Shown here: one piece after another, positions 1-21,394 of the stretch | Layout: each line of letters starts with the position of its first letter | Position numbering within the stretch: position 1 is the first letter of the stretch | Source of the DNA: an uncultured virus (IMG/VR IMGVR_UViG_3300010283_000001) | Lineage: Duplodnaviria > Heunggongvirae > Uroviricota > Caudoviricetes | IMG/VR virus record: IMGVR_UViG_3300010283_000001 | Strand: one strand, 5' to 3' | Length of the DNA stretch: 21,394 bases | The notes under the pieces: generated by a model | What the model was told of the DNA's origin: nothing | Databases searched by the model: none | The model's input: the letters and a program-made list of their open reading frames with translations, nothing else | Program-made: the position numbers and the translations under genes

Positions 1-22
1 CATAGTAAGAGAGATTATCAAG

Positions 23-238
23 ATGGCTAATATCCGCACACTGTTAAAAAATGCAAGTCAAGTTTTATTTTCAGATGACGAGTATTTCAACAAAGACATT
101 ACAGGCGTGAAAAATTTAAAAGACGTGAAGGATGTTATCGGTATCCGTGGATCTTTACGTAAAGGTGACATATACGGTAACAAGGTGCAATATAAACTGT
201 CAAAAGATTATGATTTTACTTTGACAATTATCAACTAA
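23..238 (+). CDS. hypothetical protein, 71 aa
   Basis: ORF track; purine-rich AAGAGAG leader; co-oriented with neighbours. Confidence 0.75.
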   Translation: MANIRTLLKNASQVLFSDDEYFNKDITGVKNLKDVKDVIGIRGSLRKGDIYGNKVQYKLSKDYDFTLTIIN

Positions 239-249
239 GGGATCACAAA

Positions 250-408
250 ATGAAAACTTGCCAATGTGGTAAAAAGTCTATCTCTGGTTTAAAACGTGGC
301 GTTGCTCTTTGTCAATATCACTATAACGCTCAAACGTGGGGTAAGCAGTGGGCGGATCAGGTGGAAGAGGCAAAGAAAGAAAATATAAAAGTAGTTGCAA
401 AGAAATAA
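250..408 (+). CDS. small putative zinc-binding protein, 52 aa (MKTCQCGKK...LCQYH...)
   Basis: Manually translated, below track cut-off; TAAGGG SD upstream; CxC...CxxH motif. Confidence 0.75.
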   Translation: MKTCQCGKKSISGLKRGVALCQYHYNAQTWGKQWADQVEEAKKENIKVVAKK

Positions 409-455
409 AAATAGAGTAAACTGTATTCATCAAGGCGGTGGAATAGCCCACCGCC
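395..455 (+). promoter_or_regulatory. sigma70 promoter plus 5' hairpin (variant)
   Basis: TTGCAA(395-400)-16-TAAACT(417-422); hairpin GGCGGTGG-AATAGC-CCACCGCC 434-455. Confidence 0.7.
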
Positions 456-479
456 TAACAAAGAGAAGAGGAAAACATC

Positions 480-650
480 ATGATCACTTTCGCTACCCGT
501 GAAGCCGCTCGCAACGTTGCACGTAAAGTTAACGCCGCCAACCTGGGCGCTACACTTAAAGCCCCGGTAAAAGATGAATCAGGTAAATGGATCTTTCCTG
601 GTCTGCGTCACGCTGATAAGCTGGGAACATTAACTTTAAAAAATAAATAA
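480..650 (+). CDS. small basic protein, 56 aa (MITFATREAARNVARK...)
   Basis: Manually translated; GAGG SD; codons typical of high expression (CGT, GCT, AAC, CTG); lies between two promoter cassettes. Confidence 0.85.
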   Translation: MITFATREAARNVARKVNAANLGATLKAPVKDESGKWIFPGLRHADKLGTLTLKNK

Positions 651-657
651 TATCCGC

Positions 658-716
658 TTGACAGTAGCATGATTTATAAGTAAAGTAACAACAACGGCGG
701 GAAATGGTTTCCCGCC
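658..716 (+). promoter_or_regulatory. sigma70 promoter plus 5' hairpin (type copy)
   Basis: TTGACA(658-663)-17-TAAAGT(681-686); GGCGGGAAA-TGG-TTTCCCGCC 696-716. Confidence 0.9.
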
Positions 717-736
717 AACAATAAAGAGATAAGATT

Positions 737-1096
737 ATGAAATCAGTAAAAGCAATCAAAACTTACATTGTATCGGCTATTTCTTTTGAAGGTACTACAA
801 CCGAAAAAGAAAAAATCACCGAACTGATGCGCCGTTTTAATTCTGAATACTGGTATCCCGATAATCAAAAACGTTACAATTATAACGTGATCAAGGCGAT
901 AGCCTCATGGTTACAAGGTTTACCGTCAGACATTAACATCGCCTTTGATTATAACGAGATTGATCATTTATTAATTGAATGGAAGTACATAAAAGAAACA
1001 AGCAAAGAAACAACCGTTACCCGTGAGCGGGAAAATTATTGGTTATATATTGCAAGCATGATCGTAATCCTGGCAAAACAGCATAACGTGGCGTAA
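737..1096 (+). CDS. phage hypothetical protein, 119 aa
   Basis: ORF track; directly follows a promoter-hairpin cassette; AAAGAGA leader. Confidence 0.9.
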   Translation: MKSVKAIKTYIVSAISFEGTTTEKEKITELMRRFNSEYWYPDNQKRYNYNVIKAIASWLQGLPSDINIAFDYNEIDHLLIEWKYIKETSKETTVTRERENYWLYIASMIVILAKQHNVA

Positions 1097-1111
1097 TTAA
1101 GAGGAAGAAAC

Positions 1112-1249
1112 ATGAACGCATCACAGCAGATCGAAAAATTCAACCGCAGCAAGGCGCGTAAAGATTGGAACGAAGAGATCACCAAAAAAGGCGACAAGCG
1201 GAACAAAACAAAGAGAGATCGCAGCACAAAAAGATACTGGAACGAATAA
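1112..1249 (+). CDS. T7 gp1.1-like basic peptide, 45 aa
   Basis: Manual translation MNASQQIEKFNRSKARKDWNEEITKKGDKRNKTKRDRSTKRYWNE; GAGG SD; C-terminal half resembles recalled T7 gp1.1 (KGRKLNKTKRDRSHKRSW). Confidence 0.8.
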   Translation: MNASQQIEKFNRSKARKDWNEEITKKGDKRNKTKRDRSTKRYWNE

Positions 1250-1252
1250 CAA

Positions 1253-1277
1253 AAAAGGGCGCAATAAGCGCCCTTTT
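1253..1277 (+). terminator. Rho-independent terminator
   Basis: AAAAGGGCGC-AATAA-GCGCCCTTTT. Confidence 0.85.
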
Positions 1278-1367
1278 AGCTTATATAGAGGCTTGTTACC
1301 CATAGGCAATGGTAACGCCAGGATAAGCCTATAAACCACGTTAGACAGCTTTACAGGAGCTTTAAAA

Positions 1368-1550
1368 ATGAAATTAGACGAAATAAGCAAGGCACTAGCC
1401 CAGGGGCAAAGGTTATGCGCCCGATATCGTGATCAATATGGCTTCATAACTAGCGGCGTGATCCTGGGGATTGAAGGCAATAAGATTTTTATTGACACGT
1501 TGAAAAACGTTGTATATAGTGACAATATAATCTCAATAAAACATATATGA
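1368..1550 (+). CDS. hypothetical protein, 60 aa
   Basis: ORF track; AGGAG SD. Confidence 0.7.
   Translation: MKLDEISKALAQGQRLCARYRDQYGFITSGVILGIEGNKIFIDTLKNVVYSDNIISIKHI
1492..1520 (+). promoter_or_regulatory. sigma70 promoter internal to 1368..1550
   Basis: TTGACA-17-TATAGT. Confidence 0.8.
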
Positions 1551-1558
1551 GGCAAGAA

Positions 1559-1960
1559 ATGAAAAAATTATTGATCGCTGGTTTAATCTCTTTTGGCATG
1601 GTTGGAACATCTAGCGCGGCGATATCCTCCACAGTAGCAGAATTAAGCGCCGTTGATGCAATGGAAAACGTCATGCTTATTAATAATGCGATCCCCGATG
1701 AAATCATGGAGGATTCACACATGATCGCTTATGGTGCTGTTACACAACTAACGGCAAAAATAGATAAATCTATTGTTAATGGCTTAAATGAAGATGTACC
1801 ATGTGAAATTATTACCAGTGTGCTGACTACTCAAAATTTTACGCCGTGGTTAAAAAGTATTCAAAAAGTACACAGTACAGCCGCAGATCGTAGCAATGAA
1901 AAACTAGTGTCAGCACTTGCAACGTATACCCTGGCAAAATGCACCGAGATAAAAGATTGA
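1559..1960 (+). CDS. secreted/periplasmic hypothetical protein, 133 aa
   Basis: Start moved to ATG1559 after GAGG; signal peptide MKKLLIAGLISFGMVGTSSA; two Cys. Confidence 0.8.
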   Translation: MKKLLIAGLISFGMVGTSSAAISSTVAELSAVDAMENVMLINNAIPDEIMEDSHMIAYGAVTQLTAKIDKSIVNGLNEDVPCEIITSVLTTQNFTPWLKSIQKVHSTAADRSNEKLVSALATYTLAKCTEIKD

Positions 1961-1985
1961 CAACATAGAAAGCACGTTATAAGAT
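1957..1985 (+). promoter_or_regulatory. sigma70 promoter
   Basis: TTGACA-17-TAAGAT; no downstream hairpin. Confidence 0.8.
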
Positions 1986-2007
1986 ACACACAACAAAGGA
2001 GAACTAC

Positions 2008-2310
2008 ATGAACGGCATAGCTAAAACGTTTTTTCTTTTTTCTGGTGTAAATGATCCATCAATAAAAGTCGATAGTGTAAAAGAAAACAATACTATCACC
2101 GCTAAATTGTTTCAAGATGAAACAAATAACGTGCTAATCATTAATCTTAAAGAAATAACTAAAGGTTATTATACTATTGCTTACCATGCGATTTATCATG
2201 CTGGTACTAGTGAGGAAGTGCAAACAAGCAACAACGAAAGCGCGGCGCTACCTGGTGATCTGGTGCTGGGCGTTATCAGTTTAATTGTCAATGATTTTTT
2301 TAAGGAGTAA
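2008..2310 (+). CDS. hypothetical protein, 100 aa
   Basis: ORF track; AAGGAG SD. Confidence 0.85.
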   Translation: MNGIAKTFFLFSGVNDPSIKVDSVKENNTITAKLFQDETNNVLIINLKEITKGYYTIAYHAIYHAGTSEEVQTSNNESAALPGDLVLGVISLIVNDFFKE

Positions 2311-2314
2311 AACC

Positions 2315-2410
2315 ATGCCCTATTTACATTTATTTTTCGGTATCTTATTGACAGGATCTTTTTTCTTCTGTATGCTTGTTTCTATTGTAAACCACGTTTT
2401 AAGACATTAA
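2315..2410 (+). CDS. small membrane peptide, 31 aa
   Basis: Manual: MPYLHLFFGILLTGSFFFCMLVSIVNHVLRH; TAAGGAG SD. Confidence 0.7.
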   Translation: MPYLHLFFGILLTGSFFFCMLVSIVNHVLRH

Positions 2411-2419
2411 GGAAACAGC

Positions 2420-2539
2420 ATGAAAATTATTCCCGTACAATATAGCGTAATAAATCCAGCATATGAGGAAGGAAGGAAAACAAGCATGGCTTTATGTTGT
2501 ATTGCTACTATAGCCATGTTGTTATACATTGTGTTTTAA
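2420..2539 (+). CDS. small peptide with hydrophobic C-terminus, 39 aa
   Basis: Manual: MKIIPVQYSVINPAYEEGRKTSMALCCIATIAMLLYIVF; TAAGGA SD. Confidence 0.6.
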   Translation: MKIIPVQYSVINPAYEEGRKTSMALCCIATIAMLLYIVF

Positions 2540-2568
2540 TAGGTTTTATAGTTGTACGCTTTAAAGGC

Positions 2569-2620
2569 TTGACAATTTTTTGTTATGCTTTAAACTATAT
2601 CTTGAAAACGGCAAAGGCCG
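2569..2620 (+). promoter_or_regulatory. sigma70 promoter plus minimal hairpin
   Basis: TTGACA(2569-2574)-16-TAAACT(2591-2596); CGGC-AAAG-GCCG 2609-2620. Confidence 0.75.
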
Positions 2621-2639
2621 CAAACAAAAGGGTAAAATT

Positions 2640-2963
2640 ATGAAATCTGTGATCGGTGTTTATTTGGATAACTCTGATTTTTTCTATCATCGCGCGCGTT
2701 TACTTGATGCTATTGAAATGATAGAATCAGGCTTTAAAGAGTATCGCCTTGCACATGATGACCTGGAAGCATTACAGGGCAATAGTGTTTTTACATTGCA
2801 AGCGAAAGCACTATGCAAAAGCCGGATCGAGATTGCAAGTAAAAAGATAGAACGCGGCATGTCCTGGTTGCGCACCGCAGAAATCAACATGGGGCAATGG
2901 TACGGCGAAAACTTAGAAAATAAACATACTTTTGTCAATGTAGAAAATATTGAAGATTATTGA
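2640..2963 (+). CDS. hypothetical protein, 107 aa
   Basis: Start moved to ATG2640, downstream of the promoter and AAGGG SD. Confidence 0.85.
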   Translation: MKSVIGVYLDNSDFFYHRARLLDAIEMIESGFKEYRLAHDDLEALQGNSVFTLQAKALCKSRIEIASKKIERGMSWLRTAEINMGQWYGENLENKHTFVNVENIEDY

Positions 2964-3025
2964 TTGACAGCACACCTAACAGATAGTATATTGTATCTCA
3001 TAGAGCGGGGAAATGGTTTCCCCGC
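2964..3025 (+). promoter_or_regulatory. sigma70 promoter plus 5' hairpin
   Basis: TTGACA-17-TATATT(2987-2992); GCGGGGAAA-TGG-TTTCCCCGC 3005-3025. Confidence 0.9.
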
Positions 3026-3045
3026 CTTAACAGAAGAGATAAGCT

Positions 3046-3330
3046 ATGAAGATCACAAAAGCACTTTCCAACTATGCAGCACGTCGCGGATTATGTTTAA
3101 CCGTTGAAAATTTAGGGAAAGAAGATTTTTTGTGCTTTTGGGAGCTTGAGAATGATAATGAGTGGATCTTCTCTTATTCTATCTGCGAAGATCAAAACGG
3201 TTGTTTATTAACCTGGCGCGGTAATATCTATTTACCGGAAGAAATCAAAGAAGAATTACCAGGCACGATCATGACTGAGAAACAGCTTAAGGAAGTGATC
3301 AATTTTGTAGGGCAAAACATTAAAAAATAA
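3046..3330 (+). CDS. hypothetical protein, 94 aa
   Basis: ORF track; follows cassette leader. Confidence 0.9.
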   Translation: MKITKALSNYAARRGLCLTVENLGKEDFLCFWELENDNEWIFSYSICEDQNGCLLTWRGNIYLPEEIKEELPGTIMTEKQLKEVINFVGQNIKK

Positions 3331-3331
3331 T

Positions 3332-3392
3332 TTGACACCAGGCAAACAACGTAGTAAAGTTTATCACATAAGGCGGGAAATGGTTTCCCGCT
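3332..3392 (+). promoter_or_regulatory. sigma70 promoter plus 5' hairpin
   Basis: TTGACA-17-TAAAGT(3355-3360); GGCGGGAAA-TGG-TTTCCCGCT 3372-3392. Confidence 0.9.
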
Positions 3393-3413
3393 CACAACAA
3401 AAGAGAACAAATC

Positions 3414-3584
3414 ATGATCCCGACTATGTTTTACGTATCGCGCAAAGGTCACAATATTTTTTGGTCTGAAGATTTAAATGAAGCCATGACGTTTGCCCGT
3501 GATCGTGTTGCTATCGGTGGAGTTAACATTACCGTAACCGATGAAAACGGCATTGAATACTATAACGGCGACGATGAAGAGTAA
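3414..3584 (+). CDS. small acidic protein, 56 aa (MIPTMFYVSRKG...NGDDEE)
   Basis: Manual translation; follows cassette leader AAAGAGA. Confidence 0.85.
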   Translation: MIPTMFYVSRKGHNIFWSEDLNEAMTFARDRVAIGGVNITVTDENGIEYYNGDDEE

Positions 3585-3650
3585 TTAATAAGGCGGGGAA
3601 TACTTCCCGCCACGCAGTGAATTTTCCGTTTGGGAAGTAAAAAATAAATC

Positions 3651-3708
3651 TTGACGATAATTTGTTATCTGATAGAATGTATTCCGTAGGGCGGCAATAG
3701 TGCCGCTC
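3651..3708 (+). promoter_or_regulatory. sigma70 promoter plus 5' hairpin (variant)
   Basis: TTGACG-16-TAGAAT(3673-3678); GCGGCA-ATAG-TGCCGC 3691-3706. Confidence 0.85.
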
Positions 3709-3729
3709 ACAACTAAAAGAGAAATCATC

Positions 3730-3924
3730 ATGGCGCTTAAAAAACTAACAAGCAATACACGTTGGGATGAAATTGACGGGGAAGTATACATTTTCGCCCG
3801 TAAACCAGGTGATCAAAAATGGTCAAAGGCTTTTACTTGCCACCCTGCAACAATAGATCTAATAAAAAGTAAAGGTTTACGTGAAGCAGTAGCGAGAAGT
3901 TTACTGATCCCTTATAAAAAATAG
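3730..3924 (+). CDS. small basic protein, 64 aa
   Basis: Start moved to ATG3730 after AAAGAGA leader. Confidence 0.85.
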   Translation: MALKKLTSNTRWDEIDGEVYIFARKPGDQKWSKAFTCHPATIDLIKSKGLREAVARSLLIPYKK

Positions 3925-3925
3925 T

Positions 3926-3987
3926 TTGACAATATGCTGTTATCTGGTAAAGTGTACTACATAGGGCGGGGCAATAAGGCAACGCCC
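3926..3987 (+). promoter_or_regulatory. sigma70 promoter plus degenerate hairpin
   Basis: TTGACA-16-TAAAGT(3948-3953) with TGn extension; GGGCG...CGCCC 3964-3987. Confidence 0.8.
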
Positions 3988-4005
3988 ATTAATGAGGGTA
4001 GAATC

Positions 4006-4110
4006 ATGTTAGAGAAAATTTTCACGGTTGTAGTAGTTGGCCTGGCGTTATCGGTTGGATTGGTTGCAACTATGGCTAACATGATCCTATCTTCCCACGG
4101 TATTGGATAA
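4006..4110 (+). CDS. small membrane peptide, 34 aa
   Basis: Manual: MLEKIFTVVVVGLALSVGLVATMANMILSSHGIG; GAGG SD. Confidence 0.75.
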   Translation: MLEKIFTVVVVGLALSVGLVATMANMILSSHGIG

Positions 4111-4120
4111 GGTGAATCAA

Positions 4121-4336
4121 ATGATCACGAATAAGACAGGTAAAACAGAATTTTTACGCGGCTTGCAAATTGGTAAACCTGAAATATGGCATTGCACTAA
4201 ATCCGCGCATAATGAAATGAAAGATTTTACTGCTACTTTACAACGTGTTAAAATATCTATCACGCAGAAAAAAGCCTTGTTAGTAGTAGAAAACGAGATA
4301 CCGCAAACCATTATTATTGTCGAGCGTACAGCATGA
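4121..4336 (+). CDS. hypothetical protein, 71 aa
   Basis: Start moved to ATG4121 after TAAGGTG; ATGA overlap with next gene. Confidence 0.8.
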   Translation: MITNKTGKTEFLRGLQIGKPEIWHCTKSAHNEMKDFTATLQRVKISITQKKALLVVENEIPQTIIIVERTA

Positions 4337-4719
4337 AAACTGAAATCATTATTGAAATCATCAACGGTTATAAAGAAGCCTTTATTTTTGCTGAATCAGC
4401 CAGGGATCATGAAGGCTATTTTATTGATAACTTAGACGATTATGATTTTTCAGATCAAGCCCATCAGCGGATCATTCATGACGTAGCGGCTTATTGTGAT
4501 GCCAATGATGCTGCTATCTCTGAGGCAATGAGCGACGGCGCTACAGCAAACCAGATCGGGAATGACTTACATTTCACCCGTAACGGTCACGGCGTAGGCT
4601 TTTGGGATCGCCCTGAAATATACACTACTAACACCGCCAACCGCCTAACAAATGCAGCTAAATTAATGCCATCGGTGCATGCTTACATTGGTGAAGATAA
4701 TTTGATTTATATTGAATAA
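4333..4719 (+). CDS. acidic phage hypothetical protein, 128 aa (FTRNGHGVGFWDR motif)
   Basis: ORF track; translationally coupled; motif recalled from uncharacterised phage proteins. Confidence 0.9.
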   Translation: MKTEIIIEIINGYKEAFIFAESARDHEGYFIDNLDDYDFSDQAHQRIIHDVAAYCDANDAAISEAMSDGATANQIGNDLHFTRNGHGVGFWDRPEIYTTNTANRLTNAAKLMPSVHAYIGEDNLIYIE

Positions 4720-4725
4720 AAAGTA

Positions 4726-4784
4726 TTGACACCGATCCCCAGTATGTTATTATTTACCACGTAGGCGGGAAATGGTTTCCCGCC
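4726..4784 (+). promoter_or_regulatory. sigma70 promoter plus 5' hairpin (type copy)
   Basis: TTGACA-16-TATTAT(4748-4753) with TGn; GGCGGGAAATGGTTTCCCGCC 4764-4784. Confidence 0.9.
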
Positions 4785-4807
4785 AGGTAATCAAAAAGGT
4801 AAATACT

Positions 4808-5197
4808 ATGCGCAACCTGGTTTCTGTTTCTAACGTTGAAAAATTTCAATCCTTACAGGGTATCGTTAACAACGTAGCGCCTTTTTTAGTCAATGGCTTG
4901 ATTGCAAAGATGAAAAATAAACATCATGCGGCATGGTCTGCTTACTGCTTTGATAATGATGAAAAAGCGGCTGAAATGATGTTAGATATGCTGTTAGATA
5001 GTGTAGAAACATCTTTACCGGAAAACATCGCAGAAGAGATCACCTATCGTTATAATATGGCGATCACTTACCAGGAGGTTGCGCAATTTAATATGATGGA
5101 TGATGACGAACAACAGGATCAGGAAATGTTCTGGGAGTATGCAGATCGTCAATCGGCTTTTGATGAAAAGTTAGCGATGTATTATAACGAATATTAA
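4808..5197 (+). CDS. acidic hypothetical protein, 129 aa
   Basis: Start moved to ATG4808 after AAGGT; the track start lies inside the hairpin. Confidence 0.9.
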   Translation: MRNLVSVSNVEKFQSLQGIVNNVAPFLVNGLIAKMKNKHHAAWSAYCFDNDEKAAEMMLDMLLDSVETSLPENIAEEITYRYNMAITYQEVAQFNMMDDDEQQDQEMFWEYADRQSAFDEKLAMYYNEY

Positions 5198-5214
5198 TAC
5201 ACGGTAAAAGAAAG

Positions 5215-5237
5215 GGGCGCACTAAGCGCCCTTTTTT
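5215..5237 (+). terminator. Rho-independent terminator
   Basis: GGGCGC-ACTAA-GCGCCC-TTTTTT. Confidence 0.9.
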
Positions 5238-5423
5238 GTATTCTTTTTTCACGATGGAAGTAACACGTAAAGAATAAACGTAAAAGGTGGCGTAAAACAG
5301 CCTAAAACCGATTATAACCGCTTAAACAAGGTAATAATGACTAATCACCTTGCCAGGATGAAAAAGCTGTTATAAAGCTATTTAGAGCGTTTAAAGCACA
5401 TAGGAAATAATTTGCTTTTTATC

Positions 5424-5452
5424 TTGCCTTTTATCCTGCTTTTGATTATTAT
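5424..5452 (+). promoter_or_regulatory. sigma70 promoter with no directly linked ORF
   Basis: TTGCCT-17-TATTAT followed by a GGGCGG start like the other cassettes. Confidence 0.6.
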
Positions 5453-5583
5453 TATGGAACGGGCGGCACCTGGGGACAGGGGAAGGTAATCACCGGAAGA
5501 TCCCGCTATATATTGATAGCTAATATCTATTAAACAACAAAACATCAAAGGAATAAACTATCAAATCTTTACAATTCTACCTA

Positions 5584-5645
5584 TTGACACAGGATCACCC
5601 TTATAATAAGATGTATCCAGTAGGGCGGGAAATGGTTTCCCGCTT
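5584..5645 (+). promoter_or_regulatory. sigma70 promoter plus 5' hairpin
   Basis: TTGACA-17-TAAGAT(5607-5612); GCGGGAAATGGTTTCCCGC 5625-5643. Confidence 0.9.
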
Positions 5646-5662
5646 GATATAGGAATCATACC

Positions 5663-5896
5663 ATGATCGAACAAATTAAAAGCACTACACCAAATGTTAA
5701 CGGCAATGTTTCACACTTTATCGGTGATAATGAAAGGGGTACACCATACGCCGCCGTAACCGTGCAACCTAATGGCGATTATTGGTTTACCGTGTACGGA
5801 TCATACTCTTTCGGACGCCCGGCACATGATAAGATCTTGCAAGCGGTTAAGCCTACTGGGAAGAATATCACAGCAGAAAAATTTTATAAAAAATAG
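5663..5896 (+). CDS. hypothetical protein, 77 aa
   Basis: ORF track; AGGA SD. Confidence 0.85.
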   Translation: MIEQIKSTTPNVNGNVSHFIGDNERGTPYAAVTVQPNGDYWFTVYGSYSFGRPAHDKILQAVKPTGKNITAEKFYKK

Positions 5897-5897
5897 C

Positions 5898-5939
5898 TTG
5901 CTTTATAGCCGCTGTTAATTTATAGTTATCGTGTAGGGC
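5898..5939 (+). promoter_or_regulatory. sigma70 promoter
   Basis: TTGCTT-17-TATAGT(5921-5926); keeps the GTAGGGC start motif but lacks the hairpin. Confidence 0.8.
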
Positions 5940-5971
5940 AAACAATTTTAAACGGTAAACGAGGAATCACC

Positions 5972-6355
5972 ATGAGCAATATCATCAACCTGGCAGCGAC
6001 TGTAAACGGTAAAGACTTTAACGGCGCTGTAGACCGTGATCCTATGTGGTGCTTATCAGTGTTTAAAGGCGATCTGGTTGAAGTTAGAACAACCGAAGGT
6101 TATAGCGACGATTATAAATGCGAGATTCATTTACACAACTGGTACACGGGTAAAACTTATGCGCTGAATCATGCGTTTATCGGCAAGGTTGAATATAGAG
6201 AAATGATCGACGAGGAAACAGGGCAAGATTTTAGCGATTATGTTTATATTCGTTCAGAAACATTAGCCGAACGTTTGATCGAGAAAATGAAAGCAAAAAA
6301 TAAAATTAATTTAGCTCATTGGATTGATATAACAAACGATTCTGCTTATCAGTAA
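5972..6355 (+). CDS. hypothetical protein, 127 aa
   Basis: ORF track; GAGG SD. Confidence 0.9.
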   Translation: MSNIINLAATVNGKDFNGAVDRDPMWCLSVFKGDLVEVRTTEGYSDDYKCEIHLHNWYTGKTYALNHAFIGKVEYREMIDEETGQDFSDYVYIRSETLAERLIEKMKAKNKINLAHWIDITNDSAYQ

Positions 6356-6370
6356 ATAACATTTCATACC

Positions 6371-6397
6371 AGGGCGCACAAAGCGCCCTTTCTTTTT
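6371..6397 (+). terminator. Rho-independent terminator ending the early block
   Basis: AGGGCGC-ACAAA-GCGCCCT-TTCTTTTT. Confidence 0.9.
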
Positions 6398-6599
6398 ACC
6401 TAAGTAAAGATGATAGCTTTTACCTATCAAAAACGTTCACCGAAAAAAGTGAATAGATCGCGGTATCGAGCTAATCAAGGAGCAGATGAACAACCATACC
6501 ATGAAGATCATAAGGCGCTTACAACGTGTTTTAGACCGCTTATTTTTAATTTCTCAATGTAACTATCTGGCAAAAACAGCCTTTTTCTTGTCTTTCCTC

Positions 6600-6676
6600 T
6601 TAAATGATAATCATTCTTATTTATAGCTGATTATTTATGCAATAAACTGAATAATGCAATAATGATAATCATTCTT
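6600..6676. promoter_or_regulatory. two Fur-box matches
   Basis: TTAAATGATAATCATTCTT 6600-6618 (14/19) and AATAATGATAATCATTCTT 6658-6676 (16/19) versus GATAATGATAATCATTATC. Confidence 0.7.
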
Positions 6677-6970
6677 AACTTATGACCATCTAACCTATAA
6701 AATAATAAGTTATCTAACTAAATTAAAACTAATTATCTCACCTTTATTTATAACTTACTGTTACTATCTCATTGATAACCTTATATTAAACAACAATAAC
6801 CAATATAAATCATTACTAAGCTAAATATAATCTATCTAACCTTTAAAACTATAACTATAATCTATCGAATTGTTGCACAAAGTAACTATTAAATTGTTAG
6901 TAACATTACTAAATAATTAATATCCTATCTATTTATGATCTAATCTTTACCTTCCTATCTATTACCTAAA

Positions 6971-7001
6971 TAATCATTTCATACAGTAATCATTTCATAC
7001 A
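6971..7001 (+). repeat. tandem direct repeat TAATCATTTCATACA x2
   Basis: 6971-6985 and 6987-7001 are identical. Confidence 0.9.
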
Positions 7002-7066
7002 ATAATTATAACAAGAAATATAATTCGCAAGCGTATCATTAGCAGCCTATGCCGGACACATAGGCG

Positions 7067-7212
7067 GCTAATAATAACGCAACTACACACCCCACATAAT
7101 AACCATCACCGATAGTTATTATTTGTGCTTATGTAGCTTGCAACAATTGCAAGCGCAACAATATACATGGTATATTGTATCCCTTACATTGTTGCGGTGC
7201 GTTATTATTAGC
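7067..7212. repeat. 15-bp perfect inverted repeat enclosing several hairpins
   Basis: GCTAATAATAACGCA 7067-7081 / TGCGTTATTATTAGC 7198-7212. Confidence 0.9.
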
Positions 7213-7501
7213 TAATGTTTAGAACATTGGCTATAATATAAGCTGCATATAATAAGCATAGCGAAGAATAATACTGATGATCATAATGCGCCACCCTCCA
7301 GGGGGCGCTATGTGCACACAAAGAAATCTTTCTTGTCAAGAAAAATATTACTACTATTGCGCAAAATTATTTATATCTGAATAGATGATTTTTTATGCTA
7401 TTGGCCCTAATTATACCCCCTTTTGTTGAGCCTACTTTCTTAAAAGCGCAATAAATCAGAATTATCTTGATTTTTAGTCGGTTTTATAGTACAGAAAGTA
7501 T

Positions 7502-7520
7502 GCAAATGATAATCATTATC
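7502..7520. promoter_or_regulatory. Fur-box match
   Basis: GCAAATGATAATCATTATC, 17/19 to consensus. Confidence 0.75.
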
Positions 7521-7597
7521 AGCTATCTTCCACGGTTGGCACTATTTCACGCAGGATCATTTCATTTGGCAAGGTGTATATAGATGTTTAGAAATGC

Positions 7598-7610
7598 CAA
7601 GCCATTGATT
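7598..7610 (-). promoter_or_regulatory. IHF consensus site
   Basis: Minus strand AATCAATGGCTTG = WATCAANNNNTTR. Confidence 0.55.
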
Positions 7611-7690
7611 TACTTAGAATTTATCTGTTTTGTTGTGAGTAATGCCTTTCTTGCTCAGAAAATAATCAAAAGTCTTATAAGTCATTGAAT

Positions 7691-7715
7691 GATAATGCAA
7701 ATGATAATTATTCTC
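7691..7715. promoter_or_regulatory. overlapping Fur-box matches
   Basis: GCAAATGATAATTATTCTC 7697-7715 (15/19) plus GATAATGCAAATGATAATT 7691-7709 (14/19), offset 6 bp. Confidence 0.7.
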
Positions 7716-7803
7716 ATTGATATTTGAGGGGGACGGTCGGCAGAAATCGGGGGGCGCTGAAAATCGCGTTAAGCACCTCTCGCAAGCGAGCAGTATTTTG
7801 CGG

Positions 7804-7816
7804 CAAGTTATTGATA
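7804..7816 (-). promoter_or_regulatory. IHF consensus site
   Basis: Minus strand TATCAATAACTTG. Confidence 0.55.
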
Positions 7817-7935
7817 TTATTGACTTTACGCTTATGAAAAGGGGGTGTGTCGAAATAAATCGGGTATACCGGAAAATTTTTGTGGCATAGATATTTATTT
7901 GTCTATATTATGTACAAAGGGGTGTGTTAAAAATA

Positions 7936-7972
7936 ATAGGTATATATAGAATAATTGATAGGGAAATCCTAT
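7936..7972. promoter_or_regulatory. OxyR-like box
   Basis: ATAG-N7-taga-N7-ATAG-N7-CTAT; three of four tetrads exact. Confidence 0.45.
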
Positions 7973-7990
7973 ACTAATCCCTATACTAAT
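7968..7990 (+). repeat. tandem repeat CCTATACTAAT x2
   Basis: 7968-7978 and 7980-7990. Confidence 0.85.
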
Positions 7991-8023
7991 TCCTCCATTA
8001 ATGATGTTCCTATGTTACTGTTC

Positions 8024-8052
8024 TTGTAATAGATGAAAAGACGCTGTATGAT
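8024..8052 (+). promoter_or_regulatory. sigma70 promoter opening the right-hand gene run
   Basis: TTGTAA-17-TATGAT. Confidence 0.7.
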
Positions 8053-8089
8053 GTGTGGCATGAAACGTAAACTTATAAAGGAGTCTGAT

Positions 8090-8467
8090 ATGTGTGTTCC
8101 TCTTAGCAGTCCACTGCTGTTAGAATTTTATAAAGCATGGATGGAAGATCATTCCTCAATGCATCGTGAGAATGTTGGCTTGTGTATTTGCCTTATGGAT
8201 TATCTGGCAACCACTATGTCAAAGAAAAAACCTACGCAAGAAGATATAGAACATTTCAAGATGGTTCGTAGTAAAACGCTAGAAGAGATGAAATTGCAAT
8301 TCACGTGTGCTGGGCTATCATCATTCCTGCCCTTTAATGATGACCTTCTGTGTTATGAAGATGAAGGTAAGAAACATTCTTGCCATACGAACCCAGAGCG
8401 ATTGCAGTGGGTGAAAGATCGTATTGCCGATTCATGTTTGGTGTTAGGGGGTGATAATGAAAAGTAA
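8090..8467 (+). CDS. hypothetical protein, paralogue family A, 125 aa
   Basis: Start moved to ATG8090 (AAGGAG); GLC...QF..AGL...PFN...CH.N..R..WV motif. Confidence 0.9.
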   Translation: MCVPLSSPLLLEFYKAWMEDHSSMHRENVGLCICLMDYLATTMSKKKPTQEDIEHFKMVRSKTLEEMKLQFTCAGLSSFLPFNDDLLCYEDEGKKHSCHTNPERLQWVKDRIADSCLVLGGDNEK

Positions 8468-8825
8468 TATTCCGTTGAGTAGTGCAGCTTTAATACGATT
8501 CTATAAAGCATGGATTGCCAACCATCCGGCAATGAATCGCACAACGAGTGGCTTGTGTGGTTGTCTGGTAGATTATGTAGATGATTTTGTTGGTCAGGTA
8601 ACTAGAGAAGAAGATAAAAGATGGCGTGATCGTTTGTTGGATAGTTTGAAATACGAAATGAGGAAACAATTTACATGTGCAGGACTGGACTACAATCTTC
8701 CGTTCAATGTAGATTGCATGAATTACCTTTCAGAGTGTATAGACTTGGCGTGTCATACCAACACGTTACGTCTTCAATGGGTGAAAGACAGAATCGAAGA
8801 TGTAAATAATGCTTGCATTGAATAG
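8457..8825 (+). CDS. hypothetical protein, paralogue family A, 122 aa
   Basis: GGGGGTG SD; same motifs as the upstream gene. Confidence 0.9.
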   Translation: MKSNIPLSSAALIRFYKAWIANHPAMNRTTSGLCGCLVDYVDDFVGQVTREEDKRWRDRLLDSLKYEMRKQFTCAGLDYNLPFNVDCMNYLSECIDLACHTNTLRLQWVKDRIEDVNNACIE

Positions 8826-8840
8826 AAATGCCTGTACACT
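8813..8840 (+). promoter_or_regulatory. possible sigma70 promoter
   Basis: TTGCAT-16-TACACT. Confidence 0.5.
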
Positions 8841-8896
8841 GTGTTCCATAAAATATGCAATATCGCGCATAACAAAACTACTAATGAGAGGTGTAA

Positions 8897-9355
8897 ATGA
8901 AAACTGTATCTTTGTATCTTGCTAACACGGAGCGTGTACATAATCTTGTAAAAGAATGCGGTGTGAGTGTTCAATTTAACATAGGAAAGCCTTCCGTGGT
9001 GACAGGCAGTGAGATGTGTGTTATTGATTTCCTCAATGAATATTTTCGTGGAAAACCTATTGCTCGTCACTTCATTCAAGAAATGCGAGATGTACTACAG
9101 GCTTATGAATTCTACCCAGAAATTTGTGAACGCTATGAAACTATTCTTAGTTCTGTAGAAGATCCAGATACCAGTGAAATAGGTGTTTCCCACTTACTGT
9201 GGATGTTGAATGAAATTCAGGATGGGTGTAATGGTATGTCTGAAACCAAACGCCATCGTTGGCTAGGCTATATTCAGGGTGTTATGGTTATGAAAAACCT
9301 TATTACCGTTGATGATGAACGTAATGCTACGCGCCCTGTCTTTAATGGAGCATAA
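8897..9355 (+). CDS. phage hypothetical protein, 152 aa (HLLWM...K.HRWLGYIQG domain)
   Basis: ORF track; GAGG SD. Confidence 0.9.
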   Translation: MKTVSLYLANTERVHNLVKECGVSVQFNIGKPSVVTGSEMCVIDFLNEYFRGKPIARHFIQEMRDVLQAYEFYPEICERYETILSSVEDPDTSEIGVSHLLWMLNEIQDGCNGMSETKRHRWLGYIQGVMVMKNLITVDDERNATRPVFNGA

Positions 9356-9356
9356 C

Positions 9357-9572
9357 ATGAAAAGCATTCAGGTGTGTATTGAAAATAATTGTGGTTATCT
9401 GGGATTGACACATGTTGCTTTCCCTCTTATGTTAGATGCCGATATCGCTTACAGCGGAGTTGCTTATGTGTCATTCAAGACAATGAGCCAAGTACCTGGC
9501 TGGAAGTGGGAAGTAGTTGATGTTGTTGAAGGAGAAGACTATGTTTTCCTTCCACACGAATATACTGTTTAA
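9357..9572 (+). CDS. hypothetical protein, 71 aa
   Basis: Start moved to ATG9357 (GGAG); resembles the C-terminal part of 18695..19294. Confidence 0.8.
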   Translation: MKSIQVCIENNCGYLGLTHVAFPLMLDADIAYSGVAYVSFKTMSQVPGWKWEVVDVVEGEDYVFLPHEYTV

Positions 9573-9586
9573 AAGAGGAAAAGAAG

Positions 9587-9763
9587 ATGGATAAACAAAC
9601 TACTGTGTACTTAGTAACAAAGAATACCCCAGGCTGGAGCCAATGCAGCACTGTACCTTACAAAATCTGTGCAACACTAGAACTAGCACAACGTGCAGAA
9701 GCAGAAGTGAATGCCATGCAATACAGCTATGGTGAAATCATTCCTTTTACTCTTGAACAATAA
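9587..9763 (+). CDS. hypothetical protein, 58 aa (MDKQTTVYLVTK...)
   Basis: Manual translation; GAGG SD; fills the gap exactly. Confidence 0.8.
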   Translation: MDKQTTVYLVTKNTPGWSQCSTVPYKICATLELAQRAEAEVNAMQYSYGEIIPFTLEQ

Positions 9764-9774
9764 GGAGTTGTGTA

Positions 9775-10227
9775 ATGTTTGAAATTGGTAAAGTGTATCG
9801 TTTTAAAAACCCATCTTATATCCGTAAGTTTGCTAACGTGTCCGAGTGCAATAGCAGGATTGCTTCTTTTTTAGGTGATTCCTATTTTCGTGTATTAGAT
9901 GTGGATGATTGGTATGGTGTCACTGCTTTGCAATCCTTAGCAGGAGAACAAGAAATTATCGCTCAAAATGAAGGAGACTTTCTTCAGTGTTACACGTTGC
10001 TTGCAAAAAGTGAGTTTGAGTATTTTGTAGAAGTCTTAGAGGAAGCACCAAAAAGTAAACACGAAGAGAAATACCTGCTTGTAGTGGATGGAGTTCCGAT
10101 CATGGAAACCATCTCCCGTGAGGAAGTTGAAAAAGAGGCGAAACGTTACAAGCTGGATCGTACACAGAGTGTAGTTGAAGTCTATTCTCTTGTTGGTGTT
10201 GCAGATATTAGTGTGAACATCGTATAA
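9775..10227 (+). CDS. hypothetical protein, 150 aa
   Basis: ORF track; TAAGGAG SD. Confidence 0.9.
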   Translation: MFEIGKVYRFKNPSYIRKFANVSECNSRIASFLGDSYFRVLDVDDWYGVTALQSLAGEQEIIAQNEGDFLQCYTLLAKSEFEYFVEVLEEAPKSKHEEKYLLVVDGVPIMETISREEVEKEAKRYKLDRTQSVVEVYSLVGVADISVNIV

Positions 10228-10230
10228 TAT

Positions 10231-10443
10231 ATGTGTAATGACAGATACATTCTTCGTGTATCTGATAAGTCTCCTATGTTTGACTGGCGGGGCTGGTGGC
10301 TACTAGCTCCGATGCAAGGTCTGACAGACGTGGAAAAGGAGGCTTATGTGTATACAAAAGAAGAGATAGAAGATAGTCTTTATTTGACAGATAGCATTAA
10401 GAATGGTATCTTTGAGTGTAAATTGAAAGGAGAGGAAGAATGA
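10231..10443 (+). CDS. hypothetical protein, 70 aa
   Basis: ORF track; tight packing. Confidence 0.75.
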   Translation: MCNDRYILRVSDKSPMFDWRGWWLLAPMQGLTDVEKEAYVYTKEEIEDSLYLTDSIKNGIFECKLKGEEE

Positions 10444-10739
10444 CTATTACAGAAAAACTGCGCTGTATTGCAAAGCAAAGTGGAGAAGGTTTATGGTTTC
10501 CTATTGAGGAAATTATTCAGGACTGTTATGATCAGGCTAAGACTGGCAAATACTCCAAAGCATTTAAACCATCTGTTTTCGGTTTGGATGACTACCCAAA
10601 AAATGAACAAGCAAAGAAACGACAAGTTGATTTGATTGATCTTGCTATGGAAGCACTACGAGAGCATGGGCTTAGTAAGGTGTATGCTTTAAACACCAAA
10701 GAGGGCTTTGTAGATTCAGTGATCGTAGACTGGTATTAA
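10440..10739 (+). CDS. hypothetical protein, paralogue family D, 99 aa
   Basis: ORF track; GAGG SD; ATGA overlap. Confidence 0.85.
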   Translation: MTITEKLRCIAKQSGEGLWFPIEEIIQDCYDQAKTGKYSKAFKPSVFGLDDYPKNEQAKKRQVDLIDLAMEALREHGLSKVYALNTKEGFVDSVIVDWY

Positions 10740-10748
10740 GGAGAAGCC

Positions 10749-11117
10749 ATGCAAGAAAATAATAAAGTGTGTAACATGAAAAGCAGCCCCTATTTGCTAC
10801 AATTTTATGAATGGTGGTTAGAACAAGAAGATACAAACTTTAGCAAAAAGCACTATGGTCTTTGCACGTGTCTTGTAGACTTCTTGTACAATATTGCTTG
10901 GATAAAAGATGTTGAGAGTGTATCAAAGCTCCAATCCTCTGTGCGAGAGGAAATGAAGGAACAGTTTAAGAAAGCGGGTTTGAACCATTTACATCCGTTT
11001 AATACGGATTTCTCGCACTACTTTACGGAAACAGAACTAGGCATTGCACACCTTAATAAAGAACGTGTACAATGGGTGATTGATCGTATTCGTGATATGG
11101 AGGAATACAATGGTTAA
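10749..11117 (+). CDS. hypothetical protein, paralogue family A, 122 aa
   Basis: TAAGGAG SD; family motifs. Confidence 0.9.
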   Translation: MQENNKVCNMKSSPYLLQFYEWWLEQEDTNFSKKHYGLCTCLVDFLYNIAWIKDVESVSKLQSSVREEMKEQFKKAGLNHLHPFNTDFSHYFTETELGIAHLNKERVQWVIDRIRDMEEYNG

Positions 11118-11319
11118 GTTTAAAACTTTCTGTGCAATCACTGTTTGTCTTATTCTTGCATACGTGTTATTCTCTAGTATCATTCGTTTAGGTGAGTATA
11201 TGGCAAGAGAAGCTCGTGAAAGTGAAGCTAAAAAAGAACAGTGCATCGTGTTAAAGCACCAAAGGGATGCTGAAAAATTTCTTGAACAGGATTGTGGGCG
11301 CTATGTGAATTATAATTAG
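11110..11319 (+). CDS. membrane-anchored protein, paralogue family B, 69 aa
   Basis: Start moved to ATG11110 (GGAGG); N-terminal hydrophobic helix. Confidence 0.85.
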   Translation: MVKFKTFCAITVCLILAYVLFSSIIRLGEYMAREARESEAKKEQCIVLKHQRDAEKFLEQDCGRYVNYN

Positions 11320-11328
11320 GAGGGAAGT

Positions 11329-11577
11329 ATGTTAGATATTTTTACCTTTGATCGTGTTGGTACACCGATTACCGAAGAAGAACGTACCAAAATTGAACAA
11401 GAATTGGATGCTTTACGTGCGTCTCTTACAGACACAGCCTCACTACAACGTGAAGCTGCACATCTCACAGAGATCACTGGTATTCAGTGGAGCACGGAGT
11501 GGGTTGTAATTACAATTGAAGCGGATATTTGGGGACATGAAGAGACGCTACGTACCGGAGTAGTAACGGTTTGGTGA
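11329..11577 (+). CDS. hypothetical protein, 82 aa
   Basis: ORF track; AGGAGG SD. Confidence 0.85.
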   Translation: MLDIFTFDRVGTPITEEERTKIEQELDALRASLTDTASLQREAAHLTEITGIQWSTEWVVITIEADIWGHEETLRTGVVTVW

Positions 11578-11623
11578 TAGATGTTATTCTTTTGTGTTTC
11601 TTGATATATAAATAGGAGGGTTT

Positions 11624-11848
11624 ATGGTAAAACGTCTGGAATGGGATGCGTGTACTGCTCACGCTTGCCACTGTGATATTGTTGAAGATCCTAATGGAGA
11701 GATGGTGTATTATGAGGATTACGAAGCATTGCACAATGCTGTGATTGCTTTACTGGATGATATTAGCTCACGCTATCCAGGACAACAATTCACGTGTCCA
11801 CATATCCAACTATTAGCCGAACTTACGGAGTATCCAGGTGTTCCATAA
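11624..11848 (+). CDS. hypothetical protein, paralogue family C, 74 aa
   Basis: AGGAGG SD; CDIV.DP.G..V...DY..L motif. Confidence 0.85.
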   Translation: MVKRLEWDACTAHACHCDIVEDPNGEMVYYEDYEALHNAVIALLDDISSRYPGQQFTCPHIQLLAELTEYPGVP

Positions 11849-11849
11849 T

Positions 11850-12017
11850 ATGGGTGTCCCTGAACAACTGCTCTTTATTGTAGGATTAGTAGGCTTATTG
11901 GCGGCTGGCGCTAAAGCCGCTTCTCACACGCATCACATAATGTTAAGATTTCTGTTCCTACTCCCTTCTATCCTTGTATTATTAGTCATATTGATTGATA
12001 ACATTTTTCACAATTAA
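11850..12017 (+). CDS. small two-helix membrane protein, 55 aa
   Basis: Manual: MGVPEQLLFIVGLVGLLAAG...LRFLFLLPSILVLLVILIDNIFHN; fills the gap. Confidence 0.65.
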   Translation: MGVPEQLLFIVGLVGLLAAGAKAASHTHHIMLRFLFLLPSILVLLVILIDNIFHN

Positions 12018-12026
12018 GGAGAGGTT

Positions 12027-12611
12027 ATGAGTAAAATTATACCAAGCAGTTATGAATTATTGCAGTTTTATGTATATTACTTAGACTGGGTTAATAGATC
12101 GAATGTTAAAGACAATGCGATGTTTAGTAAAAACATCTGTTTAACAGAAAGTATCTTCCGTTATTGGCACACAGGCAGAAAGTGTACACACAGTGAAGCT
12201 ATGCGCATTGTAGGTGAATACCTGGAGCAATTGCAAAAAGCAGAACTTCCTGTCCTTCACCCATTCAACGAATCTAAAGAAGAATTAGAACAAGAGTGTA
12301 GAGAAGGTAAGTGCCATTTAAATGAAAAACGTATCGAATGGGTGAGGCAACGTTTAGCCGATGCAGGAAAGACTCCTAGTGACTCTGACTATACGTGGTA
12401 TGATGTAGAGGGTTTAGTTCAAGGTTTTGAGGCTTGTGCTATAGATAATACCAACTTTGCCAAAGTTTTATGTGAGGCTTATGATCTGGCAGATAAAATC
12501 CGAAATCACGGATGGAAACAAGAGCATAAAGAATCATATGAACGCCTTGACAAGATTTTCAAACAGATCTATTCTAACCACAAGAAGATGTTCCAAATGG
12601 AGGATGTGTAA
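12027..12611 (+). CDS. hypothetical protein, family A domain plus C-terminal extension, 194 aa
   Basis: TAAGGAG SD; LLQFY...PFN...CHLN..R..WV. Confidence 0.9.
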   Translation: MSKIIPSSYELLQFYVYYLDWVNRSNVKDNAMFSKNICLTESIFRYWHTGRKCTHSEAMRIVGEYLEQLQKAELPVLHPFNESKEELEQECREGKCHLNEKRIEWVRQRLADAGKTPSDSDYTWYDVEGLVQGFEACAIDNTNFAKVLCEAYDLADKIRNHGWKQEHKESYERLDKIFKQIYSNHKKMFQMEDV

Positions 12612-13297
12612 TGAAAGAGATTATGTTTGAAGGGCATTGTTACGAAGTTCCAGACAATGCAAATTTCATGGCTCGTGATATCACTGGAGATGTGTTCTGG
12701 TTTGAAGATGAACCTATGTTTTCTTCGAACAAACACTGGTTTTCACAACAATCTTCTTCGGAAAATATGACTTTTGGCTACGTAGAGCCTAAAGTACGTT
12801 GCAAAGCAGCTTCTTCTTTGGTAAAAATTTCCCAAGATGACCAAGAAAATACTCAAGATGTTGTTAGTGCGCTACTGAAGTACATTGCAGAACTTGAGAA
12901 GAAAATTAAAGAAGCAGAAACTAAGGTGAAAGCACGATCAGCAATCATCGAAACTATGTCTGAACGTATTTTAGAACTAGAAGATTTGTGTGGAGAGGCT
13001 TATCAAGTGGTTGGTGCGCTGGCGTGTGAAGCACAAATGTTTGAAACTTCAGAACAAGTTTCACATATGTTAGATAATTTGAGTGAATGTAAAATGATTC
13101 ATGGTGATGTATTGCCATTTTGTTGCAATGTTAACAAAACAGAGCAAACACAAGATTCAGAAACAGTTTATGTTCCGCTAATGTGTGTTCCAGATCATCT
13201 AAAAGGTGTATTCTCTTGTAAATGGTCGCTGTTGAGCGTTACTAATTGTGGTGAAAACTATTCTGCCAACATTGAATTGCTAAAACACGTTAAATAA
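12611..13297 (+). CDS. multi-domain hypothetical protein, 228 aa, central coiled coil
   Basis: GGAGG SD; TAATG overlap. Confidence 0.9.
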   Translation: MKEIMFEGHCYEVPDNANFMARDITGDVFWFEDEPMFSSNKHWFSQQSSSENMTFGYVEPKVRCKAASSLVKISQDDQENTQDVVSALLKYIAELEKKIKEAETKVKARSAIIETMSERILELEDLCGEAYQVVGALACEAQMFETSEQVSHMLDNLSECKMIHGDVLPFCCNVNKTEQTQDSETVYVPLMCVPDHLKGVFSCKWSLLSVTNCGENYSANIELLKHVK

Positions 13298-13307
13298 GGA
13301 GAGTAAT

Positions 13308-13712
13308 ATGTGGTCTGTTAAAATCAAATATAATGCGCAGTATTATGGTGGAAAGCCTTACGAAGTTGTTATTTGTGATTGTATCTCTAAAGAAGTTGCA
13401 CAGCTTTGTGGCGCTGGTGTTAGTGAAGCTATGAACAAAATGCATAACTCTACTGTGCGTTACTTGGATCAAGATATTCCAGAAGATGTAAATGACTATG
13501 CTTACGAAGTTATTTACAGTGAAGGTAAGAAGCTCTCTGTTGAAGATGCACTTAAAGCACTACCTGCTATGTGCAGCCCAACACCAGAAGCAGTTAAAGA
13601 GATTTTACCAGAATCCAACCCCGATGAATATGCTGCTATGGTTGCTTCGGACATGTGGAATCTCTGTCGAGAAACTATGATTAAAAATCTGGTGGAAATG
13701 GCGCATGAGTAA
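13308..13712 (+). CDS. hypothetical protein, 134 aa
   Basis: TAAGGAG SD. Confidence 0.85.
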   Translation: MWSVKIKYNAQYYGGKPYEVVICDCISKEVAQLCGAGVSEAMNKMHNSTVRYLDQDIPEDVNDYAYEVIYSEGKKLSVEDALKALPAMCSPTPEAVKEILPESNPDEYAAMVASDMWNLCRETMIKNLVEMAHE

Positions 13713-13923
13713 AACGCACTTTATACATCCGTTTGATCCAAAGAACAAGGCGGTTATACACCGCCGTTGGACTGAAACGCGCATTACAAAATGTCCTGTG
13801 CCAGCAGCACAGGAATATAACAAAACATATAAAGCAGAATTTGTGGAGTACACCTTTGTAAATAACAAAGGGAAGGAGGTTTATGTTCCAGAATACTGCC
13901 TTTGGATAAAATGGGAGGAATAA
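13705..13923 (+). CDS. hypothetical protein, 72 aa
   Basis: ORF track; overlapping chain. Confidence 0.8.
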   Translation: MSKTHFIHPFDPKNKAVIHRRWTETRITKCPVPAAQEYNKTYKAEFVEYTFVNNKGKEVYVPEYCLWIKWEE

Positions 13924-14090
13924 TGCAAACATTTTTTATCGACAAGTTCAATAAAAGTATGAACACGTGGATGGCAACATTCACTATGCAATTTGCGTCA
14001 TTTAAAGAAGCTCAAGAATGGTGCGATCAACACAAGGATTTTGATTTTTACTATCAAGTTAATGCAAACCTTTCTCCAGAGGAGAAATAA
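13923..14090 (+). CDS. hypothetical protein, 55 aa
   Basis: Start moved to ATG13923 (GGAGG, TAATG overlap). Confidence 0.8.
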   Translation: MQTFFIDKFNKSMNTWMATFTMQFASFKEAQEWCDQHKDFDFYYQVNANLSPEEK

Positions 14091-14091
14091 T

Positions 14092-14436
14092 ATGTTGGCT
14101 GATATTGAAATCCTTATGTACCGACAAGGTATGATCAAAATGTGGCTAGATTCTTTTAGCAACATATACTGCACAGTACGATCAGCAGACGAGCGTAAAA
14201 CGCTTATTTTATCTGCTATTGTTGATAAACAACGTTTCTTCAAAGAAATTTTGCAAACAGGCTTCTCCGATGCAGGAGTAGAGATTGCAACGCTTAGTCT
14301 TGGAGTGCTGTCTTACTTGGAATCCGTTGTTTTATATGTCTTCTCTTTAGAAGAACACTTGCAATTTGAAGCATTAAAACTTATCTTAGATGCTGCAATT
14401 GACATAGAACAAAATCGAATTGATTCTTTTGAATAA
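14092..14436 (+). CDS. hypothetical protein, 114 aa
   Basis: Start moved to ATG14092 (GGAG). Confidence 0.8.
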   Translation: MLADIEILMYRQGMIKMWLDSFSNIYCTVRSADERKTLILSAIVDKQRFFKEILQTGFSDAGVEIATLSLGVLSYLESVVLYVFSLEEHLQFEALKLILDAAIDIEQNRIDSFE

Positions 14437-14452
14437 AAATAAGGAGGAAACT

Positions 14453-14911
14453 ATGCAAGAGGTTAAACATTATCCACATGGTCGTAGTTTTGTAGCTGTA
14501 TGGCATGTTCCTGCTCGTAATGAACTATTTTGCGCATCTTTTCATTATAAAGATGGACAATATTTCACCTATGACGAAACGATGGATGATTTTATCCCAG
14601 AGTGCGATCATGGGTATACACCAATGTTCTTTAAACGTATGAAAGCTCGTTTCTTCGTTACAGATGTTGATGGCGAACCTACTTGGCACATCGAAGAAGA
14701 TTGGCAAGATTCTGTGGATATTAAAGAAGCCCCAGAATGGGCTACACTACTGGTACACGTCAAAACCCCTACTCTTGACGTTATGGCGTGGGTTAATCAT
14801 GATGATACCCATTACCAATACATAAATGGTAGCACAGAGATTTCTGGTGAGATTATTGGTCGTTGGAAGCCTACGAATCAGGTTGCTATTGTCGGGTATA
14901 AGACAGTATAA
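14453..14911 (+). CDS. two-domain hypothetical protein, 152 aa
   Basis: Start moved to ATG14453 (TAAGGAGG); APEWAT motif in the C-terminal half. Confidence 0.9.
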   Translation: MQEVKHYPHGRSFVAVWHVPARNELFCASFHYKDGQYFTYDETMDDFIPECDHGYTPMFFKRMKARFFVTDVDGEPTWHIEEDWQDSVDIKEAPEWATLLVHVKTPTLDVMAWVNHDDTHYQYINGSTEISGEIIGRWKPTNQVAIVGYKTV

Positions 14912-14912
14912 T

Positions 14913-15107
14913 ATGAAAAATAGTGTAGATTGGGATGATTTATCCGATTTTGAAAAATGGTTCTTAGGTAGTGGTTGTTATGCAGATGGGGATCTCGAAA
15001 GAGATCCTTCTGGAAACTACACTATGCCATTAACCCAAGGTTTTTATGAGTGCTGGTGCGCAGCACAAAACAACGTACTGAATAAGGAGACAACACAATG
15101 CAATTAA
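14913..15107 (+). CDS. hypothetical protein, 64 aa
   Basis: Start moved to ATG14913; FEKW...LER...G.Y motif. Confidence 0.8.
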   Translation: MKNSVDWDDLSDFEKWFLGSGCYADGDLERDPSGNYTMPLTQGFYECWCAAQNNVLNKETTQCN

Positions 15108-15337
15108 ACATCGGACAACCAATTTTTGATGCAGATACTGGTCAATATGCAGTGATTGTTGCTCGTATGCGCGGTGATGACCTTATTGTTTCAGAACTAC
15201 TCGGATCAGATCCGCAACTGCGCGTAGTATGTGACCTATATCTTCGAGACGAAAGTGATCGCATTGCACTGAAAGAAGATGGTATGCTCTACTACACCTG
15301 GACTAGAGATCCTGGAGTAACGGAGGTAGAGGTATAA
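15098..15337 (+). CDS. hypothetical protein, 79 aa
   Basis: TAAGGAG SD. Confidence 0.85.
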   Translation: MQLNIGQPIFDADTGQYAVIVARMRGDDLIVSELLGSDPQLRVVCDLYLRDESDRIALKEDGMLYYTWTRDPGVTEVEV

Positions 15338-15636
15338 TGGTAAGGAATAGGGGTTTACATAAAAGAAGACACCTTACTTACTGGCATCGTAAAGTGCATG
15401 AACCTGTATCAAAGAAAGAATGGCAATATCTGCCTTATGGGAAGGAGCGAAGAAAGTATTTGTTAGCTCACTTAAGGGTACATGGTTCTCTTCCTGTTAA
15501 CAGCAAGTGGCAATTGCAAACAGCTTATGACGAAGATATGAAATATCTGTTAAAGAGAGGCATTATTTGCCTTGTTAAGATCGGACGATGGAAATCTCGT
15601 CAATCTTATATCGTACTTAAACAGGAGAAACGATGA
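15337..15636 (+). CDS. very basic hypothetical protein, 99 aa
   Basis: GAGGT SD; TAATG overlap; K/R-rich. Confidence 0.8.
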   Translation: MVRNRGLHKRRHLTYWHRKVHEPVSKKEWQYLPYGKERRKYLLAHLRVHGSLPVNSKWQLQTAYDEDMKYLLKRGIICLVKIGRWKSRQSYIVLKQEKR

Positions 15637-15884
15637 ATATCAAAGATGTTGTAGCATACGTAGAAGATGAAGTTAAAAACCATACAAGTTTACTGAAAGT
15701 AATGGTTGTGGTTAAAGATGGTATTGGACAAGTAAACGTACAACATGTCTTATCTGACACTGTATATAATGTGTTTGAATGTAAAGAAACACCTCATGGA
15801 GTACGTGTGGTTTATATTGATAACAATTTCAAAGAATGTGTGAGACATACCTTAGAAAATGAACTAAGGATCACAATCTTATGA
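15633..15884 (+). CDS. hypothetical protein, 83 aa
   Basis: AGGAG SD; ATGA overlap. Confidence 0.85.
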   Translation: MNIKDVVAYVEDEVKNHTSLLKVMVVVKDGIGQVNVQHVLSDTVYNVFECKETPHGVRVVYIDNNFKECVRHTLENELRITIL

Positions 15885-16054
15885 GTTATTATGTTGTACC
15901 TTATGCCAATAAGTGGAGAGTAAGAGAAACTTGTTTTCTATTCTCCTGGTGGGCTACGTTCGGAGATGGTTGTGGAAATGATACAGGAAAGCCTGTAGAG
16001 TACGACACAAAAGAAGAATGTGAACAGTGGATAAAATTAACACAAAGATGTTGA
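15881..16054 (+). CDS. hypothetical protein, 57 aa (MSYYVVPYANKW...)
   Basis: Manual translation; TAAGGA SD; ATGA overlap. Confidence 0.75.
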   Translation: MSYYVVPYANKWRVRETCFLFSWWATFGDGCGNDTGKPVEYDTKEECEQWIKLTQRC

Positions 16055-16079
16055 CACGATCTTAACTTCTTGTTAGTAT
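16051..16079 (+). promoter_or_regulatory. sigma70 promoter
   Basis: TTGACA-17-TAGTAT with TGn. Confidence 0.8.
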
Positions 16080-16107
16080 CAATGTGTACTAACGATAAGG
16101 AGGGTTT

Positions 16108-16332
16108 ATGAAGTCTGTAAACAAGTTGCAACAATTTTTGTTATCAACAGCAATCTTTTTGCTTTTGTTAATTGGTATTCTGTATGGTGCATCTAACTTA
16201 TACAATCTACATAATGATGTAGAACAGAATAAAGAGAAGTGCATCATTCTAAAACACAAGAAACAAGCAGAAGATTTCTTAAAGAATAAGTGTTACAACT
16301 ACATTGATTATGAGGAGACAAACAATGATTAA
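16108..16332 (+). CDS. membrane-anchored protein, paralogue family B, 74 aa
   Basis: TAAGGAGG SD; TM helix plus KE.CI.LKH...AE.FL...C. Confidence 0.9.
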   Translation: MKSVNKLQQFLLSTAIFLLLLIGILYGASNLYNLHNDVEQNKEKCIILKHKKQAEDFLKNKCYNYIDYEETNND

Positions 16333-16567
16333 AGAATTAGGTATGCGAGTATACAGTGAGTGGACTCCAAGCAATGGCCCAGGAGTTGTTGCAGCTAAAT
16401 GTATCAATGGTCGTATTGAGTACCTGGAAGGGTATGAAGATAATGAAGAATTAGTAGATTATGCTAAATCTTTTATTGAAGATGATACAGACTTTATTGT
16501 ATTATATGATACAGGAGAGTTAGAGTATGGATATGATGGAGATGGGGATATCTTTGAACTTCAATAA
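16325..16567 (+). CDS. highly acidic protein, 80 aa
   Basis: Start moved to ATG16325 (GAGGAG). Confidence 0.85.
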   Translation: MIKELGMRVYSEWTPSNGPGVVAAKCINGRIEYLEGYEDNEELVDYAKSFIEDDTDFIVLYDTGELEYGYDGDGDIFELQ

Positions 16568-16687
16568 GAGTAGTAAGTAAGGTATAAAGAGTATATAGTT
16601 AGTTATAGAGTTAGTAACATTACATATACTCTTTCCATGTATAACATGGAATATTCTCTACCTCGCTATCGCTCGGTATATAAGATT

Positions 16688-16716
16688 AGGGTAGCATGTT
16701 TTTTACGAAAAGTAAA
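16688..16716 (-). promoter_or_regulatory. possible antisense sigma70 promoter
   Basis: Minus strand TTTACT-17-TACCCT with TGn extension. Confidence 0.45.
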
Positions 16717-16774
16717 ACTGTTTATACCGATTGATAGCAGGTTTTTAATAGATTCTATCTATGAGGAGTAGAAA

Positions 16775-16993
16775 GTGTACAAATTATATAAAGGAAAAGA
16801 TAAGTTTACGGGTAATACATCTGGTTTCTATGTAACACCACGTGGCGTTGCCGTATTTGATTGGATTCCTGGTACTCCAGATCGTGAAATGATCTCTCTT
16901 GTAAAACTGTCGGAACAAGAGTACACTTACGGTGACATTACAACATTCTATTCTCGTGCAGAAAATCCAAAACTGATTGCGGAGTGGGAATAA
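16775..16993 (+). CDS. hypothetical protein, 72 aa (GTG start)
   Basis: GAGGAG SD. Confidence 0.85.
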   Translation: MYKLYKGKDKFTGNTSGFYVTPRGVAVFDWIPGTPDREMISLVKLSEQEYTYGDITTFYSRAENPKLIAEWE

Positions 16994-17256
16994 TGGTTAC
17001 ACGATATGATTTAGAGGTGTACAGCCAAGGTGCTGCTGGTCAATGTGATATTGTACCAGATCCAGGAGGAGACTATGTTCTTCTTGCTGATTACAACAAG
17101 CTAGAAGAAAGACTTCTGGCTGTGTATGCTAAAGAGAACAAAACAATCTGTCCTTATTGCAATGGAATGGGTTGGGTGGTTGCAGATGTTGGACAAATGT
17201 ATGAGTGTGTACCTTGTAAAACCACAGGCTTTATTGAAAAGGATACTGACAAATGA
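16993..17256 (+). CDS. family C domain plus DnaJ-type CxxCxGxG zinc finger, 87 aa
   Basis: Start moved to ATG16993; CPYCNGMG...CVPCKTTG. Confidence 0.85.
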   Translation: MVTRYDLEVYSQGAAGQCDIVPDPGGDYVLLADYNKLEERLLAVYAKENKTICPYCNGMGWVVADVGQMYECVPCKTTGFIEKDTDK

Positions 17257-17501
17257 CTGTAGCAGATAAAATGAGAGAACTGGCAGAAAACGCAGAACTT
17301 AACAAAGCAAAGGAGAGTTTACAAAACATCTACGCGTATATTGAAAGAGCAGCTAAAGATGGAGACAGAGAAGCCGCTATATACACGCTTTATCCAACTT
17401 TTGTAAAAGTTAGTTTGGATGCTGAAGGTTTTTCAACTTTTATTGATACAGAAACATCTCATTACGATGAAAACTTTACTCGAATAGTTATTCGATGGTA
17501 A
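17253..17501 (+). CDS. hypothetical protein, paralogue family D, 82 aa
   Basis: AAGGA SD; ATGA overlap. Confidence 0.85.
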   Translation: MTVADKMRELAENAELNKAKESLQNIYAYIERAAKDGDREAAIYTLYPTFVKVSLDAEGFSTFIDTETSHYDENFTRIVIRW

Positions 17502-17606
17502 ATTTCTGATATTTATGCGCCCTGGCTACCTGGGCGTAATAAATTCAGCTTATATTTGATCCGCGCCTTCGGCGCTTAGGCAAAGCCACGCCACATAGGA
17601 GAGTTT

Positions 17607-18017
17607 ATGTTCAAATGGTTAAAAGAGTTTCTAACATCTTTGGCAGAACCTAAGCAAGATGTTATTAAAAGCTCTATCACAGGAAAACCGCTTGTTATAG
17701 TTACAGGCGGCTTTGGTCATGGGTTTTCTCTTAAACAAACAGACATAGGTTTACAGGGATGTTTGATTAGTTTTAGAATCACTCAATTAGGAGATAATAG
17801 ACAAACAATCTTAGACCTTTTCAATGGGGAGTTTGATGATTATTTATCTAAGAGTGGTAAAGAACGTCTGATCGAACATATAAAACACCGCTATGAGCAT
17901 GGTGGTTACTACTTAGATACAAAACGTAATGCACAAGGTGATCTTGACATAGTTCGTATAGCGTGGGATAATGAATTTAAAACTAAACTTGGTAAACTTC
18001 TGGAGGAGTTATGGTAA
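17607..18017 (+). CDS. hypothetical protein, 136 aa
   Basis: AGGAG SD. Confidence 0.85.
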   Translation: MFKWLKEFLTSLAEPKQDVIKSSITGKPLVIVTGGFGHGFSLKQTDIGLQGCLISFRITQLGDNRQTILDLFNGEFDDYLSKSGKERLIEHIKHRYEHGGYYLDTKRNAQGDLDIVRIAWDNEFKTKLGKLLEELW

Positions 18018-18193
18018 ATATTAAAACAGGTGATATTGTACGTCTTGCCAGTGAAGAAATGTTAATGACTGTAATGGTATCTACCTATGATACTTGCGAA
18101 GTGGTATGGTTTGATGTTAATGAACAACTACAGAAAGCTACATTTGATAAACGTATGCTTCGTAAATTTGAAGAAGTGAAGGAGGAAGAATAA
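18011..18193 (+). CDS. YodC/DUF2158-like small beta-barrel protein, 60 aa
   Basis: GGAGG SD; pattern GDIVRL.S....MTV......EVVWFD......F....L matches recalled DUF2158 signature. Confidence 0.75.
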   Translation: MVNIKTGDIVRLASEEMLMTVMVSTYDTCEVVWFDVNEQLQKATFDKRMLRKFEEVKEEE

Positions 18194-18194
18194 T

Positions 18195-18407
18195 ATGACA
18201 ATGTTGCTTCGTATGTTTGTGTTTCTTATGTTCTGGATTATCGTTGGTAACGGTATTGTGTTTTTGATTTTTCCTGAAGTAATGACAGGTAATGAAAATA
18301 AGGCAGTGCCTTACATTATGCTTATCGGTTACGGTATTGGTACACTCGGATTACTGTTTGCTGACTGGTTAGTCAATACTTTGTTCTCTAAGTACAGGAA
18401 CAACTAA
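18195..18407 (+). CDS. two-TM membrane protein, 70 aa
   Basis: GGAGG SD; two hydrophobic segments. Confidence 0.85.
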   Translation: MTMLLRMFVFLMFWIIVGNGIVFLIFPEVMTGNENKAVPYIMLIGYGIGTLGLLFADWLVNTLFSKYRNN

Positions 18408-18408
18408 T

Positions 18409-18681
18409 ATGTCGGAAAAATTACCTAATGTTTTCTTTTGTTTTGTAGATTGTGTTACACAAGAAATTATAGTTGACGAAGAAGGTATGTTTACTTATTT
18501 TGCATCTGAAGAAGAGGCAAAACTGTCAGCTATGAAATGTATAAGCCAATTGTCAGTACCTGCTGTCAACAGGTTCGGTATTGCACAGGTGTATAAAACA
18601 GTAACAGAGTTTACACCAGATCGAAAACTAACTTTTCTTAACGTTCACTTTGTTTGTAAGTTTAGTGAACTACGACATTAA
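18409..18681 (+). CDS. hypothetical protein, 90 aa
   Basis: AGGA SD. Confidence 0.8.
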   Translation: MSEKLPNVFFCFVDCVTQEIIVDEEGMFTYFASEEEAKLSAMKCISQLSVPAVNRFGIAQVYKTVTEFTPDRKLTFLNVHFVCKFSELRH

Positions 18682-18694
18682 ATCAGGAGTGAAA

Positions 18695-19294
18695 ATGAAA
18701 GAATATTGGAGTGGTGAGAAGGGCTTACTAAAGCCAGGAATGCTTTTGCGAGTGAAGAACATGTTGATCACACAAGATTACATAATGCCTAATCCTGGAG
18801 CATTAGTAGAATTCCTTACTGCGCGAGATCAACCTGGGGTTGGTGAAATGTGGATTGTAACGTGGATATCTCTCGATGGTAAATTGCGCGTTGCTCCTAT
18901 TGACCCAAAACACCTAGAATCTCCTTACGCCAGTATTGATCCTCGGATCATAGATTTGGCTAGAGTTTATAAAGCTCGTACTGGTGTAGAATTAAATGTG
19001 GAAATTTTAAATCAATGTATTGACTTCTTACCGGAAAAAGTGCATAATGCACAACAAGAAGGTAACGGTTTAGAAGTTGTTCTTCTTAATGATGGGATGT
19101 TCTCTGGTTTGGCATCCGTAGATTTTCCAATAACATTAAGATTGTTACCTGGAGAATATGTACTGGATGAAGATACTATTGCTATATCCTCTAAAATTTT
19201 AGAACTCATTCCAGGTGCAAGGTGTGTTGGTGATACATCTTCCTTGCTGTTTACTCTGAATGAAGAAGCCATTATAGTTAAAAAGGAGAAGTAA
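18695..19294 (+). CDS. two-domain hypothetical protein, 199 aa
   Basis: Start moved to ATG18695 (AGGAG). Confidence 0.85.
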   Translation: MKEYWSGEKGLLKPGMLLRVKNMLITQDYIMPNPGALVEFLTARDQPGVGEMWIVTWISLDGKLRVAPIDPKHLESPYASIDPRIIDLARVYKARTGVELNVEILNQCIDFLPEKVHNAQQEGNGLEVVLLNDGMFSGLASVDFPITLRLLPGEYVLDEDTIAISSKILELIPGARCVGDTSSLLFTLNEEAIIVKKEK

Positions 19295-19399
19295 ATGATG
19301 ACGTTTATTGTTGGTGTTGTTGTTGGTTATTTTGGTCACAAGTACCAGGATGTTATCATCGCTAAAGTTGACGAAGTAATCGAAAAATTTAAACACTAA
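19295..19399 (+). CDS. small membrane-associated peptide, 34 aa
   Basis: Manual: MMTFIVGVVVGYFGHKYQDVIIAKVDEVIEKFKH; AAGGAG SD. Confidence 0.75.
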   Translation: MMTFIVGVVVGYFGHKYQDVIIAKVDEVIEKFKH

Positions 19400-19407
19400 T
19401 TTTTAAA

Positions 19408-19435
19408 AGGCTGTACTGCTGTGCAGCCTATCTTT
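19408..19435 (+). terminator. weak terminator-like hairpin
   Basis: AGGCTGTAC-TGCT-GTGCAGCCT then ATCTTT. Confidence 0.45.
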
Positions 19436-19449
19436 CAAAGGAGAGTAAA

Positions 19450-19623
19450 ATGTTCAAAGATACCAATTATAAATGTGTACATTGTGGTAAATCTTTTGGT
19501 GATCACAAAGCTAAAACATTCAATTGTCCACGAAAAGGGCGGGGTAGCTTTAAAGGTTTTAATCCATCCCACGTTTATTCTCCCAACTACGAGAAACCAG
19601 AAGAAGAAAAATTTGTAATCTGA
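19450..19623 (+). CDS. small putative zinc-finger protein, 57 aa
   Basis: Manual: MFKDTNYKCVHCGKSFGDHKAKTFNCP...; AAGGAG SD; CxxC-x6-H-x6-C. Confidence 0.85.
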   Translation: MFKDTNYKCVHCGKSFGDHKAKTFNCPRKGRGSFKGFNPSHVYSPNYEKPEEEKFVI

Positions 19624-19632
19624 GGAGGCAAT

Positions 19633-19920
19633 ATGGAACTAGTGCAAGAAGTTTATGAAAAACTGAAAGAAGAGAATCTTGATTGGCCTGAACATGCTCT
19701 TATTGTCGTCAAAGATACTAATGGTGAAATAAAATTCTCAAGTGTAAGTGAAGATGATGTTGTTTTAAGTCCTACAGGATATTATATGAGAGGTGTTACG
19801 TGTCTATTCAACACCAAAGTGTATCCTGAAATTAAACTTAGTTACGGTGAACCTGATCATCCAGAAATCGTTACACGTAATGAATATGAAAATTATTATT
19901 TTGCTCGTGAAAGCAAATAA
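19633..19920 (+). CDS. hypothetical protein, 95 aa
   Basis: GAGGAGG SD; WPEHA..VKD.NGE motif. Confidence 0.85.
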   Translation: MELVQEVYEKLKEENLDWPEHALIVVKDTNGEIKFSSVSEDDVVLSPTGYYMRGVTCLFNTKVYPEIKLSYGEPDHPEIVTRNEYENYYFARESK

Positions 19921-19928
19921 GGAAAACT

Positions 19929-20252
19929 ATGCAAAAAATAAACACTGGTTCTCGTCCTAAACAGAAGCAAACAAAAGCAAGGGTATCTTATGTTGACAAC
20001 TCTTGTTATAATTTCAAAAATGTTAAAGAAGTTATCATTGATGAAAAAGAAGGTTTGATTCACATTTCATCTGAACGTTTGAAAGGTAGTGTTACTCTTC
20101 GTGAGAATGTATCTATACCTATGAAAGTTGTGGCTACACTCTGTGTTGATAAACCAGATGTTGTTAACTACTATGTGTTCCGTGATAGTTGTATTTCATT
20201 ACATAATAAGATTTTTAAATCTTCGCACGTTAAAACAAAACACATTGTATAA
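19929..20252 (+). CDS. hypothetical protein, 107 aa
   Basis: TAAGGA SD. Confidence 0.85.
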   Translation: MQKINTGSRPKQKQTKARVSYVDNSCYNFKNVKEVIIDEKEGLIHISSERLKGSVTLRENVSIPMKVVATLCVDKPDVVNYYVFRDSCISLHNKIFKSSHVKTKHIV

Positions 20253-20257
20253 CACAT

Positions 20258-20282
20258 AAACCCGCTTCGGCGGGTTTTCTTG
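20258..20282 (+). terminator. Rho-independent terminator (UUCG loop)
   Basis: AAACCCGC-TTCG-GCGGGTTTTCTT. Confidence 0.9.
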
Positions 20283-20326
20283 TATGTGTGTTTTTATTTG
20301 TCTTAGCATAAACAATAGGAGGTATT

Positions 20327-20548
20327 ATGTCTGTAGTTGTAGAAGGTAGTATTGGTTTCTTAGTAGATAACCCTCACCCTTTCGTGGTTAAGGTTCATAT
20401 TCAAGAAAAGGTAAGCAACAATACGTGGTTGTGCTTGTTAGATAGTAAGATACACTCTTATACAGAGGTTTATCTTCATACTTGGCAAATTGGTACGATA
20501 ACAGCAGAGGATGAATTGATAATTGAATTATATGAACGAGATCTATAG
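20327..20548 (+). CDS. hypothetical protein, 73 aa
   Basis: AGGAGGT SD. Confidence 0.85.
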   Translation: MSVVVEGSIGFLVDNPHPFVVKVHIQEKVSNNTWLCLLDSKIHSYTEVYLHTWQIGTITAEDELIIELYERDL

Positions 20549-20623
20549 ATGACTTTACTAGAGAGTATCGTAGTGTTAATCATCTTTATCATTGTTGTCA
20601 TAGGATATTTTACAGAAGACTAA
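20549..20623 (+). CDS. possible 24-aa membrane peptide
   Basis: Manual: MTLLESIVVLIIFIIVVIGYFTED; abuts the previous stop; weak SD. Confidence 0.45.
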   Translation: MTLLESIVVLIIFIIVVIGYFTED

Positions 20624-20626
20624 AAT

Positions 20627-20661
20627 AAAGCCCCTAGAAGCGATTCTAGGGGCTTTTGTTT
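20627..20661. terminator. bidirectional terminator between convergent gene runs
   Basis: AAAGCCCCTAGAA-GCGA-TTCTAGGGGCTTT, 13-bp stem. Confidence 0.9.
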
Positions 20662-20723
20662 GCATTAGATAGGGAAACGTATTACTAAAATAAAAAGTGC
20701 GTTAGAATGCGTTACAGGAGGTT

Positions 20724-20981
20724 TTAAGAATGCATAAAATCTTCTTCAGGGCAGGTTGAGAGATAAGAGATGCACGTTGGGACAACAACAACATTATCTT
20801 TAAGGTTTGCAACCAAGCCTTTTGTAATTCCAGCCACTGCCCCGTTAATATCTGCTTGACGGATACCAAAACCTTGTTGTGCGGATAGATAACAAAATCC
20901 CTCACCTTTCTGTTGATTATTATTGAAGTAATAAACGTAGTGCATCATAAAATGGTCTTTAACGATTTGTTCTGTGGTCAT
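20724..20981 (-). CDS. hypothetical protein, 85 aa
   Basis: ORF track; AGGAG SD on the minus strand. Confidence 0.85.
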   Translation of the reverse strand: MTTEQIVKDHFMMHYVYYFNNNQQKGEGFCYLSAQQGFGIRQADINGAVAGITKGLVANLKDNVVVVPTCISYLSTCPEEDFMHS

Positions 20982-20994
20982 AATATTCTCCTAT

Positions 20995-21017
20995 AAGAAA
21001 AGGGGCTTTCGCCCCTT
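20995..21017 (-). terminator. Rho-independent terminator after Sir2
   Basis: Minus strand AAGGGGC-GAAA-GCCCCTTTTCTT. Confidence 0.85.
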
Positions 21018-21024
21018 GGTCAAG

Positions 21025-21394
21025 TTACTTAGTCAAATGATCTTCTATCATTTTTATGAAAGCAGGATTGCTAAAAGCATCTGCTGCCTTTTCTCTGTAA
21101 ACAAAGACTCCTCTATCTTCGTAAAGAAGAGTTTCTTCGTAATTAATTCCTGGGTTAACAACAATCATTTTTGTACCCATATTAAGTGCAGGGAATAATT
21201 CCCAATTAAAATTGATAACTTGGTTTGAACATCCTACTACAACAACCAAATCTTGCATGGTCAAAGTATCAAACAAGTGAGCCATATCTGCATACAAAGG
21301 TGCAGCCTCACCAAAAAATACAACATTAGGCTTCACCCAGTTATAATCATCTATGTTTATACTATTGTAACCAATGTCTACCAGTGTTTTGTAA
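21025..21394 (-). CDS. Sir2/CobB-family NAD-dependent deacylase, C-terminal part (5' end outside the window)
   Basis: KPNVVFFGE.AP.Y, VVVGCSNQV and IVVNP sirtuin motifs; frame stays open to the window edge. Confidence 0.9.
   Translation of the reverse strand, partial: YKTLVDIGYNSINIDDYNWVKPNVVFFGEAAPLYADMAHLFDTLTMQDLVVVVGCSNQVINFNWELFPALNMGTKMIVVNPGINYEETLLYEDRGVFVYREKAADAFSNPAFIKMIEDHLTK

Follow-up and report, generated by a model that had tools for sequence, protein, structure and literature searches.

A phi92-type phage of E. coli repeats one small unit ahead of a large set of tiny early genes whose functions are unknown. What is this unit made of, and what might its hairpin do? The window, the whole 21,394-nucleotide stretch analysed here, covers the early region of small genes in a phi92-like myovirus (Justusliebigvirus) and matches phage Nernie at 98.5%. 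It is best explained as the promoter-distal half of an early expression array of about 14 cassettes, which would sit in the last ~12 kb ahead of the non-coding terminal region of a phi92-like genome. In Nernie (146 kb), covariance-model matches with E <0.01 are confined to 86.1-95.4 kb, and one weak match (E 0.14) lies at 118.3 kb. Our literature searches found no description of an array of promoter and leader-hairpin cassettes.

The first-pass annotation proposed a repeated promoter and leader-hairpin unit ahead of one or a few small genes, and this holds. The anatomy of the cassettes is directly visible. Each has an AT-rich stretch upstream and a near-consensus sigma70 promoter, best explained as one used by unmodified host RNA polymerase. 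Next come the conserved start region (pyrimidine-purine, then TAGGGCGG), a hairpin that is GC-rich, 7-10 bp long and purine-rich in its 5′ arm, and an A/C-rich leader of 20-25 nt with a Shine-Dalgarno (SD) match of only 3-4 nt. The cassettes and neighbouring elements are as follows.

395..482, + strand: cassette 1; -35 TTGCAA 395-400, -10 TAAACT 417-422, hairpin 433-456, ATG 480; A-rich leader, gene product of 56 aa
658..739, + strand: cassette 2; -35 658-663, -10 681-686, hairpin 696-716 (exact 19-mer 697-715), ATG 737
1253..1277, + strand: true terminator (hairpin and T-run) inside the array, from a terminator scan
2569..2642, + strand: cassette 3; -35 2569-2574, -10 2591-2596, hairpin 2609-2620, ATG 2640
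2964..3048, + strand: cassette 4; -35 2964-2969, adjoining the preceding stop codon, -10 2987-2992, hairpin 3002-3027 (core 3005-3025), ATG 3046
3332..3416, + strand: cassette 5; -35 3332-3337, -10 3355-3360, hairpin 3372-3392 (19-mer 3373-3391), ATG 3414
3592..3611, + strand: promoterless hairpin directly 3′ of the stop codon of ORF 3414-3584
3651..3732, + strand: cassette 6; -35 TTGACG 3651-3656, -10 3673-3678, hairpin 3689-3708, ATG 3730
3926..4008, + strand: cassette 7; -35 3926-3931, -10 3948-3953, two-tier hairpin 3964-3987, ATG 4006; gene product of 34 aa, hydrophobic as judged by eye from its sequence
4726..4810, + strand: cassette 8; -35 4726-4731, -10 4748-4753, hairpin 4764-4784 (19-mer 4765-4783), ATG 4808
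5584..5665, + strand: cassette 9; -35 5584-5589, -10 5607-5612, hairpin 5624-5644 (19-mer 5625-5643), ATG 5663; gene product of 77 aa, phrog_9227
5898..5974, + strand: promoter without a hairpin; -35 TTGCTT 5898-5903, -10 TATAGT 5921-5926, ATG 5972; GTAGGGC start motif as in the cassettes
5209-5237 and 6371-6389: further terminators (hairpin and T-run) of the same family as 1253-1277

The promoterless hairpin at 3592-3611 and the hairpin-less promoter at 5898-5926 had been overlooked in the first-pass annotation.

Nine sites had been counted as promoter plus hairpin. Seven of them are strong, with + strand promoters (658, 2964, 3332, 3651, 3926, 4726, 5584) that match the sigma70 consensus at 10-11 of 12 positions. 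The other two are each weak in one part: cassette 1 has a poor promoter (TTGCAA-16-TAAACT, 8/12) and the best hairpin of the nine (-17.7 to -18.7 kcal/mol), and cassette 3 has a 10/12 promoter with a GC stem of just 4 bp (-6.1 kcal/mol in a 40-nt fold). Across the whole window, 21 promoter-like sites on the + strand reach at least 10/12, and 7 of these have a fold of -13.0 to -16.9 kcal/mol within 40 nt downstream; all seven lie inside 395..5939. Past 6 kb there are 10 such sites, and no fold downstream of them is better than -6.5. Of 3,000 stretches of 40 nt drawn at random from the genome of a relative, only 0.8% attain -13. The four exact copies of the hairpin core reported earlier on the + strand (697, 3373, 4765, 5625) are all present, against no match to the 19-mer in 100 shuffles, and the copy at 3005 does carry one extra G-C pair. 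Generic promoter-like sites show no excess over chance (79 vs 69.1 ± 10.5 in shuffles); the distinctive feature is the coupling of near-consensus promoters to a hairpin, rather than the number of promoter-like sites.

Spacing is tight. The stem starts 9-11 nt past the -10 in all eight window cassettes with a strong hairpin (2569 excluded) and in 37 of 45 cassettes from seven phages. The hairpin is absent from four promoters of the window (1492, 1957, 2348, 5898), and rV5 and CR9 have many early promoters without one. The -35 was said often to abut the preceding stop codon, which is true of about five of the nine sites (658, 2964, 3332, 3926 and 4726). The weak SD of the cassette genes is borne out by a mean anti-SD duplex energy of -4.0 for nine cassette genes vs -7.2 for 28 genes at 8-21 kb. 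That the products serve host takeover is guesswork: for 17 of 18 proteins the PHROG is one of unknown function or there is none, and the only family names that appear, T7 gene 1.1 and T4 gp30.8, come with no known role.

The hairpin is under constraint. In 31 orthologous cassette pairs it is the most conserved segment, with 5 differences in 679 sites (0.7%), followed by the -10 (1.6%), the first 30 nt of the coding sequence (1.7%), the leader (2.1%), the -35 (2.2%) and the promoter spacer (14.5%). Among the 14 paralogous cassettes of one genome, pairwise identity is 0.95 in the -35, 0.70 in the -10, 0.34 in the spacer and 0.41 in the upstream 15 nt (80% A+T); identity is thus restricted to the functional boxes and is not a trace of recent duplication. 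Among the 45 cassettes there are 37 different hairpin sequences and 30 different 5′ arms, and native hairpins fold better (mean -12.9 kcal/mol) than 1,316 arm-swapped chimeras (-8.9). In a structure-fitted alignment, with reverse-strand matches among its rows, 93.1% of cells pair vs 86.7% after shuffling (0 of 500 shuffles attain this value) and 43-70% in slid controls. Both sides change in 6 of 10 stem pairs, and the compensatory changes noted earlier are upheld for the inner pairs. This covariation fits an RNA hairpin and a single-stranded DNA hairpin equally well. The argument that G-U pairs identify the strand is weak, with 10 G-U pairs vs 6 A-C mismatches and nearly equal folding of the reverse strand (-12.6 vs -12.9). 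When the first ~80 nt of each predicted transcript are folded, 8 of 9 minimum-energy structures keep the hairpin.

The hairpins are not intrinsic terminators. The 8 nt past the stem hold on average 1.2 T and 4.3 A, and the stems lack the T-run that the three true terminators of the region have. In the public record of phage Paula they are labelled Rho-independent terminators on the opposite strand. They share with such terminators a short GC-rich intergenic stem-loop, but the gene strand has no T-run. A T-rich minus-strand tail is present at one copy only, 695-717, and a terminator on that strand would have nothing to terminate because the neighbouring genes are all on the + strand.

Comparison among relatives, as the first-pass annotation had proposed, finds genes gained, lost or replaced with edges in cassettes. 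Breakpoints of homology lie inside cassette footprints in 18 of 23 cases, with footprints covering 15.7% of the region; these were tallied by hand and are not independent events, and a conserved island is a natural place for a homology block to end. Non-genic breakpoints fall in footprints in 16 of 18 cases vs 54.8% expected. Phage inny lacks the entire cassette 6 module and has another hairpin type ahead of the cassette 5 gene, homology to ESCO13 stops within the cassette 8 hairpin at position 4776, and in phage alia 5589-5922 (cassette 9) is replaced. The promoter at 5898..5974 is the right edge of several exchanged modules. In relatives, a leader and then a 270-bp gene absent from the window come after the hairpin at 3592-3611, and the window loop is inverted relative to theirs. 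Unrelated phages carry the unit as well: 3942-4008 (cassette 7) has a counterpart of 82% identity in a Kayfunavirus (T7-like) record, a Kayfunavirus record places a cassette remnant and the gene 5663-5896 directly upstream of its ocr-like gene, and the jumbo phage 121Q has the same promoter-hairpin architecture. Gene indels are about equally common in the adjoining cassette-free early region. Between the window and alia there are 3 in the cassette-free 13-kb stretch (8.0-21.2 kb), with edges 0-45 nt inside gene ends, and 3 in the 6.4-kb cassette region. The cassettes are therefore seams, and gene flux does not require them.

We somewhat favour a model in which the leader hairpin is a 5′ mRNA stabiliser and the conserved boxes serve as short recombination homologies. 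Protection of mRNA by a 5′ stem-loop is a known mechanism, as set out in the review PMC3997798. Transcription would start ~7 nt past the -10, and the hairpin would therefore lie 3-4 nt from the mRNA 5′ end, where it could hinder 5′-end-dependent decay (RppH, RNase E) as ompA and papA leaders do; we infer this start, folding of the RNA in vivo and stabilisation by the hairpin. The 24 public runs located are all assembled contigs, in which RNA ends do not show. The open A-rich leader would bring in ribosomes without a strong SD. Few terminators lie between cassettes, so the hairpins would also be intercistronic in read-through transcripts, where they could block 3′ exonucleases. The boxes, as short homologies, would let promoter-to-promoter modules be lost, gained or swapped among related and unrelated phages. 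Against a stabiliser, Bacillus RppH needs "at least two, prefers three or more" unpaired 5′ nucleotides according to PMC3997798, and three unpaired 5′ nucleotides in the cassette mRNA may still admit RppH. Promoterless hairpins precede genes in the window (3592-3611), in ESCO13 and at 121Q gene 272, and the hairpin therefore also functions, or is retained, at positions other than a 5′ end. The early promoters that have no hairpin, in the window and in rV5 and CR9, also count against a stabiliser. The arms of the 45 cassettes are also polarised (G-C 182 vs C-G 43, A-T 67 vs T-A 8), and GCGG...CCGC occurs in 33 of them; both exceed the needs of stability and hint at sequence-specific recognition or common descent.

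Such recognition is the core of a different model, which we consider doubtful, in which the hairpin serves as an operator at the RNA level. A protein of the phage or of the host would bind the invariant stem base (GCGG/CCGC and the preceding UAG) and place the immediate-early messages under joint control, either by shut-off (repression or cleavage) or by modification of RNA polymerase like that of lambda N and boxB. In its favour are the hairpin's rank as the most conserved segment (0.7%), its four nearly invariant basal pairs beneath a covarying upper stem, and the strong arm polarity with GCGG...CCGC in 33/45; the variable stem length (16-22 nt between outer boxes) suits a protein reading the base of an RNA helix. 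The basal invariance is partly built in, however, as matches were selected by likeness to the model, and GCGG...CCGC is kept in just 1 of 4 hairpins in rV5 and 1 of 3 in CR9. Near-identical hairpins occur across three phage lineages including 121Q, but horizontal transfer of whole modules can produce the same similarity. No candidate binding protein was identified among the early proteins, which belong to no known family. Some relatives retain the cassette with an inverted loop, and recognition therefore does not rest on the loop.

It is unlikely that the hairpins act on transcripts arriving from upstream, as has been proposed for the promoter-early stem-loops (PeSLs) of T4-type phages, attenuating or terminating read-through or forming protective 3′ ends after cleavage in the A-rich leader. 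The cassettes are in tandem with few true terminators, making each hairpin internal to longer transcripts, and promoterless copies, such as 3592-3611, stand directly 3′ of stop codons. The PeSL stem-loop cut reporter expression like a strong terminator in the experiments described in PMC2839356, and the G-run/loop/C-run composition is that of the RB49/phi1 PeSLs. A terminating hairpin would be expected 5′ of the promoter, as in PeSLs, but these lie 3′ of it, their stems are without a T-run (1.2 T per 8 nt, where real terminators of the region have one), and the tight 9-11 nt spacing from the -10 would be left without purpose. The 3′-protective role is compatible with the stabiliser model and not exclusive of it. 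We find it quite improbable that the palindrome acts mainly as DNA, whether as a hairpin or cruciform for template switching or recombination (at the extreme, an attC-like recombinase site) or as a duplex repressor operator at +4 to +25. The loop is inverted and the stem perfected between KMB37 and Nernie (two cassettes) and between the window and Paula (3592-3611), a signature of template switching in quasi-palindromes; one hairpin type replaces another at cassettes that are otherwise orthologous (inny at 3381, IMG/VR locus L045), and breakpoints fall in or at the hairpin at 3598, 3605, 3611, 3705 and 4776. They also fall in every other cassette part (upstream of the -35, the -35, the spacer, the -10 with the start motif, the leader), and this spread points to short-homology recombination rather than a single site-specific cut, and the array has no linked recombinase. 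The distance between the conserved half-sites varies, which counts against a dimeric DNA-binding repressor, and inner stems that differ within one genome count against a single operator sequence.

Small hairpins shortly past early promoters are also found in lambda-type nut sites, where boxB is bound by N protein. The cassettes differ in having a hairpin at every promoter, much closer to the predicted start. The 5′-terminal stabilising stem-loops of E. coli ompA and papA (Emory, Bouvet, Arnold, Bricker and Belasco; as covered in PMC3997798) resemble the cassettes in placing a stable hairpin a few nt from the 5′ end (a predicted one here), with a single-stranded leader and ribosome site after it. 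Compared with what is described there, the 5′-end position of the cassette hairpin is a predicted one, the element recurs ~14 times per genome with conserved sequence and not just fold, and copies also occur without a promoter.

A parallel had been drawn to the PeSLs of T4-type phages, which are described in RB49/phi1, T4/PST and KVP40/nt-1 (PMC2839356, Arbiol et al. 2010; PMC4122927, Comeau et al. 2014). The PeSL stem-loop acts on transcripts from upstream and was tested as a terminator; its place is between the -35 and -10, across the -10, or immediately 5′ of the promoter. In the cassettes the stem-loop comes 9-11 nt past the -10 and so within the predicted transcript of the unit itself, its stem has no T-run, the SD is weak, and the genomes that carry it are those of phi92-, rV5- and 121Q-type phages rather than T4-type. 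Both are repeated composite units of ~80-100 bp with an AT-rich stretch, a near-consensus sigma70 early promoter, a G-run/loop/C-run stem-loop, and the ribosome site and start codon of a small gene whose function is unknown. Both cluster in variable regions, and in both the units contain the edges of indels and replacements that set close relatives apart. The comparison thus fails for anatomy, with the PeSL stem-loop within or upstream of the promoter, and holds for behaviour, with both units marking the edges of exchange.

The region is best supported, from its sequence, as an array of immediate-early expression cassettes, each made up of a sigma70 promoter, a GC-rich hairpin after the -10, an A-rich leader and a small gene. 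A search of the window for paired -35 and -10 boxes, with folding of the next 40 nt, returned 21 near-consensus + strand sites (at least 10 of 12 matches). The first-pass annotation had listed nine promoter-hairpin sites; seven of these hold in both halves, while two are each weak in one half.

Features of the array region (cassettes are named by the start of the -35)
395, + strand: cassette with a strong hairpin and a poor promoter (8 of 12)
2569, + strand: cassette with a good promoter and a stem of merely 4 bp GC
658, 2964, 3332, 3651, 3926, 4726 and 5584, + strand: cassettes with promoters of at least 10 of 12 and hairpins folding at -13.0 to -16.9 kcal/mol
3592-3611: promoterless hairpin
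5898-5926: hairpinless promoter with the start motif GTAGGGC
1253-1277, 5209-5237 and 6371-6389: true terminators with T-runs

The promoterless hairpin and the hairpinless promoter were absent from the earlier list. Promoter scores are 10-11 of 12 at seven of the nine sites. The remaining 14 of the 21 near-consensus sites, including all ten past 6 kb, fold at -6.5 kcal/mol or weaker, and -13 kcal/mol is reached by 0.8% of 3,000 random 40-nt windows of the genome of Escherichia phage Nernie. Promoter-like sites overall show no excess in the window over shuffles (79 vs 69.1 +/- 10.5); the signal is the coupling of near-consensus promoters to a hairpin, not the promoter count. The 19-mer described as an exact hairpin core shared by four copies has four exact + strand occurrences where chance predicts none, and 3005 is indeed a fifth copy, one G-C pair longer.

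By megablast, the first 8 kb of the window matched 234 phage records. Nernie was the best match (99% covered, 98.5% identical), and 45 records cover at least 80% of this stretch. Relatives with annotation belong to Justusliebigvirus, the phi92-like myoviruses within Stephanstirmvirinae. We used the Nernie record as a stand-in for the window's whole genome. It holds twelve minus-strand promoter-plus-hairpin sites at 86.2-95.5 kb and one at 118.3 kb, relaxed promoter thresholds add two further cassettes within the array, and a covariance model built from nine copies gives hits at E < 0.01 only at 86.1-95.4 kb. About fourteen cassettes thus make up the array, and the window carries the nine that lie downstream; a divergent promoter region some 4.3 kb before the window marks where the array begins. 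An origin in the E. coli host found no backing, as an 82-nt cassette had no match in 5,426 complete E. coli genomes. Among the search matches, nineteen 'Campylobacter phage' records share about 95% identity with phi92-like or rV5-like phages of E. coli, and single 'Acinetobacter' and 'Listeria' phage records resemble such phages as well; these host labels look doubtful.

The annotated left end of phi92 (position 1) aligns at 7429 and its 343-bp direct terminal repeat at 7429-7771, so the window spans the physical genome ends. No coding sequence lies between the cassette region, which reaches to about 6.4 kb, and the right end, toward which it is transcribed; its genes are all on the + strand and almost always annotated 'hypothetical protein'. 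Window genes from about 8 kb on are the left-end genes gp001-gp036 of phi92. In the 1.6 kb of non-coding terminal sequence, the motif AATGATAAT(C/T)ATT occurs four times:
6603-6619
6661-6677
7503-7520, within the stretch aligning to the phi92 terminal repeat
7700-7716
The copy at 7503-7520 (AAATGATAATCATTATC) resembles a near-perfect Fur box, and could place the left-end operon under iron-responsive control.

To describe the hairpin we assembled 45 examples from the window, Nernie, KMB37, ESCO13, Tr1, rV5_ev168 and CR9. These are intergenic rows before an ORF, hand-picked from an automatic list after genic rows, terminators and duplicates from near-identical genomes were dropped; they comprise 37 different hairpins with 30 different 5′ arms. 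In 37 of the 45, the distance from the -10 to the start of the stem is 9-11 nt, and it is 4-12 nt across the full set. Ahead of the stem lies a conserved pyrimidine-purine step, then TAGGGCGG. Transcription usually starts about 7 nt past the -10, and given the stem spacing the predicted transcript would carry three or four unpaired nucleotides ahead of the stem. When the first ~80 nt of each predicted transcript are folded, 8/9 minimum-energy structures keep the hairpin. For cassette 3332 (3367-3425) the predicted fold instead pairs part of the 5′ arm with the start-codon region and the hairpin does not form; as the sole such case of nine, this may be chance. The weak Shine-Dalgarno (SD) pairing ascribed to cassette genes was confirmed, at -4.0 kcal/mol (n=9). 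The comparison values are -5.7 (nine other genes in this region) and -7.2 (28 genes at 8-21 kb, a set in which some start codons may be wrongly picked).

Paralogous cassettes within one genome keep their functional boxes only, and are therefore not recent duplicates.

Mean pairwise identity among 14 paralogous cassettes of one genome
-35: 0.95
-10: 0.70
15 nt upstream of the -35: 0.41 (80% A+T)
Spacer: 0.34

Between genomes, the hairpin is the most constant part of the cassette. Eight window cassettes compared with six relatives make 48 pairs, of which 31 aligned ungapped, 10 were dropped for indels and 7 had no ortholog. The high divergence of the spacer and upstream sequence is largely due to cassettes 395 and 3651, which are recombination edges.

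Differences per site in 31 orthologous pairs
Hairpin: 0.7% (5/679)
-10: 1.6%
First 30 nt of coding sequence: 1.7%
Leader: 2.1%
-35: 2.2%
Between -10 and stem: 5.1%
Upstream 15 nt: 14.4%
Spacer: 14.5%

Pairing is conserved across divergent hairpins. Joining the 5′ arm and loop of one hairpin to the 3′ arm of another gave 1,316 chimeras with a mean fold energy of -8.9 kcal/mol, against -12.9 kcal/mol for native hairpins, and just 10.7% of chimeras reach the native median. This arm-swap test and the covariance model, built from nine copies of equal geometry, replaced a MAFFT alignment of 45 trimmed cassettes in which RNAalifold found 0 pairs; that result was an artefact of padded ends and of unequal stems whose arms did not align. 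When 150 model hits (85 distinct) were aligned, 93.1% of cells were paired vs 86.7 +/- 0.6% in shuffles (0/500 as high) and 43-70% in slid controls, though this alignment is fitted to the structure and contains reverse-strand hits, and is biased toward pairing. In the same alignment, both-sided changes occur in 6/10 pairs (reached by 23/500 shuffles) and the covariation score is 0.226 vs 0.122 in shuffles (0/500).

The basal four pairs, GCGG/CCGC, are nearly invariant and the upper stem is variable. GCGG...CCGC is present in 33/45 hairpins, with merely 1/4 in rV5 and 1/3 in CR9. The 5′ arm is purine-rich (mean 83%), with 182 G-C vs 43 C-G and 67 A-T vs 8 T-A pairs. The earlier appeal to G-U pairs as a sign of the strand proved indecisive (10 G-U pairs vs 6 A-C mismatches). 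Within 1-8200, at E up to 1, no curated Rfam 15 model matches any hairpin; the lone match is sub-threshold and falls on the terminator at 1237-1282. Between close relatives the loop is in places swapped for its reverse complement (KMB37 at about 4012-4035 and 1455-1475; window 3592-3611 vs Paula at about 3641-3661), and an imperfect stem is made perfect (G-T to G-C). Together these bear the signature expected of template switching within quasi-palindromes.

The cassettes also mark where relatives differ in gene content. Pairwise comparison upheld the proposal that gains, losses and replacements of genes are edged by cassettes, although the cassette-free early region varies too. The gene at 250-408 occurs in the window and Nernie only, and its right edge lies within the promoter of cassette 395. 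A 270-bp gene absent from the window follows the promoterless hairpin in the five phages that carry it (Paula, Nernie, KMB37, alia and inny); the corresponding gap in the window runs from the end of the loop-inverted promoterless hairpin to 12 nt before the -35 of 3651. The whole 3651 module is missing from phage inny. In alia, 5589-5922 is replaced by another gene, with one edge in the cassette 5584 -35 and the other at the promoter 5898 -10. The Phapecoctavirus ESCO13 is a mosaic with edges at 3035, 3597-3605, 3703, 3915, 4776 and 5946.

All 24 sequencing runs located exist as assembled contigs. Contigs of relatives from four of them (RNA libraries) showed no transcript starts or ends and were used for structural variants only. 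One joins the promoterless hairpin straight to the leader of gene 3730-3924, and another lacks 5619 to 5933, deleted across a 7-nt shared motif. Contig ends at 3387-3391 coincide with the repeated 19-mer and are read as assembly breaks. Joints at which a contig goes back on itself, like several loose contig ends, match paralogous cassettes located upstream of the window; the joints are not excised mini-circles. By hand tally, 18/23 breakpoints fall inside cassette footprints, which make up 15.7% of the 6.4 kb, and 16/18 non-genic breakpoints do so vs 54.8% expected (binomial p about 0.002), bearing in mind that these are non-independent events and that homology blocks tend to end at conserved islands anyway. 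In inny the gene following cassette 3332 bears the other common hairpin type, and in an IMG/VR contig cassette 3926 keeps its flanks unchanged but bears a different hairpin; sub-elements of the cassette evidently reassort too.

Cassette-free sequence served as a control. Within the genus, 15000-20544 hardly varies; 8000-13544 does vary, being covered to at least 80% by 32 records and to 67-73%, in 3-4 pieces, by phi92 and alia. Comparison with alia shows three indels over 13 kb free of cassettes, their edges 0-45 nt within gene ends, and another three over the 6.4 kb that carries cassettes. Cassettes are thus favoured seams on which gene flux does not rely. At gene starts of the cassette-free operon an SD-plus-start motif (GGAGGGTTTATGGTAAA and variants) is repeated (11615-11631, 17598-17614, 18002-18018), and may serve as short homology for its indels. 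The cassette region matches 379 records, the two control stretches 144 and 133. Phapecoctavirus covers 48% of the cassette region at ~87% identity, and 9-18% of the control stretches at 71-84%. Such wider sharing fits exchange between genera.

Units built alike occur in Citrobacter phage Tr1, rV5_ev168 and Cronobacter phage CR9, the latter two also having many early promoters without a hairpin. The 348-kb jumbo phage 121Q (NC_025447), from a different lineage, has the same units, at 85-175, 640-835, 1440-1505, 1735-1826 and 2325-2418 of the locus compared (L015), with stronger GGAG ribosome sites. Some 121Q hairpins match ESCO13 and Nernie copies letter for letter, and a promoterless hairpin precedes its homolog of gene 5663-5896. 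That gene has homologs in 224 records, with CLBP1 (OZ035730) the sole Kayfunavirus. In this T7-like record three pieces of the cassette region are fused (locus L009, 1501-1827), downstream of a host-type early promoter and just upstream of an ocr-like gene:
Piece 1: the -10-to-ATG part of cassette 3926 (82% identity), with the basal pair changed from G-C to A-U
Piece 2: the homolog of gene 5663-5896
Piece 3: the promoter after gene 5663-5896, up to its -10 (89% identity)
The fusion is an apparent transfer into a T7-like phage; the junction is possibly a chimeric assembly. A pattern scan of IMG/VR gave 18 stretches on 11 contigs. Six loci were inspected: L035, L036, L047 and L049 are chance matches lacking a -10, L037 may be a cassette, and L045 proved to be a true relative.

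What does the hairpin do? Most likely it is a 5′-proximal RNA structure that would prolong mRNA life. The A-rich leader would support translation without a strong SD, hairpins between cistrons could also shield the 3′ ends of read-through transcripts, and the conserved boxes may double as short homologies for module exchange. The hairpins have repeatedly been taken for terminators in public records: the Paula record (LR865361) labels those at 480-503, 737-764, 3050-3073 and 3636-3661 minus-strand terminators, where the minus strand has no genes. The 8 nt after the 45 stems average 1.2 T (maximum 4) and 4.3 A, with no T-run, making a rho-independent terminator unlikely and correcting this recurring misannotation. 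A site-specific DNA element is also unlikely, because the breakpoints spread across the whole unit.

We keep alive the idea that the hairpin is an RNA operator, for which the sequence-level conservation of the stem base, the polarity of the arms and the fact that unrelated phages carry near-identical hairpins all speak. An extension of it, which we consider improbable, is that the hairpin is a shared recognition tag: one phage or host protein would read the invariant stem base and the start motif, switching a whole immediate-early regulon on or off at the RNA level, and the unit would be a portable ticket spread with small genes. At least three unrelated coliphage lineages would then share it (phi92/rV5-like phages, 121Q-like jumbo phages and one T7-like record), and the hairpin would mark candidate host-takeover or anti-defence genes across phage genomes.

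PHROGs of unknown function or no PHROG were assigned to 17/18 proteins. ORF 1112-1249 belongs to the T7 gene 1.1 family (Pfam Phage_1_1, E 6.5e-12) and ORF 5972-6355 to the T4 gp30.8 family (Pfam Phage_30_8, E 5.1e-29). Because Pfam, PHROGs, ESM Atlas and PDB sequence search (the latter two for one protein) yielded no function for the cassette genes, their host-takeover role is a guess that rests on position and timing. Early phage genes often encode anti-defence and host-shutoff functions; none is shown for cassette genes. Phi92-, rV5- and 121Q-type phages are common in therapy collections, and nearly all of their early genes are unannotated. The unit offers a sequence rule for finding their first-expressed genes. 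At ~85 nt, with a strong promoter, 5′ hairpin and SD-poor leader, it is also a natural part with which to test effects of 5′ structure and A-rich leaders on mRNA life and translation in E. coli.

Among known systems, the stabilising stem-loop of the ompA type lies about 0-4 nt from the transcript 5′ end and prolongs mRNA half-life by means of its stem; the cassette spacing predicts 3-4 unpaired nt with the start site taken from the -10. There is presumably also some resemblance to a lambda-type nut site (boxA plus boxB, with an N-like antiterminator protein). For rV5, the accessible part of the genome paper counts 33 promoters and 20 terminators and describes no cassette. The literature on PeSLs (the promoter-early stem-loops of T4-type phages), phAPEC8, phi92 and subfamily transcriptomics yielded no description of the unit, the phi92 genome paper (PMC3457257), which may describe promoters, lying outside that search; nor did we find the hairpin sequences themselves described in the literature.

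The closest comparison is with PeSLs, which the first-pass annotation had invoked. Like PeSLs, the cassettes have a near-consensus sigma70-type early promoter with an AT-rich stretch before the -35 and a stable stem-loop of G-run, loop and C-run. They likewise flank small orphan genes in a variable region where indel edges fall in units, although the cassette-free neighbour varies too. In the accessible text of the PeSL papers (PMC2839356, PMC4122927), the stem-loop is placed in the interval from -35 to -10, across the -10 or immediately ahead of the promoter, and is described as terminating or attenuating transcripts that arrive from upstream. Unlike this, the cassette stem-loop lies downstream of the -10 and has no T-run behind it, and the window's relatives are Stephanstirmvirinae, not T4-type phages. 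The comparison therefore stands for behaviour and fails on the defining position of the stem-loop, and we class the array as a PeSL variant, not a member. Module shuffling at regulatory cassettes is thereby extended beyond T4-type phages, with a different layout.

Follow-up and report, generated by a model that had tools for sequence, protein, structure and literature searches.

A gene-free region at the genome ends of a phi92-like phage holds a terminal repeat, a minus-strand fold and Fur-box-like palindromes

Direct terminal repeats of 343 bp are annotated at both ends of the phi92-like phages phi92 and UAB_1 (positions 1-343 and 148270-148612 in the phi92 record, NC_023693). The terminal repeat of BME3 was determined as 342 bp by PhageTerm, according to excerpts of its description (PMC12210895), and excerpts of a 2025 paper in Arch Virol describe the genomes of Stephanstirmvirinae as terminating in direct repeats (PMC12695924). 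The ends of the BME3 record are irregularly joined and therefore only the published 342 bp was used here, the record itself being set aside as a guide to genome ends. Phages of this group are often put forward for therapy. Nothing beyond a repeat is annotated at their ends, and neither the origin nor the packaging signals nor early control have been mapped. In T5 the terminal repeat is about 10 kb, and the injection stop needs A1 and A2. The T5 injection-stop region (iss) is annotated at 9140-10149 of NC_005859, and excerpts of a preprint by Davison (10.1101/866236) define it by DnaA boxes in pairs, taken as its hallmark, together with the IRC/IRD inverted repeats. Here we compare with these systems a 21,394-nt sequence from an uncultured virus (IMG/VR record IMGVR_UViG_3300010283_000001), which is a Justusliebigvirus and is referred to as the window.

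The gene-free gap and the terminal repeat

No ORF of at least 60 aa was found between the stop codon of the gene at 5972-6355 and the ATG at 8090, and in the curated record of the relative Paula the first downstream CDS starts at the position equivalent to 8090. The resulting gap (6356-8089) is flanked by phi92 gp248 and by gp001-side genes, as judged from the Paula and phi92 annotations. It was covered over at least 80% of its length in 48 of 76 matching phage records and is thus kept in phi92-like phages. Whole-gap identity was 92.7-95.7% to the best 30 matching records listed, nearly all of them from phi92-like coliphages. A protein-coding reading of the gap was rejected, since its ORFs are not conserved across genera; the small ORFs at 6410-6562 and 7717-7890 are disrupted by stop codons or frameshifts in the Phapecoctavirus and Klebsiella relatives. 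A 46-aa ORF preceded by an AAGGAG Shine-Dalgarno sequence (6486-6626, plus strand) is intact in all six Justusliebigvirus loci compared (five phages, phi92 being present twice); it has no start or Shine-Dalgarno sequence in Phapecoctavirus and Klebsiella relatives and is annotated in neither the phi92 nor the Paula record. Scans for tRNAs found nothing, and a covariance search of 5500-9000 against Rfam returned only a chance match to snoR14 (21.2 bits, below the gathering score of 40; E 0.86).

An earlier note on this DNA had described a 1.7-kb gap without genes that follows a terminator, carries strand bias, hairpins and repeats, and may mark a terminal-repeat boundary. The absence of genes held up, as did the terminator: a hairpin with a T-run resembling an intrinsic terminator (6371-6389, plus strand) closes the right-end early gene block, its stem and T-run being identical in all six sequences of an alignment spanning genera. 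The strand bias was confirmed, with a GC content of 0.242 and a GC skew of -0.438 over 6501-7000, and repeat families and hairpins were located within the gap. There is moderate support for the further claim that the gap divides two differently organised gene blocks, since plus-strand promoter matches of at least 10/12 number 11 in the 6.4 kb of the left block and 9 in the 11.9 kb of the right block. The terminal-repeat boundary was likewise borne out. Positions 7429-7771 align base for base and without gaps with the 343-bp repeats of phi92 and UAB_1, running end to end with phi92 DTR-L (1-343), phi92 DTR-R (148270-148612) and both UAB_1 repeats, and the phi92 and UAB_1 records begin at the base aligned to 7429. 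Moreover, the segment sits between the gp248-side and gp001-side gene blocks, as a phi92-type repeat should. The alignment places the gap, by homology, at the junction of the virion DNA ends, of which the terminal-repeat part was already known. The window contains a single copy of the repeat because the assembly runs through the junction. Homology also shows 6356-7428 to be the right-hand end of the virion genome, unique and non-coding, and 7772-8089 to be the leader of the left-end gene block.

Both edges of the repeat sit in one motif, GTTR|AGC, in the same orientation. The left edge reads GTTG|AGC (7425-7431, plus strand), with the virion left end starting at 7429 as in the phi92 and UAB_1 records, and the right edge GTTA|AGC (7768-7774, plus strand), with the virion right end stopping at 7771 in the phi92/UAB_1 alignment. 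The spacing of the two motifs is 329 bp in phAPEC8, ukendt and ZCKP1 and 344 bp in KP2025, and the record of the Phapecoctavirus Ro121lw begins with AGC and ends with GTTG, i.e. it is cut exactly at GTTG|AGC. We propose that a packaging nuclease would cut at the two like-oriented sites, 343 bp apart. The window plus strand contains four copies of GTTRAGC, including extra ones at 5846 and 13231; the 7-mer alone can therefore not define the cut, and it was ruled out as a unique cut signal.

Further elements were located in the gap. A conserved non-coding block (TGATAGC..CCTAT..TGAATAaATCGCGGTATCGAGCTAATCAA, 6411-6480) forms an island in the six-sequence alignment, and the overlying ORF (6410-6562) is interrupted in other genera. 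Three plus-strand copies of a 25-nt G-run/A-rich repeat (7726-7750, 7839-7863, 7916-7940) lie across the right edge of the terminal repeat, with no further copy in the window; the third copy is conserved across genera. A promoter-like site, TTAAAA-17-AATAAT (7927-7955, plus strand, 9/12 match), whose -10 position reads GATAAT in Phapecoctavirus, is a candidate promoter for the left-end gene block, and a tandem 12-mer, CCTATACTAAT(C/T), is found at 7968-7991 (plus strand).

Logan contigs from 4 of 24 listed runs were also compared; such contigs cannot show read starts, termini, strand or transcription. The four runs were X15, X17 and X20 (RNA libraries) and X2 (DNA). Several contigs break at 7422, and in X20 a thin contig (7422-7540, depth 3.7) adjoins one of 202 nt (7537-7736, depth 65). 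None of the contigs from the three RNA libraries covers 6671-7004. DNA may be present in these libraries and therefore no conclusion was drawn from these observations.

The G-starved tract and the minus-strand fold

Positions 6620-7000 form an AT-rich tract starved of G (A 40%, T 38%, C 17%, G 5.0%) with ATCTATCTAACC-type short repeats. This tract has the lowest GC content in the window and holds five of its ten G-free runs of at least 30 nt. Its composition, a G-poor plus strand, is kept across genera in the six-sequence alignment; its sequence and length are not.

On the minus strand, 7045-7212 form a three-way fold of 168 nt in which P1 (7199-7212 with 7067-7080) closes a junction with the arms P2 and P3/P3a, and P4 (7045-7065) is the 3′ hairpin. 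In an alignment of 20 sequences the consensus energy is -62.55 kcal/mol (RNAalifold), 98.1% of cells pair and 15 of the 53 pairs are changed on both sides, a result reached by none of 500 shuffles. This covariation excludes a neutral spacer. The fold works on the minus strand only: its pairs include 101 G-U and 20 mismatches on that strand versus 2 G-U and 119 mismatches on the plus strand, and invariant G-U pairs are found in 20/20 sequences. With RNA parameters the minimum free energy is -81.4 for the minus strand versus -61.1 for the plus strand; with DNA parameters the strands are almost equal (-47.1 vs -42.6). The fold occurs once per genome, its hairpins have 3-nt loops, and in all lineages it holds the same position with respect to the repeat. 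The spacer between fold and repeat (7213-7428) is poorly conserved between genera, and a local hairpin within it (7283-7303) is absent in other genera.

No Rfam family matched the fold, and a model built on it gave no candidate in rV5 or T5, in a search whose first-look filter may miss weak matches. A sigma-70-like promoter for a minus-strand RNA is nowhere positionally conserved in the Justusliebigvirus group, and no terminator was found after the fold; a hexamer resembling a -10 element lies directly next to P1 in Phapecoctavirus and in some further lineages and is absent there in the Justusliebigvirus group. We propose that the fold, lying 216 nt inward of the repeat, and the G-starved, readily melted tract behind it would together act as a cis-acting single-strand signal, serving the start of replication or the copying and processing of the genome end. 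The G-U bias of the fold points to RNA. We lean towards its being made as a leftward transcript, which we rank above its exposure as single-stranded DNA, itself a possible but less likely form.

Fur-box-like palindromes

Four Fur-box-like palindromes are present, all confined to the gap and two of them inside the terminal repeat. They were scored against the 19-bp palindromic consensus of the E. coli Fur box. Palindrome 1 (6600-6618) has one mismatch to AATGATAATNATTNTC and five to the 19-mer consensus, and its core, AATGATAAyCATT, is kept in all six sequences of the alignment spanning genera. Palindrome 2 (6658-6676, 16/19) is less Fur-like in Phapecoctavirus. The best match is palindrome 3 (7502-7520, 17/19), and a 41-nt region around it matches E. 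coli DNA that, in the two matches inspected, lies 67 bp ahead of a gene for an FTR1-family iron permease. In 15 of 17 loci, palindrome 4 (7694-7718 with its flanks, 15/19) begins 73-81 nt ahead of the right edge of the repeat, even though the repeat ranges from 329 to 412 bp in length. A scan of the window with the Fur consensus gave 3 matches in the gap against 0.02 expected, a count reached by none of 100 shuffles. The scan with AATGATAATNATTNTC likewise gave a count that 0/100 shuffles reached, and dinucleotide shuffles of the gap alone reached the Fur-like count in 0/300 cases. The boxes are kept in four lineages.

Fur-like palindromes also occur in the T5 iss, with 3 windows against 0.02 expected (0/300 shuffles reach the count), and palindrome 4 matches T5 9680-9656, inside the annotated iss, at 24 of 25 bases. 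In the relative G001 another conserved non-coding region, situated about 10 kb upstream of the equivalent gap, holds a second cluster of Fur-like boxes. Weak promoter matches (8-9/12) overlap boxes 3 and 4, their hexamers being parts of the boxes themselves, and no Fur-like box clearly overlaps a strong promoter. A search for phage-encoded Fur (PF01475) was negative in all three genomes searched (phi92, phAPEC8 and T5); the control gave a signal in 14/14 control genomes, in 12 of them over the cut-off. The literature searched held nothing relevant on Fur boxes in phage genomes or on the gap region, and a receptor-screen preprint makes no mention of fur or iron.

The earlier note had also listed host-factor motifs in the gap and suggested a dependence on host proteins. 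The Fur-consensus matches confined to the gap agree with the former. For DnaA boxes there is no match in the gap to TTWTNCACA or TTATNCANA, and matches to the IHF consensus, two in the gap of six in the window, are too few for argument. Judged from sequence, dependence on a host protein is plausible for Fur only. The four palindromes would, in our proposal, bind host Fur, so that either the use of promoters or the architecture of the DNA at the genome ends would depend on host iron status. If true, this would link infection to iron status, which is strongly variable in the gut and in infected tissue.

Alternative explanations and known systems

We consider it probable, if far from certain, that the gap serves a phi92-like myophage as the control region of its genome ends (concatemer junction), a reading that takes the Fur, fold and cut-site proposals together. 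A replication origin is a possible, less probable explanation, which overlaps this one and does not exclude it. Here the G-starved tract, with 22% GC, would be the unwinding element, the fold would be part of a primer transcript or a lagging-strand ssi signal, and the repeat would merely adjoin. Both the persistence of the 5% G composition across genera while the sequence drifts, in the lowest-GC part of the window, and the strand-specific, single-copy fold adjoining it agree with an origin; the lack of DnaA boxes in the gap and of a conserved promoter does not, and the literature searched yielded neither replication data nor a mapped origin for phi92-like phages. The strand asymmetry of the G-U pairs, their invariance and an RNA folding energy that favours the minus strand by 20 kcal/mol would equally suit a regulatory ncRNA gene near the end, with the fold as a trans-acting or protein-sponging phage RNA whose expression the Fur-like boxes would make iron-responsive. 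We regard this as unlikely, given that a conserved promoter or terminator and an Rfam family are lacking, that the hairpins have 3-nt loops and that the position relative to the repeat is constant. It is also very improbable that the region apart from the repeat is spacer DNA whose palindromes either arose by chance in AT-rich sequence or serve as binding sites for a phage protein, for instance the small terminase, and not for Fur. Fur boxes are AT-rich palindromes and lie here within AT-rich DNA, and the constant spacing between box 4 and the cut site is what one would expect of a site recognised by terminase. However, the dinucleotide shuffles of the gap, the 17/19 agreement of the best box with the host consensus, the presence of the same 25-mer in the unrelated T5 and the covariation of the fold all run against spacer DNA.

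The comparison with T5, drawn in the earlier note, raises staged DNA entry, in which the right end with its strong-promoter early block would enter first and a host protein at the Fur-like arrays (the gap and the second non-coding region about 11 kb upstream) would halt or pace entry. The Fur-like palindromes of the T5 iss with their near-identical match to box 4, and the second cluster in G001, with the strong-promoter block between the two regions, speak for such entry. The analogy fails in the length of the repeat, 343 bp and not about 10 kb, and in A1 and A2, for which no homologues were found in phi92, phAPEC8 or G001 at E of at most 1 in a search run without a positive control. Moreover, the gap has no DnaA box pairs, which the excerpts of the Davison preprint (10.1101/866236) make the hallmark of the iss. 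We consider staged entry of the T5 type very unlikely here. Only slightly less remote is a bolder form of our preferred reading, in which host Fur would be a structural and regulatory partner of the phage ends. Arrays in the repeat and at the borders of the early block would, with the fold, gate DNA entry or the first round of replication by iron status, and the same protein would be the missing factor at the T5 injection stop. Through the Fur-like 25-mer that the gap shares with the T5 injection-stop DNA, a host protein becomes a testable candidate behind a pause that has gone unexplained for decades.

The terminal repeat was already known; the fold, the 380-bp tract with 5% G and the Fur-like boxes are new with respect to the literature searched, and these three and the edge motif receive no mention in the papers searched. 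A covarying, strand-specific fold and Fur-like sites at fixed positions around the cut sites give concrete targets for mutation, through which the replication, cutting and activation of these 147-kb genomes can be approached.

Structured primer or initiation signals are known from ColE1 RNA II, the T4 oriF/oriG transcripts and G4-type or plasmid ssi. The fold resembles them as a strand-specific multi-hairpin element beside an unwinding-prone tract, and differs in having no Rfam match and no conserved promoter. The right-end junction of T7 is said, in work from 1990 by Chung, Nardone and Hinkle, to combine the phiOR promoter, AT-rich DNA, an inverted repeat and a 'hairpin end' intermediate. Both regions run from an easily melted tract through inverted repeats to a short terminal repeat at the right end. 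However, there is no sequence relation, and the fold described here is under selection on a single strand, something that a duplex hairpin intermediate would not call for. To our knowledge, phi92-like phages have no single-subunit phage RNA polymerase. The palindromes are like E. coli Fur operators in matching the palindromic consensus at 17, 16 and 15 of 19 positions and in the resemblance of the box-3 region to an iron-permease upstream region; unlike those operators, they lie in the terminal repeat and non-coding end of a virulent phage and not clearly over a promoter. The T5 iss has DnaA box pairs and IRC/IRD and needs A1 and A2, whereas the gap has no DnaA box, and the fold model finds nothing in T5; both are large, non-coding, repeat-rich regions at a terminal-repeat boundary beside early genes, and both contain Fur-like palindromes. 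Closest of all are phi92 (NC_023693), UAB_1 and BME3: the records of phi92 and its relatives annotate the repeat alone, without the fold, the G-starved tract, the edge motif or the Fur-like boxes, and these phages share with the window homologous sequence, the 343-bp length and the flanking genes.

Extent and conservation of the gene-free region

The gene-free region (hereafter the gap) occupies 6356-8089 and separates a right-end gene block (1-6355) from a left-end block to its right. The ORF listing contained no ORF of at least 60 aa between 6355 and 8033/8090, and because the first downstream CDS in the curated Paula record corresponds to window 8090, the coordinates are exact; the gap therefore holds as it had been drawn from sequence. 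In Paula, the gene preceding the gap is homologous to phi92 gp248, with which the phi92 record ends, and those beyond it are homologues of phi92 gp002 onward. A sequence search of the phage collection with 6356-8089 matched 76 phage records; at least 80% of the gap was covered in 48 of the 76, mostly with 90-96% identity, and these 48 are nearly all Justusliebigvirus (phi92-like) coliphages. The gap is also matched over its full length, at 94.7% identity, by A150, A145, C3 and A110a, four records under the name 'Campylobacter phage' whose host label looks doubtful.

A further alignment set the gap against its counterparts in phAPEC8, ukendt, phiWec188, ZCKP1 and KP2025, five phages from other genera or lineages that all carry a gene-free gap of 1.5-1.7 kb at the same place. 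The conserved islands in this alignment are a terminator (6371-6389), a block at 6411-6480, Fur-like box 1 (6600-6618), a tract (6620-7000) whose G-poor composition is kept and whose sequence is not, a strongly conserved block at 7035-7215, both edges of the terminal repeat (7429-7771) and the module of Fur-like box 4 (7694-7718). None of the small ORFs in the gap was conserved outside the genus among the relatives compared. One candidate ORF of 46 aa (6486-6626, plus strand), with a strong SD (AAGGAG) 5 nt before its ATG, is intact in all six Justusliebigvirus loci compared (5 phages). It has no counterpart in other genera, is unannotated in the phi92 and Paula records, and its final codons pass through box 1.

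The earlier note had listed strand bias, hairpins and repeats in the gap and placed it after the last terminator of the strong-promoter block, and each of these was recovered. GC content falls to 0.242 and GC skew reaches -0.438 within 6501-7000, and G makes up 5.0% of 6620-7000, a G-starved tract that accounts for 5 of the 10 G-free runs of at least 30 nt in the window. The gap is rich in direct and inverted repeats and opens with a terminator-like hairpin. The stem GGGCGC..GCGCCC is common to several hairpin terminators (5209-5237, 6371-6389 and, on the minus strand, 1253-1277). Plus-strand promoter matches of at least 10/12 number 11 in the left block (6.4 kb) versus 9 in the right block (11.9 kb); 10 of the 11 have a perfect TTGACA, the exception being TTGACG at 3651. 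These 11 matches precede small genes of the right-end block.

The terminal repeat and its edges

The earlier note had proposed a terminal-repeat boundary as one reading of the gap, and this is borne out by 7429-7771, which aligns without gaps to the annotated direct terminal repeats (DTRs) of phi92 and UAB_1. Six records (phi92, UAB_1, W22, PHB05, VEcB and PD114) start exactly at window 7429 (base 50 of the query 7380-7900), a position annotated as the left DTR in phi92 and UAB_1. The phi92 annotation places DTR-L at 1-343 and DTR-R at 148270-148612, and UAB_1 has the same arrangement. A repeat of 342 bp was obtained with PhageTerm for BME3 (PMC12210895), and direct terminal repeats are described at the ends of Stephanstirmvirinae genomes (PMC12695924, Arch Virol). 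The terminal repeat is the already known part of the finding. The window holds a single copy, and the assembly therefore runs through the junction.

At the left edge the sequence is ..TTGTTG|AGCCTAC and at the right edge ..CGCGTTA|AGCACC; both are thus GTTR|AGC in like orientation. The spacing of such a pair is 329 bp in phAPEC8, ukendt and ZCKP1 and 344 bp in KP2025, and the Ro121lw (Phapecoctavirus) record begins AGC.. and finishes ..GTTG. A nuclease probably cuts at GTTR|AGC; since the 7-mer GTTRAGC is also present at 5846 and 13231, context must add cutting specificity.

The deposited BME3 record (PP239276) traverses the repeat region three times (L003/L004), with the sequence right of the repeat joined straight to the region of the fold described below; its irregularly joined ends look like an assembly or editing artefact. 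In X20, an RNA-library run, exactly 7537-7736 of the repeat is covered by a 202-nt contig at depth 65, adjoined by a contig of depth 3.7 (7422-7540). A weak promoter-like site (TGCAAA-17-TATCTT, plus strand) with Fur-like box 3 (7502-7520) in its spacer has a predicted start at ~7537, for which the contig edge is a hint only, as contigs cannot show RNA starts.

A strand-specific fold

The minus strand of 7045-7212 is predicted by RNAalifold (-62.55 kcal/mol) to form a closing helix of 14 bp with two arms and a 3′ hairpin. Loci from collection scans (4 from IMG/VR and 11 metagenomic, 3 of the latter being dropped as chance palindrome matches) contributed to an alignment of 20 distinct minus-strand rows; one truncated row (L018) was left out of the structure count. 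Pairing is kept in 98.1% of 1054 cells, versus 23-53% in slid controls, and both sides have changed in 15 of 53 pairs. The paired share, double-change counts and covariation score were each matched by 0/500 shuffles and the count of further pair types was reached by 148/500, although the rows are related and these counts are therefore not a probability.

On the minus strand the pairs comprise 933 Watson-Crick, 101 G-U and 20 mismatches, versus 933, 2 and 119 on the plus strand. The RNA folding energy is -81.4 kcal/mol (z -8.1) for the minus and -61.1 (z -6.7) for the plus strand; folded as DNA, they reach -47.1 and -42.6, respectively. A covariance model found the fold once, on the minus strand, in each of phi92 (170 bits), phAPEC8 (193) and KP2025 (149), scored at most 25 bits on the plus strand, and found no copy in rV5 or T5. 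Given the strand-resolved pairing counts and the model copies, the element is real and strand-specific, and it may act either as RNA or as single-stranded DNA. It has no Rfam match; no terminator was found for it, nor any promoter conserved in position for a minus-strand transcript within the window's own group.

Fur-like boxes and comparison with the T5 injection stop

Host-factor motifs had been claimed for the gap, and Fur-like boxes are indeed present as a four-copy repeat family (boxes 1, 3 and 4, and box 2 at 6658-6676). With up to 3 mismatches only 6658 and 7502 match the Fur consensus (both strands; 0.02 expected), whilst the family pattern gives four matches, every one in the gap (0.05 expected); shuffles of the gap alone reached the Fur-like count in 0/300 cases. 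The boxes are present again in the gaps of other lineages. Across 21 loci, which are not independent, both edge motifs were found in 17. In 15 of these the start of a box lies 73-81 nt ahead of the right edge, even though the repeat length ranges from 329 to 412 bp, and 16 have a box 606-815 nt before the repeat. Judged by these motifs, Fur may bind the boxes. A PF01475 search of phi92, phAPEC8 and T5 found no phage-encoded Fur-family protein. The box-3 region matches E. coli DNA that precedes an FTR1-family iron permease gene by 67 bp (2 of 1620 matching records inspected).

A second gene-free region of ~1.5 kb, in which five or six Fur-like boxes are densely clustered, occurs in the relative G001 (C1:6143-6210; L029 1036-2565), ~10 kb upstream of its gap copy. 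At least 80% of it is covered in 53 phage records, with 97-99% identity among the 25 matches listed, higher than for the gap; it has no tRNA and no Rfam match.

We read the gap as a genome-end control region. Homology establishes the repeat and where it lies; a nuclease would cut at the edge motif, the fold and G-starved tract may help to initiate replication or to process the end, and Fur would occupy its boxes.

The earlier note had likened the gap to the T5 injection stop signal (iss; NC_005859, 9140-10149), and this analogy stands in part. The iss is explained by paired DnaA boxes in a preprint by Davison (10.1101/866236), 12 passages of which are without Fur ('fur' occurring only at word starts, five times). 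Unlike the iss, the gap has no DnaA box, and a search run without a positive control found no homologues of T5 A1/A2 in phi92, phAPEC8 or G001. However, the two share Fur-like palindromes: the iss contains three Fur-consensus windows with up to 4 mismatches (0.02 expected; 0/300 shuffles), and the best local match between the gap and T5 1-12000, at 24 of 25 bases, pairs box 4 with T5 9680-9656.

Follow-up and report, generated by a model that had tools for sequence, protein, structure and literature searches.

Fur, the ferric uptake regulator, is an iron-sensing host protein known for repressing iron genes. Host proteins can also have sites within the DNA-end signals of phages, as is the case for IHF site I1 in lambda cosB, which has a proven role in terminase assembly. 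Sites for Fur can be selected in vivo, and the selection of Vassinova and Kozyrev, like the classical assay, reportedly titrates Fur from multicopy DNA. In the sections of Chen 2007 (PMC2189734) drawn on here, a spacing of six bases is described as typical of Fur sites, and 303 of 363 host Fur clusters overlap a sigma-70 promoter. The same sections report that the site upstream of nohA was gel-shifted by 150 nM Fur and, citing Vassinova and Kozyrev, that it was recovered by in vivo selection for Fur sites; there it is interpreted as a promoter site of nohA, without a link to cos. The part of Mathieu et al. 2020 (PMC6969025) used here describes a Fur box upstream of sitABCD on lambdoid temperate phages.

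In this report, we describe a group of four Fur-like boxes in the non-coding DNA of a virulent phage. The DNA analysed (the window) is a stretch of 21,394 nucleotides from an uncultured virus (IMG/VR record IMGVR_UViG_3300010283_000001) and comes from a virulent coliphage of the phi92 type (genus Justusliebigvirus in the subfamily Stephanstirmvirinae), being ~95% identical to phages of this kind. A search of a phage collection returned 83 records matching the window, 48 of which cover at least 80% of the query. The boxes lie in a non-coding gap between the homologue of phi92 gp248, at the end of the right arm, and the left-arm early genes, which start at 8033. Rfam, at the gathering threshold, finds no family in the window and ARAGORN no tRNA. 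Metatranscriptome contigs contain parts of the stretch (these contigs show no start, strand or level). The features of the region are as follows, in window coordinates and with the strand given where one applies:

5972-6355, + strand: phi92 gp248 homologue, closing the small-gene block of the right arm (ORF list; Paula_0069 and phi92 gp248 are annotated at the matching place)
6371-6399, + strand: intrinsic terminator, a G+C hairpin then a T run (terminator scan; annotated in Paula; hairpin and T run invariant in three genera)
6600-6618: Fur box 1 (14/19) with an exact core, 6603-6615; invariant in seven Justusliebigvirus sequences (0 of 19 columns)
6635-6654: palindrome TTATGCA-N6-TGAATAA between boxes 1 and 2 (both arms kept in KP13-26 and phiWec181; second arm TGCATAA in relatives)
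6658-6676: Fur box 2 (16/19) with an exact core, 6661-6673, situated 58 bp on from box 1 (motif scoring)
6680-7010, + strand: G-poor tract, ~20% G+C, with degenerate direct repeats (composition; repeat families D2, D4 and D11; similar tract in KP13-26 and phiWec181)
7020-7320: hairpin nest (15-nt perfect arms at 7067-7081 and 7198-7212; fold z -6.05 on the + strand and -7.48 on the - strand)
7429-7771: putative direct terminal repeat, 343 bp (by homology to phi92; boundary motifs at 7424 and 7764)
7502-7520: Fur box 3, 17/19, core exact at 7505-7517, repeat positions 74-92 (same site at phi92 74-92 and 148343-148361)
7598-7610, - strand: match to the IHF consensus (pattern kept in three genera although the N positions change)
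7691-7721: Fur box 4 cluster, three overlapping 19-mers (14, 15 and 14 of 19) at 6-bp offsets, the last of which stops 50 bp short of the repeat's right cut
8033-8467, + strand: first ORF of the left-arm early block (ORF list; Paula_0068 annotated at the matching place)

Scoring was carried out with the 19-mer GATAATGATAATCATTATC, taken as the Fur consensus. Against this 19-mer the boxes starting at 6600, 6658, 7502 and 7697 score 14, 16, 17 and 15 of 19, reproducing the values given in an earlier note on this DNA, and a motif scan finds the 13-bp core AATGATAATCATT on the + strand where that note had placed it, exact at 6603, 6661 and 7505 and with one mismatch at 7700-7712. The 6-bp-offset partner that had been described for the last box proved to be one of two: 14/19 partners are present 6 bp either side of box 4, at 7691 and 7703. 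Fur operators can be recognised by a match to the consensus (or at least three adjacent hexamers) and by overlapping sites offset by 6 bp; the former is seen in all four boxes, at the scores given above, and the latter at 7691, 7697 and 7703.

The number of these matches is well above that expected by chance. Allowing up to two mismatches, AATGATAATCATT occurs 11 times on the two strands of the whole window against 2.19 expected, a count reached by none of 100 dinucleotide-preserving shuffles. All matches of at least 15/19 in the 21.4-kb window fall in the non-coding stretch. Between 6390 and 8032, seven positions score at least 14/19 (0.29 expected), three at least 15/19 (0.07 expected) and two at least 16/19 (0.01 expected), and in each case none of 300 shuffles reaches the count observed. 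FNR-type sites are absent from 6390-8032, with 22 matches window-wide against 25.25 expected. At the level of sequence, the four boxes are supported as operator-grade Fur boxes in a virulent phage.

The host genome offers a means of calibrating these scores. In MG1655 (4.64 Mb), 12 distinct places score at least 16/19, with none in the reversed control, and at least eight of the 12 coincide with Fur sites in the portions of the tables of Chen 2007 (PMC2189734) and Myers 2013 used here (gpmA, nohB, ryhB, sodA, fhuF, nohA, sufA and fepD/entS); a score of 16/19 therefore predicts a Fur site with specificity. The density of such places in phi92 is approximately ten times that in the host. Box 3 has a 16-mer in common with the lambda/Qin nohA site beside cos, the lambda copy of which (48447-48465) does not differ by a single letter from the one that precedes nohA in prophage Qin. 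Within E. coli, the closest look-alike of box 3 (35 nt, 86-89% identical) is found 67 bp upstream of a plasmid FTR1 iron-permease gene. A search for Fur homologues (PF01475) gave no match in four phage records, the control being positive in 13 of 14 genomes. Considering the motif evidence as a whole, we regard it as probable that Fur binds the phage boxes.

The position of the boxes relative to the DNA ends, a context absent from the earlier note, becomes apparent on comparison with phi92, the record of which annotates a 343-bp repeat (DTR-L 1-343, DTR-R 148270-148612). This repeat maps by alignment to window 7429-7771, and the records of four relatives (PHB05, VEcB, W22 and PD114) start exactly at 7429; boxes 3 and 4 are therefore placed inside the terminal repeat, at distances of 74 bp (box 3, left cut) and 50 bp (box 4, right cut). 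The repeat has the same boundaries as that of phi92, and the motifs at its edges recur in three genera (left, TGTTG/AGC; right, TCGCGTT(A/C)/AGCA). The window carries one copy of the repeat and, by homology, the phage's own ends would be 7429 and 7771. With boxes 3 and 4 inside the repeat, each packaged genome would have them at both ends, and boxes 1 and 2 are located 753-829 bp before the right repeat copy.

Composition and fold z-scores bear out a further description in the earlier note, namely that the boxes form two pairs flanking the G-poor tract, where G content is 3-6% between 6690 and 6990, and the hairpin nest. The repeat also contains the IHF match listed above, found with WATCAANNNNTTR, taken as the IHF consensus; this motif is not enriched window-wide (six matches against 2.88 expected, with eight of 100 shuffles reaching six).

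Conservation in relatives had been put forward as one check on the boxes. Three genera were compared: Justusliebigvirus, an unclassified Klebsiella-phage lineage (represented by KP13-26) and Phapecoctavirus (phiWec181), all Stephanstirmvirinae, and Fur-like boxes occur at matching places in all three. The order of elements is also common to the three (terminator, Fur-like pair, G-poor AT-rich tract, hairpin nest, motif-bounded repeat), and the fold z-scores of the hairpin nest range from -5 to -8 across them, with KP13-26 and phiWec181 having windows with z of -5 to -7 at the matching place. Despite diverged flanks, the Fur-like boxes of KP13-26 (16, 15 and 14 of 19) and phiWec181 (15, 14 and 17 of 19) hold matching positions. 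The counterparts of box 1 by alignment score 16/19 in KP13-26 and 15/19 in phiWec181, the 58-bp spacing from box 1 to box 2 recurs in KP13-26, 1451 and 1509, and repeat position 73-74 of box 3 is kept in two genera. Box 4 is embedded in a conserved block that reaches the right cut; its cluster is the best-conserved block across the three genera and has no variable column (0 of 31) within the genus. Two changes are seen between genera: the repeat-internal box of KP13-26 is shifted by ~25 nt, and box 4 of phiWec181 attains its 17/19 via matches outside the 13-bp core. What these changes preserve is likeness to a Fur box, not one particular phage sequence. All five non-coding gaps tested are enriched in matches of at least 14/19, the real count not being equalled by any of 300 shuffles. 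The analysis thus far shows that the sites exist, how strong they are, where in the repeat they lie and that three genera have retained them.

Conservation within the genus adds little to this. Only four of the 88 box columns vary, compared with 235 of 1677 for the whole alignment (hypergeometric P = 0.003). This background is inflated, however, by 71 variable columns at the alignment edges, and conservation is equally high in the adjoining DNA at 7556-7955, where 13 of 400 columns vary.

A further mark of Fur operators is overlap with the -35/-10 of a sigma-70 promoter of a regulated gene. The earlier note had stated that they do not sit at the promoter of a protein gene and, judged from ORF lists and alignments, this holds for the genes conserved across genera, none of which starts next to any box. 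Promoter-like sites occur at or below chance levels in the three genera (13, 6 and 8 against 11.4, 10.7 and 6.4 expected) in a simple consensus scan that a weak promoter could escape. The few that overlap boxes differ in strand and geometry between genera, and classical promoter occlusion is consequently without support.

Two small ORFs close to the boxes were considered and set aside. ORF 7584-7688 (34 aa, with a good Shine-Dalgarno sequence) lies inside the repeat between boxes 3 and 4 and was rejected on account of an in-frame stop in two of seven Justusliebigvirus sequences; its variable columns at codon positions 1, 2 and 3 number three, two and zero, showing no third-position bias, its frame and length differ in KP13-26, and in phiWec181 it stops after seven codons. 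ORF 6486-6626 (46 aa), the end of which overlaps box 1, is intact in all seven sequences of the genus; both its start codon and its ribosome site are missing from the other two genera, and it is not at a box-controlled promoter. Also discarded was an IMG/VR anchor search with a non-Fur repeat pattern, the 13 loci from which comprised four true relatives and nine chance matches to three unrelated sequences.

Further boxes are present elsewhere in the phi92 genome. Across the whole record, scores of at least 16/19 are found only at 74, 137011, 137064, 147462 and 148343, corresponding to four unique places in 148.6 kb (five with the repeat counted twice) against none with the reversed-pattern control. 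Allowing up to one mismatch to the 13-mer core, there are 11 distinct places, every one of them in either copy of the repeat, in the gap at the right end or in a second gap; the unique core boxes number nine per phi92 genome. The second gap, at ~137.0 kb, is located between the convergent genes gp223 and gp224 and contains at least five boxes in ~120 bp, adjoining three iteron-like direct repeats of ~62 bp. Boxes are also present in the matching second gap of KP13-26. In the phage from which the window derives, such an array would sit ~10 kb to the left (upstream) of box 1, outside the window.

To place these results in a wider context, five control genomes (T4, T7, rV5, lambda and T5) were scored at the same threshold of at least 16/19. 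No match is found in T4 or T7, and that of rV5, a single one, is inside an annotated ORF. The only match in lambda is the site noted above, which lies 38-56 bp from the right cos end, and T5 has two unique matches, both in its 10.2-kb terminal repeat, one (228-252) inside the dmp gene and the other (9694-9712) inside the annotated injection stop signal. These sites suggest a link between Fur sites and DNA ends beyond this subfamily, albeit one drawn from three phage groups only, and the concentration of non-coding DNA near phage ends could by itself explain where the sites are found. In IMG/VR, a 14-mer of the box matches at least 121 stretches, and among the 80 listed seven lie within ~350 bp of a contig end, roughly as expected from contig sizes; the matches listed thus show no general association with contig ends.

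What might the boxes do? The reading that we tentatively favour, and which we regard as quite possible but short of probable, is that Fur docks on the terminal DNA and acts there in cis. The four palindromes would be genuine, selected sites for host Fur, built into a terminal non-coding module conserved across Stephanstirmvirinae (terminator, Fur pair, G-poor tract, hairpin nest and the 343-bp repeat with the second Fur pair). Iron-loaded host Fur dimers would dock on incoming genome ends and on concatemer junctions, giving rise to an iron-dependent protein cap. Such a cap would restrict traffic over the terminal DNA, most likely that of host RNA polymerase entering or starting in the promoter-like AT-rich DNA or that of spreading H-NS-type silencing, and terminal events would thereby be tied to the iron status of the cell. 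Binding of Fur in the cell, its relevance in cis and the process that it controls are what we infer here. Action in cis is favoured because the positions and spacing of the boxes are conserved, because the boxes are embedded among conserved elements and because there are parallels at the ends of other phages. Against this reading stand the second array of phi92, between convergent genes, and the T5 site within the dmp coding region.

The foremost rival, which we consider somewhat unlikely, is that the boxes form a decoy: the approximately nine unique core boxes per genome would soak up Fur as genomes multiply, derepressing iron uptake and RyhB to the benefit of iron-dependent phage functions. 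Fur is present at a few thousand molecules per cell, and 100 or more genome copies would hold a number of sites comparable to this pool. The position of the boxes away from gene promoters is also in keeping with a sponge, as is the crowding of the second gap. What makes the decoy a live rival is that the lambda-type look-alike was recovered by selection for Fur sites in vivo, according to the sections of Chen 2007 (PMC2189734) cited above. A sponge needs no fixed position, however, yet position, spacing and flanking blocks are all kept in three genera; lambda has one site only; and titration would be expected to peak late, after most DNA synthesis. The earlier note had listed the decoy first, and it is here that we part from it: its sites, their non-promoter location and the lack of a published description all stand, but no result favours the decoy specifically, and the other options that it raised, an architectural use of Fur and iron-gated control of an origin or non-coding RNA, are still to be reckoned with.

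Alternatively, the role of the host's Fur could be architectural, in some process that takes place where the DNA ends, be it the cutting or duplication of the repeat, packaging termination, injection or origin firing, in parallel with IHF at lambda cosB. The distances of box 3 and box 4 from the left and right cuts (74 and 50 bp), the proximity of the lambda site to the right cos end, the location of one T5 site in the injection stop signal, the conserved IHF-consensus match inside the repeat and the iteron-like repeats adjoining the second array of phi92 all fit such a role. We nevertheless think it distinctly unlikely: the distance to the ends varies widely among the phages compared (from 38 to ~500 bp), no cut lies close to boxes 1 and 2 or to the second array, and lambda growth is not known to have a fur phenotype. 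In a bolder reading, host Fur would dock generally at the DNA ends of coliphages that are not related to one another: at the repeat of phi92-like phages, at cosQ of lambda and, in T5, at the first-step-transfer DNA and the injection stop region. Instead of repressing a gene, it would act there as a checkpoint or speed bump, dependent on iron, for a terminal DNA transaction such as the end of packaging, injection or the firing of an origin; this we judge to be very unlikely.

Finally, a DNA-binding protein encoded by the phage could be what recognises the palindromes as its operators, their likeness to Fur boxes being superficial; this we hold to be highly improbable. In its favour, the similarity of the four copies exceeds the 19-mer (family D1, 69-83% identity over 29 nt), ATGCAA precedes boxes 2, 3 and 4, and the early region encodes many small uncharacterised proteins (the annotation of phi92 gp005 being a predicted transcription regulator). 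Against it, the core agrees with that of Fur in every letter, the forms seen in other genera shift in the direction of Fur-type variants, among them AATGAGAATCATT and GATAATGATAAT, the motif is also present in lambda and T5, which are unrelated phages, in vitro binding of Fur has been reported for the lambda version (Chen 2007, PMC2189734, in the sections used), and the phage records searched encode no Fur homologue.

Docking of Fur in cis on the terminal module, the reading favoured above, would, if true, represent a novel way of using a host factor, with a phage placing the host's iron sensor on its own DNA ends by means of operator-grade Fur sites that virulent phages have preserved in their terminal repeat over a long span of evolution. 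It would also couple phage development to iron status, a point of relevance for growth where iron is limited, for example in the gut or urine, in which therapy with phi92-like phages is under consideration. Given the parallel with the site beside lambda cos that Fur gel-shifts, the established tools of E. coli work would be enough for a direct test of the idea. That the arrangement is undescribed, as had been supposed, agrees with a full-text search of mainly freely available literature, in which no paper on Fur boxes in a phage terminal repeat was found; the word Fur does not occur in the portions of two papers on phi92-like phages covered here (PMC12210895 and PMC12695924).

Each of the known systems resembles this locus in part. 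IHF site I1 in lambda cosB, like the boxes of the window, is the site of a host DNA-binding protein built into a DNA-end signal, but the protein is a different one and its role is proven, whereas a role for Fur at DNA ends is a proposal. In common with E. coli Fur operators, as described in the sections of Chen 2007 (PMC2189734) used here, the phage boxes have a 19-bp inverted-repeat consensus, 6-bp overlaps and multi-site arrays, and their scores are as good as those of the host's best sites (the 12 MG1655 places that reach 16/19). Unlike host Fur clusters, they have a promoter signal not above chance and no iron gene nearby, and they lie in the terminal DNA of a virulent phage. The box upstream of sitABCD is likewise a host Fur box on phage DNA but, in the part of PMC6969025 considered, it places an iron/manganese transporter operon in the Fur regulon, and the window has no such gene. 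T5, too, is a virulent phage with Fur-like boxes, in its case predicted ones, in a terminal repeat, and differs in its phage family, in the length of its repeat and in having one site inside a gene. The site at the cos of lambda, Qin (nohA) and DLP12 (nohB) is a single one in temperate cos phages unrelated to phi92-like phages; like the boxes of the window, it is a phage-borne Fur box near a physical DNA end, its sequence includes the 16-mer also found in box 3, and its nohA copy binds Fur by gel shift (Chen 2007, PMC2189734, in the sections used).

The motifs at the left and right ends of the terminal repeat, whose position is set by homology to phi92, share the sequence GTTR/AGC around the cut and are invariant in the three genera compared, namely Justusliebigvirus, the unclassified Klebsiella-phage lineage represented by KP13-26 and Phapecoctavirus (phiWec181). 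Both may belong to the signal at which terminase cuts. In KP13-26 the left motif is found in three copies with a spacing of 67-69 bp. The features of the region and its surroundings are as follows:

6411-6429 and 7955-7973, two TGATAG-N-CTATC-type palindromes flanking the entire non-coding region
6635-6654, palindrome TTATGCA-N6-TGCATAA between Fur boxes 1 and 2, conserved in the three genera
7424-7431, left boundary motif TGTTG/AGC
7598-7610, minus strand, IHF-consensus match inside the terminal repeat
7726-7750, 7839-7863 and 7916-7940, a 25-nt G-rich motif (repeat family D3) present three times between box 4 and the first early gene
7764-7775, right boundary motif TCGCGTTA/AGCA
7804-7816, second IHF-consensus match
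phi92 record 136750-137110, outside the window, a second non-coding gap between the convergent genes gp223 and gp224

The IHF-consensus pattern at 7598-7610 is kept in all three genera, with the unspecified positions differing. The palindrome between Fur boxes 1 and 2 carries, in the window copy, a single change in one arm. The first of the two outer palindromes (6411-6429) is conserved in the three genera, and the pair may form the operator of a phage regulator. The D3 motif copies, two of the three preceded by ATTGATATT, may be early-promoter elements.

Between boxes 2 and 3, the plus strand at 6690-6990 contains 15-17% C versus only 3-6% G, a low-G, C-richer composition of the kind that characterises Rho-utilisation sites. 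This tract and the terminator at 6371-6389 could between them stop right-arm read-through ahead of the terminal repeat. Downstream of it lies the hairpin nest (7020-7320), which folds far better than shuffled sequences on either strand (z -6.05 for the plus strand, -7.48 for the minus strand); stretches with as much structure occur at the matching place in KP13-26 and phiWec181, and Rfam returned no match for the nest.

Among the matching records in the phage collection, four (MG065639, MG065645, MG065656 and MG065689) carry a Campylobacter-phage label and one (OR584014) a Pseudomonas-phage label. All five are 95% or ~80% identical to this coliphage region, and these host labels look doubtful.

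The gp223/gp224 gap of phi92 contains three ~62-bp direct repeats, each with an inverted repeat (TTGAA-N9-TTCAA) within it, followed by at least five Fur-like boxes across ~120 bp. Beyond the boxes come G+C-rich hairpins, and the whole arrangement resembles either an origin or a sponge.

Follow-up and report, generated by a model that had tools for sequence, protein, structure and literature searches.

A conserved multi-helix element beside the terminal repeat of Stephanstirmvirinae phages, probably an undescribed replication-initiation or end-processing signal

What a dense nest of inverted repeats does in phage DNA without genes is the question raised by the ORF-free gap at 6563-7716 of the window analyzed here, namely, the whole stretch of 21,394 nucleotides of an uncultured Caudoviricetes virus (IMG/VR record IMGVR_UViG_3300010283_000001). 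The gap is flanked by plus-strand genes; the last gene before it, at 5972-6355, corresponds to gp248 of phage phi92 and is followed by an intrinsic terminator at 6371-6389. Some GenBank records annotate 7 to 8 tiny "hypothetical proteins" across this gap. The window is assigned to a phi92-like (Justusliebigvirus) E. coli myophage. Over the 1.5 kb that surround the nest, identity to the Justusliebigvirus phages SD2, alia, phi92, and others is 94-96%, and 71 records matched this 1.5-kb query, 48 of them over most of its length.

The initial annotation of this DNA, made from the letters alone, had read 7025-7345 as a candidate large structured RNA or single-stranded DNA (ssDNA) that acts as a switch between mutually exclusive pairings. 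Inspection of the sequence and a repeat search recovered every repeat that it listed at its position: the hairpin at 7038-7072, the perfect 15-bp pair 7067-81/7198-7212, TAATAAC/GTTATTA, GCTTGCAA/TTGCAAGC at 7136-54, ACAATATAC/GTATATTGT nested within CGCAACAAT/ATTGTTGCG, the hairpin at 7210-7232 (10 pairs, including one G.T), GCGCC..GGCGC at 7288-7308, TTTCTTG/CAAGAAA at 7329-43, and TATAAT at 7019-24. Competing pairings also exist in the sequence. For GCTAAT at 7067-72, ATTAGC is available as a partner both at 7038 and at 7207, and for ATTGTTGC at 7188-95 either of two copies of GCAACAAT can serve. The parts to which the following paragraphs refer are listed here from left to right; where no strand is named, none is assigned.

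6600..7025: G-poor, AT-rich tract left of the element, GC 0.21, GC skew -0.53
7019..7024, plus strand: TATAAT, taken as a candidate -10 box in the initial annotation, present in the window
7038..7212, minus strand favored: the complete conserved folded element, consisting of H1 and a four-way junction, from covariation and a covariance model (R1, 185.6 bits)
7038..7072: hairpin H1, inner stem 7045-7051/7059-7065, loop CCGGACA
7067..7081: 5' arm of P1, GCTAATAATAACGCA, pairs with 7198-7212
7084..7135: P2 (TACAC 7084-88/ATGTA 7131-35) enclosing H3 (7099-7107/7111-7119, loop ACC)
7136..7154: H4, GCTTGCAA-(loop)-TTGCAAGC, invariant sequence
7155..7196: H5, CGCAACAAT/ATTGTTGCG, with an inner hairpin at 7158-66/7170-78
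7198..7212: 3' arm of P1, TGCGTTATTATTAGC, pairs with 7067-7081
7210..7232: hairpin AGCTAATGTT-TAG-AACATTGGCT, Justusliebigvirus only
7288..7308: GC-rich hairpin, then TATGTG, resembling a degenerate "GC hairpin + TGTTG^AGC" unit
7329..7343: weak hairpin TTTCTTG-T-CAAGAAA, within the right-hand stretch whose folding stays in the shuffled range
7429..7771: homologue of the 343-bp direct terminal repeat of phi92 (mapping at 96.8%), context outside the fold

Compared with its shuffles, 7025-7345 as a whole folds better than chance in either orientation (plus strand z -6.44, minus strand z -7.25; 0/100 shuffles as good). This signal comes from the core at 7034-7216, for which z values of -5.91 (plus) and -8.19 (minus) were obtained as RNA and of -7.92 (plus) and -9.06 (minus) as DNA, with 0/200 shuffles as good in each case. 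The stretch that leads up to the terminal repeat, 7213-7428, stays within the shuffled range (z -0.51/-0.73), so that the hairpins at 7288-7308 and 7329-43, although they exist in the sequence, do not as a set exceed what chance would give. The left tract at 6790-7025 does not fold beyond chance either (z 0.04/0.68), and the fold z of the terminal repeat itself is ordinary.

Conservation delimits the same core. A sensitive blastn search found the region in 133 phage records; phages of the genus Justusliebigvirus match over the full length, whereas Phapecoctavirus and relatives infecting Klebsiella, Citrobacter, and Serratia match only about 7004-7212. Queries taken from Citrobacter phage Tr1 and Klebsiella phage KP2025 returned 133 records each, with equal breakdowns by organism name and host. 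The initial suggestion of a large structured RNA or ssDNA is supported for 7038-7212 and not for 7025-7345 in full, a unit that was drawn too wide, since both conservation outside the genus and folding beyond chance are confined to its left 175 nt or so.

For the analysis of covariation, 25 distinct sequences from across the Stephanstirmvirinae were aligned (the window, GenBank records, IMG/VR loci, and metagenome loci), leaving out one member of each duplicate pair (L127 = L128, L048 = L132) and the shortened L015. RNAalifold predicted 38 pairs, of which 12 showed changes on both sides and none one-sided changes. The proposed structure of 44 pairs that was scored comprises the inner stem of H1, P1, H3, H4, and H5 (1090 cells), and it was compared with controls in which partners were slid by 1-3 columns and with 500 shuffles, as follows.

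Cells paired: structure 94.3%; slid partners 27.6-46.8%; shuffles reaching the value 0/500
Pairs with double changes: structure 14; slid partners 2-4; shuffles reaching the value 4/500
Cells with double changes: structure 76; slid partners 4-17; shuffles reaching the value 0/500
Further standard pair types: structure 21; slid partners 5-11; shuffles reaching the value 293/500
Covariation score: structure 0.202; slid partners at most 0.048; shuffles reaching the value 0/500

These values indicate that intramolecular pairing is under selection across the phage subfamily, and the approximately 175 bases at 7038-7212 form one multi-helix fold, in which hairpin H1 stands beside a four-way junction of P1, P2/H3, H4, and H5. 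The clearest case is P1, the arms of which lie 116 nt apart: all of its 375 cells are Watson-Crick pairs, and 4 of its 15 pairs show double changes, AU<->UA, AU<->CG, CG<->GC, and GC<->CG/AU among them. Such compensation over 116 nt points to pairing within one molecule. In the inner stem of H1, all 175 cells are paired and 3/7 pairs show double changes (GC<->CG twice and UA<->CG). H3 has double changes in 6/9 pairs and has been replaced by several unrelated sequences with pairing retained; on the plus strand, 93.6% of its cells are paired, and the unpaired ones (14/14) are C.A or A.C. P2, consisting of 4 invariant Watson-Crick pairs and a fifth pair (plus strand C.A, minus strand U.G), closes H3 into a compact four-way junction core with linkers of 0-2 nt. 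The 7 pairs of H4 are identical in 25/25 sequences, so that its support is invariance alone, without covariation. H5 appears in other genera as CGTAAT(G)/(C)ATTACG, compensatory at two positions, with one T.G pair in ESCO5-like phages; its inner hairpin is absent from most other genera, and KP2025 retains one with a different sequence. The hairpin at 7210-7232, beyond the right edge of the element, is missing or replaced in other genera.

The outer stem of H1, ATTAGC/GCTAAT (7038-43/7067-72), competes with P1, and its arms are invariant and hence without evidence from covariation. As the competing arms do not vary, covariation cannot choose between the alternative pairings, and one consensus fold explains the data. 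The alternative pairings proposed initially are therefore real as sequence, but their reading as a switch is, in the form proposed, not supported.

A covariance model built from the alignment recognized the element once in each of three records, those of phi92 and ESCO5, both searched whole, and the nearest virus record (G001), and gave no match in the whole records of rV5 and PVP-SE1; the element is consequently not extended to rV5-like phages (Vequintavirinae). Among 99 metagenome loci that carry the invariant H4 palindrome, 9 matched the full model with 149.8-198.9 bits, and one more gave a partial match of 20 bits, which means that the H4 palindrome alone is not specific. In the whole window, ATTAGC is not enriched (12 matches versus 15 expected), and 4 of the 12 lie inside the element; motif searches with TGTTGAGC, CAACTACAC, and GCCGGACAC revealed no partner sites elsewhere. 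Alignment and model together indicate an element that is real, specific, present in a single copy, and found throughout the subfamily Stephanstirmvirinae (phi92-like and phAPEC8-like phages).

The element lies close to the ends of the genome. The phi92 record is annotated with 343-bp direct terminal repeats at both ends, and this repeat maps to a single position in the window, 7429-7771, with 96.8% identity. The window is therefore a circularly collapsed assembly in which 7429 and 7771 correspond to the physical genome ends. Three independent results agree with these ends: two reports give a 342-bp terminal repeat for phage BME3, determined by PhageTerm (PMC12210895), and genomes ending in direct terminal repeats for the Stephanstirmvirinae (PMC12695924), and sequencing run X18 contains a 342-nt contig that spans exactly 7429-7770, the repeat unit. 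The ESCO5 record does not have the repeat at both ends, and confirmation of the Phapecoctavirus termini does not come from ESCO5. With these ends, the nest of inverted repeats is placed as the last unique DNA before the right-hand terminal repeat, 216 nt separating the right edge of the element at 7212 from the repeat start at 7429. Since the element adjoins the direct terminal repeat, it would lie at the genome junction in replicating concatemers. The distance from element to repeat start is 207-465 nt in the 20 of 26 loci in which both markers were found; it is 207-280 nt in 17 of these 20 and reaches 389 nt in L126 and 465 nt in L130. The order of parts is kept across genera, namely, a small conserved block (6405-6500 in the window), a G-poor tract, the element, a variable spacer, the repeat start, and the repeat end.

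The G-poor tract holds ATCTATC-type repeats at 6811-6931 and two tandem copies of TAATCATTTCATACA at 6971-7002, and its sequence cannot be aligned between genera despite a shared composition. In 21/21 loci, representing all genera, the 400 nt to the left of the element contain 5-12% G and 16-24% C on the plus strand at approximately 66-78% AT, and the skew of the tract is -0.16 to -0.53, with C exceeding G and A exceeding T on this strand. From this composition alone, a leftward RNA would be richer in G than in C. The excess of T over A and of G over C on the minus strand of the tract may mark a strand that frequently serves as non-template or is exposed in single-stranded form. To the right of the element, the spacer is not conserved; its end is formed, in all genera examined, by a GC-rich hairpin and then (A/T)TGTTG^AGC at the repeat start. 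Comparable hairpin units precede the repeat start in ESCO5, phiWec190, KP2025, L010, and KP13-26, and Klebsiella phages have extra copies of the GC hairpin with TGTTG^AGC. In the window, 7288-7318 looks like a degenerate copy of this unit, and a further copy of GGGGGCGCT is found at 7750, close to where the terminal repeat ends on the right.

Several observations bear on the strand in which the element acts. In 23/25 sequences, the minus-strand fold has the lower z (mean -9.84, versus -7.60 for the plus strand). Non-Watson-Crick cells are mostly of the type expected for a minus-strand fold, with 68 being C.A or A.C when read on the plus strand, and thus G.U on the minus strand, versus 7 that are G.T on the plus strand. 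However, 50 of these 68 cells fall in three pairs that were taken from the minus-strand fold; without these pairs, the counts are 18 versus 7, corresponding to roughly 8 versus 2 independent events. Counter to the minus strand, the ESCO5-like clade retains a T.G pair in H5 that would be C.A on that strand, and the plus strand has the higher structure conservation index (0.819 versus 0.743). Furthermore, the plus strand is strongly depleted of G both within the element and around it, and G-to-A pressure could itself produce C.A cells. Taken together, the minus strand is favored over the plus strand with some confidence, although it is not established.

Signals for transcription were searched for on both strands. 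The initial annotation had let a plus-strand RNA start near 7031 from the TATAAT at 7019-7024, a proposal that now appears weak: TATAAT is a Justusliebigvirus-only feature, the promoter scan found no acceptable -35 box for it, no terminator follows, and the evidence on strand leans toward minus. At the aligned position, the other genera carry AATCAT, AATGAT, or AATAAT, and only A2, T3, A5, and T6 are kept. On the minus strand, a scan and inspection of the alignment revealed no conserved sigma-70 promoter (a pair of -35 and -10 boxes) to the right of 7212; TATAAT or TACAAT abuts P1 in some genera, and nothing of the kind does so in others. Neither strand has an intrinsic terminator or U-tract next to the element, the only terminator within 6300-8100 being that at 6371-6389 after the last gene, and the number of promoters predicted in 6300-8100 is not above the shuffled expectation (12 versus 11.4). 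Matching assembled (Logan) contigs exist in six RNA libraries (shares 0.06-0.18), of which four were examined (X15, X17, X18, and X20). Run X15 provides a 352-nt contig at 7046-7393, which has low depth and no strand information and is uninformative on transcription. The contigs of X17, X18, and X20 leave the core uncovered and, at low depth and without strand, give neither ends nor an expression level; that of X18 is the terminal-repeat unit, as expected from phage DNA in the library.

The element belongs to no described family, and by its position it resembles cis-acting origin or packaging elements. As the initial annotation had surmised, it is neither a tRNA nor a member of a recognized family: Rfam 15 gave 0 matches in the window at gathering thresholds, and at E<=5 the sole match was Hrs21, with 17.3 bits versus a gathering score of 102, at 7205-7322 outside the core (best E-value 0.54). 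ARAGORN found 0 tRNA or tmRNA genes in the window, even though the junction of P1, P2/H3, H4, and H5 is cloverleaf-like in outline. The phi92 record carries no annotation that matches the element. In the literature on Stephanstirmvirinae, Phapecoctavirus, and Justusliebigvirus, the scope of which left aside the phi92 genome paper (PMC3457257), neither a description of the element nor a mapped replication origin of these phages was found. A protein-coding gene was considered and rejected, as the longest ORF overlapping 6990-7430 encodes 43 aa and the substitutions in the stems are compensatory.

Any explanation has to account jointly for selection on pairing across 116 nt, for a single copy at the genome junction, and for the adjoining skewed and easily melted tract. 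We infer from these features that the element is probably an undescribed signal for starting replication or for processing genome ends, and with them we also infer the strand and the kind of molecule, RNA or ssDNA, in which it would act. The reading that is tentatively preferred, at somewhat less than an even chance, is that of a cis element that acts in single-stranded form, most likely as the minus strand, and primes replication, either through the primer RNA of a leftward R-loop or as a priming site in ssDNA. In the former version, a leftward transcript with the minus-strand sequence would fold and then enter the easily melted tract, where an RNA richer in G than in C, on a C-rich template, would form a persistent RNA-DNA hybrid from which DNA synthesis could be primed. 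In the latter version, the exposed minus DNA strand would itself fold and recruit primase. An R-loop is plausible here but is indicated by no specific motif, the tract being AT-rich rather than G-clustered.

Known systems offer partial parallels to such priming. Transcript-primed origins include that of ColE1, with its RNA II pre-primer, and the T4 origins oriF (uvsY) and oriG (34), which use R-loop transcripts. With these the element would share a structured transcript, putative in the present case, beside an easily melted region, an RNA richer in G than in C relative to its template, and a single cis-acting site per replicon; it has no sequence or Rfam similarity to them, and RNA II forms a series of stem-loops, in contrast to the four-way junction found here. 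Single-strand initiation signals and origins, such as G4 oriC, the primosome sites of the phiX174 type, plasmid ssoA, and F Frpo, are strand-specific ssDNA folds of 100-200 nt with several hairpins and conserved unpaired motifs that recruit primase or RNA polymerase. The element is likened to them for its multi-hairpin fold, which may be strand-specific, whereas theirs are features of ssDNA phages and of plasmids that replicate by rolling circle or are conjugative. We know of no single-strand origin in a large lytic dsDNA myophage.

The main alternative, which is somewhat unlikely, is a signal at the level of DNA for packaging or for duplication of the terminal repeat. In this case, the terminase or the replication machinery would recognize or nick a folded strand or an extruded junction next to the repeat, or use it as a fold-back primer. 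Each concatemer junction holds one copy of the repeat, which must therefore be copied before or during cutting, and the element is a single-copy feature in the last unique DNA before the right-hand repeat (216 nt away in the window), with GC hairpin and TGTTG^AGC units lying between the two. As DNA, each of the two strands folds much better than its shuffles (z -9.06 and -7.92), and mismatch types of both strands occur, as expected if both strands or a cruciform matter; a cruciform would, however, not be expected to show the strand asymmetry described above, and extrusion of a multi-arm structure of 175 bp from duplex DNA would be energetically demanding. The cut site is moreover 207-465 nt away, at a spacing that is not fixed. 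The comparison with T7 cuts both ways. The terminal repeat of T7 measures 160 bp, and phiOR lies approximately 550 bp from it. In the T7 record NC_001604 (39,937 bp), phiOR is annotated at 39229, and 39130-39849 contains no G-poor tract and no 180-nt window with a z below -3.83, so that T7 has neither a fold as strong as the one described here nor such a tract at its right end; there is also no sequence similarity, T7 uses its own RNA polymerase, and the analogy is one of position only. That position is nevertheless the same, the last few hundred unique bases before the right-hand direct repeat, and in both cases a short repeat must be duplicated: PMC4281155 describes hairpin DNA containing the repeat in T7 infection, where phages of this type must duplicate the repeat, and, citing Chung and Hinkle 1990, places packaging signals and a "hairpin" intermediate of the T7/T3 concatemer junction left of that repeat.

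A regulatory or counter-defense role as a non-coding RNA, whether stand-alone or leader, is unlikely. Such an RNA could be either a plus-strand RNA from about 7031, possibly a long leader that is read through the repeat and on into the first genes, or a small RNA made from the minus strand. Functional RNAs typically have multi-helix junctions like this one with its 14 covarying pairs, but no Rfam match was obtained at the gathering threshold (the best E-value being the 0.54 given above), and a -35 box, an intrinsic terminator, and a U-tract are missing on either strand. The plus-strand version could draw on the -10-like AATNAT that is kept 13-14 nt upstream of H1 in all genera, on linkers that are C/A-rich and G-free on this strand and would stay unpaired, and on the higher structure conservation index, whereas C.A mismatches in plus-strand stems persist in whole clades. 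The conserved alternative pairings (three ATTAGC versus one GCTAAT) would suit a switch, and the RNA-library contig over 7046-7393 would suit a transcript; the RNA contigs are, however, of low depth and strandless, and they occur alongside DNA-like contigs. Finally, arrays of duplex sites bound by a phage protein (for instance, an initiator or the small terminase), in which the inverted copies would change together to fit this protein and not to base-pair, appear very improbable. The invariant blocks GCTAATAATA, GTAGCTTGCAA..TTGCAAGCG, and CAACTACAC would fit such sites, as would the extra direct and inverted copies of GGTATTATTAGC that share the covarying G and lie downstream in Klebsiella and Citrobacter phages. 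However, H1 and H3 have changed to at least three unrelated sequences with pairing kept and loops of 3-7 nt, which is unlike an operator for a conserved protein, and the strand asymmetry, both in mismatch types and in fold z, would be meaningless for a duplex.

Phages of the phi92-like and phAPEC8-like groups have been isolated widely and serve in therapy cocktails. The element is the strongest conserved non-coding feature at the genome junction of these phages; its 14 covarying pairs are ready-made disrupt-and-restore mutations, and it offers a concrete starting point from which an origin or a packaging signal could be mapped in a myophage with direct terminal repeats, as well as a region to be spared in genome engineering. 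That an entire subfamily of large lytic dsDNA phages defines the start of replication or of end copying by a strand-specific folded element, a minus-sense RNA or minus-strand ssDNA, is a doubtful but real possibility. If such a folded element does define the start, it would represent a new class of phage origin or terminal-repeat element without a described RNA or ssDNA relative, and, if it acts as strand-specific ssDNA or primer RNA, a mechanism known from plasmids and small phages would be extended to large lytic phages.

Support for the end positions of the terminal repeat, the homologue of the direct terminal repeat of phage phi92, comes from a contig of X18, a sequencing run on an RNA library. 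The whole record measures 342 nt and corresponds exactly to the repeat unit (window 7429-7770), and it is the assembly-graph product expected from the doubled terminal repeat of phage DNA. This contig therefore supports the end positions, and it is likewise a warning that phage DNA is present in these "RNA" libraries. The two boundaries (^) and the repeated boxes within and around the repeat are as follows.

7405-7431: repeat start, ..TTTTGTTG^AGCC
7750-7775: repeat end, ..GCGTTA^AGCAC
6602-6630: AAATGATAATCATT-type box
6658-6688: AAATGATAATCATT-type box
7502-7532: AAATGATAATCATT-type box
7699-7727: AAATGATAATCATT-type box

Elsewhere, outside this genus, the spacers between folded element and repeat of loci L004, L128, L005, L010, and L130 contain, ahead of the repeat start, a hairpin rich in GC and then the sequence (A/T)TGTTG^AGC; L130, Klebsiella phage KP13-26, possesses three such units. 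The hairpin and (A/T)TGTTG^AGC at the repeat boundary form a candidate terminase cutting motif.

The four AAATGATAATCATT-type boxes were identified by a repeat search of the window, and the terminal repeat contains two of them. Compared with the 19-bp Fur-box consensus, positions 7502-7520 have two mismatches and positions 6658-6676 have three, with a chance expectation of 0.02 matches. Two further features precede the folded element.

6410-6562: small ORF downstream of a terminator, 50 aa from 6410
6971-7002: tandem TAATCATTTCATACA, two copies

The ORF has an alternative start, an ATG at 6487 preceded by AAGGAG, which gives a product of about 25 aa. Block 6405-6500 is conserved at 74-84% in other genera and at 96.9-100% inside Justusliebigvirus. 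Several records leave the ORF unannotated, but it probably represents a genuine small gene. The counterpart of the TAATCATTTCATACA tandem is annotated as a repeat_region in the record of phage arall, and the ATAATAAGC(T) motif (7238-7262) differs in copy number among Justusliebigvirus isolates.

GenBank records MG065639, MG065645, MG065656, MG065689, MG065650, and OP562383 are labeled as Campylobacter phage or Acinetobacter phage. In this region they show about 95% identity to phi92-like or phAPEC8-like phages of E. coli, and these host labels look doubtful.

In Klebsiella and Citrobacter phages, the sequence of the 3' arm of helix P1, GGTATTATTAGC, recurs downstream of the folded element in additional copies, both direct and inverted (loci L130, KP13-26; L129; and L006, Tr1). 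These copies provide the 5' arm of P1 with alternative pairing partners.
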